A stretch of 64,000 nt of DNA, taken from positions 5,149 to 69,148 of the forward strand of contig NZ_JAQTLS010000016.1 in the NCBI RefSeq assembly GCF_028714775.1, in the 5' to 3' direction. The translations under genes and the position numbers were made by a program. Numbering within the stretch: the first letter of the stretch is position 1; each line of letters begins with the position of its first letter. This stretch comes from Thiothrix sp. (GTDB lineage: Bacteria > Pseudomonadota > Gammaproteobacteria > Thiotrichales > Thiotrichaceae). The notes beneath the pieces were generated by a model. It did not search any database, was not told the origin of the DNA, and worked only from the letters and a program-made list of their open reading frames with translations. Of this stretch, positions 1 through 64,000 are shown one piece after another.

Positions 1-478
1 AGATCATGTCGTTGACATCGGCATCCAGCGCCATTTCACCCATGCGCTGACGGATATTTTCCATCTCAGTGGAATCCACATGCCCATCCGCTTTGGCGGC
101 GGCGATCATGGCTTTCAGTAGGACTTCCGCACTGGCTTTTGGTGTAGCAGTTTGTTGTGCCGATTCCGCTGCATCACCCTCTGCTGGTGTTGACGCGCCA
201 CTTTCCCACTGGCGGTACATTTGATAGGCCATCCCACCCAGTGCAGCAAGACCACCCACTTTGACTGCGGCTCCTGTTACGCGCCGACCAGCTTGGGTTC
301 CCAACAACAAGGCCAACACGCCAGCCGCTGCTGCCCCGGTTTTCATGCCAGATAGCATGGAATCACGCTGCTCACCTTCTGCGGGAATACCCAGCTTTTG
401 CTCAGCAACCACTTGGCCTTTTTGTGCCATTTCCTTGCCGGATTGCAGTACTTGATCCAGAAAATTTTTCATATCCAT
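1..478 (-). CDS. DUF533/YebE-like (TerB-type) inner-membrane protein, N-terminal part only; the C-terminus lies beyond the window edge
   Basis: My own minus-strand translation from the ATG at 476-478 stays open to position 1: MDMKNFLDQVLQSGKEMAQKGQ...GAAAAGVLALLLGTQAGRRVTGAAVKVGGLAALGGMAYQMYRQWES...LLKAMIAAAKADGHVD. It has a Gly/Ala-rich membrane segment plus a TerB-like tail, as in E. coli YebE. It is absent from the ORF track because there is no stop in the window. Confidence 0.7.
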   Translation of the reverse strand, partial: MDMKNFLDQVLQSGKEMAQKGQVVAEQKLGIPAEGEQRDSMLSGMKTGAAAAGVLALLLGTQAGRRVTGAAVKVGGLAALGGMAYQMYRQWESGASTPAEGDAAESAQQTATPKASAEVLLKAMIAAAKADGHVDSTEMENIRQRMGEMALDADVNDMI

Positions 479-528
479 GTCCGTTTCCTTTGTTTTGGTA
501 ATGTCTGCGTTGCAGTAATGATAGTCCG

Positions 529-1239
529 TCAGGCAGAAGCCGCTGGTGAATCCTGCATGACTTCACGGATAAATTCGCGGGTGATTTTGCGCCCCTTGGT
601 CAAGCTGGCAGCATCCAAGCGGTTCAACATCGTCACCAAAGTTTCAATGTCATGCGGGTAATGGCGCTCGATGTATTTCATCACATGCGCAGGTAGCTCA
701 AAACCGCGTTGGTGGGCACGCCATGCCATTGCCTGCATACACTGCTCTTCCCGCATCACCTGCACACGGTAATCCGGTCCCCATAACAAGCGGGAGGCAA
801 GGTCAGGCACGAGGCACTGCATTTCACGCGGATTGGTACGGGAAGCCAGCAACAACGGCTGGTTATTGGCGCGGCAAGCATTGATCAGGTGCATCAAGGC
901 AATTTCCCAGTCACGCTGCCCAATAATGGCATCCAATTCGTCAATTACCACCAGATGCTTGTCTTCCAGACCTAACAACACGCGGATGCCGTACTGCGAA
1001 CAAGTCTTCAACGGAAAATACGCTGCCCGCAAACCTTGTTGGTAATAGTTTTCGCAACATGCTTGCAGCAGGTGGGACTTTCCCGCCAGCGTATCTCCCC
1101 ACAAAAATAGCTGGGGGAAATGTTGTTCAAACCCACGTTTCAGCACCCCTAACAATTCCGCATTTTCAGGGGTAACGAAAAACGAGCTGAAGCGATGCCC
1201 GTCACGCATCCCCACATTCAGGGTCAATTGCTGGCTCAT
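529..1239 (-). CDS. hda: DnaA regulatory inactivator Hda (DnaA-homologous AAA+ protein)
   Basis: 236 aa of short DnaA domain-III-like sequence (LFLWGDTLAGKSHLLQACC, VVIDELD, LLLASRTNPRE). ATG start, with an ATGA overlap onto the stop of the upstream gene. Confidence 0.85.
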   Translation of the reverse strand: MSQQLTLNVGMRDGHRFSSFFVTPENAELLGVLKRGFEQHFPQLFLWGDTLAGKSHLLQACCENYYQQGLRAAYFPLKTCSQYGIRVLLGLEDKHLVVIDELDAIIGQRDWEIALMHLINACRANNQPLLLASRTNPREMQCLVPDLASRLLWGPDYRVQVMREEQCMQAMAWRAHQRGFELPAHVMKYIERHYPHDIETLVTMLNRLDAASLTKGRKITREFIREVMQDSPAASA

Positions 1240-2327
1240 GGCGGCTCCGTCGCAGTGGGCGCAACGTCAACGTCGATACCGTAAATGTGGCTTTGCTTAT
1301 ATGTATCGTGGATATGCCGCAAAATGACCGCCAGTACCGCCGCCACCGGCAGAGCCAACAAAATACCAAGGAAACCAAACAACTGCCCCCCCGCCAATAC
1401 GGAGAAAATGACCGTTACCGGATGCAAACCAATCCGTTCACCTACCAGCAACGGGGTTAGGACAGTCCCTTCAATCACTTGCGCCACCCCAAACACCCCG
1501 AAAACCCAAAATAACTGGAATACGTCTTGGGTCTGGAACAGCACCGCAATCCCCGCCACACTGACCCCGACGATCAAACCGAGATACGGTACGAAACTGA
1601 CCAACCCGGCAATCAGGCCAATCAGCAAAGCAAAATCCACCCCGATCAACGTCAGCCCCGTGGCATAAATGCTTGCCAGCGCCAGCATCACCGACAGTTG
1701 CCCGCGCAGGAACGCACCCAACACATCGTCTGATTCCCGTGCCAGCTTAGCAATAATCGGCTCAATGGAACGCGGCAACAAGTCGTCGACATACGCCACC
1801 ATCCGATCCCAATCGCGCAACAGGTAGAAGGTAATGATCGGAACCAGCGCCAGATTTGCTACCCAACCCAACACCACAAAGCCGGATTTAGAAATGGTTT
1901 GGATCGCATTGCGGATAAAGCCACCCGTTTCCTGCCAATGTCCCGAGATGATGGTTTTCAGTTTATCCGCCTCCAACACGCTGGGGTCAACCCCGAGGGT
2001 ATCCCGCAAATACGGTGCAAGTACATTCACCACCCAATCAATGTACACCGGAACCATGCCGATGAAGCGTTTAACTTGGGTTTCTAGTACTGGCACGAGG
2101 AACAGGAAAAACAATACCAGCGACAGGATAATGACAAGAAACACCACTGCCACCGACAAGGTGCGTGAGAGTTTCCACGATTCCAGCCGATCAACCAACG
2201 GATCGCCCAAATACGCCAGAAAAGCCCCGACCAAGAATGGCGTGAGGATCGGCGCGAGCAAATACAGCAGGCTGAGCGCCAGCACCCCAACCGCCAACCA
2301 AAACCAACGTCCACTATCCAGTATCAT
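1236..2327 (-). CDS. AI-2E family transporter (PerM/YhhT-like permease)
   Basis: 363 aa with multiple TM helices and a typical UPF0118 C-terminal pattern (VLTPLLVGERIGLHPVTVIFSVLAGGQLFGFLGILLALPVAAV). Confidence 0.85.
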   Translation of the reverse strand: MILDSGRWFWLAVGVLALSLLYLLAPILTPFLVGAFLAYLGDPLVDRLESWKLSRTLSVAVVFLVIILSLVLFFLFLVPVLETQVKRFIGMVPVYIDWVVNVLAPYLRDTLGVDPSVLEADKLKTIISGHWQETGGFIRNAIQTISKSGFVVLGWVANLALVPIITFYLLRDWDRMVAYVDDLLPRSIEPIIAKLARESDDVLGAFLRGQLSVMLALASIYATGLTLIGVDFALLIGLIAGLVSFVPYLGLIVGVSVAGIAVLFQTQDVFQLFWVFGVFGVAQVIEGTVLTPLLVGERIGLHPVTVIFSVLAGGQLFGFLGILLALPVAAVLAVILRHIHDTYKQSHIYGIDVDVAPTATEPP

Positions 2328-2893
2328 GAATCACTCCTTTGGAATGCATAGCGCCCCCACAGAATCACATAAGCAATACCGCTAAGGCAGGTCGTGACAG
2401 CAACCGCCCATTGCAATCCCTGATTAAACCATTCAGGCAAGGGGTACAGCGCCACATGCAACAAGGTCATCGCCAGCAAGAAAATTTGCAAGCCTGTGTT
2501 GAGTTTGCTGATCATCAAGGGGCGCATTTCCAGCCGACCACGCAATAAGCGGCAGGCAATCGCGCCCAACACAATCACCACATCGCGCCCCAGCACCAGA
2601 CAAACCAGCCACCACGACAGCGTGCCTTGCAAGCCAAACACGATGAAAACCGACACCACAAACAATTTGTCTGCCACCGGGTCAAGTATTGCCCCCAAAC
2701 GGGTAAGCCAGCCGTAGCGCCGCGCTAAAAAACCGTCCAGCGCATCAGACAACCCTGCCACCACCAGCAAACCCAATGCCAAGGCATAGGCTTCCCGCCA
2801 CAGCAACCAGCAAATCGGTGCAATGGAAAGGATACGGATCACTGTGATGATGTTTGGAATTTGTTCCCGCACGTTTAACCTGTTCAAATACAA
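2324..2893 (-). CDS. CDP-alcohol phosphatidyltransferase family protein (second, PgsA-like paralog)
   Basis: Carries the D-x2-DG-x2-AR-x8-G-x3-D-x3-D motif (DALDGFLARRYGWLTRLGAILDPVADKL). The ORF-track start at 2893 is TTG and abuts a terminator hairpin. A GTG at 2872 (M/V-REQIPNIITVIRIL) is an equally likely start. Confidence 0.75.
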   Translation of the reverse strand: MYLNRLNVREQIPNIITVIRILSIAPICWLLWREAYALALGLLVVAGLSDALDGFLARRYGWLTRLGAILDPVADKLFVVSVFIVFGLQGTLSWWLVCLVLGRDVVIVLGAIACRLLRGRLEMRPLMISKLNTGLQIFLLAMTLLHVALYPLPEWFNQGLQWAVAVTTCLSGIAYVILWGRYAFQRSDS

Positions 2894-2894
2894 A

Positions 2895-2916
2895 GAAGGC
2901 TCCCAGTGGAGCCTTC
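2895..2916 (-). terminator. Intrinsic terminator downstream of the OmpA-family gene
   Basis: 9-bp perfect stem GAAGGCTCC / GGAGCCTTC with a 4-nt loop, followed on the minus strand by TTTGTATTTG. Confidence 0.5.
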
Positions 2917-2966
2917 ATGATATAACGGATTATAGGTCAAGTACCGATTTTCCGACCGCCACAGGT

Positions 2967-3614
2967 TTATTGCTGCTGGAGTGGAATCAGGGTGATCTCA
3001 ACCCGACGGTTTTGCGCACGTCCATACTCGGTACTGTTGTCTGCAATTGGGCGGCTTTCGCCGTAACCCACCGCCTGCATACGTTGCGCCATCACGCCTG
3101 CACCCGCCAAATAGCTGCGCACGCTGATAGCACGTTGCTCAGACAATTGCAGGTTAGCAGCAGTACCGCCCACGTTGTCCGTGTAGCCTGCCACTTGGAT
3201 ACGGGTGTTCGGGTACTGGTTCAGGGTATTTGCTAGGTTATCCAGCACACCGTAGAACTGCGGCTTCACGCCCGCTTGCCCGAAATCAAAGGTAATCGCA
3301 TCTGGCATGGTCAGGATGATATTGTCATTCTGACGTTGTACTTCAACACCTGTACCCTGCAAACTTTGACGTAAAGCAGCTTCTTGCTGATCCATGTAAT
3401 TGCCGATAGCTGCCCCCGCCAAACCACCGATTACAGCACCCGCCAACGCACGGTCATCGTCTTTATCCCCCGTGGTTTTGCCAATCACAGCACCCGCAAC
3501 ACCACCGATCAAAGCCCCTTGTTCGGCACGGGTCATTTCACCGTTTGGCCCACACCCTGCCAGCAATGCTGCTGCCAAAGACGCGACCACTACATGACTC
3601 ATGGAAAATTGCAT
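2967..3614 (-). CDS. OmpA-family lipoprotein with glycine-zipper region
   Basis: Lipobox LLAGC, glycine zippers GGVAGAVIGK and GAVIGGLAGAAIG, and a C-terminal OmpA/Pal peptidoglycan-binding domain (RIQVAGYTDNVG..NLQLSEQRA..NRRVEI). A GAGG ribosome-binding site lies upstream of the ATG at 3614. Confidence 0.8.
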   Translation of the reverse strand: MQFSMSHVVVASLAAALLAGCGPNGEMTRAEQGALIGGVAGAVIGKTTGDKDDDRALAGAVIGGLAGAAIGNYMDQQEAALRQSLQGTGVEVQRQNDNIILTMPDAITFDFGQAGVKPQFYGVLDNLANTLNQYPNTRIQVAGYTDNVGGTAANLQLSEQRAISVRSYLAGAGVMAQRMQAVGYGESRPIADNSTEYGRAQNRRVEITLIPLQQQ

Positions 3615-3651
3615 TATTGTTAACCTCTATTATGTTGTTATGAAAGTTGTT

Positions 3652-5082
3652 TTACGCTGTTTTTGCGACGATGAACGCCTTGATAGCATCGGCATCTGCA
3701 TCCATGACATCAAAACGCTGAGGCAGGCTTTCGAGGTCTTCCATGCCCGCAGGCCGTACCGGGTCACGCCCCAATGCTTCACGGATGGAATCTTCAAACT
3801 TGGCAGGCAGCGCAGTTTCCAGCACCAGCATTGGCACTCCCGCTTCACGCTGCTCCAACGCCACCTTCAAACCGTCAGCAGTATGCGTGTCGATCATCAC
3901 GCCATAGGTTTCCCATGTTTGGCGGATCATCTGCATCCGATGCGCGTGGGAACTCGCCCCCGACTGGAAGCCAAACGTTGGCACTTGTGCAAACACGCCG
4001 TCCGCATTCAAATCAAATGCGCCGCCATTATCCACTGCATTCCACAATGCCCCAACCTTCGCGCCATCACGCCCGACCAAATCGAACACGAAACGCTCAA
4101 AGTTGGACGCTTTGGAAATGTCCATCGACGGGCTGCTGGTGTGGTAGGTATTCGCCGAACCGCGCGGACGGTAAACCCCAGTGCGGAAAAATTCATCCAG
4201 CACGTCGTTTTCGTTAGTCGCCACCACCAAATGCTTGATCGGCAAACCCATCATCCGCGCAATATGCCCGGCACACACATTGCCGAAATTACCGGAAGGC
4301 ACAGCAAAGCTCACTTGCTGATCATTCGAGTCGGTAGCCGCAAAGTAGCCTTTGAAGTAGTAAACAATTTGTGCTGCAACCCGACCCCAGTTGATCGAAT
4401 TGACCGCGCCAATTTTATTCGCTGCCTTGAACGCATGATCATTGGAAACCGCTTTCACGATGTCCTGACAATCATCGAACACACCTTTGACCGCTATATT
4501 GAAAATATTCGGGTCTTGCAGGCTGAACATCTGCGCAGTCTGGAAACGGCTCATCTTGCCATGCGGCGACAGCATGAACACGTTCACACCCTTTTTGCCT
4601 CGCATCGCGTATTCAGCGGAAGAGCCTGTATCGCCGGAAGTTGCGCCGAGGATATTGATCCCCTGCCCTGCTTTTGCCAGCACGTATTCAAACAGATTAC
4701 CGAGCAACTGCATTGCCATGTCTTTAAACGCAATGGTCGGGCCATTCGACAAGCACAGCAGGTGCAAATCCGGCTCCAATGTATGCAGCGGGGTAATGTC
4801 TGCTGCATTTTCGCCATCACGCACATTGCAATACACTTCCGGCGTGTAAGTCTTGTCGATAATCGCTTTCAGATCATCTGCCGGGATGTCGGTAATAAAA
4901 CGCGACAGCACTGCAAACGCCAACTCGCGGTAGTTCATGCCGCGCATTTGCGTCAAATCCGTAACCGTCAGTTGCGGGTAAGTTTCAGGCAGGTACAAAC
5001 CGCCATCGGGCGCAAGGCCACCCAGCAGAATTTCGCTGAAAGATTGCGCAGGCGATTGCCCACGGGTCGAAATGTATTTCAT
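3652..5082 (-). CDS. thrC: Threonine synthase
   Basis: 476-aa long-form ThrC (MKYISTRGQ..., PTIAFKDMAMQ PLP-lysine context) lying directly downstream of hom. Confidence 0.95.
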   Translation of the reverse strand: MKYISTRGQSPAQSFSEILLGGLAPDGGLYLPETYPQLTVTDLTQMRGMNYRELAFAVLSRFITDIPADDLKAIIDKTYTPEVYCNVRDGENAADITPLHTLEPDLHLLCLSNGPTIAFKDMAMQLLGNLFEYVLAKAGQGINILGATSGDTGSSAEYAMRGKKGVNVFMLSPHGKMSRFQTAQMFSLQDPNIFNIAVKGVFDDCQDIVKAVSNDHAFKAANKIGAVNSINWGRVAAQIVYYFKGYFAATDSNDQQVSFAVPSGNFGNVCAGHIARMMGLPIKHLVVATNENDVLDEFFRTGVYRPRGSANTYHTSSPSMDISKASNFERFVFDLVGRDGAKVGALWNAVDNGGAFDLNADGVFAQVPTFGFQSGASSHAHRMQMIRQTWETYGVMIDTHTADGLKVALEQREAGVPMLVLETALPAKFEDSIREALGRDPVRPAGMEDLESLPQRFDVMDADADAIKAFIVAKTA

Positions 5083-5085
5083 GGT

Positions 5086-6396
5086 TTAGCCCAACGCCTC
5101 TACGCGGATACGGGTCACACTGCTGCAAATGGTGTCCAGCGCTTCAATCGCCGCAATCGCTTCGTTCATGTTACCTTCGCGCACCCGCTGGGTCAGCATG
5201 ATGATGTCGACCTTATCCACGCCGCTCGTCGGCTCTTTCTGGATGAAGGCTTCGATACTGATCTGGCGGTCGCCGAGGATGCGCGTCACATCTGCCAATA
5301 CGCCGGGGCGGTCAACCGCACACATGCGCAGGTAGAACGCGGTTTCCACTTCCTCAATCGGCAGGATCGCAGTATCAGCCAGTTGGGTTGGTTGGAACGC
5401 CAAATGCGGTACGCGATTTTCCGGGTCAGCCGTCAGTGCACGGGTCACGTCCACCAAATCAGCTATCACTGCTGAAGCAGTCGGTTCCGCACCTGCGCCC
5501 GCGCCGTAATACAGCGTTGGGCCAACGGCGTCGCCTTTCACCAATACCGCATTCATGACCCCATCCACGTTGGCAATCAGGCGGCGGTGCGGAATCAAGG
5601 TCGGGTGTACGCGCTGTTCAATACCTTTGGCGGTACGGCGGGCAATCCCTAAGTGCTTGATGCGGTAGCCGAGTTCGGTGGCGTAAGTCACATCTTCGGC
5701 AGTAATTTTGGTGATGCCCTCGGTATAGGTCTGGCGGAATTGCAGCGGGATACCAAACGCAATGGATGACAAGATGGTAAGCTTGTGGCCTGCGTCGATG
5801 CCTTCCACGTCAAAGGTCGGGTCAGCTTCGGCGTAGCCCAGTGCTTGCGCTTCTGCCAATACATCGCCAAAAGCACGGCCTTTGTCACGCATTTCGGTCA
5901 GGATGAAATTGCCCGTACCGTTGATGATGCCTGCCAGCCATTCAATGCGATTCGCTGCCAAGCCCTCACGCACGGCTTTGATAACCGGAATGCCACCCGC
6001 AACAGCGGCTTCAAACGCCACCATCACACCTTTTTCCTGTGCAGCGGCGAAAATCTCATTACCGTGCAGCGCAATCAGCGCTTTGTTGGCGGTCACAACG
6101 TGCTTACCGCTACGGATAGCCTGTAACACCAGATCACGCGCCACGGTGTAACCGCCGATCAGTTCCACCACAATTTGGATGTCGGGATCATTGACCACAT
6201 CGAAAGCATTTTGCGTCAAACGCACATCACTCAAACCCAATTCGGCAGCGCGGCTCAGGTCGAGGTTTGCGGCGTAATCAATCACAATGCCACGGCCTGC
6301 GCGGCGGGCGATTTCTTCCGCATTACGTTTCAAAACAGTGGCAGTACCACCACCGACGGTTCCCAGCCCCAGCAGGCCAACCTTGACAGGTTCCAT
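5086..6396 (-). CDS. hom: Homoserine dehydrogenase
   Basis: Contains GLLGLGTVGGG Rossmann motif, catalytic core and C-terminal ACT domain. I prefer the ATG at 6396 (MEPVKVGLLG), which has AGGAG 5 nt upstream, over the track's GTG at 6402. Confidence 0.95.
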   Translation of the reverse strand: MEPVKVGLLGLGTVGGGTATVLKRNAEEIARRAGRGIVIDYAANLDLSRAAELGLSDVRLTQNAFDVVNDPDIQIVVELIGGYTVARDLVLQAIRSGKHVVTANKALIALHGNEIFAAAQEKGVMVAFEAAVAGGIPVIKAVREGLAANRIEWLAGIINGTGNFILTEMRDKGRAFGDVLAEAQALGYAEADPTFDVEGIDAGHKLTILSSIAFGIPLQFRQTYTEGITKITAEDVTYATELGYRIKHLGIARRTAKGIEQRVHPTLIPHRRLIANVDGVMNAVLVKGDAVGPTLYYGAGAGAEPTASAVIADLVDVTRALTADPENRVPHLAFQPTQLADTAILPIEEVETAFYLRMCAVDRPGVLADVTRILGDRQISIEAFIQKEPTSGVDKVDIIMLTQRVREGNMNEAIAAIEALDTICSSVTRIRVEALG

Positions 6397-6398
6397 GC

Positions 6399-7628
6399 TC
6401 ACTCCTTTAAACCCTGATCTTTACGGAACATTTGTTTGATATTGCGGATCGCCTGACGGGTACGGTGCTCGTTCTCAATCAGGCTGAAACGCACGTGGTC
6501 GTCGCCGTATTCACCGAAGCCAATCCCCGGCGATACTGCAACTTGCGCATCTTTTAACAGTTTCTTGGCAAATTCGAGTGACCCCATCGCAGCGTAAGCG
6601 GCGGGAATCTTTGCCCACACGAACATGCTGGCTTTAGGGCGTTCAACTTCCCAACCAGCGCCATTCAAGCCATCGCACAACACGTTGCGGCGGCTTTCAT
6701 ACATTTTACGGATGTCTTCCACGCAATCCTGCGGGCCATCCAAAGCAGCAATCGCCGCAATCTGGATCGGGGCAAACATACCGTAGTCCAGATACGATTT
6801 GATACGTTCCAGCGCTTTCACCAGCACCGGGTTGCCGCACATGAAACCTACCCGCCAACCGGGCATGTTGTAAGTTTTTGACAGGGAATAGAATTCCACT
6901 GCAATATCCTTCGCACCCGGCACTTGCAGGATCGAAGGCGCAGTATAACCGTCGAAACAGATTTCACCGTAAGCAATGTCATGGATTACCCAAACATCGT
7001 GCTCTTTGGCGACTTTGATCACGCGCTCGAAGAAATCCAGTTCCACACACTGCCCGGTTGGATTACCGGGGAAGTTGATGATCAGCATCTTGGGTTTAGG
7101 CCAAGAGTTTTTGATCGCCGCCTCCAATTCCTCGAAGAAATCTTTACCCGGAACCAAGGGCACATGGCGAATATCGGCATCGGCGATAATGCTGCCATAC
7201 GGGTGGATCGGGTACGCAGGATTCGGCACTAATACCGTATCGCCCCGGCTTAAGGTTGCCAACGCCAAGTGCGCCAAACCTTCTTTGGAACCGATGGTGA
7301 CAATCGCTTCGGTTTCCGGGTCAATGTCTACGTCAAACTTGCGTTTGTACCAGTTACTGATGGCTTTGCGCAGGCGCGGGATACCGCGAGACATGGAATA
7401 ACGGTGGGTATCGCCGCGTTGTGCTGCTTCCACCAATTTGTCCACGATATGCTTGGGCGTCGGCTGGTCTGGATTCCCCATCCCAAAGTCGATAATGTCT
7501 TCGCCCTTGGCTCGCGCTTCCCGTTTGAGTGCATCGGTAATCTTGAAAACGTAGGTTGGAAGCCGGTTTATTCTTTGAAAGTCGTCCTGCACGGTTTGTT
7601 CTAATCCATCGAAGCAAAAACAACCCAT
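6399..7628 (-). CDS. alaC: PLP-dependent aminotransferase, AlaC-like (alanine/glutamate-pyruvate transaminase type)
   Basis: Fold-type I aminotransferase with [22 protein letters not shown] and [14 protein letters not shown] (PLP lysine). The N-terminus resembles E. coli AlaC. The start is uncertain: ATG 7628 or an internal GTG giving [12 protein letters not shown]. Confidence 0.75.
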
Positions 7629-7730
7629 CACTGGGGCCTTGATAAGCCAGCCACATTACAATCCACCATGCAGGCTGTCAATTATAGAAAAGGCTAAGGG
7701 GGAGGAAATGGATGGAGAGCGGCAGCAAGA

Positions 7731-7760
7731 ATGCCCCACCGTGCAGTAACAGTGGGGCAT
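7731..7760 (-). terminator. Hairpin downstream of rpoS
   Basis: 9-bp stem ATGCCCCAC / GTGGGGCAT with a 12-nt loop, about 20 nt after the rpoS stop. The U-tract is weak (TTCTTGC). Confidence 0.4.
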
Positions 7761-7780
7761 TTACTTAAAGGTAAGGCAGT

Positions 7781-8788
7781 TTAGGCTAGCCCGAGTAGGC
7801 TTTCGCCGGATAAGCCTTTGTTTTCAAGGATACGGCGTAGACGCTTAAGGGCATCCATCTGGATTTGGCGGACGCGCTCGCGGGTCAGCCCCAGAGCTTC
7901 GCCAACTTGTTCGAGGGTGGCGCGTTCATGACCATGCAAACCAAAACGGCGCACAATCACTTCTTTTTGTTTGAATTCCAATTGCTCCAACCAGCTATCA
8001 ACCGATTGGGTAATGTCTTCATCTTCCAGTTTGCTGGCGGGTTCGTCTTCCCCATCGCCACTGACAAAATCCACTAAGGGGCTATCGCCATCCTTGCCGA
8101 CGGGAATATCCAGCGAGGTAATGCGCTCATTGAAATCCAGCAGCTTACGCAGGGATTCCACCGGCTTATCCATGACTGCCGCTACTTCCTGCAAAGACGG
8201 TTCATAACCCAACTTCTGGGTCATTTCGCGCACCTTACGCAGATAAGCATTCAACTCTTTATTGACGTGGATGGGCAAACGGATGGTACGGGTCTGGTTC
8301 ATCAGTGCCCGTTCAATATTTTGCCGAATCCACCAAGTGGCATACGTGGAAAAACGGAAACCACGTTCAGGATCAAACTTCTCTACCGCATGGATCAAAC
8401 CGAGATTCCCTTCTTCGATCAGATCAGGCAGCGGCAAACCGCGCCCCATGTAGCGGCGGGCAATTTTCACCACCAGACGCAAATTACAGGTAATCATCTT
8501 TTTGCGCCCAAGCTCATCACCTGCGCGGGCAAGCCGACCGTAATACACCTCTTCCTCAGGCGTCAGCAGTGATGAGAACTCGATTTCACGCAAATACATC
8601 TGCGTGGCATCCATCTCATACGTCCCCACTGTGGTAACGGTAACGAGTGGGCTGGCATCATCAACTTCAACCTCTGGAGCATCATCCAACTCCTCCTCCA
8701 GGGCGCACAAATCATCTTCTTCAGCGGTATCAAACGCGACAAACGGTTCTTCTTTGTCACGAATGCGAGTCTGTGGTCTTGGCATCAT
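7781..8788 (-). CDS. rpoS: RNA polymerase sigma factor RpoS (sigma-38)
   Basis: About 335 aa with an acidic N-terminus and regions 2-4. [20 protein letters not shown] and [12 protein letters not shown] closely parallel E. coli RpoS. The start is placed at the ATGATG at 8788/8785, with AAGGAG 5 nt upstream. Confidence 0.85.
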
Positions 8789-9075
8789 GTAGACTCCTTT
8801 GTTGTAACGGGGTTTCATACACAGGATCAGCGTCACCTGATCGAAATTCACCCTTCTGACGGGGTGTTTGACTTATCCTTCGTCCCCAAACTGACACTCT
8901 TAAACTTATTCTGGATGCACGTTAGCACAAAAGCACGCCAGCGAAAAGACCTTAATGTAAACTTAACGAAAAACTTAAGTACATGATTACTAAACAATCG
9001 CATAGCCAGCATAAAAAGTACTGAAAATTCAAACTGAACGCACACTGAACAAACAAAACTATTTGACAGTAAACG

Positions 9076-9543
9076 TTAGAGGCCACCATAACGTTGACGC
9101 AGGCTTTGCATATAAGCCTTACGCTCTGCATCACTCATGTCCGGCCACACCTGACGGAGTTTCTGCTGTTCGGCGAGGGGAAGGGTTTTCACCCATTGAT
9201 ACCACACCTTGATCCTTGCTTTTTTAGCCGTAGGCATAGCTTTATAGTGTTGGAGCTGTGCTGCAACTTTTCGCTGCTGGGCGGGGGAAAGTTGCTTCCA
9301 TTCGGTATAACGCTGCTTAATGCGCCCGCGTTCTGTCGGTGGCTTGGCTGCCCAACGGCGCAAGGTTGTCTGCTTGCCTTCCGGGAAATCATCCCAGTCA
9401 CCTGCAAACGGTCTCAACACCGCCTGTTCATTACCATTCAGTTCAGACCATTTCACGGTATCAGCCATGACCTGCCCGCCCATCATCAGTATTGCCGTTC
9501 CAAATAAGGGATAGATGAAACGGCTTGTATCGCTGGATTTCAT
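9076..9543 (-). CDS. DUF3106 domain protein (secreted), last gene of the ECF sigma operon
   Basis: Signal peptide followed by repeated helical W/R/Q-rich motifs (RRWAAKPPTERGRIKQRYTEWKQLSPAQQRK..., WYQWVKTLPLAEQQKLRQVW) typical of DUF3106. ATGA overlap with the upstream small gene. Confidence 0.75.
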   Translation of the reverse strand: MKSSDTSRFIYPLFGTAILMMGGQVMADTVKWSELNGNEQAVLRPFAGDWDDFPEGKQTTLRRWAAKPPTERGRIKQRYTEWKQLSPAQQRKVAAQLQHYKAMPTAKKARIKVWYQWVKTLPLAEQQKLRQVWPDMSDAERKAYMQSLRQRYGGL

Positions 9544-9761
9544 TCCGAATTCTCCACGGTATTCTCTGCCAGCATATAAAGGGAATCTTCGCCAGCAAAT
9601 TCAATCAATTCATTGGCATCGTCCCAATAACTCCCGTATTCATCCCACCACGACATCATTTCAGTAATTTCATCGGCTGTTTCGTCGGCAGATGCCGGTA
9701 AAAACCACACCAACAAGATCAACAGGCCATAACAGCCTATGCGGATTCCATTCCTTTGCAT
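9540..9761 (-). CDS. Small secreted acidic Trp-rich protein (hypothetical)
   Basis: 73 aa with a signal-like N-terminus (GLLILLVWFLPASA), then DETADEITEMMSWWDEYGSYWDD. AGGTGA ribosome-binding site. Translationally coupled (ATGA) to the DUF3106 gene. Confidence 0.45.
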   Translation of the reverse strand: MQRNGIRIGCYGLLILLVWFLPASADETADEITEMMSWWDEYGSYWDDANELIEFAGEDSLYMLAENTVENSE

Positions 9762-9782
9762 AACATCACCTAATGTCCTAGG

Positions 9783-10193
9783 TTAGCCGTATTCGGCATC
9801 CATCCATTCGTACATTTCCAGATTTTCGAGAAAATCCATCTCCTCGTTGGACATCAAAATATCCATTACATTCCCCTCCTGATTAAGCGCAGCGGCTTCT
9901 GGTAAGGAACGTTCAGGTACTATTGATGCTTCTGGAACCGTCTCCGGGGTGAGTGAATCGGTCGCATTCGGTAAGACCCAAAGTGCTACTGCCAGTGTGA
10001 CTACAGCAGTCGCAGCAAATCCGTTAGAAAACGACATGAAGCCAAAAAAGTCCGACGAACGGTCATTTCGTGCTAACGCCTGTAACCGCGCTTGACTCAA
10101 TTTTCCCCTGATCTGTGCATCCAAGCCATTGGCTGAACAGTCTAACCCCTGTTTGACTGCCTCAACCAAGACCTGCTCTGTTAAATTTTTCAT
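9783..10193 (-). CDS. DUF3619-like protein (putative anti-sigma/membrane partner of the ECF sigma)
   Basis: The start is trimmed to MKNLTEQVLVEAVKQGLD (ATG 10193), 2 nt after the sigma-factor stop. It has a central TM segment (FAATAVVTLAVALWVL). Its position immediately after an ECF sigma matches the known sigma/DUF3619/DUF3106 arrangement. Confidence 0.65.
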   Translation of the reverse strand: MKNLTEQVLVEAVKQGLDCSANGLDAQIRGKLSQARLQALARNDRSSDFFGFMSFSNGFAATAVVTLAVALWVLPNATDSLTPETVPEASIVPERSLPEAAALNQEGNVMDILMSNEEMDFLENLEMYEWMDAEYG

Positions 10194-10195
10194 GA

Positions 10196-10807
10196 TTAAT
10201 AATCTCCCAGTTTTTCCCGTAAACTGTGGATGGCGCGGGAATAGTGCGTTTTCACACTGCCCTCTGAACATCGCATTATTTTTGCGGTTTCACTAATATC
10301 GTAGCCCTCCCACGCCCGTAACAGCAATGCTTGTTGTTGACGGAGTGGCAACTGTCCCACGGCTGACAGCATGGTTTCACTCATTTCTTCGTGCAAAGCC
10401 TGACTTTCGGGTTCGAGGAACTGGGTCTGGGCAACCTGATCTTCAGGTTTCAGCCCATCATCGTCCTCATCATCATGTGCCCAGAAAAACACCCGCCAAC
10501 GGTTACGCACTTTCTGACGCCGATGCCAGTCATTGATCCTGCTGTGCAAAATGGCGTGAAATAGCGCACCCCACTCCGCTTCCGGGTGGGACGAATACTT
10601 TTGTACCAGTTTGAACATTGCATCCTGCACAATATCCAACGACTCATCCTCATCCTGAGTCGCCAGACGCGCAATCACGAATGCACGACGTTCCACCCCC
10701 CGTAGGAAGTTGTTCATCCTCGCAGTCGCCGTCAGATTCCGCTCCCTTTGCGTGTTCCGCCCCAACTGGTCATTGTGACCCGTTATCAGTGCCGCAGATT
10801 CGATCAT
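10196..10807 (-). CDS. ECF-subfamily RNA polymerase sigma-70 factor
   Basis: 203 aa with region 2 (DIVQDAMFKLVQKY...HSRINDWHRRQ) and a region 4 HTH (ISETAKIMRCSEGSVKTHYSRAIHSLREKL). Confidence 0.9.
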   Translation of the reverse strand: MIESAALITGHNDQLGRNTQRERNLTATARMNNFLRGVERRAFVIARLATQDEDESLDIVQDAMFKLVQKYSSHPEAEWGALFHAILHSRINDWHRRQKVRNRWRVFFWAHDDEDDDGLKPEDQVAQTQFLEPESQALHEEMSETMLSAVGQLPLRQQQALLLRAWEGYDISETAKIMRCSEGSVKTHYSRAIHSLREKLGDY

Positions 10808-10950
10808 ATTGTTTTAAATCCACCGGACAAATGCCGTGGACTCCCTCCTCAAAACGTTCCAACCATTTAGAAGTTGACATATACGCCCCATTTAGTTGTA
10901 GTTCTGTGAAATAGTTCCATTTCCCTTTGAGACATTACGGAGAGCAAAAA

Positions 10951-11829
10951 ATGCGTTGGAGAACGGGAAGAGAAAGCAGCAATGTGGAAGACCGCCGTGG
11001 TGGCGGCAGCAGTGGCGGTGGTGGTGGCGGCGGTTTCCGTATCGGCCTGATGGGGACAGTGGCTATCGTGCTGGTCGGCTGGTACATGGGCGCAAACCCG
11101 ATCCAACTGCTCGGCTTGGTCGGTGGGGCAAACACCATCCTCGGCGGGTTTGGCGGTTCAGAATCCAGCCAACCAACCAGTGGCACTGGCATTAATGATG
11201 AAGGCAGGAAATTTGTGTCTACTGTCCTCGCCACCACCGAGGATGTCTGGAGGCCGATTTTCAAACAACTTGGTGGGCAGTACACTGAACCCAAACTGGT
11301 GCTGTTTAATGACCAGACCGACTCGGCTTGCGGCTATTCCAGTGCTGCCACTGGGCCATTTTATTGCCCCGGCGACCAAAAGGTTTACATTGACCTAGGC
11401 TTCTTCCGCGAACTCAAAAACTTAGGCGCATCCGGCGACTTTGCCCAAGCCTATGTATTGGGGCATGAAATCGGGCATCACGTGCAAAACCTGCTGGGCA
11501 CTACCGATAAGGTCAGCGCCATGCAAGCACGGGCGAGTGAAAAAGACGGCAATGCCCTATCGGTGGCGCTGGAGTTACAAGCCGACTGTTACGCCGGGGT
11601 TTGGGCAAACCATACTCACCAACAGTTCAATATGTTGGAACAGGGTGATGTAGAGGAAGCGGTCGCTGCCGCCGAGTCCATCGGCGACGACCGTTTGCAG
11701 CGCATGTCTGGAAATTCGGTCAACCCGGACTCGTTCACCCACGGCACATCCAAACAACGCATGGGCTGGTTCCAACGCGGTTTCCAGTCGGGCGACATAC
11801 GCCAGTGCGATACGTTTAGCGGACGCTGA
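10951..11829 (+). CDS. YpfJ-family neutral zinc metallopeptidase
   Basis: Contains MRWRTGRESSNVEDRRGGG, a Gly-rich TM region and the HEIGHH zinc motif. The ATG at 10951 is preceded by GGAGAG; the track start at 10927 is TTG. Confidence 0.85.
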   Translation: MRWRTGRESSNVEDRRGGGSSGGGGGGGFRIGLMGTVAIVLVGWYMGANPIQLLGLVGGANTILGGFGGSESSQPTSGTGINDEGRKFVSTVLATTEDVWRPIFKQLGGQYTEPKLVLFNDQTDSACGYSSAATGPFYCPGDQKVYIDLGFFRELKNLGASGDFAQAYVLGHEIGHHVQNLLGTTDKVSAMQARASEKDGNALSVALELQADCYAGVWANHTHQQFNMLEQGDVEEAVAAAESIGDDRLQRMSGNSVNPDSFTHGTSKQRMGWFQRGFQSGDIRQCDTFSGR

Positions 11830-11831
11830 AA

Positions 11832-13589
11832 CTATTGGCGGTAAATCGCCAGTATTTCCAGCAACCCAATCACTGCCGCATTGTAATCAATGGCGTATTC
11901 ATTCACCGAATACGCCCGTGGATCATCCACATAACTGAGTAGCCCCCGATCACGCGGGGCTACGTTATCTTGCGCAATCACATTCGGCCCACCCACCAGC
12001 AAACCGGGAATAGTGCGCTGGATAGCCGTGCCGAAAAGGTGCAGTGGCGTTTTTACATGCGCTTCGCCCACCGACGTAACAAACGACAGCGCAAAGGGAT
12101 TACGCCCGAATAAGAAATCCACCTGTGCCAAGGCAGCATCCCGATAGCGCTTATCCTGTGTGTAATGCCAAGCGTGCAGCAAGGTAATGCCCTCTTCCAC
12201 CAGCATTTTATTGGAACCCCACACGAGGTGCGGGTTCGCCATCTGGAGCGGGCAATCTGCCACCGTCTGCAACAATTCATCCGCCCTTACCAACAACTTT
12301 TGCTTGATGCTGGCACGTAACGGCGCTAATTCCGCCGACTGGTCGTAGGTCAGCAAATGCCACAATGCTAGCGCAGAAGGGTCTTTCCACTCAAACAGGG
12401 TGTAGGGTGTATCGGGGGCAATTTTCAGGATGTAAGCGCGGTATTTTTTATCCCCTGTCGTCAGATAAAGTTCCACCGCAGCGGCGAGCCGGTCATCGTC
12501 GTCAAACTCCAAACTGGCTTCGGTGTCCGTGCCGGAAGACAAGTATTTGCCAGAACCACCATCGTCACTTTTCTGCCAATCCGCGTCCATATTGGGGTTC
12601 TTTTCCAGCCATGCCCATGCTTTTTCAGCCGCTTGCTGGTAGGTTTTAGCAGCTTGCGGGGAAACCTCACGGTAGGCGCGGGCAGCCAACGCCATACTGG
12701 AGGCAAATTTCGCGGTTTCAGGGGTAGAAACGCCGAAAATCAGGCGTTGCTCGGTGTCGTCTTCGGGCTTACGTGCTGAGACCCATTTGGGGCCTGCCAG
12801 CTTGCGGTAAACCGCACCATCCTGACGCTGCATTTTCAGCATCCAATCCAATTCAAAGGCCACTTCGTCCAACAGGTCGGGCTTGCCGTTGCTGGATTCG
12901 GGGATTTGTAAAGCACCATCCTGATAGCGTTGTGGCTGCATCAAGTAGAGGCTTAGCAAGCGGTTGACCGTGACCGTCGCGGTTGCCATGTATTTGCCGA
13001 AATCGCCCGCATCGTGCCAACCGCCTTGCGCTTCGTGCGGCTCGCCTGCCTTACTGAAGGCATCATCGCGGGCATATACCGCATCGTTGGCATGGCAAGC
13101 CTCATGCCCAATACCGCTGACCGGATCGCGTAATGCTACCCCGCAACGTTGCAGGTAATAACTGCGTTGCAGCAACCACGACGGGCTGGCGTAAACATCC
13201 GCACCGATCTGGAAAGCCGCCGATTTAAGTGAACCTTGCTGGAGGAAATACTCACCGGGCAATTGGACGTTGCTGAAATCCACCCACTGCCAGCGCAAGC
13301 CTTGCGGCGTAGTAGTGGCCTCACCCAAAGGCAAGGTCGCCATTAGCATATTGCTATGGGTTTGGCGCAGTTCCAACGGTGCGGTGGCATCCGCATTCAG
13401 GATGATCGCGCGTTTAGGGGCATCCGGCAGATAACCAGCTTGGTTTACGCCAATACGCGCTTCCTGCCTAACGCTGGCAACGTCAGAGGGAACTGTTTCG
13501 CTGGGGTCAGCCGGTTGCAGGGCGAGGGCATTTGTCCCCCACAGGCACAACAGCAGCAGGGGTAAACGCAATCGGTGAATGTTTGGCAT
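11832..13589 (-). CDS. Secreted glycoside hydrolase family 9 endoglucanase (with N-terminal Ig-like CelD domain)
   Basis: Signal peptide MPNIHRLRLPLLLLCLWGTNALA, N-terminal VNQAGYLPDAPKRAIILN, GH9 signature GGWHDAGDFGKY and C-terminal NEYAIDYNA. Confidence 0.85.
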   Translation of the reverse strand: MPNIHRLRLPLLLLCLWGTNALALQPADPSETVPSDVASVRQEARIGVNQAGYLPDAPKRAIILNADATAPLELRQTHSNMLMATLPLGEATTTPQGLRWQWVDFSNVQLPGEYFLQQGSLKSAAFQIGADVYASPSWLLQRSYYLQRCGVALRDPVSGIGHEACHANDAVYARDDAFSKAGEPHEAQGGWHDAGDFGKYMATATVTVNRLLSLYLMQPQRYQDGALQIPESSNGKPDLLDEVAFELDWMLKMQRQDGAVYRKLAGPKWVSARKPEDDTEQRLIFGVSTPETAKFASSMALAARAYREVSPQAAKTYQQAAEKAWAWLEKNPNMDADWQKSDDGGSGKYLSSGTDTEASLEFDDDDRLAAAVELYLTTGDKKYRAYILKIAPDTPYTLFEWKDPSALALWHLLTYDQSAELAPLRASIKQKLLVRADELLQTVADCPLQMANPHLVWGSNKMLVEEGITLLHAWHYTQDKRYRDAALAQVDFLFGRNPFALSFVTSVGEAHVKTPLHLFGTAIQRTIPGLLVGGPNVIAQDNVAPRDRGLLSYVDDPRAYSVNEYAIDYNAAVIGLLEILAIYRQ

Positions 13590-13632
13590 GGCGGCTTCCA
13601 TTTATTGTTGTATTCATGCGGAAGCCTCCAAT

Positions 13633-14256
13633 CTAGCGGTATTCCACCAAATCGTCCAGTGCTTGGCGCAGACGGGGCGTTTGTTCGCCAGCGCGGTAGC
13701 CGAATGCCACTGCCACCGCCACGCCGTAACGTTGGGTGTCGATTTCCAGCAGCGTTTCCACGCCTTCTTTGGACATGCCTTCAATCGGGCAGGAATCAAT
13801 CCCCAAACTCGCCGCGCCCGTCATCATGTTTGCCAGCGCGATATAGCACTGCTTGGAACTCCACGCGAAGGTATTCATGTACGGTCGGATTTCAGCATCA
13901 TAGTGAGCGGCATATTTCGCCAGATACGCTTGCTTAGCCGCTTCCGGCAAACCCCGGCGCTCGAATAGGCGTTGCACGTATTCACTGCCCGGCTCTACCT
14001 CGGCAACTTTCGCCAGAATCACCACCACGTGGCTGCTATCGGTAATCTGCGGCTGGTTCCAGCACACTTCGCGCAATTTCGCCCGCAACGCCGGGGTTTG
14101 TACCACCACGAAACGCCAGTGTTCCATGCCAAACGACGACGGCGACAGGTGGGCAAATTCCAGAATCTGCTGAAATTCGTCAGCGGGAATGGTGCGTGCC
14201 GGATCGAATTTCTTGCAGGCATGGCGGAAGGACATCGCTTGCATGAATGCTTGCAT
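13633..14256 (-). CDS. NAD(P)H nitroreductase-family oxidoreductase
   Basis: 207-aa nitroreductase fold (RHACKKFD, SPSSFGMEHWRF, IDSCPIEG). AGGAG ribosome-binding site. Confidence 0.85.
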   Translation of the reverse strand: MQAFMQAMSFRHACKKFDPARTIPADEFQQILEFAHLSPSSFGMEHWRFVVVQTPALRAKLREVCWNQPQITDSSHVVVILAKVAEVEPGSEYVQRLFERRGLPEAAKQAYLAKYAAHYDAEIRPYMNTFAWSSKQCYIALANMMTGAASLGIDSCPIEGMSKEGVETLLEIDTQRYGVAVAVAFGYRAGEQTPRLRQALDDLVEYR

Positions 14257-14340
14257 GGTTAAAACTCCTTAACTTAAAACGCTGGGATAAATGCGCTACA
14301 GTATAGCCACACCTCCATGCTCTGGAATAGGGAAGCAACA

Positions 14341-15069
14341 ATGATAACGGGATTATTCAAAGGCTTTGGCTATGTGTTTAGCGGCCTGTCACTCATTACC
14401 CAGCGCGGCATCCGCCCGTTTGTGCTGGTTCCACTGCTGATTAATACGGTGCTGTTTGCGGGTGGCGTATGGCTGGCAAAGTCCCAACTTGACTACTGGA
14501 TGACGCGCCTGCTGCCAAGCTGGTTGGCATGGCTGGAATGGTTACTGTGGCCTGTATTCGCCGTGCTGATTTTCTTCGTGGTGTTTTACGTGTTTTCCAT
14601 CGTAGCGAATATCCTTGCCGCACCCTTTAACTCGGTACTGGCAGAACGGGTGGAAGCCCGCATCAATGGGTTGCCTGTCCCCGAATTTGCGGGCTATGGC
14701 AGCATCCCCGCACTGGTTGCCCGCACCTTCCGCAGTGAACTGAGCAAATTGTGGTACATGGGCAAGTGGTTCATCTTGCTGCTGATCCTGACCGTGATCC
14801 CGGTAGTAAACATTGCCGCACCCGTAGCGTGGATGCTGTTCGGCGCGTGGATGCTGGCGATTGAATACGCCGACTACCCGATGGGCAACCACAACCTGTT
14901 TTTCACCGATGAACTCAAGGCATTGAAGAAAAACCGCCCGGAAGCGTTAGGCTTTGGCGGGCTGCTGTCGCTGATGACCGCGATCCCGGTACTGAATTTC
15001 CTCGTCATGCCCGTGGGTGTGGCAGGTGGTACTGCGTTGTGGGTACAGAAACTTTCCAAAAACGCCTGA
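14341..15069 (+). CDS. cysZ: Sulfate transporter CysZ
   Basis: MITGLFKGFGYVFSGLSLITQRGIRPFVLVPLLINTVLF parallels the E. coli CysZ N-terminus. It has 4+ TM segments and YADYPMGNH. Confidence 0.85.
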   Translation: MITGLFKGFGYVFSGLSLITQRGIRPFVLVPLLINTVLFAGGVWLAKSQLDYWMTRLLPSWLAWLEWLLWPVFAVLIFFVVFYVFSIVANILAAPFNSVLAERVEARINGLPVPEFAGYGSIPALVARTFRSELSKLWYMGKWFILLLILTVIPVVNIAAPVAWMLFGAWMLAIEYADYPMGNHNLFFTDELKALKKNRPEALGFGGLLSLMTAIPVLNFLVMPVGVAGGTALWVQKLSKNA

Positions 15070-15072
15070 ACG

Positions 15073-15627
15073 TTAAGTAGCCAACTTCACCGTCATCGGC
15101 GGGCATTCAAAATTATGCACCGGAAACACCCCGTGCTTACGGTCGTGGAAGTAGCGTTCCAGCGTTTTGCGTACCGTGTGGAACGCCAACTCATCCCACG
15201 GAACTTCTGCTTCGTGAAACAAGCGGGTTTCAAGGCTTTCCGTGCCGGGGGAAAAGGCATCTTCTGCCGGTAATTCGCCGCGATAAATCATGTACACCTG
15301 ATTCGCATGGGGCAAGCTAATCACCGTGTACAACGTCAAATTGCTGACGGGCGCATTGGCCTCTTCGTGGGTTTCACGGGCAGCGGCTTGGTCGGTAGTT
15401 TCACCGTTTTCCATGAAACCGGCAGGCAGCGTCCACAAGCCGTAGCGCGGCTCAATCGCGCGGCGGCACAGCAGCACTTGCTCGCCCCACAACGGCAATA
15501 CCCCCGCGATGATTTTGGGGTTTTGGTAATGGATGATGCCGCAACTGTCGCAAATAAAGCGCAGCCGGGTTTCGCCCTCAGGCATTTTATGGGTGACAGT
15601 TGCGCCACAATCACTGCAATACTTCAT
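15073..15627 (-). CDS. NUDIX hydrolase with N-terminal zinc ribbon
   Basis: CSDC..CDSC zinc ribbon and Nudix box GFMENGETTDQAAARETHEEANA. Confidence 0.85.
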   Translation of the reverse strand: MKYCSDCGATVTHKMPEGETRLRFICDSCGIIHYQNPKIIAGVLPLWGEQVLLCRRAIEPRYGLWTLPAGFMENGETTDQAAARETHEEANAPVSNLTLYTVISLPHANQVYMIYRGELPAEDAFSPGTESLETRLFHEAEVPWDELAFHTVRKTLERYFHDRKHGVFPVHNFECPPMTVKLAT

Positions 15628-15700
15628 TTATTTGAACCCTTCGCCAATTTCTGTGGTCTGATAGTACATGGCTGTTGAGCCTGAAAAAAGGAGCATCCCG

Positions 15701-15958
15701 ATGAAAAAAACGATATTACTTTCCATGTTGGTGTTAGGTATGACCGCCTGCGTCGAAAACCCACCACGCCACGATAACCACCGTGTCCACACATGGTGCG
15801 AAAACCATCCGCTGGAATGCCGCGACCATAACCGCAATGACCGTGACAACGATCCGCCCGGCCCACGCGGTGGCCCTGGCACAAACTGGGAAAATCCACG
15901 TGGCCCGATTGGTGGCCCCGGCGCAAGCCCAGACATCCGTCACCCACGCCGTTGGTGA
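15701..15958 (+). CDS. Small lipoprotein, His/Asn/Pro/Gly-rich (hypothetical)
   Basis: The ATG at 15701 has AAGGAG upstream. Signal and lipobox MKKTILLSMLVLGMTAC. Low-complexity mature part. Confidence 0.5.
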   Translation: MKKTILLSMLVLGMTACVENPPRHDNHRVHTWCENHPLECRDHNRNDRDNDPPGPRGGPGTNWENPRGPIGGPGASPDIRHPRRW

Positions 15959-16072
15959 TAACGGAAGCACTCAACCGTCGTCCACTATCCCTGTAGTGGC
16001 GGCGGTCGAGACCCAATTCCTGCCAAATCCAACCCTGCACCTGTTTTCAGGGGTATTTTCTAGGGCATCGCT

Positions 16073-16702
16073 TCAAAGGGGGCTGGCAACAGCCAAGGGA
16101 TAAGCTGCCAAGCCCTGCATAATATTCTGGAACAGCACCTCGAATATCCCCTCCCCCACCACATCCAAACGCAGATGCCCATCCACCAACAGGCTACTCA
16201 TACCGTGCATGGTTGACCAGACAAACAATGCCTGCTGCCCCTTATCACCCACCTGCACCAACCCGGCATCTTGGCATTCCTGCAACATCAACAGCAATTC
16301 CTCAAATGAACTGGCGCGGGATTGTGCCAGTTCTGGGGTTTGGTTTGCCCCCATCAGCGGCTCACGGAACAGCAGCCGGTAATAGTCTGGATTGCCAACA
16401 GCAAACGTGAAGTAGGCGATGACCATTTGCCGGAAACGTTCTTGTGGGGGCAATTGCGCTTGCAGGCGGATGTCACGCAGCATGAGTTTGAAACGCCCAC
16501 AAGCCCGTTCCGCCACTGCACACAGCAGCAGGTTTTTGCTGGCAAAATGCCGGTAAGGGGCAGAGCGAGTCACCCCTAAGCGCAGCCCCAATTCTTGCAA
16601 GGTGATGCTGTCCAACTGACACCCTGCCAACATCTTTTCCGTTTCTTGGATCAGCGCCTCACGCAGGTTGGGGTGGTGGTAAGTGTCTTTTTTCTCGGTC
16701 AT
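16073..16702 (-). CDS. TetR-family transcriptional regulator
   Basis: N-terminal HTH (ITLQELGLRLGVTRSAPYRHFASKNLL). Divergent from the GH5 gene. The start is chosen at MTEKKDTYHHPNLREALI; the track start at 16741 is TTG. Confidence 0.85.
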   Translation of the reverse strand: MTEKKDTYHHPNLREALIQETEKMLAGCQLDSITLQELGLRLGVTRSAPYRHFASKNLLLCAVAERACGRFKLMLRDIRLQAQLPPQERFRQMVIAYFTFAVGNPDYYRLLFREPLMGANQTPELAQSRASSFEELLLMLQECQDAGLVQVGDKGQQALFVWSTMHGMSSLLVDGHLRLDVVGEGIFEVLFQNIMQGLAAYPLAVASPL

Positions 16703-16864
16703 ATAGGAAATGCCATTATCCATCTTTATAAAGTTTGACAATGGTCAATATTAATACGTAGCATTAATGTAATCATTGTTAACATTGTTGGCAGTGAGTG
16801 ATAGCAGCACTGGCAATTACCGATGATTCTACATGAATAAGATTAATGCGAGGGAATTTCAACT

Positions 16865-19800
16865 ATGAAGCGTAAAACGTGGTTTTATGCCTTGCCGTTG
16901 GTATTGGCGGTGCAAGGTGCTTTGGCTGGGACAAACTTGGTTACGGACGGCGGTTTTGAAAGCGGTTCGCTAGCATGGGCAAGTACCAAATCCATCCTCA
17001 CCCTTGACCCTGTGGCAGCTTATGCCGGACAAGCTGGGATGAAAGTCAATTCCGCCTATAGCGGGTGTGCTACCGGGGCACTGTACACCTTGAACACCGC
17101 CAACCTGCAAAATGGCACACTCTACGAATTTGGGGCGCGGGTACGCTTGAGCAGTGGTGTGGGCAGTTCTGCCAACCTTTCCCTTGGTTTGATCAAGAAC
17201 GGGGCTAGCCCAATCACCCTGGATGGCGAGCAATCCAGCTACGATGCCGGGGTTTATCCCGACAAATGGACGCAGGTGTTTGGGGTGTGGCAAGCCAGTT
17301 TTACCCCCACCGACACGCTCAAAGTCTGTATTAGCGGGGCTGCCAACAAACCGTTCCATGTGGATGAAGTGTTTGTGAAACCACTGACCACAGACGAGGT
17401 TGGCTACCAACCGCCCGCAACGCTGGATACTTCGGCCTTGATCCATGCTGATGGCAACCGCTTGGTGATGGGGACGCAAAAAACCCCGTTCCTGATGAAA
17501 GGGATCAACGTTTACCTGTATGACCAAGGCAATGATGTTGACCCACCGCCACCCCTCGACGATTTCAAGTACAAAAATATTGATGCGGCATCTTATAAAG
17601 AAATCCGTGACCTCGGCTTCAACAGTGTGCGCCTGATGCTATCTTACAACCTGTTTGAGAACAGCACCGCACCCGGTGTCTACAAGAATGAAGGCTGGGC
17701 ATTAGTTGACCGGCATATCCAGTGGGCCAAACAAAACGGCTTGCGTTTGATACTGGATATGCACGTCCCACCCGGTGGCTACCAAAGCAACGATTTCACT
17801 GGGTTTGGTAGCCGTGCTGACCTGAAAAAACGCTTGGAAGATTTGTGGGTGGCCATCGCCCAGCGTTACCGCAATGAAACCACCATCGCCGCTTATGACT
17901 TGATTAATGAACCGCACATCAACAACTGGTTTATATACGCCCAAACCCTGATCAGCAAAATCCGTGCGGTGGACAGCAACCATTTGATTGACGTGGAGGT
18001 GTCTTTCCACCCCAGCGACATCGGCATGTACAAACTGGCGGACAACAATATCCTGTACGATGTCCACTGGTATGAGCCTTGGAGTTGGGCAGGTTCACAT
18101 ACCAACAATACGCCTTACGTTGGCACATTGGCACAGTTCAAACAGCAGCTCCGTGAAGGGGAAGGCTTGACTGAGTTCTACGATGCCGCCACTGACAGCT
18201 TTACCGTGCCGTTCAACATTGGTGAATACGGGGTCACGTTCGAGAAATACGAATTGGCAGGTGTAAACGGGGAGACATGGTTGCAACACGCCAATGCCGC
18301 GTTTGACCATTTCGGTATCAGCCGCCAGTTGTTCCACTACAACGAGCCGAACTTTGGCATTTACCGGGGTTGGAACAGCTACCCTAATGAACACACAAAG
18401 ACCACTGTGGCTCTCAAGGAAGCACTGCCAACCATCAACGGTGTTAATGGCATCAATCCCGATGCCTTCAGCTTCACCGACCAGACCGACGTGGCACGAT
18501 CCACCGTAATCACCTCCGACACCATCACCGTTAGCGGTCTTAAAGTGGCGGCAGACATCGGCGTGAGTGAAGGGGAATACCGCATCAACGGCGGGGCGTA
18601 CACATCTGCGGCGGGGACGGTCAACAATGGTGACACGGTGCAAGTACAGCACACATCATCTGCCAGTTATGCCACTGCCACCAATACTGTCCTGAGCATC
18701 GGCAGTGTGTCAGACACCTTTAGCTCCACCACGCTTGCAGACCCGAATGATACGACCCCCAACCCATTCAGCTTCACCGACCAAACGGGCGTGGCGCTAT
18801 CCACCCTGACGGAATCCAACGGTATCACCCTTGGTGGGATCAACAGTGCTGCGCCGGTTTCAGTCACTGGAGGGGAATACCGCATCAACGGCGGGGCGTA
18901 CACCTCGGCAGCGGGGACGGTCAATAACGGCGACCAAGTAAAGGTGCGCCACATGTCTTCCGACCTGTCTAAAACCAAGGTGAACACTATCCTGACCATC
19001 GGCAGCGTATCCGACACGTTCACCAGCACCACAGCTACCGCCGACACCAAGCCGAATGCCTTCAGTTTTGCTGCACAGAAGGATGTTCCGCTGAACAGTA
19101 CGGTTGAATCCGCCAACATCACAGTCAGCGGGATCAATGCGCCTGCCAGCATCAGCGTAAGTTCCGGCAGTGGCAGCTCCTACAGCGTCAACGGCGGAGC
19201 TTATAGCAGCACAGCGGGTAAAGTGAGCAACGGGGACAGCGTGAAGGTGCGGCATACCTCGTCCGGCAAATCTAATGCCAGTGTGACCACCACCATCACT
19301 ATTGGCGGGGTCAATGGAGCCTTTAAAAGCACCACTGGTGATGTCACACCTAACACTTTCAGCTTTGTCACCAAAGCCAGCGCCGCCCTTGCCACACCCG
19401 TTGAATCCGGGGTCGTGACCATCGGCGGCATCACGCTTCCGACCGCCATCAACGTGGCAAACGGCGAGTACCGCGTCAACGGTGGAACATATACCGCTAC
19501 TGCTGGGACGGTCAGCAACGGCGACAAGGTGCAAGTGCGGCACACGACTTCCGCTAGTTTCTCCACCAGCGTCACTACCACGTTGACTGTCGGCGGGGTC
19601 AACGGCGTGTTCAAGAGCACTACGTTGGCGAAGGACACTAGGCCGGATGCTTTCATCTTCAACGCGCAGACGGGTGTTGCGCCTTCAACAGTGGTTGAAT
19701 CCAATGCCATCACGGTCAGCGGGATTAATGCAGCAGCCAGCATCAGTGTTACCGGCACGGGTGCGGCCTACAGCATCAACGGTGGGGCATACACCAGCGC

Positions 19801-19930
19801 TGCGGGGACGGTCACTGAGGGCAAGACCGTGAAGGTTCGCCACACTTCCTCCAGCAAGGCACTTACCGCTATGAGCAGTGTCCTAAACATCGGCGGGGTC
19901 AAAAGTACTTTCACCAGCACTACGCGCTGA
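16865..19930 (+). CDS. Secreted multidomain GH5 cellulase: CBM4/9-like module + GH5 catalytic domain + five tandem ~98-aa C-terminal domains
   Basis: Signal peptide, then N-terminal GTNLVTDGGFESG... (CBM_4_9-like). The GH5 core has GFNSVRLMLSY, YDLINEPH (acid/base Glu) and FNIGEYGV (nucleophile Glu). Five repeats follow. Confidence 0.85.
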   Translation: MKRKTWFYALPLVLAVQGALAGTNLVTDGGFESGSLAWASTKSILTLDPVAAYAGQAGMKVNSAYSGCATGALYTLNTANLQNGTLYEFGARVRLSSGVGSSANLSLGLIKNGASPITLDGEQSSYDAGVYPDKWTQVFGVWQASFTPTDTLKVCISGAANKPFHVDEVFVKPLTTDEVGYQPPATLDTSALIHADGNRLVMGTQKTPFLMKGINVYLYDQGNDVDPPPPLDDFKYKNIDAASYKEIRDLGFNSVRLMLSYNLFENSTAPGVYKNEGWALVDRHIQWAKQNGLRLILDMHVPPGGYQSNDFTGFGSRADLKKRLEDLWVAIAQRYRNETTIAAYDLINEPHINNWFIYAQTLISKIRAVDSNHLIDVEVSFHPSDIGMYKLADNNILYDVHWYEPWSWAGSHTNNTPYVGTLAQFKQQLREGEGLTEFYDAATDSFTVPFNIGEYGVTFEKYELAGVNGETWLQHANAAFDHFGISRQLFHYNEPNFGIYRGWNSYPNEHTKTTVALKEALPTINGVNGINPDAFSFTDQTDVARSTVITSDTITVSGLKVAADIGVSEGEYRINGGAYTSAAGTVNNGDTVQVQHTSSASYATATNTVLSIGSVSDTFSSTTLADPNDTTPNPFSFTDQTGVALSTLTESNGITLGGINSAAPVSVTGGEYRINGGAYTSAAGTVNNGDQVKVRHMSSDLSKTKVNTILTIGSVSDTFTSTTATADTKPNAFSFAAQKDVPLNSTVESANITVSGINAPASISVSSGSGSSYSVNGGAYSSTAGKVSNGDSVKVRHTSSGKSNASVTTTITIGGVNGAFKSTTGDVTPNTFSFVTKASAALATPVESGVVTIGGITLPTAINVANGEYRVNGGTYTATAGTVSNGDKVQVRHTTSASFSTSVTTTLTVGGVNGVFKSTTLAKDTRPDAFIFNAQTGVAPSTVVESNAITVSGINAAASISVTGTGAAYSINGGAYTSAAGTVTEGKTVKVRHTSSSKALTAMSSVLNIGGVKSTFTSTTR
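18458..19927 (+). repeat. Five in-frame tandem repeats (294-300 bp) encoding ~98-aa beta-rich domains
   Basis: Units start at 18458, 18758, 19052, 19349 and 19643. Consensus: P-[DN]-x-F-S-F-x-x-Q-x-x-V...T-V-S-G-I...GEYRINGGAYTSAAGTVxNGDxVxVRHTSS...TLTIGGVxxxFxSTT. Confidence 0.85.
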
Positions 19931-19938
19931 TGATGGAT

Positions 19939-19970
19939 GGGGATGTGGGCGCTTAGTTGTCCACGTCCCC
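19939..19970 (+). terminator. Hairpin just after the GH5 stop (no clear U-tract)
   Basis: 10-bp stem GGGGATGTGG / CCACGTCCCC (one G-U pair) with a 12-nt loop. It lacks a T-run, so its role as a terminator is tentative. Confidence 0.3.
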
Positions 19971-20082
19971 TGATGTCAGCACATAAAAGCACATGCGAAG
20001 TCACTAAAGCCTTCTTCATGCCTTGCGTTCTGCGCCCCCAATCCGGTATACGGTAGGCAAGACATCCAAACGCGGGAGCATC

Positions 20083-20730
20083 ATGTTTAAGCACTGCCAA
20101 AGCAGGTCAGGGTTCCTACTCTTAGGTATCGCCACGCTGTTGGCGCTATTGGCCTTGACCACCCTTTTCGACCATGACCCAGCGGGTATGGATGCCTTTT
20201 TTGGGCTGAGCATGTTTAGCTTTGCCACGGGGATTCCCGGCCTATTCCTGTGTTTGCGTGCCACCGAGCCTGTGAAAACTGACACGCCGGGGTTAACAGC
20301 TTGGCTGCATAAAACCGTGAGGTCGATGGCGTGCTGCGAGTCTGGCATTGCCGCTGCATTGAACGCCATCGCTTTGATATTTTTGGGAATCACGCTGCTG
20401 ATGGCAGCAGATGCTTGGTTCAATGCAGACCCCGACGCGCAAGAAGGTGTAATGGGCGGTATGGTCATGACGGCGCTGGTCGGTCTGGCGGGAATAATGG
20501 CCTGCAAACCCCGGCAACCCACAACCGAAGCCCCGCGACATCCAGTAACCCATACACCGAAGGTACGCCCAACTGCACAAGGTTTGGGGAACTTCAAAGT
20601 GATGCGGCTCGCCTGCCCTGCCTGTAATGCCTCAATCCCGGCGCATCTGTGGAATGGCGGGCAAACCCACCTGAATTGCCCGTATTGCGGCACGGATGTG
20701 GTGGTACAGGAAACTGAAACCAGAACCTAG
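20083..20730 (+). CDS. Membrane protein with C-terminal zinc ribbon (hypothetical)
   Basis: The ATG at 20083 follows GGGAG. About 5 hydrophobic helices, with C-terminal CPACN...CPYCG. The overlapping minus-strand ORF looks non-protein-like. Confidence 0.55.
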   Translation: MFKHCQSRSGFLLLGIATLLALLALTTLFDHDPAGMDAFFGLSMFSFATGIPGLFLCLRATEPVKTDTPGLTAWLHKTVRSMACCESGIAAALNAIALIFLGITLLMAADAWFNADPDAQEGVMGGMVMTALVGLAGIMACKPRQPTTEAPRHPVTHTPKVRPTAQGLGNFKVMRLACPACNASIPAHLWNGGQTHLNCPYCGTDVVVQETETRT

Positions 20731-20753
20731 ACATCCCCACGCCAACAAAAAGC

Positions 20754-20774
20754 CCCGTATAACGGGGCTTTTCG
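20754..20774. terminator. Bidirectional intrinsic terminator between convergent genes
   Basis: AAAAA-GCCCCGT-ata-ACGGGGC-TTTT: a 7-bp GC stem flanked by A and T runs. Confidence 0.6.
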
Positions 20775-20790
20775 GTTTCAGCCAAGGGGA

Positions 20791-21210
20791 TTAGTTCATC
20801 GGCACACCCAAACCGTCGTCGAGGTATTTCTGCAAACGTTCGGTGCGGGTTTCGGTCATGGCTTGCAGTTCGCCATTGACCAACATCGGGTACATGCTGC
20901 CCCAGCACACCCGTATATCACCTTCGTCACAGGCAAACTGGGCGGCAATTTCAGCATCACGGAACGCAATCCACGCCTTTTGCGCGGCTTTCAGCTTGGC
21001 AGTGGCGGTTTTGTCGCTCTTGAATTGCGCCATCAACTTTTTCCAGGTGGCGTTGAGCTTTTTGTCCGCCGCCGCGTAATCATCGGCGGCGCACTGATTC
21101 ATTTCCATTTGGTTGCCGTCGGGGTTGCATTCGATCTCCCCGGCGGTAACGGTGGTGGTGGATAACAGCAATACCAAAGCGGTGCTGATAACAATTTTCA
21201 TCATAGTCAT
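20791..21210 (-). CDS. LprI-family (DUF1311) periplasmic protein
   Basis: Signal peptide, then the DUF1311 pattern MNQCAADDYAAADKKLNATWKKL...AQKAWIAFRDAE... Confidence 0.8.
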   Translation of the reverse strand: MTMMKIVISTALVLLLSTTTVTAGEIECNPDGNQMEMNQCAADDYAAADKKLNATWKKLMAQFKSDKTATAKLKAAQKAWIAFRDAEIAAQFACDEGDIRVCWGSMYPMLVNGELQAMTETRTERLQKYLDDGLGVPMN

Positions 21211-21293
21211 TTCCCATTATTTAATAAATATGTGTAGTCCAAAAAAATCAGAGAATTGAACCATCAATTACTCCGATTCTGCATCATTCATAT

Positions 21294-21752
21294 TCACTTA
21301 CCAAATTTGGCGCGTTCCAGCGACTGCCTCCATAAGGATTCATTATTTACCAAAAAAGCTACGCTATCAGCTTGATCATTGATATTTTTAAAATACACCT
21401 TCAACATTTTTCGTCCAAATACGACTTTACCAAGATGGCTATCCACAAGCTCTACATGATTAATATCTTGCATGGGAATCACCAACTCGGTTGAGAAAAA
21501 TGCGGCCTTGTACCACAACTCCGTTGCTGTTAGTGCCAGCGCACCATTTCCCCGGAGCTGGAGCCGCCCTTTACTTTCCACCCCTACAAAATAAGCGCCA
21601 GCATCAGAAAGTATTGGCTTATCAAGCGGATAACGGCTTTCCAGAACCTCTTGCCCTGATTGCCCTATCCGACTCCACAACAACCAAAAAGCTACCAGCA
21701 CAATACTGACAATGACAATAACACCAGCAATAATTACAAGCACATTATTCAT
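21294..21752 (-). CDS. Single-pass membrane protein with PH/GRAM-like cytoplasmic domain (hypothetical), last gene of the radical-SAM operon
   Basis: N-terminal TM helix VLVIIAGVIVIVSIVLVAFWLLW followed by a ~110-aa beta-rich domain (LQLRGNGALALTATELWYK...KVYFKN). Its ATG overlaps the stop of the upstream gene (ATGA). Confidence 0.6.
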   Translation of the reverse strand: MNNVLVIIAGVIVIVSIVLVAFWLLWSRIGQSGQEVLESRYPLDKPILSDAGAYFVGVESKGRLQLRGNGALALTATELWYKAAFFSTELVIPMQDINHVELVDSHLGKVVFGRKMLKVYFKNINDQADSVAFLVNNESLWRQSLERAKFGK

Positions 21753-23704
21753 GAAACCTTCTCCAATTTTACCAGAGACTGACTTATCTTCTGATTGGTT
21801 ACTGCTTTCAGGAGACCTTTACGTTGCCATTCTTCCAGTTGATATACACCTTCAGTGATAACCAATGATAAATACTTGGCTCCATCCGTGATGATCAATT
21901 GTAATGCCAATAAATACTCAAGTGCCTCACCGATTTCATCTACTGAGAATTCAGGTAAATTCTGCATTAATAACGTCCGCGAGGTCGGTGCATGTAGCGC
22001 CAGCAAAACTGCACGACGGCTGCCTTGCAATGCGTGCCGCAGCGGACTTCCCCTCCGGCTGTCTTCTACCTGTAATGTATCCCCTTCGCGCTTAACAATG
22101 ATACACTTCGGCTCCGCATTATCACCACGCCATGCCCCAGTCCACAGCTCACTCTCCAGCAGAAGAGCATCATAGGCTGTATTGTCTAATACCCCTTTCC
22201 AATCGGCTTCATGATAATAGGCCACTTTGCGAATATTGACACTATCACTGGGATAAAGCTCCTCGTACCAACGCATAGGGCGTAAATTCGTTGTCCAATG
22301 CTCTTCTTCAAAAAAATAAGGGCTAAAGCGATGGCACTCTACTTTGGGTGTTCCACCATAAGCAGGGCGTAAATGACGTAGTTGCGGGAGTAACTTCACC
22401 ATATTGGCATAATCCTCTGCCATTTCCCCCGGAATACGAATCAAATTATTCCAATAAACCGTAATCCCCTGTTCCTGACAAGTGCGCATAAAATAAATAT
22501 TCTGTAAAACCGTCACACCTTTACGCATCTGCTTCAGGATGTTATCGGACAGCGATTCAATACCGGGTTGTAAATACAATACTTTGGCCGCAGCCAATTG
22601 CTCGATTTGATGTTGCCGCAGATTGGTTTTGACTGTCCAAAAATACTCAACATCTGAACGAGGTAAATTATTTTGCAATCGTGGAAGCAAGTCATGAAAA
22701 TATGACATTGGCATAATATTATCTGCCGCTTGAAACCGTTTCACCCACGGATAACGTGCCGCCAAAGTATGCAATAGTGCTAGCGTATTATCTGCCGAGC
22801 GAGCACGATAATTCATGCCATCCCCATTCAATCCACAAAAGGTGCAATGCTGTTTCTGCCCCCACCAGCAACCTCGACTGGATTCAAAAGGAATCAAAAC
22901 CCGCATACGCCAATTCGGGTCTTGCAGATAGTTGACATTTTGCGCCTCCGTGAAGAAATCACTAAAATCCGGGGCAGGAATACGATCCAACGTTTCGCTA
23001 TCAATAGGTTGGTGAGGTTTATCTTTTATCACCTCTCCATCTGATGTTTGGCGGTACAAAATTCCTTGTAAACCGGATGGTGTTCGTTCTTCCAGCATCG
23101 CCTGACACAACGGTACAATAACGTCATCCGCTTCTCCGGTGGAACAGGCATCTATCCAATTCGCTACCCGCATCAGTTCTTCCCCCATTTCTCCGTGAAA
23201 ACATGCACCACCGTAGAGCAGTTTCACATGGGGGAAACGTTGTTTGAGACGACGCCCCAAAGCCAGGGCGGGCAGTGTCTGGAAAAATGAACAACTAAAC
23301 GCAACCACCTGCACGGGCGCAACGGCCAACAAACGCGTTATACATTGATCAAGAAACGCAGGCACAATCTGGTGGCGAATTTGATGTAACCATGCAGGTA
23401 AATCTTTGACATGTGGAATCCCCTCTAACTCATCCCCTGAAAGGCTCAAAAAGTCTTCTTCTGACAGCCCGAACTCCCGTTGCCACGCCTCTTGGGCAAA
23501 CAGCCATTCACCTATCTGGGTTTCCACACCTTTAAAACGGGCAATAATTTCGTATGCACCCGCCCCTATCAAACGTGAAAATGCCATATTGAAAGGAAAC
23601 ACTTGCGCGGCAATTCCTGCCTCAGCCAATTGAGCCTTGAATTGCCCTAACGCCAAACTCGGTGTTGTGATGGAGCCAAAGGGCATTTGCACCAGATGAA
23701 TCAT
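21749..23704 (-). CDS. B12-binding-domain (class B-type) radical SAM enzyme, RiPP-maturase-like
   Basis: 651 aa. N-terminal IHLVQMPFGSITTPSLALGQFKAQLAEAGI... (Rossmann-like B12-type half). Cluster motif SRGCWWGQKQHCTFCGLNG (Cx7Cx2C). I recognise this as the pattern of a family annotated as RiPP-maturation radical SAM (TIGR03975-like); this is from memory and has not been searched. Confidence 0.85.
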   Translation of the reverse strand: MIHLVQMPFGSITTPSLALGQFKAQLAEAGIAAQVFPFNMAFSRLIGAGAYEIIARFKGVETQIGEWLFAQEAWQREFGLSEEDFLSLSGDELEGIPHVKDLPAWLHQIRHQIVPAFLDQCITRLLAVAPVQVVAFSCSFFQTLPALALGRRLKQRFPHVKLLYGGACFHGEMGEELMRVANWIDACSTGEADDVIVPLCQAMLEERTPSGLQGILYRQTSDGEVIKDKPHQPIDSETLDRIPAPDFSDFFTEAQNVNYLQDPNWRMRVLIPFESSRGCWWGQKQHCTFCGLNGDGMNYRARSADNTLALLHTLAARYPWVKRFQAADNIMPMSYFHDLLPRLQNNLPRSDVEYFWTVKTNLRQHQIEQLAAAKVLYLQPGIESLSDNILKQMRKGVTVLQNIYFMRTCQEQGITVYWNNLIRIPGEMAEDYANMVKLLPQLRHLRPAYGGTPKVECHRFSPYFFEEEHWTTNLRPMRWYEELYPSDSVNIRKVAYYHEADWKGVLDNTAYDALLLESELWTGAWRGDNAEPKCIIVKREGDTLQVEDSRRGSPLRHALQGSRRAVLLALHAPTSRTLLMQNLPEFSVDEIGEALEYLLALQLIITDGAKYLSLVITEGVYQLEEWQRKGLLKAVTNQKISQSLVKLEKVS

Positions 23705-25155
23705 GTTACCTCCAACACTTCGGTCGTTGCAGAAGGCTCTTTATCCTGTGGTTTCAGGATAACCTTATCTACACACAATTCCTGTGGGTTAGTATAAACC
23801 ATTTCAGCATCCCAATCGGTCGGCAAAATAGCAGCACTTTTCTCCGCCCGTAGCAGCAATCGCTCCTTGATATTGTATTTCCAGCTTGGACAAGGTAAAG
23901 AAGCCGCCTCACCACGTGTATCATCTGCGTGCAAAAATTTATACGCACACGCGCCCGCACAATTCGGCAGTAATTTGCAGTTACGGCATGCATCGTTATT
24001 GAACGGCGACCAACTCAACCATCTCATGGTTTTTTCAGAGCGGATAGCTTTATCCATATCAAAAATAGAGCCAATCGCATGTTGCGGATATGTCACGGTA
24101 TCCCAACACTTATGAATATCACCGGAGGGAATCACAATAAAACTGCTCGGACGGATTGCACCACAACTCCCATGAAACCGGGGAGGATAAGGCAGCCCTG
24201 TCAGTCCTTTATCAAACGCATAACGGTAAATCCGGGTTTCCAACTGGCCATAATCCGACTTGCTCATGCAAGCCCCTTCGACCGAATGGCAACCAACTGT
24301 CATCGCCTCAATGGGAGCAAAATACAACCGGAAATTTTGCTGGTTGGCTAAACCTTCTGCCGCCAACACATCCAGCAATTGAAAAACGCCCGTACTATTA
24401 CGATGGTCAATATTGACACGGATATTGATTTTTAGCGGGGTATGAGTCACCACTTCTTTCAGATTTTTAATGATTTTATCGAACGTATTGCCCCCCGATA
24501 ACAAGAAGCGACGGCTATCGTGGTATACCTGATTACCATCCAATGTCACCTGTACCGTTTTTACTCGTTTTTTCACCAGGGTTTGAGCCACCGCGAGCGT
24601 CAAACGATAGCCATTCGTAACCGCCATGGCATCGTATTGAATATTTCTTTCATCACACACAGCCATAAAACGGTCTGACAGGGCTTCAATCACGTTCATA
24701 CGCAACAATGGTTCACCACCATACCAGGCAATATGCACATGATTTAACTCATGGCTGAGTTTTAAAACAAAATCCACCACCGCATCCTGAACCGTCTGCC
24801 CCATGGTTTCGATCGGTTTATCTTGTCCCTGGAAGCAATAATCACAGGCAAAATTACAGGCCAAGGTGGGGGCAACCGTCAGGACTAATGTCCGACGGTT
24901 AAAACGGTGTAGTCGATATTGTCCATGCAATAACTCCAACTCATCGGTTTCCGGTGTTACCAAATAGCCACCGTAAAACAATTCTGCGGCTGTGCGACTA
25001 TCGGTAGTTTCCCGCCCTTGGGCAATGTCCTGAAACACCTGCGCCTCGGCTGGCTCCCATACGGCTAGTGCGCCGCTCATACCGTTGTATGCCAATTCAC
25101 GCCCATCTTTTAACGGCGCAGTAATCACGTAACGGGAGGTTTTGTATCGACTCAT
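23701..25155 (-). CDS. Radical SAM/SPASM-domain peptide-modifying enzyme (anaerobic sulfatase-maturase-like fold)
   Basis: The start is trimmed to MSRYKTSRYVITAPLKDGRELAYNGMSGAL (ATG 25155, GGAG ribosome-binding site). It has the canonical CNFACDYC (CxxxCxxC) and C-terminal auxiliary-cluster cysteines including CRNCKLLPNCAGAC (Cx2Cx5Cx3C SPASM signature). Confidence 0.9.
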   Translation of the reverse strand: MSRYKTSRYVITAPLKDGRELAYNGMSGALAVWEPAEAQVFQDIAQGRETTDSRTAAELFYGGYLVTPETDELELLHGQYRLHRFNRRTLVLTVAPTLACNFACDYCFQGQDKPIETMGQTVQDAVVDFVLKLSHELNHVHIAWYGGEPLLRMNVIEALSDRFMAVCDERNIQYDAMAVTNGYRLTLAVAQTLVKKRVKTVQVTLDGNQVYHDSRRFLLSGGNTFDKIIKNLKEVVTHTPLKINIRVNIDHRNSTGVFQLLDVLAAEGLANQQNFRLYFAPIEAMTVGCHSVEGACMSKSDYGQLETRIYRYAFDKGLTGLPYPPRFHGSCGAIRPSSFIVIPSGDIHKCWDTVTYPQHAIGSIFDMDKAIRSEKTMRWLSWSPFNNDACRNCKLLPNCAGACAYKFLHADDTRGEAASLPCPSWKYNIKERLLLRAEKSAAILPTDWDAEMVYTNPQELCVDKVILKPQDKEPSATTEVLEVT

Positions 25156-25181
25156 GCCTATTCTCCGGGTCACTTTCAACG

Positions 25182-25216
25182 AAAAAAACTTTCCCCTCCC
25201 GATCGCATGAGGAAAG
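25182..25216 (-). terminator. Hairpin plus U-tract between the Cys-repeat protein gene and the radical-SAM genes (putative partial terminator/attenuator)
   Basis: Minus strand reads CTTTCCTC-atgcgatcgg-GAGG(GG)AAAG followed by TTTTTTT. It begins 11 nt after the stop at 25227-25229. Confidence 0.5.
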
Positions 25217-25226
25217 CTATCTGAAG

Positions 25227-27695
25227 TCAAATCCCCGGAATAATAGGGATAAGATCCACAGCGCAAGCATCTGCTGCACAAGCATCCGCTGGACATAAAT
25301 TGATGGCACAAACATTGGCGGCACAAGCATCTGCACCACACGCATTAATCGGTGACACTTTGGCAGCACATGCCGTTGCACCTGCCACTGCCGCGCCACA
25401 AACATCCCCACCACACGCATCCCCGCCACAGGCTGCTGCACCACATGCAGCAGCGCCACAGGCTGCTGCGCCGCAAGCTGCCGCGCCACAGGCATCCGCA
25501 CCACATGCTGCAATCCCCGCCAGCGCAGCACCACACGCAGCCGCACCGCACGCACCGGCACCTGCAACATCTGCGCCACAAAGTGCAATGACCGAAACCG
25601 CAGCACCACAAGCCCCTATCAATGTCGCAGCGGCACCACAAGCAGCGGCGGCACACGCATCTGCCCCACAAGCATCCGCACCGCAGGCATCCGCGCCACA
25701 AAGGTCAGCACCACAGGCTTCTGCCCCACAGACTGCTGCACCACAAACAGCTGCTCCACCTGATGATGTGCTGGTTGCCCCACTGCCCGCTGGTGCAATA
25801 GAAATACTCCCCTCGACAGGAGACAATGCCCACAACTGGTTTAGCCCACCATTCCATGGGTAAGTGCTAACCTCACCACCATCTCCTGTCGTACTTAAAT
25901 CCAGTGCCAAACCACTGTGCAGTGCTTCAATCCGGAACTTTCCACCCTGGACTTCCGTGATTTTCCAACGCTGATTATTGGCATCATTTGAAGCCCACGA
26001 ATAAACCTTTGCGCCTACATTACCAAAAGCATAGACATCCATTGACTGGTTGTTAGCCGCATTCAGGATTCGGTACGTCCCATCAGGGTGAGCAACAAAT
26101 TTCCATTGCTGATTTGCAGCCCCACTCAACTTGCGTTGCCTGACTTGGGCATCGTTAGCCTCAGCAGTCAGAACCAGTCCTGAGCTAAGCGGTGAAATGG
26201 TATACGTTTGAGCTGGCCCGCCTTCCGCCGTGCTATTGTCAAACATACGGATAATCTCAAATGTCTCCCATGCTCCACACGCGGCACGGTTAGCATTGGC
26301 ATCCCCACCAGCTTCAGCCACCAAATACTTTTGCTGAGGAACAGACTTGAATGCAATTTTATCCCCCACACTCATGAAACTATTGGAAGCAGTAGCCCCT
26401 GCACGAATAACCTGCCACTGCTCAGACGTACCCGCCGCCGAGCTAACGGTGGTCACATCTCCCCCCGCAGTGGCAGACAAAAACGTATTGTGCTGCGTTT
26501 TTAGCGATACGATGTCACCGAAACTGGCAAGTGGCATGGTCGTGGTTGGACCAGAACGGACCAGCGTGAAGGTTTCCCCAATCGCATTTGATGCAGCATC
26601 CGCCCGGACATTACCATTTGTTTCTGTCATCCACTTGCCATGAGCAGTTTTTAGCTGAATCTTGTCACCAAAACGCAAAGCCCCCTTGGGTACAACAACC
26701 CCCATTTGTTTAACAATAATGGATGATGCTTTATCATTAAAATTTGCGACAATGGTTTCAGCACAATCAGAGTAATAAGTGCGGAAATCGCCTTGAAAAT
26801 CAGGGTACTCATATAAAGTTACCAACATACCATAGGGAACACGCAGGGAACTGATAGTATTATCAGGCAACCCCATAGCCGTTGCATCTTTGTATACCCC
26901 AACTCCTAGCGTAGCTGAACTGCCTCTATAATACGTATGTTCATAAAAGGTAATAACTTTCTGGACAACAGCCGACGACGCTTGATTATCTACATTACTT
27001 TCCAAGCGGGGCGTGTCTGCCGTATATTTGCGGACTTCACCCCTAAAATTGGGATGCTGATAAAGGGAAATTTCCAAACCTTGCGGCACTCTAACAGAGG
27101 AAATATCATCGTTATACATACTTAAGTCATTTATATCATAACTCCCGATCCCCAATATATAATTAGCCCCCGTATAATTATCCCCCTGATAAATGGTCAC
27201 TGCGAGTTCCTGGGCAACATCTTTGGAGCGGACAGCCGACAATATCCATAACTGATTCAAATTACCATGCCAAGGGTAAGTGATAATTTCACCCCCATCA
27301 CCAAGGGTACCCAAATCCAGAGCCAAACCACTATGCACAGCTTCGATACGAAAATGCCCGGCCTGAACTTCAGTTATTCGCCAACGCTGGTTATTGGCAT
27401 CGTTTGAGTCCCACGAATAAACTTTTGCACCCTGCCCGCCAAACGCATACACATCCATCGACTGATTAGTAGCGATATTCTGGATTCGGTATGTGCCGTC
27501 AGAATTTGCCACAATTTTCCATTGCTGGTTGGTAGCTTCATTCCATTTATATTGCTTAATCTGCGCGCTTCTCGCATCAGCCGTAAGTGCAAAACCCGAA
27601 TAGGCAGATGAAATTGCGTATACCTGATCCTGATTGCCGCCCACTAGCGGGCTATTTACAGAATGGGGGGCTAAAGGTTGGACAAGGTATTTCAT
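25227..27695 (-). CDS. 822-aa multidomain protein: ricin-B lectin / two beta-gamma-crystallin domains / fascin-like beta-trefoil / ricin-B lectin / C-terminal 27-Cys pentapeptide-repeat tail. Putative substrate of the downstream radical-SAM enzymes
   Basis: Domain motifs are listed in the sub-features below. No signal peptide is recognisable (MKYLVQPLAPHSVNSPLVGGNQDQ). The tail runs ...VCGAAVCGAEACGADLCGADACGADACGADAC...CGAAACGAAACGAAACGAAACGGDAC...CPADACAADACAVDLIPIIPGI. Confidence 0.85.
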   Translation of the reverse strand: MKYLVQPLAPHSVNSPLVGGNQDQVYAISSAYSGFALTADARSAQIKQYKWNEATNQQWKIVANSDGTYRIQNIATNQSMDVYAFGGQGAKVYSWDSNDANNQRWRITEVQAGHFRIEAVHSGLALDLGTLGDGGEIITYPWHGNLNQLWILSAVRSKDVAQELAVTIYQGDNYTGANYILGIGSYDINDLSMYNDDISSVRVPQGLEISLYQHPNFRGEVRKYTADTPRLESNVDNQASSAVVQKVITFYEHTYYRGSSATLGVGVYKDATAMGLPDNTISSLRVPYGMLVTLYEYPDFQGDFRTYYSDCAETIVANFNDKASSIIVKQMGVVVPKGALRFGDKIQLKTAHGKWMTETNGNVRADAASNAIGETFTLVRSGPTTTMPLASFGDIVSLKTQHNTFLSATAGGDVTTVSSAAGTSEQWQVIRAGATASNSFMSVGDKIAFKSVPQQKYLVAEAGGDANANRAACGAWETFEIIRMFDNSTAEGGPAQTYTISPLSSGLVLTAEANDAQVRQRKLSGAANQQWKFVAHPDGTYRILNAANNQSMDVYAFGNVGAKVYSWASNDANNQRWKITEVQGGKFRIEALHSGLALDLSTTGDGGEVSTYPWNGGLNQLWALSPVEGSISIAPAGSGATSTSSGGAAVCGAAVCGAEACGADLCGADACGADACGADACAAAACGAAATLIGACGAAVSVIALCGADVAGAGACGAAACGAALAGIAACGADACGAAACGAAACGAAACGAAACGGDACGGDVCGAAVAGATACAAKVSPINACGADACAANVCAINLCPADACAADACAVDLIPIIPGI
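25230..25745 (-). repeat. Coding 15-bp-periodic repeat: 27 Cys at exact 5- or 10-residue spacing (aa 651-811) plus an 11-aa hydrophobic C-terminus
   Basis: Counted unit by unit. Every inter-Cys distance is 5 (20 times) or 10 (6 times). Units are GADAC x5, GAAAC x5, then GAEAC, GADLC, GGDAC, GGDVC, PADAC, AADAC, AANVC, AINLC and others. Identical peptide units use different synonymous codons. Confidence 0.9.
25818..26210 (-). other. Ricin-B-type lectin domain 2 (aa ~496-626), a close paralog of domain 1
   Basis: QQW / QRW / QLW motifs again. Long identical stretches with domain 1 (NQSMDVYAFG, GAKVYSW, SNDANNQRW, ITEVQ, FRIEA, HSGLALDL, GDGGE, TYPW, LNQLW). Confidence 0.75.
26244..26684 (-). 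other. Fascin-like beta-trefoil domain (aa ~338-484)
   Basis: Three internal repeats FGDKIQLKT..GKWM / FGDIVSLKT..NTFL / VGDKIAFKS..QKYL, each ending in a W/F-x-[LVI] segment (ETFTLVR, EQWQVIR, ETFEIIR). Confidence 0.55.
26706..27203 (-). other. Two beta/gamma-crystallin-type domains (four Greek-key motifs, aa ~165-330)
   Basis: The pattern [IV]T[IF]Y[QE]..[NY][YF].G......G.Y.....L..NDxISS[VL]RVP.G..[IV][ST]LY[QE][HY]P[ND]F[RQ]G recurs twice. Confidence 0.7.
27231..27626 (-). other. Ricin-B-type lectin (beta-trefoil) domain 1 (aa ~24-155)
   Basis: Three QxW motifs (QQW, QRW, QLW) spaced about 45 aa apart, with GTYRIQN...SMDVY...FRIEAVHSGLALDL. Confidence 0.75.
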
Positions 27696-27756
27696 AAGTA
27701 AGCTCTCTCTTAAATTCGTTAACAGCTCTAATTCATGTAAGCATCAGGATAGTGAA

Positions 27757-27776
27757 AAGCCCCAGCTAAGTGGGGC
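27757..27776 (-). terminator. Intrinsic terminator after the beta-propeller-like gene, separating it from the Cys-repeat protein gene
   Basis: 7-bp stem AGCCCCA / TGGGGCT with a 6-nt loop, followed on the minus strand by TTTTC. Confidence 0.6.
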
Positions 27777-27784
27777 TTGATAAT

Positions 27785-28573
27785 TCACTGGTCATCAAAC
27801 GTCACTCCCGTATAGGTAATACGCGGGAAGTTCATTTTTTTCAACTGTTGCCCATCGACACTGTAGCGGTACAAATTATCTTTCGTGGAAAGGTAAACAT
27901 CATTGCTGTCACCTGCCGCAATGCCGGTTGGGCTAAAACCTGTTTCCACGAAATTTTCTTGCTCCAACCGGGCATCACGGACAGTGAAACCGCGCTGCGA
28001 ACCGTTGTAAGCGGCATAAACCTTGCCACCCTTAACGGCGATACCGGAATAGTTGATACCTGGCTCAGGGAATGTCATATCAACCAATAACTGCCCATCG
28101 TTACTGTACTTATACAAATGGTTACGTGCCGCCAAATAAATGAGGCCATTATCATCAAGCGCAATCGCACTCGGCGCAAACGGTGTGGGGAACACATCGG
28201 ATTGCTCCAGGGTTTCCGCATTGCGCACGCTAATACCCGTCTGCGAACCCGTATAGGTCACATAAATATTCACGCCATGCAAAGCTACCCCGGTGTATTT
28301 GATGGTGGAATCACCCCACGCAAAATGAGCCAACTCCTGACCATCCTTGTCGTAGTGGTAGATATTGTTTTTCGACAAGGTATAAAACGTATCGCCTTCA
28401 CCATCGCCAATCGCACCCGGTGCAAAAGTCATCGGTAAAAATGCCGACTGCGTTAAGTTCTCATCCCGCACCGTCACCCCGCGTTGTGAGTCGGTGTAGG
28501 AAGCATAAATTGTCCCTGCTTGGGCATGACCAAACATCCCCAATACCAAACCTGACAATAACCATTTTTTCAT
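27785..28573 (-). CDS. Secreted repeat protein, beta-propeller-like (three ~80-aa repeats)
   Basis: The start is trimmed to MKKWLLSGLVLGMFGHAQA. The repeated block is [IV]Y[AV][ST]Y[TN]GSQ.G[VIF][ST]VR[DN]..L.Q......F.P..IA.....[VI]YL....[NH]LY[KR]YS.DGQ.L...... Confidence 0.65.
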   Translation of the reverse strand: MKKWLLSGLVLGMFGHAQAGTIYASYTDSQRGVTVRDENLTQSAFLPMTFAPGAIGDGEGDTFYTLSKNNIYHYDKDGQELAHFAWGDSTIKYTGVALHGVNIYVTYTGSQTGISVRNAETLEQSDVFPTPFAPSAIALDDNGLIYLAARNHLYKYSNDGQLLVDMTFPEPGINYSGIAVKGGKVYAAYNGSQRGFTVRDARLEQENFVETGFSPTGIAAGDSNDVYLSTKDNLYRYSVDGQQLKKMNFPRITYTGVTFDDQ

Positions 28574-28654
28574 AAACCCCTCGCTCTCAAATGACCAAAA
28601 ACCGCTTACTTGGCAGTAACTTTCCAGCCACACCAGTTGCCACTGATAAACTTG

Positions 28655-29383
28655 TCACTTCACCGTGATCTTAAACGCGAATTTGCCTTTCCACGGATCA
28701 GCCTTCTTACACTCGACCACCTGAATTTTGTAGTCGCCTGCAATTGTGGGCTTGACCTTTGCATTGCTGTGGCAGGAAAGATCCATGTCATTGGCGTTTT
28801 CACCCTTGGGGTCAGTGATATAGATGGAAACGGAACCATCACTTTTCTTGTCCAGCTGTTCCACCGTCATGGTCTGGCCTTTACCTACGCCGATGAGATA
28901 GTTCTGCTCACCGTCGAAATCGGCAAGCTTGCCCGTAACTACCGCGCTGGATGCGCCCTTGGCAAACTTGATCCGGGTTGGAGCAGCACTGGCTTTACCC
29001 TTGGGCTTTGCTTCCTTTTTGTCCCATGCGCAAATCTCAGCATTTTTGCCAACCCAGCAACCACCCTTGAGTTTGAAATCTTCACCCAGCAACTCCTGTG
29101 CGTGGGATGCCTGCTCTGTGCCATTCCAGGAAGCCCCCGCCACGCCTTTTTCCAGCATATTCAGGTAAACAAAATACTTGTCCCCAAACAGGCGGAAAGA
29201 ACCATCCTTGTCGGCATCGTATATGCACGTACCCTTGAGGTAGGTTTTGCCCTTGACCTTCAGTGAGCAATCCACTTCGCGGCCTTCCGCTTCCTTGCGC
29301 CAATCTTCAGCATGGGCGACTGTTGCTTGCCCGAATAAGCTTGCGGCTAATAATGCAGCCACAGACAGTAATTTCATTTCCAT
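28655..29383 (-). CDS. Secreted hypothetical protein
   Basis: Signal peptide MKLLSVAALLAASLFGQATVAHA. Two Cys-containing halves joined by a Lys-rich linker. The start is placed at 29383 by GAGG spacing; 29389 and 29377 are also possible. Confidence 0.6.
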   Translation of the reverse strand: MEMKLLSVAALLAASLFGQATVAHAEDWRKEAEGREVDCSLKVKGKTYLKGTCIYDADKDGSFRLFGDKYFVYLNMLEKGVAGASWNGTEQASHAQELLGEDFKLKGGCWVGKNAEICAWDKKEAKPKGKASAAPTRIKFAKGASSAVVTGKLADFDGEQNYLIGVGKGQTMTVEQLDKKSDGSVSIYITDPKGENANDMDLSCHSNAKVKPTIAGDYKIQVVECKKADPWKGKFAFKITVK

Positions 29384-29429
29384 AACCATTCCTCACTAAA
29401 CTGGTTTGTAACAACTCAACTCGATTCGC

Positions 29430-30080
29430 CTAATCCCCAGCCACCAGCGATGTCATCTGCCAACGCCCGTTAACTTTCTCAAACGATGCACGGTAATCCA
29501 CTGGACTACGCGCAAAACTACGGGAAACATAACCTTTTTTACCATCAGGTAGCTTGATAGCGACCCACGCATCATTGCCATGATCGGTTGTATCCACTGG
29601 TACAACCTCATAGCTAAGCGTTTGTAGAACTTCACTATCCGTTTTAGGTGCTTTGCGCACATTGACCTTGTTACCGACAATCGCGGTATTTTCAAACCCA
29701 TCCCCAGCCGCATCGGGCCAACTCGAAGCCACATAGGGCGCGGCGAAACTGCCATCACTTTGGAAACTGCCACCCAATGCCAACACCGTGCCGAGCGTTT
29801 CCCACAACTCGCTATTCGACTTGTCGATGGCCCAATTTTTCTTGAAATGGTCGATGCCGTTATCGTCGCCATAGCCATTTTGGACAGTCTTGCTGACGAC
29901 TGCCAACACTGCCGCCTTGTCGCGTTTCGCCACTGCAATCTGCAATTGCGCACGAAAAGTAAAAAAGTCGGGCTGTTTTGCCGCTTCATCCACTGGTAAC
30001 AGTGGCGCTGCTTGCAACATGACAGGAAGAGCTAACATTACCCCAACAAAACTGGCTGCTAACCATGAACGCTTTAACAT
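29430..30080 (-). CDS. Secreted protein with C-terminal SH3b-like domain (hypothetical)
   Basis: Signal peptide (FVGVMLALPVMLQA) and an SH3b-like segment GNKVNVRKAPKTDSEVLQTLSYEVVPV...WVAIKLPDGKKGYV. Confidence 0.6.
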   Translation of the reverse strand: MLKRSWLAASFVGVMLALPVMLQAAPLLPVDEAAKQPDFFTFRAQLQIAVAKRDKAAVLAVVSKTVQNGYGDDNGIDHFKKNWAIDKSNSELWETLGTVLALGGSFQSDGSFAAPYVASSWPDAAGDGFENTAIVGNKVNVRKAPKTDSEVLQTLSYEVVPVDTTDHGNDAWVAIKLPDGKKGYVSRSFARSPVDYRASFEKVNGRWQMTSLVAGD

Positions 30081-30271
30081 ACATACCCTCGTTATCGTAT
30101 TGATGAAGAAATACCCTGTTAAGCAACGGGGCGTCTAAATGCTGCGATTGATCCTCGGTCGGAATGGTTGCGGTTGATTCAAGCCCGTTATAAATGAGCC
30201 AAACACGCTTTCAACCCATAAGCTCACTTATATATAACGATAATAATAAAACATTCCAATCAGGATAGAAC

Positions 30272-30287
30272 TGTACAGTTGTACAGT
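30272..30287. promoter_or_regulatory. CTGT-N8-ACAG palindrome (LuxR/lux-box-like or LexA-box-like operator)
   Basis: aACTGTACAGTTGTACAGTat. It lies 25 nt downstream of the response-regulator stop and just upstream of a TTGGAA-N17/18-TATATA promoter-like element (30231-30260, minus strand) facing the 29430-30080 gene. Confidence 0.4.
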
Positions 30288-30311
30288 ATTTTGAGAATAC
30301 TCAATGACAAA

Positions 30312-30971
30312 TCAGCAGAAATCGTTATTCAGCAACTGCTGTTTAATGGCTTGGGCGGCAGCTTCCACGCGGGTGGCAACGCCCAGTTTGAGCAAAATCG
30401 CGCTGACGTGATAACGCGCGGTGGGTTGGGATATGTTTAATTTACCTGCAATTTCAGTGTTATTGAAACCTTGCACCAGCAAGCCAAGCACTTTGCGCTG
30501 CTGCGCACTCAACTTGGCATCGGTATTACTGGAAGCCGATTTTTCCACTGCCAGTGCCTTGGCAATGACAGGGGAAAGTACCGTTTCACCAGCATGAACC
30601 GAGTGGATAGCCTGTTCCATGTCTTCGGCGGAGATATTTTTCAGGAGATAACCGTTGGCTTTTGCTTGCAGCATCTGCGTGACCAGTGCCATATCCTGAA
30701 ACATGCTGAGTGCAATCACCCTGATCTGCGGGCAACATTGGCGGATGGCTTGGGTCGCGGCAATACCGCCCATGCCTTCCATTTTCACATCCATTAACAC
30801 CACGTCAGGCTGAAGTTGTTGGCACAAGCACAAAGCTTCTTCGCCACTGTCGGCTTCTGCAACCACCACGATACCCGGAAAGAACGCAATAACATGCCGC
30901 AGTCCTTTACGCACGACCATGTGGTCATCCACCACAAGTACCCTAATCGCTTTATTCACTTTATTCGGCAT
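30312..30971 (-). CDS. NarL/FixJ (LuxR-type HTH) family response regulator
   Basis: Receiver domain (VLVVDDH...DVVLMDVKM) plus a C-terminal LuxR HTH (LSAQQRKVLGLLVQGFNNTEIAGKLNISQPTARYHVSAILLKLG). Confidence 0.9.
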   Translation of the reverse strand: MPNKVNKAIRVLVVDDHMVVRKGLRHVIAFFPGIVVVAEADSGEEALCLCQQLQPDVVLMDVKMEGMGGIAATQAIRQCCPQIRVIALSMFQDMALVTQMLQAKANGYLLKNISAEDMEQAIHSVHAGETVLSPVIAKALAVEKSASSNTDAKLSAQQRKVLGLLVQGFNNTEIAGKLNISQPTARYHVSAILLKLGVATRVEAAAQAIKQQLLNNDFC

Positions 30972-32748
30972 CTGCCTTGTTCCAAATCAGTGTAATGGTT
31001 GTTCCGTGGTCAGGTTGCGCCTCGATTTCCAGTGATGCGCCAATGTTTGCGGCTCGCTCCCGCATAATATCCAGACCTAAATGCCCCGCCAGCACCCGGT
31101 TTGTATGAAAACCGCAGCCGTCGTCGCTGATGGTGAGTATAGCTTGCGTCGGCATTCCTTCAAAATACAGACTGACCTGCGTTGCCTTGGCGTGTTTGCT
31201 GATGTTATTGAGACTTTCCTGGGCAATGCGGTAAAACGTGGTTTGCACCTCTGGGGGCAAAATGCAGTCCTGCTCAATCTCCAACTTGACCGCCAACGGG
31301 GTATGTACGCCGACGCAGGTGCTTAACTGGCGCACCAGTTCACCAAACGGCTTGTCAATCAGGGCAGATGGGCGCAGTTCCAATAATAAAATACGCATCT
31401 CCACCAAGGCATTCTGGTTAAGCTGGCGCAGTTCATCCAGCACTTGCTGCCCTTGTTGCGAGTTGCGTTGCCAGACCAGCGGCAAGGTTTCCGCCATCAA
31501 ACTGGCAGAAAACAAGGTTTGGCTCACGGCATCGTGCAACTCACGTGACAGGCGGTTGCGTTCCTCCAGACGGGCATTTTCAGCGGCGTAACTTGCCACT
31601 TCAGCGGTACGTTCCGCTACCCGCTCTTCCAGATGCAACACCAGATTGTGCTGTACTGCCGCCATTTCGTTGAAAGATTGGGTCAGAAAACCAATTTCAT
31701 CGCGGTATGACACCTTAATTGCGGTGGTGAGGTCACCCGCCTGAATGTCCCGCACACCACGGATCATGGCTTGCAGGGGGCGATTCAAGCTGACATGGAA
31801 GAAGCGCGGAAAAATGAGCAGAATCGCAAGGGTAGAAACAAGGATGAAAACCGCTATCGGCTGATAAATACGATTCGGATCAGCATCCGTGTAAACCGAA
31901 CTCATGATCCACGAAATGCCCGACAGGATCGACAGCACCACCGCCAAGGTGATCCCCACCAGCTTGAATTGGAATGAAGAATATTCCGGGGTATGGTTAA
32001 TGTATACCAGCGTAAAAGCGACGTAGGTGAGCAAGGTCAGCCAGCAGTTCATCAACTCGGCTAGGCTCCAGTCGATCCAACCAAAACCACGCACGATCAG
32101 CACAATCCCGATAGCAGCGGGCAGCACGGTCACATAGAAAAATGCCCGCAGCGCAGCCGCCTGCTTTTCCAGCCTAATGGAAGGGATGAGTAACGCCTGA
32201 AGCGCCAGCCACACAGCGTTGTATCGACGGCTATGCTGTTCCTGAGCCAGCGCATCCACCAGTCGAAACAACAAGATGGCGTGTACGGCAAAAAAGCCCA
32301 AGGGAAAGGGAATGCTCAACCAATGATCTCTATATTCCACAATGCCTTGGCTCAGCAGCGCGATACGCTGAATAGCAACGAAACTTTCAACGCCAATAAT
32401 AAGGCAAATGCTCACCAGCATCGTGGCTTCGACCCACCATTTTGGGCTGGATTGGCGTTGAAAATAGAACGCAAACAGTAAAAAACCTGACATCGCCAAC
32501 GCGCCAAACACGCTAACAAACGGCAGTGCGAATTCCGCATAGTCGGGGTGAAGTGCAATACCGAGAAATTGCAGCAGCGTGCCGCAAGTTGCCGAGGCAA
32601 AGGTCAGCAATAAGAAAAACGCTATTTTAACATTGACTTGCGTTCGCAGCGCATTTGCCAAGCGCACTGCAAAATAGCCAGTCAACAGCGATACCATTAG
32701 CAATTCGATGAAAAAATTGATGGCGAGAGGAGTCCAGAACAGTTGCAC
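30961..32748 (-). CDS. Sensor histidine kinase (multi-TM sensor, HAMP, HisKA_3, HATPase)
   Basis: About 9 N-terminal TM helices, HAMP (RGVRDIQAGDLT), H-box LSRELHDAVSQTL and an ATPase domain (DDGCGF...GLDIMRERA). GTG start. Overlaps the response-regulator gene by 11 nt. Confidence 0.9.
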   Translation of the reverse strand: MQLFWTPLAINFFIELLMVSLLTGYFAVRLANALRTQVNVKIAFFLLLTFASATCGTLLQFLGIALHPDYAEFALPFVSVFGALAMSGFLLFAFYFQRQSSPKWWVEATMLVSICLIIGVESFVAIQRIALLSQGIVEYRDHWLSIPFPLGFFAVHAILLFRLVDALAQEQHSRRYNAVWLALQALLIPSIRLEKQAAALRAFFYVTVLPAAIGIVLIVRGFGWIDWSLAELMNCWLTLLTYVAFTLVYINHTPEYSSFQFKLVGITLAVVLSILSGISWIMSSVYTDADPNRIYQPIAVFILVSTLAILLIFPRFFHVSLNRPLQAMIRGVRDIQAGDLTTAIKVSYRDEIGFLTQSFNEMAAVQHNLVLHLEERVAERTAEVASYAAENARLEERNRLSRELHDAVSQTLFSASLMAETLPLVWQRNSQQGQQVLDELRQLNQNALVEMRILLLELRPSALIDKPFGELVRQLSTCVGVHTPLAVKLEIEQDCILPPEVQTTFYRIAQESLNNISKHAKATQVSLYFEGMPTQAILTISDDGCGFHTNRVLAGHLGLDIMRERAANIGASLEIEAQPDHGTTITLIWNKADAE

Positions 32749-32791
32749 TTCGGTTTACCGAGTTCAATGGTGATGACCGATGTTAGCGCAT

Positions 32792-32820
32792 AAAAAAAGC
32801 CCCGACCAGCGAGGCTTTTT
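32792..32820. terminator. Weak A/T-flanked hairpin between the kinase start region and the acnB end
   Basis: AAAAAAAGCC-ccgaccagcga-GGCTTTTTC. The GC core is only 3 bp and is extended by A:T pairs. Confidence 0.35.
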
Positions 32821-32832
32821 CTTTATCTTCCT

Positions 32833-32871
32833 CCCTTCACCCCTTGCGGGGGAAGGGTCGGGGATGGGGGG
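32833..32871. repeat. REP-like GC-rich extragenic palindrome just downstream of acnB
   Basis: CCCTTC-A-CCCC-ttgc-GGGG-GAAGGG hairpin followed by TCGGGGATGGGGGG. It resembles the widespread 'PLAGEG-encoding' extragenic palindromes. Confidence 0.45.
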
Positions 32872-32882
32872 AACTCTTTCTC

Positions 32883-35486
32883 TTACCCCGCCACTACCGG
32901 AATCGGCACAAGCTTCTGCGCCGCCTTCTGGTAATGCTCCATCTTATCGAAGTTCAGGTAACGGTAAATGTCACCTGACATGCTGTCGATCTTCTTCGCG
33001 TATTCCATGTACTCTTCAACCGTAGGCAGTTTACCCATGATTGCCGCCACAGAAGCCAGTTCCGCAGAAGCCAGGAACACATCCGCGCCAGTACCCAAAC
33101 GGTTCGGGAAGTTACGGGTAGAAGTAGACACAGCAGTGGAGTTTTCAGCGATACGCGCCTGATTCCCCATGCACAGTGAGCAACCCGGCATTTCCATACG
33201 CGCACCGGCACGACCGAAAATGTTGTAGTAACCTTCGTCACTCAACTGGGAAGCATCCATCTTCGTCGGTGGCGTGATCCACATGCGCGTTGGGATTTGC
33301 TTGCTGGTAGCATCCAACAACTTACCTGCGGCACGGAAGTGACCGATATTGGTCATGCAAGAACCGATGAAGACTTCATCAATCTTGCGGCCTGCAACTT
33401 CAGACAACAGACGTGCATCATCTGGGTCATTCGGTGCGCACAGGATAGGCTCTTTGATCTCATCCATGTTGATTTCGATCACAGCCGAGTATTCCGCATC
33501 AGCGTCAGCACGCATCAGGCTTGGGTTAGCCAACCATGCTTCCATGCCTTTGATACGGCGCTCGATAGTACGTGGATCGCCGTAACCTTCCACCAACATC
33601 CACTGCAACATCACGATGTTAGAACGCAGGTATTCAGCAACCGATGCTTCAGACAACGCAACCGTACAGCCAGCAGCAGAACGTTCAGCAGAAGCGTCAG
33701 ACAGTTCAAAGGCTTGTTCGACCGTCAGGTGATCCAGACCTTCGATTTCCAGCACAGTACCGTTGAAGACGTTCTTCTTACCTTTCTTTTCCACTGTCAG
33801 CAGACCCATTTGGATCGCTTTGTGTGGAATGGAATGCACGAGGTCACGCAGGGTGATACCCGGTTGCATTGTGCCCGTGAAACGTACCAGTACAGATTCC
33901 GGCATATCCAAAGGCATAACGCCCGTCGCCGCCGCAAACGCCACCAAACCAGAACCCGCCGGGAAGGAAATACCAATCGGGAAACGGGTATGCGAGTCAC
34001 CACCAGTACCAACGGTATCCGGCAACAACATGCGGTTCAACCATGAGTGGATTACACCATCGCCCGGACGCAGGGAAACACCGCCACGGGTCATGATGAA
34101 ATCAGGCAGCGTGTGGTGAGTGGTTACGTCAACTGGTTTAGGGTAAGCAGCGGTATGGCAGAAAGACTGCATAACCAAGTCAGCCGAGAAGCCCAAGCAA
34201 GCCAAGTCTTTCAGCTCGTCGCGGGTCATCGGGCCAGTGGTATCTTGTGAACCTACCGTGGTCATTTTCGGTTCGCAGTACATGCCGGGGCGTACACCCG
34301 TCATGCCACAAGCCTTACCGACCATTTTCTGTGCCAGTGTGAAGCCTTTACCCGTGTCAGCAGGTTGCTCAGGAGTGCGGAACAGGTCAACTGGCGGCAG
34401 ACCCAGTGATTCACGCGCTTTCGCGGTCAAACCACGCCCGATGATCAGGTTGATACGACCACCCGCACGGGCTTCGTCCAACAACACTTGGGTTTTCAGG
34501 CCGAAAGTGGAGATGACTTCATCCGTACCGTGACGCTTGGCAACGCCTTCATACGGATAAACGTCAACCACGTCGCCCATGTTCATTTGGGCAACATCCA
34601 TTTCGATTGGCAGTGAACCGGAATCTTCCATCGTATTGAAGAAGATTGGTGCAATTTTGCTACCGAAGCAGTAACCGCCCACACGCTTGTTAGGAATCCC
34701 CGGCATGTCATCGCCAAAGAACCACAGCACAGAGTTGGTTGCTGATTTACGTGAAGAACCTGTACCAACAACGTCACCAACGTAAGCAACCGGGAAACCT
34801 TTCGCTTTCATGGCTTCGATTTGCTTCAGCGGGCCTACGCTGCCTTGAACTTCTGGCTCGATACCGTCGCGTGCCATTTTCAGCATCGCGTTGGCATGGA
34901 GTGGGATGTCAGGGCGTGACCACGCATCTGGCGCAGGAGACAAGTCGTCAGTGTTGGTTTCACCGGGAACTTTGAAGACCGTAACGGTGATTTTCTCAGC
35001 CACTTCTGGCTTGGAAGTAAACCACTCGCCCGCTGCCCAAGAAGCCATAACTTGCTTCGCTGCTGCGTTGCCTGCTTTGGCTTTTTCTTCCACATCGTGG
35101 AACGCATCAAACATCAGCAAAGTATGTGACAAAGCAGTAGCGGCTGCCGCTGCGGTCACGTCGCTATCCAATGCAGCAATCAACGGTTGTACATTGTAGC
35201 CACCCAGCATCATGCCCAGCACTTCGACAGCGCGGACTTGGCTCACTAGACCACAGCTCACGTCACCTTTAGCAACCGCAGCGAGGAAACCGGCTTTCAC
35301 ATAAGCGGCTTCGTCCACACCAGCGGGAACGCGGTTTTCCAACAGGTCAACCAGAAACGCTTCTTCACCCGCCGGAGGATTTTTCAGCAATTCAACCAGT
35401 GCAGCCGTTTGTGCAGCATCCAATGGCTTGGGTGGGACGCCTTGGGCGGCGCGTTCTTCAACGTGTTTGCGGTACGCTTCCAACAT
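32883..35486 (-). CDS. acnB: Aconitate hydratase B (bifunctional aconitase 2 / 2-methylisocitrate dehydratase)
   Basis: 867 aa. [23 protein letters not shown]-terminal HEAT-like domain. Fe-S ligand regions ([18 protein letters not shown]). Confidence 0.95.
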
Positions 35487-35512
35487 TCAAATGATCTCCT
35501 CAAAACAAAATC

Positions 35513-36817
35513 TTAACGCTTTTCTACCGGCACATAATCGCGTGCTGCTGACCCCATGTACAACTGACGCGGGCGACCGATGCGGGATGATTCATCACCC
35601 ATCATTTCATCCCATTGCGAAATCCAGCCGATGGTACGTGCCAGCGCGAACATAACCGTAAACATACTGACCGGAATCCCCATGCTCAGGAAGATGACGC
35701 CGGAGTAGAAGTCCACGTTAGGATACAGGTTACGCGCTTTGAAATATTCATCATTCAACGCCACCTGTTCCAGTTCGCGGGCAATCGCAAACAACTTCTG
35801 GTTCGGGTCATTAGCAGGCAAGCGATCCAGAATCTCATTCGCCAGCTTGCGGATGATCTTAGCGCGTGGGTCGTAATTTTTATACACACGATGCCCAAAG
35901 CCCATCAAACGGAAACGGTCATTCTTGTCTTTGGCACGGTCAACCCAATGCGACAATGGCAGGCCAGACTTTTCGATTTCACGCAGCATGGTAATCACAG
36001 CTTCGTTTGCCCCACCGTGTGCAGGCCCCCACAGGGATGCAATCCCCGCTGCCACCGCTGCAAACGGGTTAGCTTCGGATGAACCCGCCAAACGCACTGT
36101 TGATGTAGACGCATTCTGTTCATGGTCAGCGTGCAGGATCAGGATGACTTCCAACGCCTTGGCATGGAGCGGGTCAATCTGGTAAGGCTCAGTCGGTACG
36201 GAGAACATCAAATGCAGGAAATCTTCCGCATACGACAAGTCATTGCGTGGGTACACAAACGGTAAGCCCACGGAATAACGGTAGCTCCACGCCGCGATGG
36301 TCGGCATTTTCGCAATCAAACGGTGCGCAGAACGTTGGCGCTGTTCCGGGTCGTGGATATTCATGTCATCGTGGTAGAACGCCGACAGCGCCCCAACCAC
36401 CCCGACCATGGTTGCCATCGGGTGCGCGTCACGGCGGAAACCCCGGTAGAAATACTGCACTTGGTCATGCAGCATGGTATGGCGGGTAATCATGTACTCG
36501 AAGTCAGCCATTTCCTTAGCAGTTGGCAGCGTCTTGTTCAACAGCAAGTAACATACTTCGAGGAAACTGCTGTGTTCCGCCAATTGTTCAATGGGATAAC
36601 CCCGGTAGAGCAGCGTCCCTGCATCCCCATCCAGATAGGTAATTTCGCTGGAGCAACTGGCAGTTGACATAAAGCCGGGGTCATAGGTGAAATAACCCAA
36701 TTCCTTGTACAGCTTGCGGATGTCGATCGTCTTTGCCCCGACGGTCGGTTCCAAGACATCCAGTTCAACCTGCTTACCCGTTGCATTATCAGTAATGGTT
36801 ACAGTCTGTTTGGTCAT
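35513..36817 (-). CDS. gltA: Citrate synthase (type II)
   Basis: 434 aa with [13 protein letters not shown] and the [15 protein letters not shown] signatures. Confidence 0.95.
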
Positions 36818-36853
36818 GTTTCAATCCACTCTTACGGAAAGTCAATAAATCAA

Positions 36854-37726
36854 TCAGGCGAGTTTGGCAAACGCAGCAGCAACACCTTGCCCCAATTCGG
36901 CTGGAGAACGCACGGTGATGACACCCGCTGCTTCTAATGCCGCAAACTTTTCATCTGCCGTGCCTTTACCACCTGCAATAATCGCACCAGCATGACCCAT
37001 GCGCTTACCTTTCGGTGCAGTGACGCCTGCAATGTAGGAAACCACCGGCTTGCTGACATGACTTTTGATGAATTCAGCCGCTTCTTCTTCCGCAGAACCG
37101 CCGATTTCACCACACATCAGGATCACTTCGGTTTGCGGGTCAGCTTGGAACAACGTCAGCGCGTCAATGAAATTTGTGCCCGGAATTGGGTCGCCGCCGA
37201 TACCGATACAGGTACTTTGGCCCCATTCCCACGTTTGCTTGACCGCTTCATAGGTCAACGTGCCAGAGCGGGAAATGATCCCCACTTTGCCCGCACGGTG
37301 GATATGACCCGGCATGATACCGATTTTGCACTCACCGGGGGTAATAATACCGGGGCAGTTAGGCCCAATCAGGCGCACGCCGAGGCTATCAACCACCATT
37401 TTCGCTTCCAGCATGTCCATGACGGGAATGCCTTCGGTGATGCACACAATCAGCTTGATGCCGGATTCTGCCGCTTCAATGATGGAATCTTTGCAGAAAG
37501 GCGCTGGCACGTAAATCACGCTAGCATCTGCACCCGTTTGCGCCACAGCGTCACGCACGGTGTTGAATACGGGCAAACCCAAGTGCTCGGAACCGCCTTT
37601 GCCCGGCGTGATACCGCCGACCATTTTCGTGCCGTAAGCAATCGCCTGTTCGGAATGGAACGTGCCTTGCTTGCCGGTGAAGCCTTGGCAGATGACTTTA
37701 GTGTCTTTGTTAATCAATACACTCAT
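36854..37726 (-). CDS. sucD: Succinyl-CoA ligase subunit alpha
   Basis: [24 protein letters not shown], with the phosphohistidine loop SRSGTLTYE and GHAGAII. Confidence 0.95.
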
Positions 37727-38892
37727 GCGGCTTCTCCTACAGCACTGACGATTTTAAGGGCAGCATCACCAAGGTCACTGGCGGCGATAACAGCCAAACC
37801 ACTGTTGTTTAACAGTTCAACGCCTTTCTCGGCATTGTTACCTTCCAAACGCACCACCACAGGGACAGCCACATTTACTTCCTGTACCGCTTTGATAATG
37901 CCTTCCGCAATCAGGTCGCAGCGCACAATGCCGCCGAAGATATTGACCAGAATGCCTTTGACATTGGTATCGGAGAGGATGATTTTGAATGCCGCCGCGA
38001 CGCGCTCAGCAGTGGCAGTGCCACCTACGTCGAGGAAGTTGGCAGGTTGCCCACCGGACAGCTTGATGATGTCCATCGTTGCCATTGCCAAGCCTGCGCC
38101 GTTGACCATGCAGCCGATGTTGCCTTCGAGGGAAACGTAGTTCAAATCCCATTCGGACGCTTCGATTTCGCGGGCATCTTCCTGTGACTTGTCACGCATC
38201 GCCACCAATTCAGGCTGGCGGTACAGGGCATTGCTGTCCACATTGATTTTACCGTCGAGGCATAACAGTTTGCCTTCAGCGGTGACGACTAGCGGGTTTA
38301 TTTCAACCAGCGACAAGTCTTTTTCCACGAACATCTTGCCGAAGCCAGTCAGCAGCTTGGTGAACTGCTTGATTTGGTCTGCGTTCAAACCCAAGCCGAA
38401 ACCGAGTTCACGCGCTTGGTAAGGCATAACACCGACCAGCGGGTTGATGGTGGCTTTGAGGATTTTTTCCGGGGTTTCGTGGGCAACCTTTTCGATTTCC
38501 ATACCGCCTTCGGTGGAAGCCATGATCACCACACGGCGGGAAGAGCGGTCTACCACTGCGCCGAGGTACAATTCACGGGCGATGTTGCAGGTTTCTTCCA
38601 CCAAAATGGTGTTGACGGGCTGACCGTGTTTGTCGGTCTGGTAAGTGACCAGATTTTTACCCAACAGGCTCGCTGCCACTTCGGCTGCCGCAGCCGGAGA
38701 ATCAACCAGCTTGACACCACCGGCCTTGCCACGCCCACCGGCATGGACTTGCGCCTTGACCACCACTTTAGGGGTAGCAAGGGAAGCTGCCGCACTGGCT
38801 GCTTCTTCCGCCGTGGTTGCCACCTTACTGTTGGGGACTGGCAAACCGTACTGGCTGAATACGGCCTTGGCTTGATATTCGTGTAGATTCAT
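37723..38892 (-). CDS. sucC: Succinyl-CoA ligase subunit beta
   Basis: [20 protein letters not shown] and an ATP-grasp domain. ATGA overlap with sucD. Confidence 0.95.
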
Positions 38893-38904
38893 CCTGCGTT
38901 CCTT

Positions 38905-40347
<1,443 letters not shown>

Positions 40348-40352
40348 TTACC

Positions 40353-41603
40353 TCACACATCCAGAACCAAGCGAACTGGGTTTTCGACCAATTCCTTGAT
40401 GGTTTTAAGGAAAGTAACCGCACCTTGACCATCGACAATACGGTGGTCGTAAGACAGCGCCACATACATCATGGGGCGGATGACGATCTGATCATTAACA
40501 ACGACAGGGCGCTTCTGGATCGAGTGCATCCCCAGGATCGCGCTTTGAGGAGGGTTTAGAATTGGGGTTGATAGCAACGACCCAAAAACGCCCCCGTTGG
40601 TTATAGTGAACGTGCCACCAGACAAGTCATTCATATCCAGCTTACCTTCACGGGCTTTGGCAGCGTAACCGGCGATACCGGATTCGATGTCAGCAAGACC
40701 CATATTTTCAGTATTACGCAGGATCGGAACGACGAGTCCGCGATCAGATGAAACGGCAATACCGATGTCGCAGTAGCCGTGGTAAACAACATCATTGCCA
40801 TCAATTGAGGCATTGATTTCAGGGAAACGTTGCAGCGCAACAGCGGCTGCTTTGACGAACAGGGACATCAAGCCCAGTTTCGCTTTGTGTTTTTTCTCGA
40901 ATGCGTCTTTGTATTCGCTGCGCATATCCATCAACGGCTTCATGTCGACTTCGTTGAAAGTGGTCAGCATGGCGGTAGATTGCTTGGCGTACATCAGGCG
41001 TTCGGCAATGCGGGCGCGGAGGCGGGTCATCGGGACGCGCTGTTCCATGCGGGAGCCGGAAGCGGTAACAGTAACGGTTGGTGCAGGTGCTGCGACAGGT
41101 GCTGGTGCAGCAGCCGGTTGCGGTGCGGTGGCAGGTTGCGGTGCGGTGGCAGGTTGCGGTGCGGTGGCAGGTTTGGCGGCAACAGCAGCTTGAACGTCTT
41201 CTTTCAGGATGCGGCCTTGTTTGCCGGAACCCTCCACGTCGCTGGCTGACAGTTCATTTTCTGCCATCAACTTGCGTACTGCTGGAGCGGTTTGGGCGTC
41301 TGTACTGGCTGCGGCGGCAGGGGCTTCAACAGCAGCGGCTTGCGGCGCAGGGGCGGCGGCAACAGCGCCAGCCGTGAGGCGACCCAGCAATTGGCTACTG
41401 ATGACGGTTGCACCAGCCACTTCGATAATTTCGGTCAGGACACCATCCATCGGTGCGGGAACTTCCAGAACAACCTTGTCGGTTTCAATTTCAACCAACA
41501 CTTCGTCTTGCTTGACCGCATCGCCAACTTTCTTGCTCCATGCGACTACGGTAGCATCGGCAACGGACTCCGGCAGTACGGGGGTCAGAATCTCACTACT
41601 CAT
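40353..41603 (-). CDS. sucB: Dihydrolipoyllysine-residue succinyltransferase (E2 of 2-oxoglutarate dehydrogenase)
   Basis: The start is trimmed to [22 protein letters not shown] (lipoyl domain, ETDKVVLEV). Ala/Pro linker and catalytic SYDHRIVDG. Confidence 0.95.
41115..41168. repeat. Perfect 3 x 18-bp tandem repeat inside the sucB linker
   Basis: GGTTGCGGTGCGGTGGCA occurs three times on the plus strand, encoding (PATAPQ)x3 on the minus strand. Confidence 0.9.
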
Positions 41604-41670
41604 TGTATACACATCCTCGATTGTATTATTTGAAACCGCGCCAAGGCGCTTTAGATTTTTGGTTTTCTGG

Positions 41671-41684
41671 ATTGTCGACATTAT
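41671..41684. promoter_or_regulatory. TTGTCGACAT-type palindromic box (copy upstream of sucB)
   Basis: ATTGTCGACATTAT, with core TGTCGACA an 8-bp palindrome. It is 68 nt upstream of the sucB ATG. Confidence 0.5.
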
Positions 41685-41723
41685 ATGCCAGAATTCACGT
41701 AATTAAAACAGTTTGATGCCGTT

Positions 41724-41737
41724 ATTGTCGACATTAT
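41724..41737. promoter_or_regulatory. TTGTCGACAT-type palindromic box (second identical copy; overlaps the zapE stop)
   Basis: ATTGTCGACATTAT, identical over 14 nt to the copy 53 bp away. Confidence 0.5.
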
Positions 41738-42858
41738 ACGGCTTCTGCTAACCTCACCTGTTGATAGTCGTCGCCTTGCATTTCATTCAGGCGGCTCAGT
41801 GCACGCTGGAATTCAAAGTGCAACTTCTGCCCTTGATAGAGGTTTTCCAGCGAAATGGTGGTGGAAAAGATGAATTGCACCTGACGGTCATACAACTCGT
41901 CGATCAAGTTAAGGAAACGGCGGGCGGCAGCCTCATGGTCTTCCGTCAGGACATGCAGACCAGACAACACAATATAATCAAAACGCTCTGCCAGTTCTAT
42001 ATAGTCACGGGTTGAACGGGCGGTTTCGCACAAGGTTTTAAAATCAAACCAAACACTGTTGTCAGCGACCCGGTGGGTTGGCAGGATGCGCCCTTGCACT
42101 TCAATGTCCTGCCCAATGTGGATTTCACCAATAGCCAATTCAGCGAAACACTTTTCCAACTCGTGTTCCACCAAGATGGCATCGTCATCTTCCAAGAAAC
42201 TGTCACCGCTGATTTTCTTCAACATGCGGTAGTCGATGTGGTTATCCAACTCAACGACATGCGTGTGTTTCTTCAACAAAGCAATCGCGGGCAGGAAACG
42301 TTCACGCTGCAAACCGTTCAAGTATAGGTCGCCCGGTACGCGGTTGGAGGTTGTTACCAGCGTAATACCATTTTTGAACATGGCATCCAATACGCCGTGC
42401 AACATCATGGCATCGACAATATCCATCACATGGAATTCGTCAATGCACAGTAGACGTACATCTTGCGCCAGTTTTTCCGCCAGAGCTTCCAGCGGGTTGC
42501 GCAGCATTGACAGTTTCTTCAATTCTTCGTGGATGAAGAACATGAAGTGGTGGTAATGCATCCGCCGCTTTTCTGCCAGCGGAATGCGCGAATAGAACAT
42601 ATCCATCAACCACGTCTTACCGCGCCCGACGCCACCCCAAAGGTAAGCGCCGCACACGGGTTCGACCACGTTACGCCGATTGGAGAAGACCGAAAACAAA
42701 CCCCGCGCTGGCGCTTTTTCACGCGGCTTGAGCAATCCGTTCCAGACATCTTGCAAAACCTTGAGACCTTCCAGTTGGGCGGGATCCTGTTGGATCGAAC
42801 CCTCCTTGATGGCATCGTGATAATGCTTCAACAATGGCATAACGCTTCCTTCTTTCAT
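41734..42858 (-). CDS. zapE: ZapE/AFG1-family ATPase
   Basis: Walker A YLWGGVGRGKTWLMD, Walker B LLCIDEFHV, AFG1-like overall. The ATG at 42858 overlaps the sucA stop (ATGA). An alternative start is MPLLKHY at 42840, which has a GAAGGA ribosome-binding site. Confidence 0.85.
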   Translation of the reverse strand: MKEGSVMPLLKHYHDAIKEGSIQQDPAQLEGLKVLQDVWNGLLKPREKAPARGLFSVFSNRRNVVEPVCGAYLWGGVGRGKTWLMDMFYSRIPLAEKRRMHYHHFMFFIHEELKKLSMLRNPLEALAEKLAQDVRLLCIDEFHVMDIVDAMMLHGVLDAMFKNGITLVTTSNRVPGDLYLNGLQRERFLPAIALLKKHTHVVELDNHIDYRMLKKISGDSFLEDDDAILVEHELEKCFAELAIGEIHIGQDIEVQGRILPTHRVADNSVWFDFKTLCETARSTRDYIELAERFDYIVLSGLHVLTEDHEAAARRFLNLIDELYDRQVQFIFSTTISLENLYQGQKLHFEFQRALSRLNEMQGDDYQQVRLAEAV

Positions 42859-45701
42859 GGCTCAACAATCCCCAATGCAGAATTCACCAATTCCTGTTGC
42901 TGGATGCCGTGGACTTTCGCACTGCCCACCGCCGGGGATGCAGACGCCGGACGGCTTGACACATCCAAACGTGCTAACCCACCCAAGACTAAACGCAGCG
43001 ATGGCTGGATGCTCAACCATGCGCCTTGGTTCAGCGGCTCTTCCTGACACCAGACGTTGACATCAACATTCGGGTAACGGTCAAGCATAGCGTTCATGTC
43101 CGCTTCGGGGAATGGGTACAACTGCTCAATACGCACGATGGCGACATGATTCAGCCCGGCTTTACGGCGGTTTTCCAACAAATCGTAATACACCTTGCCG
43201 CTGCACAATACCAAACGGGTCACTTTCAGTGGGTCAATGCCATCCACTTCATCAATGATATTTTGGAAACCGCGTTCGGTCAGGTCTTCCAGCGTATTCA
43301 CTGCCATTGGGTGGCGCAGTAAACTTTTCGGAGTCATCACAATCAGCGGCGTGCGGTAATCACGCAGCATTTGGCGGCGCAGCATGTGGAAAGCCTGAGC
43401 TGGCGTACTCGGCACACACACTTGCATGTTGTTCTGGGCGCACAGTTGCAAATAACGTTCCAAACGGGCGGAAGAGTGTTCCGGCCCCTGCCCTTCAAAG
43501 CCGTGTGGCAGCAACATCACCAGACCGCACAAGCGACCCCATTTCTGTTCGCCGGAACTGATGAACTGGTCGATAACCACTTGCGCACAGTTGGCGAAGT
43601 CACCGAATTGCGCTTCCCAAATGGTCAGGGTATTGGCTTCGGTAGTCGCGTAACCGTATTCAAAGCCCAGTACCGCCTCTTCCGAGAGCAGTGAGTCGAT
43701 GACCACGAATGGCATTTGCGCTGGGGACAGGTTTTGCAAAGGAATGAAAGATTCCCCAGTTTCCTGCTCATGGAACACCGCATGGCGATGGAAGAACGTA
43801 CCACGCCCGCAGTCTTCGCCCGACAAACGGATCGGGTAGCCTTCTTCAATCAAACTTGCGTAAGCCAGATTTTCGCAGAAGCCCCAATCCATCGCTTGTT
43901 CGCCAGCCGCCATTTTCTTGCGGTCGGCAACGATACGTGCCACGCGGGAATTGAGTTTGAAACCTTCTGGGTAAACCGTGAGTTTTTCACCCAAGTCACG
44001 CACAGTAGCTGCCTCGATGGTGGTATCGGTAGGCATATCCCATGTACCGCCAACGAAACGCTTCCACTTGACCGGATGCGGGTTTTCCACTTGGCCTTTT
44101 TCCAGCAAATGCGGCACGGTTGGCGCACCTTCGGTCAATTGCTGACGGCAGCGTTGCACCCGTGCTTGTGCTTCTTCTTCACTGATTACGCTTTGTGCAA
44201 CCAATTGCTGCGCGTAACGTTCGCGGGTAGTTGGCATCGCACGGATTTTACGGTACATCACCGGCTGGGTGGCAGACGGCTCATCCGCTTCGTTATGACC
44301 GTGGCGGCGGTAGCACACCAAGTCAATCACCACGTCTTTGTCGAACTTGGCGCGGAAATCGAAGGCAATTTGCGTCACCATCACCACCGCTTCAGGGTCA
44401 TCACCGTTGACGTGGAAGACTGGGGAATCAACCATCTTGGCAATGTCAGTGCAATAGAACGTGGAACGCGCATCCGCCGCCGCACTGGTGGTGAAACCGA
44501 CTTGGTTGTTGATGACAATATGGATAGTGCCGCTGGTACGATAACCACGGGTTTCTGCCATTTGCAGCATTTCCATGTTAACGCCCTGCCCGGCAAACGC
44601 CGCATCACCGTGCAACACAACCGGGATAATCTTATCACCGCCTGCGTCGTCCCAACGGTCTTGCCGCGCCCGTACTGCACCTTGCACTACAGGGCCAACG
44701 ATTTCCAGATGTGAGGGGTTGAATGCCATTGCCACATGCACCGCACCACCCGGTGTTTGCATGTCAGAGGCGTAACCCATGTGGTATTTCACGTCGCCCG
44801 TGCGCCCGCTAAAAGAGTATTTGCCCTCGAACTCGCCGAATAACATGCCGGGGGCTTTGCCCAACACATTGACCAGCACGTTCAAACGCCCACGGTGCGC
44901 CATGCCAATCACCATCTCTTGCGCACCCAGTGTACCTGCGTGCTGGATCAGGCTATTGAGCATGGGGATCAGGCTTTCGCCACCTTCCAGCGAGAAACGT
45001 TTCTGCCCAACGTAATTGGTATGCAGGTACCGTTCCAACCCTTCCGCCGCAGTGAGACGATCAAGGATTTCAAGTTGCTCTTCTTTAGTGAATACTGGGG
45101 AAGAACGCACTGTTTCGATGCGCTGCTGAATCCAACGTTTCTGTTCGGTGCTGGTGGTATGCATGTATTGCACGCCGACATGCTGGCAGTAGGTTTTTTC
45201 CAACTGGGCAATGATTTCGCGCAAGCTCATCATATCCGGGGCAAACAAGGAGCCAGTATTAAACTGTGTATCCAGATCGCTGTCGCTGAGGGAGTGGTAG
45301 GCCAGCGTCAATTCCTTAACGAAGGCGGGGGCATTTTCATCCAGCGGATTGGTTTTAGCGTGGAAATGCCCCAAGAAACGGTAGGCATTGATCAACTGCA
45401 AGACTTTAACTTGCTTGCGCTCGTGTTCCATATCAATGGAGCCACCACTGGCGGCGGGCGCTGCGTATGCCTGCGGTTTGGCTGCATAGGCACGGAAATA
45501 ATCTTTTACTACTGAGTGGCGGGTATCGCGCTCTTGCCCACCCACTGACGGCAAACCATCGAAATACTGCTGCCAGCTTGACGGGATCGAAGCTGGTTCC
45601 TGCAAGTACCGTTCGTACATCTCCTCCAGATACAGGACACTATTGCCATCCAATTGTGTATCTACATTACAGGCTACTGCCTGCGCTTCTCCTTTCTTCA
45701 T
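42855..45701 (-). CDS. sucA: 2-oxoglutarate dehydrogenase E1 component
   Basis: The start is trimmed to MKKGEAQ... (ATG 45701). NSVLYLEEMYERYLQEP, the ThDP region GDAAFAGQGV and the C-terminal OGDH domain. Confidence 0.95.
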   Translation of the reverse strand: MKKGEAQAVACNVDTQLDGNSVLYLEEMYERYLQEPASIPSSWQQYFDGLPSVGGQERDTRHSVVKDYFRAYAAKPQAYAAPAASGGSIDMEHERKQVKVLQLINAYRFLGHFHAKTNPLDENAPAFVKELTLAYHSLSDSDLDTQFNTGSLFAPDMMSLREIIAQLEKTYCQHVGVQYMHTTSTEQKRWIQQRIETVRSSPVFTKEEQLEILDRLTAAEGLERYLHTNYVGQKRFSLEGGESLIPMLNSLIQHAGTLGAQEMVIGMAHRGRLNVLVNVLGKAPGMLFGEFEGKYSFSGRTGDVKYHMGYASDMQTPGGAVHVAMAFNPSHLEIVGPVVQGAVRARQDRWDDAGGDKIIPVVLHGDAAFAGQGVNMEMLQMAETRGYRTSGTIHIVINNQVGFTTSAAADARSTFYCTDIAKMVDSPVFHVNGDDPEAVVMVTQIAFDFRAKFDKDVVIDLVCYRRHGHNEADEPSATQPVMYRKIRAMPTTRERYAQQLVAQSVISEEEAQARVQRCRQQLTEGAPTVPHLLEKGQVENPHPVKWKRFVGGTWDMPTDTTIEAATVRDLGEKLTVYPEGFKLNSRVARIVADRKKMAAGEQAMDWGFCENLAYASLIEEGYPIRLSGEDCGRGTFFHRHAVFHEQETGESFIPLQNLSPAQMPFVVIDSLLSEEAVLGFEYGYATTEANTLTIWEAQFGDFANCAQVVIDQFISSGEQKWGRLCGLVMLLPHGFEGQGPEHSSARLERYLQLCAQNNMQVCVPSTPAQAFHMLRRQMLRDYRTPLIVMTPKSLLRHPMAVNTLEDLTERGFQNIIDEVDGIDPLKVTRLVLCSGKVYYDLLENRRKAGLNHVAIVRIEQLYPFPEADMNAMLDRYPNVDVNVWCQEEPLNQGAWLSIQPSLRLVLGGLARLDVSSRPASASPAVGSAKVHGIQQQELVNSALGIVEP

Positions 45702-45769
45702 CTTGTTGAACCTGCATTGATGGTAAATATCAAACACCCCTGGCTTGACGCAATGCAGCAAAATGGTGC

Positions 45770-45781
45770 ATTGTCGACATC
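45770..45781. promoter_or_regulatory. TTGTCGACAT-type box in the sucA/gntR divergent region
   Basis: ATTGTCGACATC. Confidence 0.45.
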
Positions 45782-45844
45782 TTGATGTCACTTAGTGCAT
45801 TGCAAGCCTGTTTTTCAAGCCAAATTCTGCCATTTCTTTGTTAT

Positions 45845-45859
45845 AGTGTCGACATTATA
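45845..45859. promoter_or_regulatory. TGTCGACAT-type box in the sucA/gntR divergent region
   Basis: AGTGTCGACATTATA. It shares the GTCGACATTATA extension with the two sucB-proximal copies. Confidence 0.45.
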
Positions 45860-45867
45860 ACTTAAAA

Positions 45868-45877
45868 GTGTCAACAA
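45868..45877. promoter_or_regulatory. Degenerate box (GTGTCAACAA)
   Basis: One core mismatch (TGTCAACA). Confidence 0.3.
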
Positions 45878-45919
45878 TGTCAGGATATTTCTCTTGAAAA
45901 ACCGCCATTTCACGGTATT

Positions 45920-45930
45920 ATTGTCAACAT
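45920..45930. promoter_or_regulatory. Degenerate box (ATTGTCAACAT)
   Basis: One core mismatch; the flanks match the ATTGTC.ACAT consensus. Confidence 0.35.
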
Positions 45931-45940
45931 AACATACAAG

Positions 45941-45950
45941 ATGTCGACAA
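45941..45950. promoter_or_regulatory. TTGTCGACAT box in inverse orientation, immediately upstream of the gntR ribosome-binding site
   Basis: ATGTCGACAA is the reverse complement of TTGTCGACAT. It ends 4 nt before GAGGAG and 13 nt before the ATG at 45964. Confidence 0.45.
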
Positions 45951-45963
45951 AGTGAGGAGCACC

Positions 45964-46653
45964 ATGGCGTTTTCAACAGCATGTAAATTGCAAGAACCCG
46001 TGACGATTGCAGACAAGTTGTTTCTTGATCTGCGCCGTTCCATTCTGGTAGGCGAAATCCCTGCTGGAAAGAAGATTAGCGAACCCGAACTGGCGACTGC
46101 TTACGGGGTGAGCCGAGGCTCATTACGGGAAGCGATTGGCAAATTGGAGAACTGTAACTTGGTGACGCGCAAGCCCAATATTGGTGCACGCATCATCGGC
46201 TTTTCCACCGCGCAGTTGATGGAAATTTACCAGATACGCGAGGCAATGGAGGGCATGGCTGCACGCTTGGCAGCCGAACACATAACCGCAGACGAGTTGG
46301 CGCACTTGCGGAAGATACTGGAGCGCCATCGGCAGGAAATCGCCCAACGTCAGGATAGCTCCCAGCAGGATGCTGACCTTGATTTCCACTTCTGCATTAT
46401 TCAGGGCAGCAAGAATTCGCGCCTGATCCGCATGTTATGCCAAGATTTGTACGATCTGGTGCGGTTTTACCGCTTCCGGCTCAAATCCGGCTTCCATCGC
46501 AGTGAACAGGCATTTCAGGAACACAACCTGATCGTGTCAGCCATTGAGCGGCGCGACGGGGAAATGGCAGAGACTTTAATGCGCCACCACATCCGGGCCT
46601 CGCGGGATTATGCCCGCAATATGCTGGAAAACGTGCCGCAGGAAGAGAGTTAA
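45964..46653 (+). CDS. GntR-family (FadR/FCD subfamily) transcriptional regulator
   Basis: The ATG at 45964 follows GAGGAG. Winged HTH (ISEPELATAYGVSRGSLREAIGKLE) plus a C-terminal FCD-like all-helical domain. It lies 37 nt upstream of sdhC. Confidence 0.9.
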   Translation: MAFSTACKLQEPVTIADKLFLDLRRSILVGEIPAGKKISEPELATAYGVSRGSLREAIGKLENCNLVTRKPNIGARIIGFSTAQLMEIYQIREAMEGMAARLAAEHITADELAHLRKILERHRQEIAQRQDSSQQDADLDFHFCIIQGSKNSRLIRMLCQDLYDLVRFYRFRLKSGFHRSEQAFQEHNLIVSAIERRDGEMAETLMRHHIRASRDYARNMLENVPQEES

Positions 46654-46690
46654 GCCAAGCAACAGACCTTTCCACTAACGGGGACTATCC

Positions 46691-47068
46691 ATGAAGCACA
46701 CGAGCAACCGACCACTTTCACCGCATTTGCAGGTATACAAACCGCAGATCACCTCGGTTTTGTCGATCCTGCACCGAATTACTGGCGTAGCGCTAGCTGT
46801 CGGTACATTGCTGGTCGCGTATTGGCTAGCCGCCATTGCTGGAGGCGTGGAAACATTTGCCGCTGCCAATGCCATCCTCGGTTCTTTCCTTGGCAAAGTC
46901 GTGCTGTTCTTCTGGTCATGGGCATTGTTCTATCACTTAGCCAACGGCGTCCGCCACCTGTTGTGGGATGTTGGCTACGGCTTTGATTTACCGACAGTGT
47001 ATCTGGGCGGAAAAATCACAGTCGGTGCATCCTTTGCCCTGACAATCCTCCTTTGGTTGATTGCTTAA
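46691..47068 (+). CDS. sdhC: Succinate dehydrogenase cytochrome b556 subunit
   Basis: RPLSPHLQVYKPQITSVLSILHRITG and three TM helices. Confidence 0.9.
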   Translation: MKHTSNRPLSPHLQVYKPQITSVLSILHRITGVALAVGTLLVAYWLAAIAGGVETFAAANAILGSFLGKVVLFFWSWALFYHLANGVRHLLWDVGYGFDLPTVYLGGKITVGASFALTILLWLIA

Positions 47069-47092
47069 CCCCCCATTCAGAAGGAAATACAC

Positions 47093-47473
47093 ATGAGCAT
47101 GTTGACACCTTTTAAACGCGCCAGCGGCCTTGGTACTACCAACGATGGGGTACACCACTGGTGGATGCAGCGCCTGACTGCTGTCGCATTAACCCCCCTT
47201 ACCTTGTGGATGGTGTTTGCAGTTGCAGCCCATGCAGGGGATGATTACGCCAGCGTGGCAGCATGGTTTGCCCAACCAATGACCACCACGTTGCTGACAC
47301 TGTTTGTTTTCACCACATTCCTTCACGCGGCGCAAGGTTTGACGGTCATCATTGAAGATTACCTGCATCATGAGGGGGCGAAATTCGCTGCCCTGATCGG
47401 GATGAAACTGGTACTGGTATTGCTGGGCGTCAGCAGCACCTTGAGCATTTTGCGTGTCGCTTTTGCAGGCTGA
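47093..47473 (+). CDS. sdhD: Succinate dehydrogenase hydrophobic membrane anchor
   Basis: GVHHWWMQRLTAVAL, three TM helices, and its position between sdhC and sdhA. Confidence 0.9.
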   Translation: MSMLTPFKRASGLGTTNDGVHHWWMQRLTAVALTPLTLWMVFAVAAHAGDDYASVAAWFAQPMTTTLLTLFVFTTFLHAAQGLTVIIEDYLHHEGAKFAALIGMKLVLVLLGVSSTLSILRVAFAG

Positions 47474-47496
47474 ATTAGAGAGAGGCTGAATACACA

Positions 47497-49284
47497 ATGT
47501 CCGAATACAAGATTGAACATCATACCTACGACGTAGTTGTCGTTGGTGCTGGCGGCGCGGGTTTGCGTGCCACTTTCGGGATGGCGGTGAAAGGTTTGTC
47601 CACAGCGTGCATTACCAAGGTTTTCCCTACCCGTAGCCATACCGTGGCGGCACAGGGCGGCATGTCCGCAGCCCTCGGCAACATGGGGCCAGATAAATGG
47701 CAATGGCACATGTACGACACCGTAAAAGGTTCCGACTGGCTGGGCGACCAAGATGCCATCGAATACATGTGCCGCGAAGCAGGCCCGGCAGTTATTGAAC
47801 TGGAACATCAGGGCGTACCGTTTTCCCGCACTGAAGAAGGCCGTATTTACCAACGCCCCTTCGGCGGCATGACCACCGAATTCGGCAAAGGCATTGCCCA
47901 CCGTACTTGCGCGGCGGCTGACCGTACTGGGCACGCGATTTTGCACACCCTGTACCAACAATCCTTGCGCCACAACGCGGTATTTTTCATCGAGCATTTC
48001 GCTACCGACCTGATCATGGACGAAAACGGCATTTGCCGTGGGGTCATGGCTTGGGATTTGGCGAACGGCATCCTGCGTTTGTTCCGCGCCCAGAAAGTGG
48101 TGCTGGCAACTGGCGGTTACGGTCGTGCGTACTTCTCCGCTACGTCTGCCCACACCTGTACCGGCGACGGTAACGGCATGGTGGCACGCGCTGGCTTGCC
48201 ATTACAGGACATGGAGTTTACCCAATTCCACCCAACTGGCATTTACGGTTCGGGCTGCTTGATTACGGAAGGGGTGCGTGGTGAAGGTGGCTACCTGACC
48301 AATGCACAGGGCGAGCGTTTCATGGAACGTTACGCACCGAATGCCAAAGACCTTGCTTCCCGCGATGTCGTCAGCCGCGCCATGACTATCGAGATTAACG
48401 AAGGCCGGGGCGTGGGCAAGGATAAAGACCATATCCACCTGCACCTCGAACATCTAGGTTCTGATGTGATCCACGAACGTTTGCCGGGGATCGCCGAAAG
48501 TGCGCGTATCTTCGCTGGCGTGGACGTAACCAAAGAGCCGATCCCAGTATTGCCGACCGTGCATTACAACATGGGTGGCATCCCCACCAACTACCACGGC
48601 GAAGTCGTGACCCTGAAAAATGGCGAACCAGACACCGTTGTTCCCGGCCTGATGGCGATTGGCGAATGTGCCTGCGTCTCCGTCCACGGGGCAAACCGCT
48701 TGGGTTCCAACTCCCTGCTCGACATTGTGGTATTCGGTCGTGCGGCGGCTAACCGTTGCGCAGAAACCCTGACACCGGGTGCGGTACAGCAAGACCTGCC
48801 TGAGGCTGGCGTGCAAAAAGCGATGGATCGTTTCAAACGCATCCACCACGCTGACGGCAAACTGACAACCGCGCAAGTCCGCGATAACATGCAGCGCACC
48901 ATGCAAAAGCACGCCGCCGTGTTCCGCACCGGCGAATCCATGAAAGAAGGCGTGGCGAAAATGAACGAGATTTACGCCAGCTTCAACGATGTTTCGGTGA
49001 AAGACCGCAGCTTGGTGTGGAACTCCGACCTGATGGAAACCTTTGAACTTGCCAACCTGTTGGATTGCGCCCAAACCTCCATCAACTGCGCCCTGAACCG
49101 TGAAGAAAGCCGTGGCGCACATGCCCGCGAAGACTTCCCAGACCGCAACGATGAAACCTGGATGAAGCACTCCATCGCGTGGCTGGACGAAGCAGGCAAA
49201 GTCGCTATCGACTACCGCCCCGTCCACACTTACACGCTGACGGATGAAATCGAATACATCGCACCGAAGAAACGGGTTTACTAA
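47497..49284 (+). CDS. sdhA: Succinate dehydrogenase flavoprotein subunit
   Basis: [13 protein letters not shown], the FAD-attachment His context [10 protein letters not shown], and [13 protein letters not shown]. Confidence 0.95.
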
Positions 49285-49296
49285 GGGAGCATAGCC

Positions 49297-50076
49297 ATGG
49301 CTGAATTTACATTACCTGCCAACTCGGTGGTTAAAACAGGTAAAACGTGGGCAGCACCCGCTGGTGCAACCCGTGTTAAAAACTTCCGCATCTACCGTTA
49401 CGATCCAGACAGCGGCGAAAACCCGCGCTGGGATACTTACCAAATCGACCTCGACCAATGCGGGCCGATGGTGTTGGATGCGCTGCTGAAGATCAAAAAC
49501 GAAATCGACCCGTCGTTGACCTTCCGCCGCTCTTGCCGTGAAGGGATTTGCGGTTCCTGCTCAATGAACATCGGCGGGACTAACACGCTGGCGTGCATCA
49601 AGGCGATTGATGCGTTTGACGGCGATGTCCAGATCAGCCCACTGCCGCACATGGAAGTGGTGAAAGATTTGGTTCCTGACCTGACGCATTTCTACGCGCA
49701 GTACGCTTCCATCAAGCCGTGGATGCAGACCCAAACGCCTGCCCCACCTGACCGCGAACACCTGCAATCGCCGGAAGACCGCAAGAAATTGGATGGCTTG
49801 TACGAGTGTATCCTGTGCGCCAGTTGCTCCACTTCTTGCCCAAGCTACTGGTGGAACAGCGACCGTTACTTGGGGCCCGCAGTGCTGTTGCAAGCCTACC
49901 GCTGGGTGGTGGATAGCCGTGATGAAGCGACCGGCGACCGCCTCGATAACCTCGAAGACCCGTTCCGCCTGTACCGTTGCCATACGATCATGAACTGCAC
50001 CAACACTTGCCCTAAGGGTTTGAACCCTGCCAAGGCAATTGCCGAGCTGAAGAAAAAAATGATCGAACGGCGGTAA
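49297..50076 (+). CDS. sdhB: Succinate dehydrogenase iron-sulfur subunit
   Basis: [28 protein letters not shown] and [15 protein letters not shown] cluster motifs. Confidence 0.95.
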
Positions 50077-50085
50077 AGGTGGGGT

Positions 50086-50322
50086 ATGAGTGAATTATCC
50101 CGCGTAAAAATGCGCTGCCGTCGCGGCATGAAGGAATTGGATGTGGTTTTCGGGCGCTACCTGCAAAACCACTACCCAACTGCCGGGGACGATGAGAAGC
50201 AGTACTTGGAGGAATTGCTTGACTTGCAAGACCCCCTACTGTTCGGCATGGTTCTTGGCATTGACCCCGTGCCGTTGCAGTATGAAAGCCTGATCGTCAA
50301 ATTAAGGCAGGCGCATGACTGA
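50086..50322 (+). CDS. sdhE: FAD assembly factor SdhE (flavinator of succinate dehydrogenase)
   Basis: 78 aa with the canonical RGxxE motif (RCRRGMKELD) and DPLLFGMV, like E. coli SdhE. Confidence 0.85.
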   Translation: MSELSRVKMRCRRGMKELDVVFGRYLQNHYPTAGDDEKQYLEELLDLQDPLLFGMVLGIDPVPLQYESLIVKLRQAHD

Positions 50323-50599
50323 CCCGCAATTTGAAGAGCGGATGGTACGCCTGCGCTGGGCGTGCCGCCGCACCTTACAAATGCTTGACCGCCCGCTGGG
50401 CACGTTCCTGAAAGATTGTTACAGCACCTTGGATATGGGCGAACAGTTTGCTTTCGAGCGCCTGTTGAACTCACGGGATCAGGACATTCTGGATTGGTTA
50501 ATCGGCAACCGCCAATCCAATGACGCTAAAGTCCGCGCTATTATCGAAAAAATACGCACACATAACGACAAGACCGCAGGAGGAACCCACAATGCATGA
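50315..50599 (+). CDS. SdhE-like paralog with a degenerate RGxxE motif
   Basis: RLRWACRRTLQMLD...FAFERLLNSRDQDILDWLIGN aligns with E. coli SdhE (RIHWACRRGMRELD...DPDLFNWLMN), but Gly is replaced by Thr and Glu by Met. Overlaps sdhE by 8 nt. Confidence 0.6.
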   Translation: MTDPQFEERMVRLRWACRRTLQMLDRPLGTFLKDCYSTLDMGEQFAFERLLNSRDQDILDWLIGNRQSNDAKVRAIIEKIRTHNDKTAGGTHNA

Positions 50600-51014
50600 G
50601 CTACATGACTTAAACCCTAAGGCCGCTTACGCTTGGTTGCAAGAAAATCCGAACAGCGCCCTGATCGACATCCGCTCATCCATGGAATACCTGTTTGTCG
50701 GTCATCCCGTCGGCTCAACGCACATTGCGTGGATCGACGAACCGGATTGGGAAGTCAACCCAACGTTCGTTGCTGAAGTCCAACGCCTGCTGGAAGGCCG
50801 TTTCAAGCACGTTGATGCGCACAAAGAGGCATCCGTCATCCTCATCTGCCGTAGCGGCAAACGTTCACGGGAAGCAGCCGCAGCGCTGTTAGAGGCCGGT
50901 TTCCAAAAAGTCATGCACGTTGATGAAGGCTTTGAAGGCGAACGTGACGAACACCATCACCGGGGTACACTCGGCGGCTGGCGCTTTCATGGGCTGCCGT
51001 GGGAACAATGCTAA
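50592..51014 (+). CDS. Rhodanese-domain sulfurtransferase
   Basis: The start is trimmed to MHELHDLNPKAAYAWL (GGAGGA ribosome-binding site). Active-site loop CRSGKRS. Confidence 0.85.
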   Translation: MHELHDLNPKAAYAWLQENPNSALIDIRSSMEYLFVGHPVGSTHIAWIDEPDWEVNPTFVAEVQRLLEGRFKHVDAHKEASVILICRSGKRSREAAAALLEAGFQKVMHVDEGFEGERDEHHHRGTLGGWRFHGLPWEQC

Positions 51015-51169
51015 TCTGTTGAAAAATGCCGGTCGGTAAAAAATTTCACCGTTAATTCTAGGGTTTTATTTTCATGATCCCCTTTGGTTGTAATTCAAGG
51101 TGTTGCATACTATAGAAAGTGTGTTCAGTGACTCACACGACACTTACCCAACCAAAGGAGTTCCTCCGT

Positions 51170-51937
51170 ATGAAGATGAAATCATTAATCGTACTGCTGT
51201 TAGCAGGTATTTGGGGCGTCGGTAGCTGGTGGTGGTACACCTGCAAAATTAAAGGATTCTGCGGTGCTGATACGACCGCTGCCCAAATTGCCACTGGCAC
51301 TGCCGCAGCAGGTATTTCTGGACTAGCAAATACCGCAGGCGATACTGATAAAGCTGCTGCTGACGCTGCCGCAAAAGCAAAGGCTGATGCCGATAAAGCC
51401 GCTGCTGACGCCGCCCAAGCCAAAGCCGATGCTGATAAAGCTGCCGCTGATGCTGCCGCACAAGCCAAAGCCGACGCCGATAAAGCTGCTGCTGATGCCC
51501 AAGCTAAAGCAGATGCTGATAAAGCTGCCGCCGAACAAGCCAAAGCCGACGCTGATAAAGTCACTATAGAAACCACTGCAAGCACCAACGGTGCTGACAT
51601 CGGCCCTGCTACCCTGCACTTCCCCACTGGCTCCGCCAACCCCCAATTGGCTGACAGCACCAAAGCCTATTTCGAGAAAGTTTCTAAATTCCTCAAAGAC
51701 AATGGCACGGCGAAAGTCACCATCGTTGGGCACACTGACAACAAAGGGGATGCCGCCAAGAATAAAGCACTCGGTTTAAAACGCGCAGAAATGCTCCAGC
51801 AAATCCTAGTCAAACTGGGCGCACCGAAAGACCGCGTTGCTGCCGCCTCCGAGGGTGCTGACAAACCGATTGCGGATAATGGCAGCGAAGAAGGCCGGAA
51901 GAAAAACCGCCGTGTAGAAATCACCCCAGTAAAATAA
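51170..51937 (+). CDS. OmpA/MotB-domain protein with N-terminal anchor and Ala/Lys/Asp-rich repeat linker
   Basis: MKMKSLIVLLLAGIWGVGSWWWY anchor, about 5 x (KADADKAAADAxxQA) and a C-terminal OmpA domain (VTIVGHTDNKGD...NRRVEI). Confidence 0.8.
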   Translation: MKMKSLIVLLLAGIWGVGSWWWYTCKIKGFCGADTTAAQIATGTAAAGISGLANTAGDTDKAAADAAAKAKADADKAAADAAQAKADADKAAADAAAQAKADADKAAADAQAKADADKAAAEQAKADADKVTIETTASTNGADIGPATLHFPTGSANPQLADSTKAYFEKVSKFLKDNGTAKVTIVGHTDNKGDAAKNKALGLKRAEMLQQILVKLGAPKDRVAAASEGADKPIADNGSEEGRKKNRRVEITPVK

Positions 51938-51955
51938 CCTGATTGGAGTTGAACC

Positions 51956-52087
51956 ATGTTTAAAGATATTACCAGCCGTGTAAGTGATGCGAGCAACGCC
52001 AGTCTGGAAGTCATCATTATGTTGGCAGTCGCGTTTCTGTTGGGCTTCCTGTTTTGTTACTTCCGCAACAAAAGCCAAGAGGACTAA
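51956..52087 (+). CDS. Unannotated 43-aa single-TM peptide, paralogous to the N-terminal anchors of the next two genes
   Basis: My own translation: MFKDITSRVSDASNASLEVIIMLAVAFLLGFLFCYFRNKSQED. The TM motif EVIIMLAVAFLLGFLFC resembles WEIIILLALAFLLGMLLC downstream. It is below the ORF-track size cutoff. Confidence 0.45.
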   Translation: MFKDITSRVSDASNASLEVIIMLAVAFLLGFLFCYFRNKSQED

Positions 52088-52090
52088 GCA

Positions 52091-52693
52091 ATGAACCACA
52101 CGCCTGATTACACCTTTGGCATTGCCAGTTGGGAAATCATCATCCTGTTGGCACTGGCCTTCCTGCTTGGCATGTTGTTGTGCTGGCTGTTACGCAAAAT
52201 GGGCATCTGCTGTGGCGGCGGAAGCGCGGCATACGACCACGAAGCTGATGGTGCGAAAGCTGGTGGTTACACGGCTGACATGAACAGCCTGTTGCGCAGC
52301 CGCGAAACACCAGACAATGCATCCGCTTCCCGCTCAGTATTCGGTGGTGCAGCATCCGGTCTGACAAACACCGCAGGCGGGCTTGCTACGGCCGCAACTG
52401 GCCTTGCTGCCAGCCTTAGCGGTATTGCCAGCGGGCATAAAGATGACCTGAAAAAACTGGAAGGTATCGGCCCCAAAATTGAGCAATTGCTGAATACGGC
52501 GGGCATCCAGAACTTTGAACAACTGGCAGCACTCACGCCGGATGTCATCAAACCGATACTGGAAGCAGCGGGTGCGCAATTCAAGATGCACGACCCCAAA
52601 AGCTGGCCTTACCAAGCGGAACTTGCCGCTAAAGGCGAGTGGGAACGTCTGAAAGAATACCAAAACCTGTTGATCGGTGGCCAAGCAGAATAG
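52091..52693 (+). CDS. Membrane-anchored protein with C-terminal helix-hairpin-helix domain (hypothetical)
   Basis: Anchor YTFGIASWEIIILLALAFLLGMLLCWLLRKMGICC, a Gly/Ala/Ser-rich linker and an HhH-like segment LKKLEGIGPKIEQLLNTAGIQNFEQLA. Confidence 0.65.
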   Translation: MNHTPDYTFGIASWEIIILLALAFLLGMLLCWLLRKMGICCGGGSAAYDHEADGAKAGGYTADMNSLLRSRETPDNASASRSVFGGAASGLTNTAGGLATAATGLAASLSGIASGHKDDLKKLEGIGPKIEQLLNTAGIQNFEQLAALTPDVIKPILEAAGAQFKMHDPKSWPYQAELAAKGEWERLKEYQNLLIGGQAE

Positions 52694-52700
52694 CCATTCC

Positions 52701-52727
52701 CCTTAAAAAACCGGCATAACCCCTGCC
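52701..52727 (+). terminator. Rho-independent terminator
   Basis: CCGGCA-taacccc-TGCCGG followed by TTTTTTTT. Confidence 0.8.
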
Positions 52728-52781
52728 GGTTTTTTTTAAGGACGAAACACACACTGCGCGTCAAGCGTAAGGACAAAGACC

Positions 52782-54212
52782 ATGAACGTTACCGCCAATA
52801 ATGCTTATACATTCGGTATGGCAACGTGGGAAATCATCATCCTGCTGTTGCTCGCTTTTTTTCTCGGCATGTTACTGTGCTGGCTACTACGTAAGATGGG
52901 CATCTGTTGCCCCACCGCTCAGACATCCCCTAACGATACGCTGCTGATAAACAAATCCCTATTCCCCCCCGTCAGCACGCCAAACGTAGCTCCACCAAAA
53001 GCGGCACTGCACGTTGCCCCCGCTGTAGACCTGCCGAAAGCGGAAATGCATATCCCGGACACTGACCTCCCCAAAGCGGGCTTAGTAACCGCAGGCATCG
53101 CTGCCTTGCTAGCAAAAATTGACCCGCACAAACTCATCATCGACCCGCCGGACGCCGACGACGTTGAGCTACCCGAAGTCAAGCTGCAAGTCCCAGAAGT
53201 TGAGCTGCCTGCGGTCGAAGTGGACACACCCGCCGTAGAACTGCCAACAGCAGAATTGCACGTACCCGACATGGAAGTTCCCAACGTTGACCTGCACGCC
53301 CCAGTATTGGACGTTCCTGCGGTTGAAGTAGATGCGCCTGAAGTGGAACTGCCTAAAGCCGAACTGCATATCCCGGACGTAGAAGTTCCTGCGGTTGAAG
53401 TAGATGCACCTGAAATGGAAGTACCGAAAACCGGATTTCATCTCCCGGACATTGACCTCCCCAAAGTAGGCTTAGTAACGGCAGGCATCGCTGCCTTGCT
53501 GGCAAAAGTTGACCCACACAAACTCATCATCGACCCGCCGGATGCAGGCGACGTTGAGCTGCCAGAAGTTAAGCTGCAAGCCCCAGAAGAGGAACTGCCG
53601 AAAGCCGAATTGGAAACACCTACTATCGCTCAATGGATAGCAGGCATCGACCCGCACAAACCTATCGTCGATCCGCCGGATATGGACGAACTTGAGCTGG
53701 AAGGCAGCCTTTTGGACACATGGTTCCACAAGGCCAAAGAATCGGTCGAGCAATTCGCTGAAAAGACCAGCCCCACCGCCAGTGAATGGCTGCACAAAGC
53801 CAAAGAATCGGTGGAACACCTGACTGAGCAAGCCTCCCCCACCGCCAGCGAATGGCTGCATAAAGCCAAAGACACGATGGAACATCTGACGGAAAAGGCA
53901 GGCCCCACAACCAGCGAATGGCTGAACAAAGCCAAGGACACGGTTGAACACTTGTCCGAAAAGGCAGGCCCCACGACCACTGACTGGCTGAACAAGGCCA
54001 AGGAATTAGGCAATGACCTCAGCACCAAAGGCGGTTCATTACTAAGCCCTGAAACACTGGCAAAAGGCAGCGCCACGCTGGCAGCACTGGCGGCGGGAAC
54101 CAAAGAACTGGCAGAAAAGTTCACCAGCAACCCGCAACAACCGGAAAGCGAACCAGAAAAGGAAACGTCCAAAACGGATCAAACACCGCCACCGAAAAGT
54201 GACGAAACTTGA
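52782..54212 (+). CDS. Membrane-anchored acidic repeat protein (hypothetical; VELP/VDLP short repeats plus 22-aa helical repeats)
   Basis: The anchor is nearly identical to that of the previous gene (YTFGMATWEIIILLLLAFFLGMLLCWLLRKMGICC). Many (V/L)(E/D)(L/V)P(K/E/A)(A/V)E units, and four copies of SEWL[HN]KAK[ED][ST][VM]EHL[TS]EKAGPT. Confidence 0.65.
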   Translation: MNVTANNAYTFGMATWEIIILLLLAFFLGMLLCWLLRKMGICCPTAQTSPNDTLLINKSLFPPVSTPNVAPPKAALHVAPAVDLPKAEMHIPDTDLPKAGLVTAGIAALLAKIDPHKLIIDPPDADDVELPEVKLQVPEVELPAVEVDTPAVELPTAELHVPDMEVPNVDLHAPVLDVPAVEVDAPEVELPKAELHIPDVEVPAVEVDAPEMEVPKTGFHLPDIDLPKVGLVTAGIAALLAKVDPHKLIIDPPDAGDVELPEVKLQAPEEELPKAELETPTIAQWIAGIDPHKPIVDPPDMDELELEGSLLDTWFHKAKESVEQFAEKTSPTASEWLHKAKESVEHLTEQASPTASEWLHKAKDTMEHLTEKAGPTTSEWLNKAKDTVEHLSEKAGPTTTDWLNKAKELGNDLSTKGGSLLSPETLAKGSATLAALAAGTKELAEKFTSNPQQPESEPEKETSKTDQTPPPKSDET

Positions 54213-54238
54213 CCCTAACGGCATCCCGCTAAACAAAA

Positions 54239-54262
54239 CCGGCAGATAACGCCGGTTTTTTT
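54239..54262. terminator. Bidirectional rho-independent terminator between convergent genes
   Basis: AAAA-CCGGC-agataac-GCCGG-TTTTTTT. Confidence 0.8.
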
Positions 54263-54806
54263 ATTTCTTAAACGCGCTGTATAAATATTGGATCATCGAA
54301 ATCACGGTCAGCAAGGTAGCCGCCACCAGCGCCCCCAAACCGATTTCCCGCAGCGGTAAGCCCCACAAATCCTGATTGTATAGCAGGCAAATCAACGCCA
54401 GAATTTGTGCCGTGGTTTTGAGCTTACCAATGAAAGCTACCGCCACTTTGCCCCGATCCCCCACTTCCGCCATCCATTCGCGCAAAGCAGAAATCACAAT
54501 TTCACGCCCGATAATGGTGGATGCCGACAGCGTAATCCAGATGTTCGCCTCACGTTCCACCAGCAAAATCATCGCTACTGCCACAATCAGCTTATCTGCC
54601 ACCGGGTCAAGGAATGCGCCGAAGCGTGATTCTTGTTGCCACAACCTCGCCAGATAACCATCCGCCCAATCCGTTATCCCAGCAAAACCAAACACGCTCG
54701 CAGCCGCTAACGGCGCTACCGGCTCGTCCCAATAGAACAAAAATACCAACAACGGAATACACGCAATCCGCAGCCATGTCAGTAATACTGGCAGGTTGTA
54801 CACCAT
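54261..54806 (-). CDS. pgsA: CDP-diacylglycerol--glycerol-3-phosphate 3-phosphatidyltransferase
   Basis: 181 aa. NLPVLLTWLRIACIPLLV, DWADGYLARLWQQESRFGAFLDPVADKL. Conserved uvrC-pgsA synteny. Confidence 0.9.
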   Translation of the reverse strand: MVYNLPVLLTWLRIACIPLLVFLFYWDEPVAPLAAASVFGFAGITDWADGYLARLWQQESRFGAFLDPVADKLIVAVAMILLVEREANIWITLSASTIIGREIVISALREWMAEVGDRGKVAVAFIGKLKTTAQILALICLLYNQDLWGLPLREIGLGALVAATLLTVISMIQYLYSAFKK

Positions 54807-54807
54807 A

Positions 54808-56643
54808 TCAACTCACATCCCCGTTAAAGAAATCATAAATCCGGCGTGCCAGTTCGGGGCTAATACCCGACACTTTTGCCAGCTCCTCCGCACTCGCGCG
54901 TTCGATTGCCCGCAGCCCACCAAACTGCTTGAGCAACACTTGCCGACGTTTCGGCCCCAGCCCTTCGATCTGTTCCAGCGGCGATTGGGTTCGTGCCTTT
55001 TGCCGCCGCGCCCGATGCCCCGTGATGGCAAAGCGGTGCGCCTCATCCCGGATTTGCTGGATCAAATGCAAGGCTTTGGAATGCTCCGGCAGCGACAGCC
55101 GCCCACTGCCCTGCTCAATGATCAGCGTTTCCAGCCCCGGCTTGCGGCCTTCGCCTTTGGCAACACCCACCACTTCCACTCCGGCAACCTGCAATTCGCG
55201 CAACACATCCAAGGCTTGCGTGACCTGCCCTTTACCGCCATCAATGAACAGAATATCAGGAAGTTTGCCTTCATTCGCGGTCGCCCGACGAAAACGCCGC
55301 GTCAATGCCTGATGCATCGCGGCGTAATCATCCCCCGCTTGGATACCGTCGATATTGTACCGCCTATACTCGGATTTTGCTGGCCCATTCCTATCGAATA
55401 CGACGCAAGACGCGACGGTTGCCTCACCCATCGTGTGGCTAATGTCGAAACACTCCATGCGGGTGGGCGGGCTTGGCAAACCTAACACTTCCTGCAAAGC
55501 CGTCAAGCGCTGCTGCACCCCGGCTTTGGAGAGCAATTGCATTTGCAAGGCTTGCTCGGCATTACGCTCTGCCATGTCCACCCATTTGGTGCGTTCGCCA
55601 CGCTGCGGTTGGCGGATCACCACTTTGCGCCCTTGCTTGAGGGTGAGCATGTCGGCAAGCACTTCCGGTTCGTCGGGCATTTCCGACACCAGAATTTCCC
55701 CCGGCACGTCGTGGTTCAAATAGTATTGCGCCAGAAACGAGCCAAGCACTTCCGCGCTGCCTACTTCGCTATCCGGCAAGCTGGGAAAAAAGTTACGGTT
55801 GCCGAGGTTATTGCCGTTGCGCACGGTGAATACTTGCACGCTAGCAATCCCAGAATCGACGTGGATCGCCACCACATCGACATTGCCGCTGCTACCGCTG
55901 ACGTATTGCTGCTGGGAAATGTGCCGCAAGCTCTCGATCAGGTCACGGTGTTCCGCTGCCTTCTCGAAGTTGAGGGTCATGGCGGCAGCTTCCATTTTCT
56001 GCACTAATTCGTCAATCGCCTCTTGGGTACGGCCTTGCAGGAATTGGATGGCGTGGTGGATGCTGCTGGCATACTCCTGCTTGCTGATCAGCCCCACGCA
56101 CGGGGCGCTGCAACGCTTGATCTGGTATTCCAAACAGGGGCGCGAACGGTTACTGAAATAACTGTCTTCGCATTGCCGCGCCTTGAATAGCTTTTTCATC
56201 AAGTTCAGGGTTTGGCTGAGCGCACCGGAACTCGGATACGGCCCGAAATATTGCCCCGGCTCCTTGCGCGAACCGCGATAAAACTGGATGCGCGGGAATT
56301 CCTGTTTGGTGGAAATGTAGATGTAAGGGTAGCCCTTGCCGTCTTTGAGGCGGATGTTGTAGTGCGGCGAATGCTGCTTGATCAGGTTGCTTTCCAGCAG
56401 CAAGGCTTCGGCTTCAGTACTGGTGATGGCAATTTCCACATTGCAGATTTGCTTGACCATCGCAAAGATGCGCGAATTGGTAATGGTTCCCCGGAAATAG
56501 TTCGACAGGCGGTTTTTCAGGTCTTTAGCCTTGCCGACGTAGAGGATTTCGGCACTTTTACCCAGCATACGGTACACACCGGGCTTGTGTGGCACGGTTT
56601 TGAGGAAATCTTGGGGATCAAAGGTCGGGGTTTCGCTCTGCAT
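54808..56643 (-). CDS. uvrC: Excinuclease ABC subunit C
   Basis: The start is trimmed to MQSETPTFDPQDFLKTVPHKPGVYRM (GIY-YIG). UvrBC-interaction, endonuclease V-like and C-terminal (HhH)2 domains. Confidence 0.95.
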   Translation of the reverse strand: MQSETPTFDPQDFLKTVPHKPGVYRMLGKSAEILYVGKAKDLKNRLSNYFRGTITNSRIFAMVKQICNVEIAITSTEAEALLLESNLIKQHSPHYNIRLKDGKGYPYIYISTKQEFPRIQFYRGSRKEPGQYFGPYPSSGALSQTLNLMKKLFKARQCEDSYFSNRSRPCLEYQIKRCSAPCVGLISKQEYASSIHHAIQFLQGRTQEAIDELVQKMEAAAMTLNFEKAAEHRDLIESLRHISQQQYVSGSSGNVDVVAIHVDSGIASVQVFTVRNGNNLGNRNFFPSLPDSEVGSAEVLGSFLAQYYLNHDVPGEILVSEMPDEPEVLADMLTLKQGRKVVIRQPQRGERTKWVDMAERNAEQALQMQLLSKAGVQQRLTALQEVLGLPSPPTRMECFDISHTMGEATVASCVVFDRNGPAKSEYRRYNIDGIQAGDDYAAMHQALTRRFRRATANEGKLPDILFIDGGKGQVTQALDVLRELQVAGVEVVGVAKGEGRKPGLETLIIEQGSGRLSLPEHSKALHLIQQIRDEAHRFAITGHRARRQKARTQSPLEQIEGLGPKRRQVLLKQFGGLRAIERASAEELAKVSGISPELARRIYDFFNGDVS

Positions 56644-56728
56644 CGGGGTATTTTGCCATAAAAACCATCCCGAAACTTCCCACAAACCACTATACTAACC
56701 ATGTTCCTACATCAAAGGAGAACTTGCG

Positions 56729-57097
56729 ATGCAAGTCGTCAATGTCCGGCAGCTTAAAGCCAACCCATCCGTTGCCCTGCGGGAAGCAAAACACGATCTC
56801 GTGATGGTCACAAACCGCGACAAACCCGACGCACTGCTGGTCAGCATGGAACAACTCGCAGGCATTCCCAACCTTGAGCAAGTACGCTTGGTCATGGGCA
56901 TCAGCTTATTCCGCGACAAACTTCTTTCCATTGCCGCTGCTGCCAAAGTCGCCGGAAAATCGTTGGCTGAAATGCTCACGCTCGTTTCTGCGGCAGGCAT
57001 CCCCGTCGTCGACTTTTCAACAGAAGAAGTCGAAACCGAAGCCGCCTTTGCGGAACGCTGGCTATCAGAACACACGCTTCCTGCTGAAGCTGCATGA
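56729..57097 (+). CDS. Type II antitoxin: Phd/YefM-like N-terminal module fused to a UPF0175-type C-terminal module
   Basis: N-terminus MQVVNVRQLKANPSVALREAKHDLVMVTNRDKPDALLVSME (Phd-like). C-terminus ISLFRDKLLSIAAAAKVAGKSLAEMLTLVSAAGIPVVDFS (UPF0175-like). AAGGAG ribosome-binding site. ATGA overlap with the toxin gene. Confidence 0.75.
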   Translation: MQVVNVRQLKANPSVALREAKHDLVMVTNRDKPDALLVSMEQLAGIPNLEQVRLVMGISLFRDKLLSIAAAAKVAGKSLAEMLTLVSAAGIPVVDFSTEEVETEAAFAERWLSEHTLPAEAA

Positions 57098-57615
57098 GCG
57101 AAATGACCGTCATTGCGGATGCCAGCCCGCTGATTGCATTGGCACGTATCCGTCACTTGCACCTGCTACAAGCCTTGTTTGGCGAAGTGATGTTAACGGA
57201 TGTGGTAGCGCAAGAAGTGCTATCCGGTGGTGACTTTGCCGATGCCGAACCCGTGCGGGCGGCTATCGGCATAGGTTGGCTGAAAGTCACGCCATACAAC
57301 ACCAGTGCCACAACACCAACGACCCTAACTGCGTATTTGGAAGGGCTAGACCCCGGCGAAACCAGCAGCATTTTCTGGGCAGCCGAACTACAACAGGCCG
57401 GAAAATCCCCGCTGTTGATCATGGATGAGGCCAAAGGCCGCGCTGTAGCACGTTCCTTAGCCTTGGAAGTGATGGGCAGCGCGGGCGTAATTGCCATCGC
57501 CAAACGTAGCGGCCTGATTCCACGAGCACGACCATTACTGGAAAGCTTACGCGCATCGGGCTATTACTTGTCACAAACGGTGATTGATGCGGCGTTAAAA
57601 ATCGCCAAGGAATGA
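57094..57615 (+). CDS. DUF3368-family PIN-like nuclease (toxin partner of UPF0175)
   Basis: VIADASPLIALARIRHLHLLQALFGEVMLTDVVAQEV is the typical DUF3368/PIN-like N-terminus with acidic catalytic residues. Confidence 0.8.
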   Translation: MSEMTVIADASPLIALARIRHLHLLQALFGEVMLTDVVAQEVLSGGDFADAEPVRAAIGIGWLKVTPYNTSATTPTTLTAYLEGLDPGETSSIFWAAELQQAGKSPLLIMDEAKGRAVARSLALEVMGSAGVIAIAKRSGLIPRARPLLESLRASGYYLSQTVIDAALKIAKE

Positions 57616-57619
57616 AGCC

Positions 57620-59074
57620 ATGACCACACGTTTCCCACTCAACACCGAGAAAACCGCGCTGAGCCTTCTGGCGCTGATCAGTCTTGGCGTCATCCTGTTA
57701 TTCATGGCTTTGGGGCAATACGCTGCTCCTTCTGCTGACGATTTCTGCATGGCGGAAGGCGTGCAACGCCAAGGGTTGTGGACGCATTTGGGGCGGCACT
57801 ATCTGGAGTGGAGCGGGCGCTATTCCGGCAATGCGCTGTATGCCATTTACCCCGTGGTGTTTGGTTTGCTGGAAGGCTACAAATTCATTGCGCTGCTATT
57901 GCTGTTGTCACTGTTCACGGCGGCGGCGTTTTTCCTCTCGCGGCTATTGCATACGCGCATGAATGGCTGGGCGGTATGCGTCGCGGCGCTGATGTTTGTC
58001 GCCGTGTATGTGCTGGGGATGCGCAGCCCTGCCAGCAGTTTGTATTGGATGGCGGGATCATTGTCCTACCAGTCGGCGAATATTTTGTTGCTACTGCTGG
58101 CGGGTTTGATGTTCCAACTGAGTGAGCGGCAGCGCGAAGGGCAGAAAATTACCGCTCCCCTCATCGCGCTGACGGGCGTATTGGTGCTGGCTATCGGCGC
58201 GAATGAAACGGGTATGCTGATGGCTTTCGTGGCAACCAGCGTGATGCTGCTGGCAAGACTGCGGCAGGGTTGGCTGATAGCATTGCCGTGGCTACTGCTG
58301 TTTTTGGTGGCGCTGGTTTGCAGTGCCATTGTTTTCGGTGCGCCGGGAAATGCGGTGCGCGAAGCCACCTTCCCGTTACGTCATGATCTGATGCGCTCGT
58401 TGGCGGGCAGCTTTGCAATGGGGCTGTGGACACTCACGGCTTGGCTGCAAAACCCGGTGTTTATCGTGGCGACGGTGCTGACCCCGTTCATGACCGCGCT
58501 GTTGTGCCGTAACCCGGCGCGGCAATTTCACCCCAATAAACGGCAATTATCCGCACTGCTGGTGGCGACGTTGCTGTTGCCGTTTCTGCTGGAATTTCCG
58601 GCGTGGTGGGCAATGGGCGGCTGGCCTCCGCCACGCACGGTGGATGCGATTTACTTCGTGTTCCTATGTGGCTGGTTGTTCACGGTGGGGGCAATCACGC
58701 TGCATTTCATGCCGGATGTGTGGCGGGAAAATGGCTTGAATGCGCAACCACGGGCGCTTACTGTTTTCCTCATCACGGCAGTGCTGTTTGGGTTGGCGGT
58801 ATTCACCAACGGCAAGTTCCAGCGGGCGCAACTGGACTGGCGGGAAACTGCACCTGCATTCGATGCCTATATGCAGCAGCGTTACGCGATGATTGATGAC
58901 GCGCTCAACCACGGGCAGCAAACCTTGAGCGTGCCGGATTTTGGGCGCGAATACCCGCGTTCAGTGTATTTCAACGACATCCTGCCGATGCCGTATGACT
59001 GGCGCAATGTCTGTTATGCGCAATATTTTGGCTTGCAAAGCATCCAGCGCCATGTGGAACGCCAAGCCCGATGA
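57620..59074 (+). CDS. Polytopic membrane protein, putative polyprenyl-phosphate-sugar-dependent glycosyltransferase (GtrC/ArnT-like role inferred)
   Basis: 484 aa with about 11 TM helices. Translationally coupled (ATGA) to the downstream GT2 gene. I recognise no specific family motif. Confidence 0.5.
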   Translation: MTTRFPLNTEKTALSLLALISLGVILLFMALGQYAAPSADDFCMAEGVQRQGLWTHLGRHYLEWSGRYSGNALYAIYPVVFGLLEGYKFIALLLLLSLFTAAAFFLSRLLHTRMNGWAVCVAALMFVAVYVLGMRSPASSLYWMAGSLSYQSANILLLLLAGLMFQLSERQREGQKITAPLIALTGVLVLAIGANETGMLMAFVATSVMLLARLRQGWLIALPWLLLFLVALVCSAIVFGAPGNAVREATFPLRHDLMRSLAGSFAMGLWTLTAWLQNPVFIVATVLTPFMTALLCRNPARQFHPNKRQLSALLVATLLLPFLLEFPAWWAMGGWPPPRTVDAIYFVFLCGWLFTVGAITLHFMPDVWRENGLNAQPRALTVFLITAVLFGLAVFTNGKFQRAQLDWRETAPAFDAYMQQRYAMIDDALNHGQQTLSVPDFGREYPRSVYFNDILPMPYDWRNVCYAQYFGLQSIQRHVERQAR

Positions 59075-60027
59075 ATGCGCCGCCCCGCCCCGGCCTGTTA
59101 TCCATCGCCGTGCCGTGCTTCAACGAACAGCACAGCATCCAGCCGTTTATTGCTGCCATCACCCCGGTGCTGGAGGCGCTTGGTCGTAGGTATGAAATCG
59201 TGTTCGTCGATGATGGCAGCACCGATAACACCTTGCCGCTGCTGGTGGCGCTTGCCAGCACTCATGCGCACATTAAAGTCATCAGCCTGACGCGCAATTT
59301 CGGCAAGGAAGCGGCGCTGACGGCGGCACTCGATTTTGTCAGCGGCGCGGCGGTCATCCCGATGGATGTGGACTTGCAAGACCCGGTGGAACTGATCGCG
59401 CCGATGGTGGCGAAATGGCAAGCGGGCGCGGATGTGGTACTGGCGCACCGCCAATCGCGCCCCAATGATGCGGTGGTGAAACGCTGGGCAGCGCGGCTGT
59501 TTTACCGGCTGATTTCCAAACTCAGCGCCATTCCGATTCCTGAAAACGTTGGCGATTTCCGCCTAATGGATCGCAAAGTCGTGGATTGCGTGCGGCAATT
59601 GCCGGAGAAAACCCGCTTCATGAAAGGCATCCTCGCGTGGCCCGGTTTCCAAACCGAAACCATCGAATTTACCCGCCCCCCACGGCAAGCGGGTAGCAGC
59701 AAATGGCCTTTGTGGAAACTGTTTAACTATGCCCTCGACGGAATTTTCTCGTTTTCCACCGCACCCTTACGGGTATGGACGTATATTGGATCGGCATTAT
59801 CCTTTTTTTCGCTGGGCTACTTTCTGTGGGTGGTGGTCAAGACGCTGGTGTTGGGGATTGATGTTCCCGGTTATGCCTCCACACTTGCCGTGATCCTGTT
59901 CTTTAATGGCATCATCCTGATCGGGCTGGGGATTTTGGGGGAGTATTTGGGGCGGGTGTTTATTGAGGTTAAGGGGAGGCCGATTTATTTGGTGCGGTCG
60001 AAAGTGGGGTTTGGAAATAAGGATTGA
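59071..60027 (+). CDS. Family 2 glycosyltransferase, polyprenyl-phosphate sugar synthase type (GtrB/ArnC-like)
   Basis: LSIAVPCFNE...VFVDDGSTDNT...DVDLQDP and two C-terminal TM helices, typical of GtrB/ArnC/DPM1-like enzymes. Confidence 0.85.
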   Translation: MNAPPRPGLLSIAVPCFNEQHSIQPFIAAITPVLEALGRRYEIVFVDDGSTDNTLPLLVALASTHAHIKVISLTRNFGKEAALTAALDFVSGAAVIPMDVDLQDPVELIAPMVAKWQAGADVVLAHRQSRPNDAVVKRWAARLFYRLISKLSAIPIPENVGDFRLMDRKVVDCVRQLPEKTRFMKGILAWPGFQTETIEFTRPPRQAGSSKWPLWKLFNYALDGIFSFSTAPLRVWTYIGSALSFFSLGYFLWVVVKTLVLGIDVPGYASTLAVILFFNGIILIGLGILGEYLGRVFIEVKGRPIYLVRSKVGFGNKD

Positions 60028-60068
60028 TAACCATATTTCCCCAAAGGAATACGACCGAAACAACTTTA

Positions 60069-60116
60069 TGTAGGAGCTTGCCCAGCAAGCGATCGCCAGC
60101 AAGGCTGGCTCCTACA
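60069..60116. repeat. REP-like extragenic palindrome between convergent genes
   Basis: TGTAGGAGC-ttgcccagcaagcgatcgccagcaaggctg-GCTCCTACA. The outer 9-bp arms are perfect, and the sequence style resembles Pseudomonas-type REP elements. Confidence 0.55.
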
Positions 60117-60148
60117 AATGGGAAATTTATTTCGGGACGGCTCTTAAT

Positions 60149-60976
60149 TCACTTCCCCGCCAATTCCGCACGCAATTGCGCTAACACTGGCGCAGTATCA
60201 GGACGCACCCCGCGCCAGATAAAGAACGCTTCTGCCGCTTGCTCGACTAACATCCCCAAACCATCCAGCGCGTAGGCTGCACCTTGCGCCTTGCCCCATT
60301 CGACGAAGGCGGTAGGTTTTGCGCCGTACATCATGTCGTAAGTGCTGCCCCCCGTTGCCAAACAGTTGGGCGGAAGTGGCGGCAATTCCCCCTGCAAGCT
60401 GGCAGCCGTACCATTGATAATGAGGTCAAACTGCCCGGTAATATCCGCAAAACCCCCGCCCGTAACTGCACCGAATTCGGCGAAATCTTGCGCTAATTCC
60501 AATGCCTTCGCTGCCGTGCGATTAGCGATGAACAGGCTGGCAGGTTGCGCTTCCAAGATGGGTTGCAATACCCCGCGTACCGCGCCACCCGCACCCAACA
60601 GCAAAATGCGTTTACCCTGCAAAGCAAGCCCGTGGTTTTGCTGCAAATCCCGCACGATACCGATGCCGTCGGTGTTTGAACCGACCATCGTGCCATCGTC
60701 GCGGAATGCCAGTGTGTTCACCGCTTTAGCGCGGGCAGCGTAATCGCTGAGTTCATCTGCCAGTTCCCACGCTTCTTGTTTGAAGGGCACGGTGATATTG
60801 CAGCCTTTGCCGCCCGCCACGAGGAATATCATCACGTCTTGCGCGAATTCTTCCTCCTCAGACCGCAAGGCAGAATATTCCACCGCCTCACCCGTCTGGA
60901 GGGCAAACAGGGTGTGGATGCGCGGTGATTTGCTGTGGGCAATGGGGTTGCCGAAGACGGCGTAGCGGTCAGTCAT
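60149..60976 (-). CDS. aroE: Shikimate dehydrogenase
   Basis: [24 protein letters not shown] and LLGAGGA motifs. Confidence 0.95.
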
Positions 60977-61069
60977 GTTGTCATCCGTTTACTTAATCAG
61001 GCGGAAATATATCACACAAGCTGGGTTATAATACCCGCCTCCCCACAACACCAAGAACAAGGCATTACC

Positions 61070-61621
61070 GTGAAAAAACTTGCGCTCTTCTTTATTGCCC
61101 TGCTCCTGCTTGGTTGCCAAAAGGAATTGACCAACCAGCAGAAAAAACTTCAAGCCAAACTGCCACCCGATGCCGAATTCAGCGCTGATGGCACATTGCT
61201 CGCGCAAGGCCGTGTGGTGCATGTCGCGGATGGCGATACCCTGACCGTGCTTGCCAGCAACCAACAGGAATTCAAAATCCGCTTGCAAGGCATTGATTCC
61301 CCCGAACGTGGACAACCCTTCGGCAAGCAATGCAAACAGCAACTCATTGGCATGGCAGCCAACCAAACGGCAAGCGTGGAAGCCTACAAACAGGACAAAT
61401 ACGGGCGCGTGGTCGCCAAAGTCAGCGTCAATGGCAAAGATGTGGGGCTGGAACAATTACGGGCGGGTTGCGCTTGGCATTACACCGCTTACGCCAAGGA
61501 ACAAAGCCCATCTGACCGCAGTGCTTATGCCACCGCCGAACAACAAGCTCGCGCATCCAACATCGGGCTATGGCAAGACCCATCGCCGGTCGCACCGTGG
61601 GATTACCGTCATGCAAAATAA
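61070..61621 (+). CDS. Thermonuclease (SNase-like) lipoprotein
   Basis: GTG start at 61070 giving VKKLALFFIALLLLGC (lipobox). SNase core VADGDTLTV...IRLQGIDSPE...DKYGRVVAKV... Confidence 0.8.
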   Translation: MKKLALFFIALLLLGCQKELTNQQKKLQAKLPPDAEFSADGTLLAQGRVVHVADGDTLTVLASNQQEFKIRLQGIDSPERGQPFGKQCKQQLIGMAANQTASVEAYKQDKYGRVVAKVSVNGKDVGLEQLRAGCAWHYTAYAKEQSPSDRSAYATAEQQARASNIGLWQDPSPVAPWDYRHAK

Positions 61622-61704
61622 CCGTTTATTCCTTTCATCCTGCAAGTTTGCCGGTTCCCGCCTATGCTTGTTAGCAAAGCTATTGCGATAAAGAGAATAA
61701 CATC

Positions 61705-63795
61705 ATGGAAGAAAAATCCTCGCTACCACTGGTTCTGGCAGGCCCGATCTTGCGGCGGGTCACAGACCAAAGCGTTACTGTATGGCTGGCAAGCAGCCAA
61801 CCCCTATCCTTAACACTGCGCGTCTACGATTCAAACGGGGAGCAAGTCGGTTGTTCTATTCCCCCTGATTCACCAGACCCACGCATTATGGAGCCGCCTA
61901 AATCACGCCAACACATGGTTTCATTGGGGGATAACCTCCATATCACGCTATTGGAAGCCCGCTCCGATCGCGGGGGGGACAACCCGTTCCCCTGCGGCAA
62001 ATTACTGACCTACAGCCTGTTTAACGATGACGGGCAAGAATTGCCTGAAATAGCCGACGTATGCCTTGCGGGGGAAAGCCGCCCCGGTTTTTACATCGCC
62101 AACGAATTGCGGATGCTGGCGTATGGCTCTTGCCGCAAACCGCACGGCCCCTCTTTCGATGACCAAGAAAATATCCAGCAGAAAGACTCCCTTGCCCTGC
62201 TCGCCGAACACTTGGCAGAGAATGTACACACGCTGGATAATCGCCCCTCCCACCTGTTTTTGGTCGGCGACCAAATTTACGCGGATGAAATCATCGAACC
62301 CGTGATGGATTACCTGCAAAAACTCGCGGTACAATTAATCGGCAAAGACATTGCCCTACCCTGCGGCGCAAAACCGGGCAAGCTTTCATCGGAAGAACGC
62401 ACGCAATTAAAGAAAGACTGTGGGTTAACGTCTGACTGCACTGACATGCATTTGATTGGCTTTGGCGAATTCGCCGCCATGTATTTGCTGATGTTGGGCA
62501 ACCGCATCAACTTCACTGTCCCGGATAATGCCCCGGACACGCCAGCAATACAAAGCCTGCGCCATTTCCTTGCTAGCCAACCGCAAGTGCGCAAAACCTT
62601 TGCCAATATCCCCACTTACATGATGTTCGATGACCACGATGTCACCGATGACTGGAATTTGAACCGCAGTTGGTACAATCAGGTACACAGCAGCATTTCG
62701 GGAAGCCGCGTGGTTTCAAATGCCCTCGCCGCCCTGTGGGCATTCCAAGCTTGGGGCAATGAACCGGCACACTTCCCGCAGGATTTTATCGACACCATCC
62801 AAGAACACCTGATCGTGCCTGAGCGGGCAGATGCCGCTAAACATTACGACTTTACCCTACGCCAATTCCACCACTGGAGTTTTATCCTGCCCACCACGCC
62901 GCCGATCTTCGTGTTGGATTGCCGCACCCAGCGTGATTTTGGGACATTCAATTCCCCACCCAAACTCCTCGACCGCTACGCAATGGATGCCTTGCATGAA
63001 GCGTGGTTCAAACTGAAAGCACAAAGCAACCAAGATACGACTGTCCCGATTTTCATTACCGGAACGCCCGTCTTCGGCTTTTCTGTCATTGAAGGCGTGC
63101 AGCAATTTGCCTACCGCATGGGATTCCTGTTCGGCGTTTCCAGCGGAATGCTCAGCCCCAGCCGTTTGGACATTGAAAGCTGGATCGCCAATGGGCAAGG
63201 GTTTTCCACTTTCCTCAATACCATCCGCCGGGGTCTGGGGTATAAGAAAGCCACCTTCATCGCCGGGGATGTGCATTATTCCTTCGCCAACCACGCCACT
63301 TACACTTGTCAGACCGAACCTGAACCCCTGCACCTTGAATGCCTGCAACTGACCAGCAGTGCCTTGCGCAATACCCCGGAAACAGGCCGCGCCTTGGAAA
63401 CTTTCCTTGCCAATGACATAACCAAGGTACGGCGCGGGCATAGCAAACTGGAAAGCTTGCAGTGGTGGTATCGCATTTTCTTCTGGCGTTTCCTGAAAAA
63501 GGATACGTGGAAAATCGAAGTCACTGGCATCCCCGGCAAAGCACAGCACCCGCGCCCCAAGCCGACCTTCAAAGCGTGGTGGGAACCGATGGTCGCGGCG
63601 TTGTTGAATACCACGTGGCAATGGCTGGAAAAGCGTGATGGCAAACCCCGTACTGACCCCAACACCTATTGGATTACCTGCCGCCCGAATGTCGGCTTGG
63701 TGTATTTACAAAATGGGGAAGTCACCAAACAGGTGTTATTGTCCGGCGATGGGCGGGACAATACGCTGACGTATGAGATCGGCAAGCAAGCCTGA
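61705..63795 (+). CDS. PhoD-like metallophosphatase-family protein (hypothetical function)
   Basis: FLVGDQIYADE, MFDDHDVTDDWN, ITGTPVFG and IAGDVHYSF resemble PhoD/calcineurin-like metal-ligand blocks. No signal or Tat motif was seen. Confidence 0.5.
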   Translation: MEEKSSLPLVLAGPILRRVTDQSVTVWLASSQPLSLTLRVYDSNGEQVGCSIPPDSPDPRIMEPPKSRQHMVSLGDNLHITLLEARSDRGGDNPFPCGKLLTYSLFNDDGQELPEIADVCLAGESRPGFYIANELRMLAYGSCRKPHGPSFDDQENIQQKDSLALLAEHLAENVHTLDNRPSHLFLVGDQIYADEIIEPVMDYLQKLAVQLIGKDIALPCGAKPGKLSSEERTQLKKDCGLTSDCTDMHLIGFGEFAAMYLLMLGNRINFTVPDNAPDTPAIQSLRHFLASQPQVRKTFANIPTYMMFDDHDVTDDWNLNRSWYNQVHSSISGSRVVSNALAALWAFQAWGNEPAHFPQDFIDTIQEHLIVPERADAAKHYDFTLRQFHHWSFILPTTPPIFVLDCRTQRDFGTFNSPPKLLDRYAMDALHEAWFKLKAQSNQDTTVPIFITGTPVFGFSVIEGVQQFAYRMGFLFGVSSGMLSPSRLDIESWIANGQGFSTFLNTIRRGLGYKKATFIAGDVHYSFANHATYTCQTEPEPLHLECLQLTSSALRNTPETGRALETFLANDITKVRRGHSKLESLQWWYRIFFWRFLKKDTWKIEVTGIPGKAQHPRPKPTFKAWWEPMVAALLNTTWQWLEKRDGKPRTDPNTYWITCRPNVGLVYLQNGEVTKQVLLSGDGRDNTLTYEIGKQA

Positions 63796-63796
63796 G

Positions 63797-64000
63797 TTAC
63801 AGCACGGGCATCTTGGCCTTTTCCCCCGCCACTTCCCGCACCAGCTTTGGCACAAGGAACCCCGGCAGGCGTTTGCGCAGTGTTTCCAGCAAACGTACTG
63901 CCTCGGTTTCCGCCACTTCAAAATGTGCCGCACCTGCCACACGGTCGAGCAGGTGCAAGTAATACGGCATGACGCCGTGCGCAAACAGGCTTTCGCTCAA
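63797..64000 (-). CDS. epmB: EF-P beta-lysylation protein EpmB (lysine 2,3-aminomutase-like), C-terminal fragment; the gene continues beyond the window
   Basis: ...MPYYLHLLDRVAGAAHFEVAETEAVRLLETLRKRLPGFLVPKLVREVAGEKAKMPVL parallels the E. coli EpmB C-terminus (YYLHVLDKVQGAAHF...YLVPKLAREI). Confidence 0.8.
   Translation of the reverse strand: MSESLFAHGVMPYYLHLLDRVAGAAHFEVAETEAVRLLETLRKRLPGFLVPKLVREVAGEKAKMPVL

Follow-up and report, generated by a model that had tools for sequence, protein, structure and literature searches.

An operon of Thiothrix sp., in which a giant lectin/crystallin protein with a Cys-repeat tail is coupled to two radical SAM enzymes, raises the question of what these enzymes modify and what becomes of the modified protein. 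Within the window (the whole 64,000-nucleotide stretch that was analyzed), ORF analysis placed the co-directional genes A, B, C, and D at 21294 to 27695 on the minus strand, on which all features described below lie. Every feature that an earlier reading of the DNA (the sequence-only reading) had listed for these four same-strand genes was found again, including the 822-aa ORF of A with its 71-nt spacer and the ATGA overlaps at both the B/C and C/D junctions.

Organization and distribution of the cassette

RNA folding of the 71-nt spacer between A and B (25156..25226) revealed a 10-bp hairpin, followed by U7 and then by the ribosome-binding site of B. The hairpin was present in the MFE and centroid structures alike; the z-score of the whole spacer was unremarkable, and the hairpin was not flagged by a consensus terminator scan. 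ORF analysis left no room within the cassette for a small-peptide gene.

The distribution of the cassette was examined in 80 species-representative genomes with a homologue of TIGR04463, the family of B. Gene order varied among loci (A-B-C-D, B-A-C-D, or a divergent A), with A flanked by B and C in many of the genomes, yet the genes remained together, and conservation across related loci was limited to A, B, C, and D. TIGR04463 loci were distributed patchily over Gammaproteobacteria, Alphaproteobacteria, Myxococcota, Cyanobacteria, Bacillota, and Acidimicrobiia. This patchy distribution, together with a cassette GC content of 0.479 versus 0.534 in the remaining window, suggests horizontal transfer. 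Taken as a whole, the locus is probably best explained as a horizontally mobile cassette whose enzymes mature a RiPP-like precursor of protein size.

Architecture of the precursor

Gene A (25227..27695) encodes an 822-aa precursor in which ORF analysis, Pfam, and NF038108 delineate a leader motif, a lectin/crystallin cargo, a Cys-every-fifth core, and a C-terminal motif. No signal-peptide-like hydrophobic stretch was read at its N terminus. A motif search of the 80 loci and alignment identified residues 1-16 (MKYLVQPLAPHSVNSP; 27648..27695) as a leader-like motif, of which M1, V5, P7, and P16 are nearly invariant among homologues. The pattern M-[KQR]-[YF]-[LIV]-V-x-P stands at the extreme N terminus of TIGR04463-adjacent substrates irrespective of their size, and precursors with "leaders" of 17 and of 735 aa have this MKYLVQP-type motif in common. 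The motif opens 10 of the 4597 ORFs in the 80 loci; nine of these are Cys-tail genes, and the tenth (locus L007) is an apparent split-off 5' part of such a gene. The sharing of one N-terminal motif by short and giant precursors suggests that the lectin domains were inserted after the leader and ahead of the core.

Pfam recognized ricin-B twice in the folded part of A, along with beta/gamma-crystallin and a trefoil of the DUF7910/FRG1 (fascin-like) type. Ricin-B beta-trefoil lectin domain 1 (residues 26-157; 27225..27620; PF00652/PF14200; AF2 pLDDT 85-96) carries QxW (QQW/QRW/QLW) at residues 57, 103, and 148. It is followed by two beta/gamma-crystallin domains (residues 165-330; 26706..27203; PF00030, 83.2 bits; pLDDT about 80-93), with four N/D-N/D-x-x-S-S motifs at residues 195, 236, 278, and 320, and by a fascin/FRG1/DUF7910-like beta-trefoil (residues 340-487; 26235..26678; PF25490 and PF06229; pLDDT about 76-94). 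Ricin-B lectin domain 2 (residues 496-627; 25815..26210; best PF14200 stretch 527-603; pLDDT 53-76), with QxW at residues 529, 575, and 620, is an extra copy that is missing in most homologues, most of which align over only ~59% of A. A Gly/Ser/Thr/Ala linker, recognized by its sequence and low pLDDT (residues 628-650; 25746..25814), ends in ...SSGGAAV. In the AF2 model of A, residues 1-484 fold with a block-mean pLDDT mostly of 76-96, and residues 628-822 have a pLDDT of 20-32. The core is predicted to be disordered when unmodified, and the low-pLDDT tail may represent a substrate-like state.

The Cys-repeat tail that had been noticed on the 822-aa protein was confirmed, with 27 Cys and ~32 pentads in residues 651-811 (161 residues; 25263..25745). 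The pentad consensus is C-G-A-(A/D/N)-(A/V/L). Every Cys-Cys spacing in the tail is 5 or 10, and all 27 Cys share one phase; under a random-phase assumption, the chance of 26 further Cys matching the phase of the first is ~7e-19. The 15-nt DNA period beneath the core is degenerate (only 66-76% matched), and Cys is the sole invariant residue of the repeat, with 650 tail Cys in phase and 0 out of phase over 27 homologous proteins, which argues that the phasing does not merely reflect fresh DNA duplication. Near the C-terminal end of the core, C791, C796, C801, C806, C811, N794, D804, D809, and D814 are invariant in the 27 homologues, and position 4 of the last five pentads is always Asp/Asn. An Asp/Asn acceptor is missing from many pentads (CGAAA). 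The protein closes with the motif A-V-D-L-I-P-I-I-P-G-I (25230..25262), which is near-identical in ~28 homologues, recurs in 75 representative proteins, and has invariant P817 and P820; like the N-terminal motif, it is common to giant and short precursors. These data suggest that A is probably built like a RiPP precursor, with a 16-residue leader-type motif, ~610 residues of folded glycan/Ca-binding cargo, a flexible linker, a core, and a C-terminal end.

Probable modification of the tail by B and C

Gene B (23701..25155) encodes a 484-aa radical SAM/SPASM maturase, as judged by NCBIfam profile and Cys pattern. Its start is an ATG with an upstream GGAG; a longer GTG start at 25341 was rejected because it overlaps A and misfits the homologue N termini. 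HMM placement of both enzymes, as the sequence-only reading had proposed, assigned B to TIGR04463 and C to TIGR03975, both above cutoff. B scored 589.6 bits against the equivalog-level TIGR04463 (short name 'rSAM_vs_C_rich', "RiPP maturase"; cutoff 525). A motif scan bore out the CNFACDYC motif (C100/104/107) and the SPASM signature described earlier: SPASM domain TIGR04085 covers residues 331-413, the full pattern is C331-X13-G-X4-C350, C390-X2-C393-X5-C399-X3-C403, and C422, and the Cys pattern is invariant in 20 homologues. Pfam detected no RRE domain in the B N terminus.

The neighborhood census that the sequence-only reading had called for found an ORF with at least six phased Cys adjacent to the TIGR04463 gene in 53 of the 80 genomes; some of these tails carry only a 17-27-aa leader, resembling ordinary RiPP precursors. 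On the strength of this co-variation, the tail of A is very probably the substrate of B. The earlier proposal that the tail serves the SPASM enzyme, and probably the B12-type enzyme C too, is thus supported by gene neighborhoods in which no other gene is conserved. It is highly improbable that the tail is instead a metal/Fe-S-binding or disulfide-rich region (metallothionein-like or a pentapeptide beta-helix), with the radical SAM enzymes acting elsewhere. A composition rich in Cys, Gly, Ala, and Asp would suit such a region. Pentapeptide-repeat (Rfr-fold) proteins have the same strict 5-residue period, the tail register A-(D/N)-(A/V/L)-C-G mimics their consensus A(D/N)LxX, and 9 of 10 tested non-family phmmer matches of the last 72 residues were true PF00805 proteins, with significant values (e.g., E 2.3e-12). 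However, the central residue of the tail is mostly Ala rather than Leu/Phe, Pfam pentapeptide models gave no match to the tail even at E <= 10, and AF2 predicted disorder and no beta-helix. Moreover, B adjoins such tails even where they belong to short-leader, RiPP-like precursors, and no other small ORF fits the cassette.

SPASM enzymes also form C-C, C-O, and cyclopropane links, epimerize residues, and oxidize Cys, yielding formylglycine. The similarity of B to any characterized enzyme is remote (E 1e-11 with a single sequence). By profile, its nearest solved structure is the thioether enzyme CteB (5wgg; E 6e-19), matched across the radical SAM and SPASM regions, followed by TigE (8vpo), anSME, and SkfB. 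Its best NCBIfam neighbors are the Cys-peptide maturases Clo7bot, CefB, PapB, CcpM, SCIFF, and QhpD, although B falls below the family cutoffs (232/600 bits for CefB, 115/340 for PapB, 87/425 for SCIFF, and 81/453 for QhpD). Together with the sole invariant Cys and the invariant Asp/Asn of the last five pentads, these matches lead us to favor, by a modest degree of confidence, thioether formation as the reaction of B on the tail. That B acts without forming thioethers, through formylglycine (anSME), C-C bonds or cyclopropane rings at Ala/Val (TigE/TvgB), or an epimerization that sets up the D/L pattern for a beta-helix, as it does in polytheonamide, is improbable. anSME (4k36/4k37) and TigE are among the nearest solved relatives of B, TigE being the top match of a single-sequence PDB search, and C resembles PoyC, whose pathway includes epimerization. 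The radical SAM/SPASM cyclopropylglycine synthases TigE/TvgB also work on a repeating motif present in many copies per precursor (PMC10878394). In contrast, the GYW reported to be unique to cyclopropyl synthases (PMC10878394) is absent from B, the strictly invariant residue of the present repeat is Cys rather than Val/Ile, and no anSME-type C-x-P/A-x-R motif was read in the tail.

In the favored thioether mechanism, A, without a signal peptide, would meet B in the cytoplasm; B, with its two auxiliary-cluster Cys sets, would engage the leader and/or the C-terminal motif and move processively along the pentads. Each Cys sulfur would most likely be joined in a thioether to a carbon close by in the same chain; the best candidate acceptor is the invariant Asp/Asn that lies three residues after one Cys and two before the next, similar to ranthipeptides or NxxC-type beta-thioethers. 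PapB/freyrasin, SCIFF/CteB, and NxxcB likewise pair radical SAM/SPASM enzymes with repeated short Cys motifs that place Asp/Asn at a fixed distance from Cys, reportedly as Cys-X3-Asp in freyrasin and as N-x-x-C in NxxcB. Here, however, the spacing is C-x-x-(D/N) or (D/N)-x-C, the Cys number 27 rather than ~6, many pentads offer no acidic/amide acceptor, and the precursor is 8-10 times larger, with folded lectin domains and without a protease or exporter.

Gene C (21749..23704) encodes a 651-aa PoyC-like B12-type radical SAM C-methyltransferase that matched TIGR03975 (the NCBI 'RiPP maturation radical SAM C-methyltransferase') over its full length at 597 bits (cutoff 281.85). It carries SRGCWWGQKQHCTFC, and its Cx7Cx2C is kept among homologues; this is the unconventional motif of PoyB/PoyC and the bottromycin C-beta methyltransferases (PMC5682303). 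Among loci with a substrate ending in (I/V)(I/V)Px(I/V)Pxx, 23 of 29 had C no more than 10 kb away, versus 0 of 20 loci with other substrate ends (Fisher p = 1.6e-8, a value that ignores kinship and that shared ancestry of one subclade could explain). The Cx7Cx2C motif and this co-variation suggest that C would C-methylate unactivated carbons, and the co-variation points, tentatively, to the Ile/Val/Pro-rich C-terminal motif as its target. The core resembles that of polytheonamide in being long, hydrophobic, and rich in Gly, Ala, Val, and Ile, whereas A has no NHLP/Nif11 leader, the cassette has no epimerase gene, and C, unlike PoyB/PoyC, works alongside a SPASM enzyme and a core of Cys repeats.

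The claim that this architecture is undescribed was not upheld. Besides the TIGR04463 and TIGR03975 matches, the tail matched NCBIfam NF038108, 'Cys-every-fifth RiPP peptide CefA', over residues 773-818 (66.7 bits, cutoff 30), and an identical protein in GenBank (Thiothrix sp. MAG) bears that name beside a TIGR04463 RiPP maturase. Annotation resources thus already list the system, which is less new than had been claimed; a search of the accessible literature found no publication on it, and it appears unstudied so far. Relative to the Cef system (NF038108/NF038107, CefA/CefB), the tail passes the CefA model and B fails the CefB cutoff, indicating a sister system rather than the canonical pair. 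Only positions 11-56 of the 65 in the CefA model are matched, within an 822-aa protein with five folded domains, and two further proteins, a methyltransferase of the PoyC type and a membrane protein with a PH-like domain, extend the Cef/TIGR04463 arrangement in this cassette.

Membrane protein D and the fate of the tail

Gene D (21294..21752) encodes a 152-aa protein for which AF2 and Foldseek agree with the earlier reading of one TM helix plus a PH-like domain. The predicted fold, of moderate confidence (pLDDT 69.7), comprises one TM helix, seven strands, and a C-terminal helix; its best Foldseek matches are the Sin1 PH, ICAP1/Dok5 PTB, and Lam6 PH-like domains, and matches to bPH_4/GRAM were sub-threshold. 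Homologues formed only five clusters, all unnamed, in 5.8 billion proteins, and D adjoins the cassette in 11 loci. As modeled, D is a membrane-anchored PH/PTB-like protein specific to the cassette. Its PH/PTB-like domain, probably cytoplasmic, may bring the hydrophobic C terminus of A to the membrane, where it would serve export, anchoring, or self-protection. For A, an 80-kDa protein that lacks a signal peptide, no route of export is apparent.

In related systems with short or medium precursors, a double-Gly site occurs together with a C39 exporter, and the core is probably released. A C39-peptidase ABC exporter was found within 10 kb in 18 loci overall, yet in only 2 of 20 lectin-type loci, extending to relatives the earlier observation that the cassette has no peptidase or exporter. 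Proteins ending in ...IIPIIPGI (n = 75) had a median length of 687 aa, and only one was shorter than 150 aa. The carbohydrate-binding folds joined to such tails were ricin (49), fascin/FRG1 (~23), tectonin (13), tachylectin (2), LamG (1), and pentaxin (1), with B_lectin domains fused to the Cys tail in a sister class; unrelated lectin folds have been recruited repeatedly. The scarcity of exporters, the median length, and this recruitment incline us slightly toward a tail that stays attached to the lectin, as had been suggested.

It is unlikely that A is a classical RiPP precursor with a giant leader, from which the ~170-residue core is cut off as a free poly-thioether peptide, the lectin serving as leader, chaperone, or solubility/immunity domain. 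In sister systems, SCP2-like leaders end in double-Gly (...LEAIAGG, ...DMVVGG) before a core of the same kind and adjoin C39-peptidase ABC exporters, and the linker of A likewise ends in ...SSGG ahead of the first Cys, where an unlinked protease or exporter could cut. However, GG/GA dipeptides are common throughout the tail, making the linker GG weak evidence; 18 of the 20 lectin-type loci have no such exporter, and a discarded N-terminal part would not readily account for the repeated independent recruitment of different lectin folds.

Retention on the protein has a parallel in QhpD, a SPASM radical SAM enzyme that reportedly forms Cys-to-Asp/Glu thioethers in QhpC, which is said to remain a functional protein component rather than being released as a small peptide. 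QhpC, however, is small, forms part of an enzyme, and has three or four cross-links together with a defined cofactor role, whereas the substrate here is a long repeat on lectins. Lectin domains also target lectin-like bacteriocins of the LlpA type, which are antagonistic proteins, and the B_lectin fusions of the sister class recall them. LlpA has no radical SAM-modified tail, and the domains of A are of the ricin, crystallin, and fascin-like kinds, not B_lectin. We infer the chemistry, and the cassette would likely yield a methylated tail with thioether cross-links, carried on a lectin. Rigidified in this way, the tail would probably stay covalently on the lectin, given that the lectin-type cassette has no protease or exporter, and the lectin/crystallin module would guide or tether it to a surface that bears glycans, be it that of a target cell or the organism's own sheath or matrix.

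Layout, extent and spread of the cassette

The six-frame ORF list placed four genes on the minus strand: A, the Cys-tailed precursor (25227-27695, 822 aa); B, a radical SAM/SPASM maturase (23701-25155, 484 aa from an ATG downstream of GGAG); C, a putative B12-type radical SAM C-methyltransferase (21749-23704, 651 aa); and D, a predicted PH/PTB-like membrane protein (21294-21752, 152 aa). A and B were separated by a 71-nt spacer, and B/C and C/D were joined by ATGA overlaps, as the sequence-only reading had claimed for these co-directional genes. An alternative GTG start for B at 25341 was dropped, as the extension overlaps the tail of A in another frame and homologues begin at MSRY.... The intergenic gaps in and beside the cassette measured just 71, 89 and 83 nt, leaving no room for a hidden small precursor gene.

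The sequence-only reading had proposed that the radical SAM enzymes act on the Cys-rich tail of A, and had named co-variation with a different small peptide gene as the contrary case. When each GTDB species, represented by one genome, was scanned with a profile of B, 80 loci were obtained; an ORF with at least six phased Cys adjoined the B homologue in 53 of them, and no other ORF co-varied with the cassette across the 80. Among the window ORFs at 10-40 kb, only A to D recurred across loci. Thus, the limits that reading had set for the cassette are exactly those of the functional unit. All-against-all clustering of the 4597 ORFs from the 80 loci revealed no further conserved partner (protease, exporter or regulator) at lectin-type loci, those whose precursor carries a lectin/crystallin part like that of A. 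Neither the adjacent LuxR/histidine-kinase pair nor the secreted hypothetical proteins of the window were conserved with the cassette, and the flanks held housekeeping genes (acnB, citrate synthase, cysZ) or unconserved hypothetical and glycoside-hydrolase genes. On the plus strand, 16865-19930 encodes a 1021-aa secreted protein with a glycoside-hydrolase-like N-terminal half and, behind it, a ~90-aa domain present in five to six tandem copies (...ITVSGI...GEYRINGGAYTSAAGTVNNGD.V.VRHTSS...); this protein had no NCBIfam match and no conservation with the cassette.

Gene order varied across loci (A-B-C-D, B-A-C-D, or A divergent from B-C) with adjacency kept. The A-like lectin/crystallin part was present at 20-21 of the 80 loci, C at 27 and D at 11. 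Lectin-type carriers comprised Methylococcaceae, Alphaproteobacteria, Archangium, Haliangium, Nannocystaceae and Polyangia, the filamentous cyanobacteria Microseira, Okeania, Geitlerinema and Oscillatoria, and Ruminiclostridium sufflavum, Eubacteriales and Acidimicrobiia. Together with this patchy taxonomy, the GC content of the cassette (0.479, versus 0.534 for the remaining window) points to spread by horizontal transfer. Over 20000-30000, G+C was 0.465-0.515 per 2-kb window, compared with ~0.52-0.57 over most of the window; this stretch, which may be an acquired island, contains the cassette and several unconserved signal-peptide proteins of unassigned function (20791-21210, 27785-28633, 28655-29389 and 29430-30080).

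Two hairpins were observed on the minus strand at the borders of A. Directly past the stop codon of A, the A-B spacer (25156-25226) contains a 10-bp hairpin (GCUUUCCUC...GGGAGGGGAAAG) followed by U7, ahead of the ribosome-binding site of B; the folding z-score of the whole spacer was unremarkable. By analogy with many RiPP operons, this hairpin could be a leaky terminator that sets the precursor-to-enzyme ratio. Upstream of A, 27696-27790 contains a strong hairpin (eight G-C-rich pairs, z = -2.1) followed by U4, which probably terminates the upstream 282-aa gene, so that A would open its own transcription unit. A promoter/terminator consensus scan gave no excess over shuffled expectation.

The Cys tail and the SPASM enzyme

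The last 172 residues of A contained 27 Cys, and all Cys-Cys spacings were 5 or 10 (p ~7e-19 if phases were random), which bears out the Cys-rich stretch of ~170 aa picked out in the sequence-only reading. The 15-nt period of the tail DNA was matched only 66-76%, and in 27 homologous proteins 650 tail Cys were in phase and 0 out of phase, arguing that the phasing is not a by-product of recent DNA amplification. The pentad, the five-residue unit of the tail, had the consensus C(77%)-G(64%)-A(59%)-[A/D/N]-[A/V/L], with Asp or Asn invariant at position 4 of the last five pentads (N794, N799, D804, D809 and D814). Near-perfect copies of a decapeptide, CSGDTGCSGV, occur ~13 times with Cys every five residues at a Candidatus Acidoferrales locus (L026, 11472-12422), upstream of the usual CGADA-type pentads.

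Ahead of the tail, Pfam assigned A two ricin-B lectin domains, each retaining three QxW motifs, a beta/gamma-crystallin pair retaining four N/D-N/D-x-x-S-S motifs, and a DUF7910/FRG1 fascin-like trefoil. No signal peptide was read in the sequence at the N terminus of A. In an AlphaFold2 model built with 27 homologues, block-mean pLDDT was mostly 76-96 over residues 1-484 and 53-76 in the second ricin domain, while residues 628-822 reached only 20-32 and formed no strands. The model thus predicts disorder for the unmodified tail, which is what one would expect of an enzyme substrate.

Residues 773-818 of the 822 matched the NCBIfam model NF038108 ('Cys-every-fifth RiPP peptide CefA') at 66.7 bits against a cutoff of 30. 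A GenBank record identical to A is named 'MAG: Cys-every-fifth RiPP peptide CefA [Thiothrix sp.]', and B is named 'TIGR04463 family radical SAM/SPASM RiPP maturase'; the link between Cys tail and SPASM enzyme is thus already encoded in annotation resources. A canonical CefA/CefB pair was ruled out: the tail of A passes the precursor model, but B scored 232.2 bits against the cutoff of 600 for CefB (NF038107).

In the register A-(D/N)-(A/V/L)-C-G, the tail also follows the pentapeptide-repeat consensus A(D/N)LxX, and nine of ten tested non-family matches in a phmmer search with the tail were true PF00805 proteins (e.g. E 2.3e-12). However, Pfam pentapeptide models did not match the tail at E <= 10 and its AlphaFold2 model contained no beta-helix, and so the tail was not filed as a folded pentapeptide-repeat protein. 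In view of the single-sequence matches, a folded pentapeptide-repeat beta-helix was kept only as a low-probability reading; a cross-link-stabilised solenoid is likewise of low probability.

B is a member of the equivalog-level family TIGR04463 ('rSAM_vs_C_rich'), with 589.6 bits against a cutoff of 525 and residues 9-443 aligned with positions 1-434 of 438. Its CNFACDYC motif supplies the CX3CX2C radical SAM cluster (C100/104/107). The C-terminal SPASM signature noticed in the sequence-only reading proved to belong to a complete seven-Cys pattern (C331-X13-G-X4-C350; C390X2C393X5C399X3C403; C422); the TIGR04085 SPASM domain scored 53.2 bits against a cutoff of 27, and all radical SAM and SPASM Cys were invariant in 20 homologues. 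The next best families, all under cutoff, were the Clo7bot, CefB, FlmE/OhkG, geopeptide, PapB, CcpM, SCIFF, anSME and QhpD maturases. B reached none of the cutoffs of the characterised ranthipeptide and sactipeptide maturases: PapB (115 vs 340), SCIFF (87 vs 425), CcpM (95 vs 500), QhpD (81 vs 453) and RumMC (51 vs 720). Pfam gave no RRE/PqqD-like match in residues 1-96 of B even at E <= 1, so that any RRE recognition by B is presumed.

With a 20-homologue profile, the best solved relative of B was the thioether-forming SCIFF maturase CteB (5wgg), spanning the radical SAM and SPASM regions, followed by TigE, anSME, ChlB and SkfB. It is this kinship to CteB, SkfB, PapB and the SCIFF enzymes that suggests Cys sulfur-to-carbon thioether cross-links in the product. 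B would place intramolecular S-C thioethers on the pentad Cys, and the Asp/Asn at pentad position 4 would be the best candidate for the acceptor. Cyclopropylglycine synthases (TvgB/TigE) are distinguished by a GYW motif in which the Tyr is a ligand of auxiliary cluster I (PMC10878394); this motif is absent from B, and assignment as a cyclopropyl synthase was therefore rejected. Since B is remote from every characterised enzyme, it could still perform a non-thioether chemistry in place of the thioether formation that its solved relative CteB suggests.

The putative C-methyltransferase and the leader-cargo-core architecture

C fell in TIGR03975 ('RiPP maturation radical SAM C-methyltransferase') over its full length (597 bits vs a cutoff of 281.85; residues 2-616 aligned with positions 1-606 of 606), so both radical SAM proteins stood above the cutoff of a RiPP maturation family. 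C carries SRGCWWGQKQHCTFC, in which C279-X7-C287-X2-C290 forms a Cx7Cx2C motif, and 27 of the 32 neighbourhood homologues with 500 aa or more shared the form SRGCWWGxKxHC(T/S/K/A)FC. Cx7Cx2C is the unconventional motif reported for PoyB/PoyC and for the bottromycin C-beta methyltransferases; the residues that PoyC and the bottromycin enzymes methylate at C-beta include Val and Pro (PMC5682303). Similarity to the B12 radical SAM families HpnJ, BchE and BzaD was distant and confined to residues ~130-460, and the sequence search returned no solved relative of C.

A gene for C lay within 10 kb at 23 of the 29 loci with (I/V)(I/V)Px(I/V)Pxx at the end of the substrate, and at none of the 20 loci with other ends (Fisher p = 1.6e-8, a statistic that ignores phylogeny). 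C thus tracks the hydrophobic C-terminal motif and not the Cys pentads or the lectin. Given the Val and Pro targets of PoyC and the bottromycin enzymes, the Ile/Pro-rich end is the best candidate for the target of C, or at least for its recognition site; by this analogy, C would C-methylate the C-terminal motif. TIGR03975 paralogues numbered two or three at some of the loci L042, L043, L049 and L053 (three at L042); L043 and L049 each had a tandem pair of precursor genes, with 33-41 Cys per gene, and L053 had a single precursor with 49 phased Cys.

Substrates adjoining B homologues ranged from ~140 aa to >900 aa, with the first phased Cys lying 17-735 residues from the start. They had in common an extreme N-terminal motif, M-[KQR]-[YF]-[LIV]-V-x-P, found with leaders of 25 aa (MKFLVKPL, L019), 27 aa (MRFLVRPA, L035), 650 aa (MKYLVQPL, A in this window) and 733 aa (MKYIVHPV, L012). 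This motif began only 10 of the 4597 ORFs of the 80 loci, nine of which were Cys-tail genes. The tenth, an Okeania sp. ORF (L007, 11477-12250, starting MKYLVQPL...), lies just upstream of a Cys-tail ORF with a crystallin/trefoil part (12424-13764) and is apparently its split-off 5' part; the split stems from a frameshift or an assembly error, or else marks a pseudogene. The shared motif across leader sizes indicates that short and giant precursors are homologous at both ends, with the lectin domains inserted behind a leader-type motif and ahead of the core.

A phmmer search run exhaustively with the final 72 residues of A matched only 174 clusters among 1.84 billion representatives. The 75 proteins with (I/V)(I/V)Px(I/V)P(G/F)I-type ends had a median length of 687 aa; 56 were at least 400 aa and only one was shorter than 150 aa. 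By Pfam, beta/gamma-crystallin (50 of 75), ricin-B (49), crystallin-like Inhibitor_I36 (25), FRG1/fascin/DUF7910 (~23) and tectonin (13) domains prevailed, followed by DUF4280 (PAAR-like; three), tachylectin (two), LamG/ConA-like (one) and pentaxin (one). The giant form is therefore the norm for this tail class, and its cargo is almost always a lectin. A sister class ending in ...CVA(L/I)PIGGNW (Saprospiraceae, Lewinellaceae) had a bulb-type D-mannose-binding B_lectin as its N-terminal part (L046, 8629-9975, 59.8 bits; L036, 8962-9954, 27 bits, sub-threshold), with no TIGR03975 gene near either locus. That several unrelated carbohydrate-binding folds recur ahead of tails of one kind speaks for a role of the N-terminal part in the mature product. 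The DUF4280 fusions to Cys-every-fifth tails (locus L017, 11471-12496, 29.2 bits; proteins P0206, P0301 and P0309; three of the 75 above) are a hint that a type VI secretion spike may deliver such tails.

A C39-peptidase ABC exporter lay within 10 kb at 18 loci overall, but at only 2 of the 20 lectin-type loci. The exporter accompanies another precursor type, with a leader starting MEYVDKPF..., an SCP2-like region and a double-Gly before the core; such systems probably release the core. In Rhodobacteraceae (L068, 11834-14902; similar loci L052-L073), a ~1022-aa protein adjoins the TIGR04463 homologue. Acidic (D/N)EG(D/N)E repeats make up nearly all of it, and a short Cys motif stands at its end (...SCGADGGFEDADACGTDACAID...); loci L052-L073 also have C39-ABC and HlyD-like genes. 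This protein is another giant, very different type of substrate for TIGR04463 enzymes.

The proposed product and its significance

The system was rated as a radical-SAM/SPASM RiPP-type maturation system. RiPP enzymology is built round short precursors from which the leader is removed. Whereas ranthipeptide and sactipeptide precursors are shorter than ~100 aa and lose their leader, A has 822 aa and the cassette includes neither a protease nor an exporter; the modified tail would thus remain on the lectin module. D would dock the product at the membrane. D falls in no family, and its homologues formed only five clusters among 5.8 billion proteins, all unnamed. The AlphaFold2 model of D (mean pLDDT only 69.7) showed an N-terminal transmembrane helix, seven strands and a C-terminal helix; its top Foldseek matches were PH/PTB domains (E 1.5e-5, TM ~0.45-0.6), and matches to Pfam bPH_4 and GRAM were sub-threshold.

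A more far-reaching proposal, which we consider unlikely but worth stating, is that radical-SAM 'RiPP' chemistry here equips a full-size protein with a permanent module, structural or functional, and does not make a free peptide. The tail would be a degenerate pentapeptide repeat, A-(D/N)-(A/V/L)-C-G, which Cys-to-Asp/Asn thioether staples and a C-methylated Ile/Pro end would lock as a rigid rod or beta-solenoid. Kept fused to interchangeable lectin modules, this rod would form a glycan-targeted 'warhead', either membrane-active or adhesive, and sister proteins would use PAAR-like (DUF4280) tips or bulb-lectin, bacteriocin-like scaffolds to deliver the same tail.

In substance, the interpretation put forward in the sequence-only reading, a RiPP-like maturation of the Cys tail of a lectin protein by two radical SAM enzymes, held; its claim of novelty was overstated, since the gene families and even the name of A were already in NCBIfam and GenBank. 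A full-text literature search found no description of these families or of lectin-fused Cys tails. Several features appear undescribed: that a leader/lectin cargo/core layout is standard across an entire motif class, that both termini bear conserved motifs, that the PoyC-like enzyme is associated with the C-terminal one, that the cassette has its own predicted PH-like membrane protein, and that the tail shows a pentapeptide-repeat-like register.

Here, 500-735 residues of folded lectin domains separate leader motif and core, which is normal for one whole motif class and no oddity. With an attached tail, the system would be of interest for natural-product discovery, since RiPP genome-mining tools with precursor size limits could miss it, and for protein engineering, since its enzymes accept very long insertions that separate recognition sequence from core. 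Experimental tractability is good: the mass-spectrometric readout from 27 phased Cys would be large and unambiguous, and cultured carriers include Methylomagnum ishizawai, Ruminiclostridium sufflavum DSM 19573 and Microseira wollei NIES-4236. If the tail stays attached, this would be natural radical-SAM peptide chemistry acting as a protein post-translational modification that makes a targeted functional module. In that case the system would also be of interest for the biology of its filamentous and social carriers, Thiothrix, methanotrophs, myxobacteria and filamentous cyanobacteria; should the far-reaching proposal above hold, A and its relatives would represent a new class of enzyme-cross-linked lectin proteins, spread horizontally among filamentous and social bacteria.

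Follow-up and report, generated by a model that had tools for sequence, protein, structure and literature searches.

A lectin/crystallin protein of Thiothrix sp. with a cysteine-every-fifth tail, a probable substrate of neighbouring radical-SAM enzymes

A window of 64,000 nucleotides from Thiothrix sp. (the whole stretch of DNA analysed here, to which all coordinates refer) contains on its reverse strand a gene for an 822-residue protein with 27 cysteines within its final 176 residues. Genes for radical-SAM enzymes lie beside it. The locus thus raises the question of what this tail is: a segment that folds by itself, a metal binder, or the substrate of the enzymes encoded next to it.

The cysteine-periodic tail

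The coding sequence and the parts of its tail are as follows.

25227..27695, reverse strand: full coding sequence of the lectin/crystallin protein with its Cys-every-fifth tail, 822 aa plus stop (open reading frame list, database identity)
25263..25757, reverse strand: array of 33 pentads of the form [G/A/P]-[A/I/V]-[D/A/N]-[A/V/L]-C, aa 647-811 (sequence, NF038108 match)
25230..25352, reverse strand: most conserved C-terminal module, aa 782-822 (alignments, NF038108 best stretch, census)

In the translation, the 27 tail cysteines span residues 651-811 (window 25263..25745), and the residue number modulo 5 is 1 for every one of them. Successive cysteines are 5 (20 times) or 10 (6 times) residues apart and no tail cysteine departs from the phase, just as the original prediction had it; the chance of 27 cysteines falling in one of five phases is, by our own arithmetic, p ~ 5^-26. 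The pentads include GADAC and GAAAC, five times each, together with GAEAC, GADLC, GGDAC, GGDVC, PADAC, AADAC, AANVC, and AINLC, and the protein ends in AVDLIPIIPGI. This list of units and this ending stand as first described, but the array begins at residue 647 (window 25757) rather than at the first cysteine. Six of the 33 pentads lack cysteine. Position 3 is Asp, Asn, or Glu in 16 of the 33, which places it two residues ahead of the cysteine position and three past the preceding one. Overall, cysteine makes up 15% of the tail, and the remainder is chiefly Ala, Gly, and Val, and hydrophobic. We presume that the maturases described below act on this array as their substrate (core) region.

At the DNA level, the five GADAC units are encoded by five different 15-nt strings, as are the five GAAAC units, with about 12 of 15 nt shared on average. 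Tandem Repeats Finder detects only a decayed 15/30/45-nt periodicity in the tail DNA, with 66-76% matches. Because the codons differ and the DNA periodicity has decayed, the repeat is maintained at the level of the peptide and not by recent slippage, as had been proposed.

The register is also kept in all 25 full-length homologues (35-59% overall identity), whose tails have 6-37 in-phase cysteines each and none out of phase. More distant tails, fused to a DUF4280 domain, have cysteine spacings that alternate between 10 and 7 and do not keep the five-residue period. Conservation is highest in the C-terminal module (PINAC GADAC AANVC AINLC PADAC AADAC AVDLI PIIPGI), where the cysteines, the position-3 Asp/Asn, and two prolines are invariant or nearly so; the position-3 Asp/Asn is invariant across the final six pentads. 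Lectin-type, short-leader, and DUF4280-fused relatives all have this module.

A catalogued but uncharacterised family

The original prediction knew of no described family with this composition, but one exists. The tail belongs to the curated and still uncharacterised family NF038108, "Cys-every-fifth RiPP peptide CefA", which matches the whole protein with 66.7 bits and the tail alone with 75.7 bits (curated cut-off, 30 bits); the best stretch is aa 773-818. A 100% identical database protein (GenBank MDD5394245.1 / WP_301016635.1, from a metagenome-assembled genome and named by PGAP) is already labelled 'Cys-every-fifth RiPP peptide CefA [Thiothrix sp.]'. Since the family is named for its Cys at every fifth residue and this very protein already has that name in GenBank, the feature beside radical-SAM genes is no discovery in itself. 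Searches of the literature with family names and motif strings found no relevant paper or experiment on any NF038108 member.

The body of the protein

Upstream of the tail, the protein is a string of folded domains.

27675..27695, reverse strand: N-terminal motif MKYLVQP, aa 1-7 (listing of N-termini, alignment, census)
27246..27620, reverse strand: ricin-B beta-trefoil lectin domain 1, about aa 26-150 (Pfam PF00652 and PF14200; AlphaFold2 pLDDT ~90)
26706..27203, reverse strand: two beta/gamma-crystallin domains, about aa 165-330 (Pfam PF00030, 83 bits, two stretches; confident AlphaFold2 model)
26235..26678, reverse strand: fascin/FRG1-like beta-trefoil (DUF7910), about aa 340-487 (Pfam PF25490 and PF06229; Foldseek fascin matches)
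25818..26210, reverse strand: ricin-B beta-trefoil lectin domain 2, about aa 496-626 (Pfam PF14200, best stretch 527-603; AlphaFold2 pLDDT 65-80)
25758..25814, reverse strand: Ser/Gly/Thr/Ala linker from body to tail, aa 628-646 (sequence; drop in pLDDT)

Such a body is not peculiar to this protein. The 66 census members that end in the family C-terminus have a median length of 661 aa, and 45 of them reach 350 aa or more; what is typical is a multi-lectin protein of 650-900 aa (ricin B, tectonin, crystallin, fascin-like) rather than a peptide. Lectin-type and short-type tail proteins share a conserved MKYLVQP-type N-terminus, with M1, V5, and P7 nearly invariant in the alignment, and a start of the form M-x-[YF..]-[ILV] is present in 37 of the 66. 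In the AlphaFold2 model, aa 3-7 form a strand (pLDDT ~85), and the motif is a candidate recognition or leader element. A double-glycine leader motif (ELSDxQLExVAGG type) is absent from the linker. Relatives with other N-termini (a leader of about 170 aa ending in ...VAGGKG, or DUF4280) still adjoin the same enzyme families.

The neighbouring genes

Three genes follow the tail protein in order on the same strand.

23701..25155, reverse strand: TIGR04463-family radical SAM/SPASM RiPP maturase, 484 aa (NCBIfam 589.6 bits, cut-off 525; GenBank MDD5394244.1)
21749..23704, reverse strand: TIGR03975 B12-binding radical-SAM 'RiPP maturation C-methyltransferase', 651 aa (NCBIfam 597 bits, cut-off 281.85)
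21294..21752, reverse strand: conserved 152-aa protein with an N-terminal transmembrane helix (homologues at the matching position in 11 loci)

The start of the methyltransferase gene overlaps the stop of the SPASM gene, and the start of the 152-aa gene overlaps the stop of the methyltransferase gene. The TIGR04463 enzyme contains a CxxxCxxC motif (C100/C104/C107), whose cysteines are invariant in the alignment, and a TIGR04085 SPASM domain at aa 331-413 (53 bits, cut-off 27). A longer, GTG-start version of its reading frame, extending to 25341, is an ORF-calling artefact. The closest named relatives of the enzyme are maturases of Cys peptides (Clo7bot, CefB, PapB, CcpM, and SCIFF), and the nearest solved relatives by sequence include the thioether-forming CteB (5wgg). 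Nevertheless, it scores below the characterised equivalogs for PapB (NF047865, 115 vs 340) and SCIFF (TIGR03974, 87 vs 425). The 152-aa protein matches no Pfam, NCBIfam, or PDB entry; its homologues at the 11 loci are 34-45% identical, and it may have a role in immunity or handling.

A scan with one genome per species yielded 56 TIGR04463 loci, and 35 of these have an adjacent ORF with an Ala/Gly/Cys-rich tail. Within the 23 closest loci, the SPASM enzyme is present in all 23, the B12 radical-SAM enzyme in 20, a lectin-type tail protein in 17, and the 152-aa protein in 11; neither a protease nor an exporter is conserved in the ~6 kb to each side. The four-gene cassette is found in Gamma- and Alphaproteobacteria, Myxococcota, Cyanobacteria, Chloroflexota, and Actinomycetota, and so spans at least five phyla. 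The predicted link between the tail and the adjacent radical-SAM genes is therefore supported by its recurrence.

Is the tail folded or metal-binding as made?

The original prediction read the five-residue period as that of a pentapeptide-repeat protein, a right-handed quadrilateral beta-helix with cysteine ladders on one edge. Such a helix could form either before modification or only after cross-linking. The last six pentads, taken as A-[D/N]-[A/V/L]-C-x (ADACA ANVCA INLCP ADACA ADACA VDLIP), do resemble A(D/N)LXX, and in the 25 homologues the phase is unbroken even over Cys-less pentads, which a solenoid would require and independent local motifs would not. However, the 197-aa tail does not match Pfam PF00805, or any other Pfam family, with E values up to 10 allowed, and the sole pentapeptide-type NCBIfam match has E = 4.7 (7.4 bits vs a cut-off of 125). 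The central residue, before the cysteine, is Ala in 68%, Val in 17%, and Leu in just 6% of cases; because Ala is too small, the core of a pentapeptide-repeat helix would be left unfilled. AlphaFold2 usually models pentapeptide-repeat proteins with confidence, but here, in the full-length model, residues 1-627 are well folded while pLDDT is below 30 from residue 628 onward, with the tail at 21-30 and lacking secondary structure. The tail modelled alone, with a mean pLDDT of 41 and a pTM of 0.13, has none either. Both runs concern the unmodified chain, and a fold might arise only after modification; still, disorder is the outcome that had been named beforehand as speaking against the helix. The alternating 10/7 spacings of the distant DUF4280-fused tails also fit it poorly. 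Taken together, these observations make the helix very improbable.

Dense binding of metal or Fe-S clusters had also been suggested, and the tail could be an unmodified, metallothionein-like binder beside radical-SAM genes that act elsewhere. The abundance of cysteine with Asp nearby would suit this, and nothing more specific does. The tail has no CC, CxC, or CxxC, all spacings being 5 or 10; its hydrophobic Ala/Gly/Val composition and conserved extreme C-terminus are not features of metallothioneins; and it co-occurs with RiPP-type radical-SAM maturases in at least five phyla and with three N-terminal architectures, an obligate linkage that argues against unmodified thiols. We consider such a binder the least credible of the alternatives, with hardly any chance of being correct.

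A proposed modification

The explanation that accounts best for these results, and which as a whole we hold to be probable, is that this is a RiPP-like NF038108 protein that is modified after translation, with the tail as its substrate (core) region. Its narrower claim, that the adjacent radical-SAM enzymes act on the tail, is very probably correct. The predicted disorder of the tail beside a confidently modelled body is as expected for a core region. Family membership, the gene linkage, the conserved register, and the absence of a predicted fold in the unmodified tail are shown by the results above; we infer the type of cross-link, the sites of methylation, the recognition elements, and the biological role. 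Translation would yield a folded multi-lectin body, composed of ricin B, two beta/gamma-crystallins, a fascin-like trefoil, and another ricin B, followed by ~195 final residues that form an unstructured tail rich in Ala, Gly, and Cys. Recognition might rely on the DxIPxIPGI module at the C-terminus and/or the MKYLVQP motif at the N-terminus. The TIGR04463 SPASM enzyme would then work along the tail, most likely converting the periodic Cys thiols to intramolecular thioether bridges, by analogy with CteB, PapB, and SCIFF maturases. The partner carbon would be a fixed few residues away, the best candidate being Asp/Asn/Ala at pentad position 3. The TIGR03975 enzyme would add C-methyl groups, and the product would be a rigid, hydrophobic, protease-resistant rod, which would remain on the glycan-binding body that targets it or later be clipped from it. 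We suggest only tentatively that the lectin body directs the tail, once modified, to a surface that bears glycans.

Serial cross-linking of the cysteines, possibly to Asp/Asn, is consistent with the enzyme relatives CteB and PapB. PapB forms six serial thioethers from Cys to the beta-carbon of Asp in CX3D repeats and tolerates CX0-6D (PMC9413430). Because the SPASM enzyme lies outside every characterised equivalog, thioether chemistry is only an analogy, with about an even chance of being correct, and because position 3 is Asp/Asn/Glu in just 16 of the 33 pentads, a Cys-Asp linkage cannot serve every cysteine. The cysteines may instead be needed mainly by the B12 radical-SAM enzyme(s), which might, for example, transfer methyl groups to Cys or its neighbours or carry out some other cobalamin-dependent reaction, with a SPASM step that is not thioether formation (epimerisation or C-C cross-linking). 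In keeping with this, tail proteins at some loci (L001, L002/L003) have 2-4 TIGR03975 paralogues beside them but no SPASM enzyme, so that tail cysteines may serve chemistry other than that of SPASM enzymes; the distance of the TIGR04463 enzyme from the thioether equivalogs points the same way. Against it, TIGR04463 loci with other tail endings (...PIGGNW, ...AGWPP, ...VIPLVPGT) have no nearby B12 enzyme and yet keep periodic Cys, so the SPASM enzyme also tracks Cys-rich tails, and its closest named relatives are maturases of Cys peptides. This alternative is thus rather unlikely, although less so than the helix.

The substrate model leaves one feature unexplained: a global phase over 160 residues, which local ring motifs do not need, hints at an extra structural or processivity constraint. 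A more speculative reading, which we think improbable but would rank somewhat above the B12-centred alternative, is that the family comprises protein-sized natural products instead of RiPP peptides. Each would consist of a variable targeting body and a radical-SAM-stapled, C-methylated, Cys-periodic rod of 150-200 residues that acts as a toxic or membrane-active warhead or as an anchor, with the 152-aa protein as immunity or handling factor. The bodies may be of at least five lectin kinds, a PAAR-like DUF4280 domain, or the ~170-aa leader domain. A solenoid of 5n residues formed once the tail is modified would explain the unbroken phase.

NF038108 is otherwise blank, in that the literature searched contained no paper, structure, or known chemistry for it. 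Nor did that literature report the multi-lectin body (650-900 aa) as typical of the family, the Cys phase that stays unbroken in 25 homologues, the recurrence of the four-gene cassette, without a protease or exporter, in at least five phyla, or the conserved MKYLVQP N-terminus that accompanies the conserved ...DxIPxIPGI C-terminus. If the proposed modification is correct, these proteins, with as many as ~37 Cys per tail, would rank among the known ribosomal products of greatest size and cross-link density and would represent RiPP-type chemistry on a folded, glycan-targeting protein. They would then be of interest to natural-product miners, radical-SAM enzymologists, and engineers of stapled peptides.

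Comparison with known systems

The nearest known system is NF038108/CefA itself, which in the literature searched is known as an annotation model alone. The present protein shares its HMM (above cut-off), its Cys period, and its C-terminal ending. However, it has 822 aa and five folded domains, unlike the small precursor peptide that the name implies, and its maturase is a TIGR04463 enzyme rather than CefB (NF038107), the named maturase of the family: its NF038107 score is 232 bits, and the cut-off of 600 is not reached by any of six other partner enzymes tested either. Pentapeptide-repeat proteins (PF00805) share the five-residue period and the small Ala, Asp/Asn, and hydrophobic residue in the first three positions, but differ in the central residue (Leu/Phe vs Ala here), in the HMM, which does not match the tail, and in the beta-helix, which is not predicted for it.

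Freyrasin (PapA/PapB) and thermocellin (CteA/CteB), which are ranthipeptides (SCIFF), resemble this locus in having a radical SAM/SPASM maturase next to a Cys-rich substrate with Cys-Xn-Asp/Glu/Asn motifs in its core. The maturase here is far below both the PapB and SCIFF equivalogs, the substrate is a large lectin protein in which no cleavable leader is recognisable, and there is an additional B12 radical-SAM partner. Freyrasin has 6 cysteines compared with 27 here, where the five-residue phase is strict and Asp/Asn/Glu is present in about half of the units.

Proteusins such as the polytheonamides (PoyA, with the C-methyltransferases PoyB/PoyC) share the TIGR03975-family B12 radical-SAM C-methyltransferase and a long, hydrophobic, Ala/Gly/Val-rich substrate. 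By the polytheonamide analogy, heavy modification might yield a regular, membrane-active structure. In contrast to proteusins, the precursor here matches no NHLP-type leader or Nif11 family in Pfam or NCBIfam, and the conserved cassette contains no epimerase gene or further conserved enzyme; polytheonamide, for its part, lacks periodic Cys.

Finally, the string of beta-trefoil lectins resembles the lectin components of toxins, with Foldseek E values of 1e-20 to 1e-12 for the mosquitocidal holotoxin MTX (2vse), botulinum HA33, and a fungal lectin/toxin (9s11), a likeness of domain type only, given the poor global superposition (TM ~0.2). In those toxins the place of the 'payload' is held by an enzymatic or pore-forming domain; here it is held by the Cys-periodic tail.

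The Tail Protein and its Family

The C-terminal tail of an 822-residue protein encoded in the window is part of a curated family of RiPP substrates. The gene of this tail protein and the three that make up the cassette with it are as follows:

25227..27695, minus strand: tail-protein ORF, 822 aa, with the Cys array at its 3' end
23701..25155, minus strand: TIGR04463 radical SAM/SPASM RiPP maturase (NCBIfam, 589.6 bits; cut-off 525)
21749..23704, minus strand: TIGR03975 B12-binding "RiPP maturation radical SAM C-methyltransferase" (NCBIfam, 597 bits)
21294..21752, minus strand: 152-aa protein, no family assigned, membrane helix at the N-terminus

The tail matches the NCBIfam model NF038108, "Cys-every-fifth RiPP peptide CefA", scoring 66.7 bits over the full 822 residues and 75.7 bits when the tail is taken alone (cut-off, 30 bits), and the best-matching stretch is the last 46 residues. 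The exact cassette sequences are present in GenBank under the same names, in a Thiothrix sp. MAG (MDD5394245.1 to MDD5394242.1). By HMM and by public annotation, the tail protein is thus assigned to NF038108, and the Cys-every-fifth feature therefore belongs to a known, catalogued family. The original prediction, which knew of no described family of this composition, was wrong on this point, since GenBank names these very sequences and NF038108 was curated and named for exactly this arrangement of Cys. Literature searches, including searches by C-terminal and pentad peptide strings, found no papers on the NF038108/CefA-type family, and PMC10288494 does not mention it.

The remainder of the protein, residues 1 to 627 (the body), consists in order of a ricin-B lectin, two beta/gamma-crystallin domains, a fascin/FRG1-like beta-trefoil (DUF7910), and a second ricin-B lectin, as judged by Pfam. 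In domain type only, it resembles the multi-trefoil lectin components of toxins (mosquitocidal holotoxin, HA33, a fungal lectin/toxin) and also fascin.

The Cysteine Register

In the translation, the body contains just two Cys, at residues 311 and 473; the tail contains 27, at residues 651 to 811 (window 25263..25745). Adjacent tail Cys are separated by 5 residues (20 times) or 10 residues (6 times), so that the strict register originally described is borne out for 27 of 27, as is every pentad unit listed with it. The array comprises 33 pentads from residue 647, six of them without Cys, and the protein ends in AVDLIPIIPGI. By our own arithmetic, the placement of all 27 Cys in one of five phases by chance has p ~ 5^-26. 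In 25 homologue tails (35-59% identical overall), which have between 6 and 37 Cys, none is out of phase. The tail register is under strong selection.

That selection acts on the peptide, as had been argued earlier, holds at the DNA level. Tandem Repeats Finder detects arrays of period 15, 30, and 45 with just 66-76% matches, i.e. decayed, and the five GADAC units are encoded by five different 15-mers, as are the five GAAAC units. Recent DNA slippage is rejected on both grounds, decayed periodicity and differing codons for identical pentads. The tail DNA (25230..25835) has a G+C content of 60.7%, compared with 52.8% over the window and 46.9% over the part of the gene that encodes the body (25836..27695); the high value is attributed to a candidate cause, the use of Ala, Gly, and Cys codons. 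ORFs of 187, 130, and 118 aa that overlap the tail antisense or out of frame (25300..25863, plus strand; 25217..25701, minus strand), the 187-residue one being AAPQ-rich, are shadows of the GC-rich repeat and not genes. Barring a wrong-frame shadow of the tail, the window has no second ORF with at least four Cys at 5-residue spacing.

Predicted Structure of the Tail

The original prediction read the tail as a beta-helix of the pentapeptide-repeat type. The PF00805 scan that it had proposed gave no match in the 197-residue tail, for which no Pfam family at all was reported at E up to 10, and the only pentapeptide-type NCBIfam match, to Alr5209, has a meaningless E of 4.7. Membership in the pentapeptide-repeat family is rejected on these results. 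Among the 25 homologue tails, the pentad opens with G (62%), A, or P, followed by A (60%), I, or V at position 2; D (34%), A (30%), and N (12%) are found at position 3, A (68%), V (17%), and L (6%) at position 4, and Cys at position 5. Position 4, where A(D/N)LXX would place its bulky central Leu/Phe, is thus mostly Ala in these tails.

AlphaFold2 modeled the full-length protein from a 25-sequence alignment with a pLDDT of 70-95 for residues 1 to 627 and of 21-30, with no secondary structure, for residues 628 to 822; the tail alone, from a 36-sequence alignment, gave a mean pLDDT of 41, a pTM of 0.13, and again no secondary structure, in each case from a shallow alignment of low-complexity sequence and for the unmodified chain only. 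The tail is thus unstructured in both runs, which is the outcome that the original prediction itself had set as a refutation of its beta-helix. Before modification, the tail is predicted to be unfolded.

Conservation and Candidate Recognition Elements

The most conserved part of the protein is its last six pentads, where there is little or no variation in the Cys, the Asp/Asn at position 3, and two Pro. This C-terminal module is the sole element common to the three N-terminal architectures found (lectin-type, short-type, and DUF4280 fusion). The other end of the protein carries a second conserved element:

27675..27695, minus strand: MKYLVQP, residues 1 to 7, near-invariant among lectin-type tail proteins

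The motif M-[KQ]-[YF]-[LI]-V-Q-P is common to lectin-type and short-type proteins, the version in the short-leader relatives being M-[QKDE]-[FY]-I-[DNE]-x-P, and is missing from the DUF4280 fusions. MKYLVQP is a candidate leader or recognition strand, over 600 residues away from the presumed modified tail, but AlphaFold2 instead places it as a strand packed against the body. A putative enzyme-recognition element could lie at either the N-terminal motif or the C-terminal module.

The Cassette and its Surroundings

The tail is genetically coupled to the SPASM maturase and the B12 radical-SAM enzyme. The SPASM, B12 radical-SAM, and 152-residue protein genes are on the same strand as the tail gene and overlap stop-to-start. 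The TIGR04463 enzyme scores 232 bits against the CefB model NF038107 (cut-off, 600) and so is not CefB. A 546-residue SPASM ORF with a GTG start, reaching 25341, is an artefact; the true start is at 25155. The 152-residue protein, whose gene shows translational coupling to that of the B12 radical-SAM enzyme, has no match in Pfam, NCBIfam, or PDB sequences; 11 other loci have a homologue with 34-45% identity at this position, and a role in immunity or handling is possible. Clustering of ORFs over the 23 closest loci gives a conserved set of SPASM enzyme (23/23), B12 radical-SAM enzyme (20/23), lectin-type tail protein (17/23), and 152-residue protein (11/23). No conserved protease or exporter is present within ~6 kb on either side in these 23 loci, and among the ORFs examined around the cassette, there are no secretion-system or transporter genes. 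A promoter and terminator scan of 20700..28800 gave counts no higher than those for shuffled sequence.

Directly upstream of the tail gene, 27785..28633 (minus strand) encodes a secreted-looking 282-residue protein with internal repeats of ~60 residues and weak NHL / Mal s 1-like propeller matches, which is not kept in other loci. The wider context is housekeeping:

11832..13601 (minus strand), 16865..19930 (plus strand), and 32883..50076: GH9 and GH5 cellulase-family genes, then a TCA-cycle block (aconitase B, citrate synthase, 2-oxoglutarate dehydrogenase E1/E2/E3, succinate dehydrogenase flavoprotein)

Relatives and Distribution

A homology search with the tail returned 32 proteins of 187-338 aa, nearly all of which end in ...DAC-x-x-D-x-IP-x-IPGI. 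Their N-termini vary: some have a ~170-residue uncharacterised domain ending in ELSDxQLExVAGGKG, and others have DUF4280, which we take to be PAAR-like. Radical-SAM enzymes are again present at the loci of these relatives. A DUF4280-fusion locus (L004, with the fusion protein at 8001-8918) has both TIGR04463 and TIGR03975. Short-type tail proteins in loci L001 (346-5296, where the contig edge truncates a second tail gene) and L002/L003 (L002: 8001-16863) have two to four TIGR03975 paralogues alongside and no SPASM enzyme; since L001 and L002 lack it, the tail is not always dependent on the TIGR04463 enzyme. The ~170-residue leader gave sub-threshold PDB matches (3cnu, E = 0.09; 3bn8, E = 0.32; Nif11 9zn4, E = 0.43, at the VAGG end), so an SCP2-like domain is a hint and not a finding. 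In the DUF4280-fused proteins (P0009, P0010, P0012, P0013, P0022, and that of L004), the upstream Cys spacing alternates 10/7 (period 17), not 5; these fusions keep the C-terminal ...DACxxDxIPxxPGI module and both enzymes. Protein P0006 (187 aa, on a 918-bp contig) joins an NADH-dehydrogenase-like membrane N-terminus (PF00146) to the last ~55 tail residues, near-identical to those of the window, and probably reflects chimeric assembly or a gene-calling error on this very short contig.

A scan for the SPASM enzyme, with one genome per species, identified 56 loci, 35 of them with an adjoining Ala/Gly/Cys-rich tail ORF. The closest loci (enzyme at least 54% identical), from Gamma- and Alphaproteobacteria, Myxococcota, Cyanobacteria, Chloroflexota, and Acidimicrobiia, encode large proteins of 387-915 aa that end in ...NLCPADACAADACAIDIIPIIPG/FI and whose bodies draw on ricin B, tectonin, beta/gamma-crystallin, fascin-like trefoil, and bulb-type lectin domains in shuffled combinations. 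A full-length search added ~30 proteins of lectin plus tail architecture, several of them named CefA by PGAP. A profile of the last 65 residues, run against 1.84 billion cluster representatives, gave 562 matches at E <= 1e-3 and 99 at E <= 1e-10. The family C-terminal motif ends 66 of the top 150; these have a median length of 661 aa, and 45 are at least 350 aa. Additional large members bring ConA-like/laminin G, pentaxin, and tachylectin domains. As the same architecture recurs in homologue and profile searches, lectin fusion is real and is the rule among family members, not the exception; an assembly or frameshift artefact is rejected, given at least 12 independent genomes and the 45 large cluster representatives. 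The family is rare yet spread over many phyla.

Other tail subtypes at TIGR04463 loci, also Ala/Gly/Cys-rich, end in ...CGAVACVALPIGGNW, ...ANAGWPP, or ...GPCxINVIPLVPGT. They occur in Bacteroidota (L030, L031, L035, L037, L056), Sorangium (L040), cyanobacteria (L033, L059), and Rhodospirillales (L025, L027, L028); at these loci, there is neither a nearby B12 radical-SAM gene nor an NF038108 match. The tail of L037 is joined to a bulb-type mannose lectin.

A Possible Route of Modification

PapB makes six serial CX3D Cys-Asp thioethers and tolerates CX0-6D (PMC9413430). Given this chemistry, the named relatives of the SPASM enzyme (Clo7bot, CefB, PapB, CcpM, and SCIFF maturases), and its nearest solved relative, CteB, the enzyme would turn the periodic Cys into serial thioether bridges, and the B12 enzyme would C-methylate. 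The cassette lacks a peptidase or exporter, and the body-tail junction has no double-glycine motif, which suggests that the product may stay a protein-sized conjugate whose lectins target the modified rod. The thioether mechanism is weakened because the TIGR04463 enzyme reaches no characterised equivalogs, because Asp, Asn, or Glu is at position 3 in just 16 of the 33 pentads, and because some tail loci have no SPASM enzyme. Because of loci of this last kind, we keep, at moderate-low probability, the alternative that the tail Cys serve chiefly the B12 enzymes.

The thioether mechanism also leaves the unbroken global phase unexplained by local ring motifs alone. It is this phase for which a beta-solenoid tail, perhaps formed solely after modification, is retained, at low probability. 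A metallothionein-like tail of unmodified thiols is unlikely, since CC, CxC, and CxxC pairs are absent and linkage to maturases is obligate for the tail.

Comparison with Known Systems

On the tests run, the tail protein falls outside the pentapeptide-repeat proteins, the proteusins, and the metallothioneins, and also outside the ranthipeptides of the PapB and SCIFF equivalogs. Relative to CefA/CefB, it departs from the family name in two ways: the named maturase of the family is CefB, whereas the partner in the window is the TIGR04463 enzyme, and the "peptide" is an 822-residue lectin protein.
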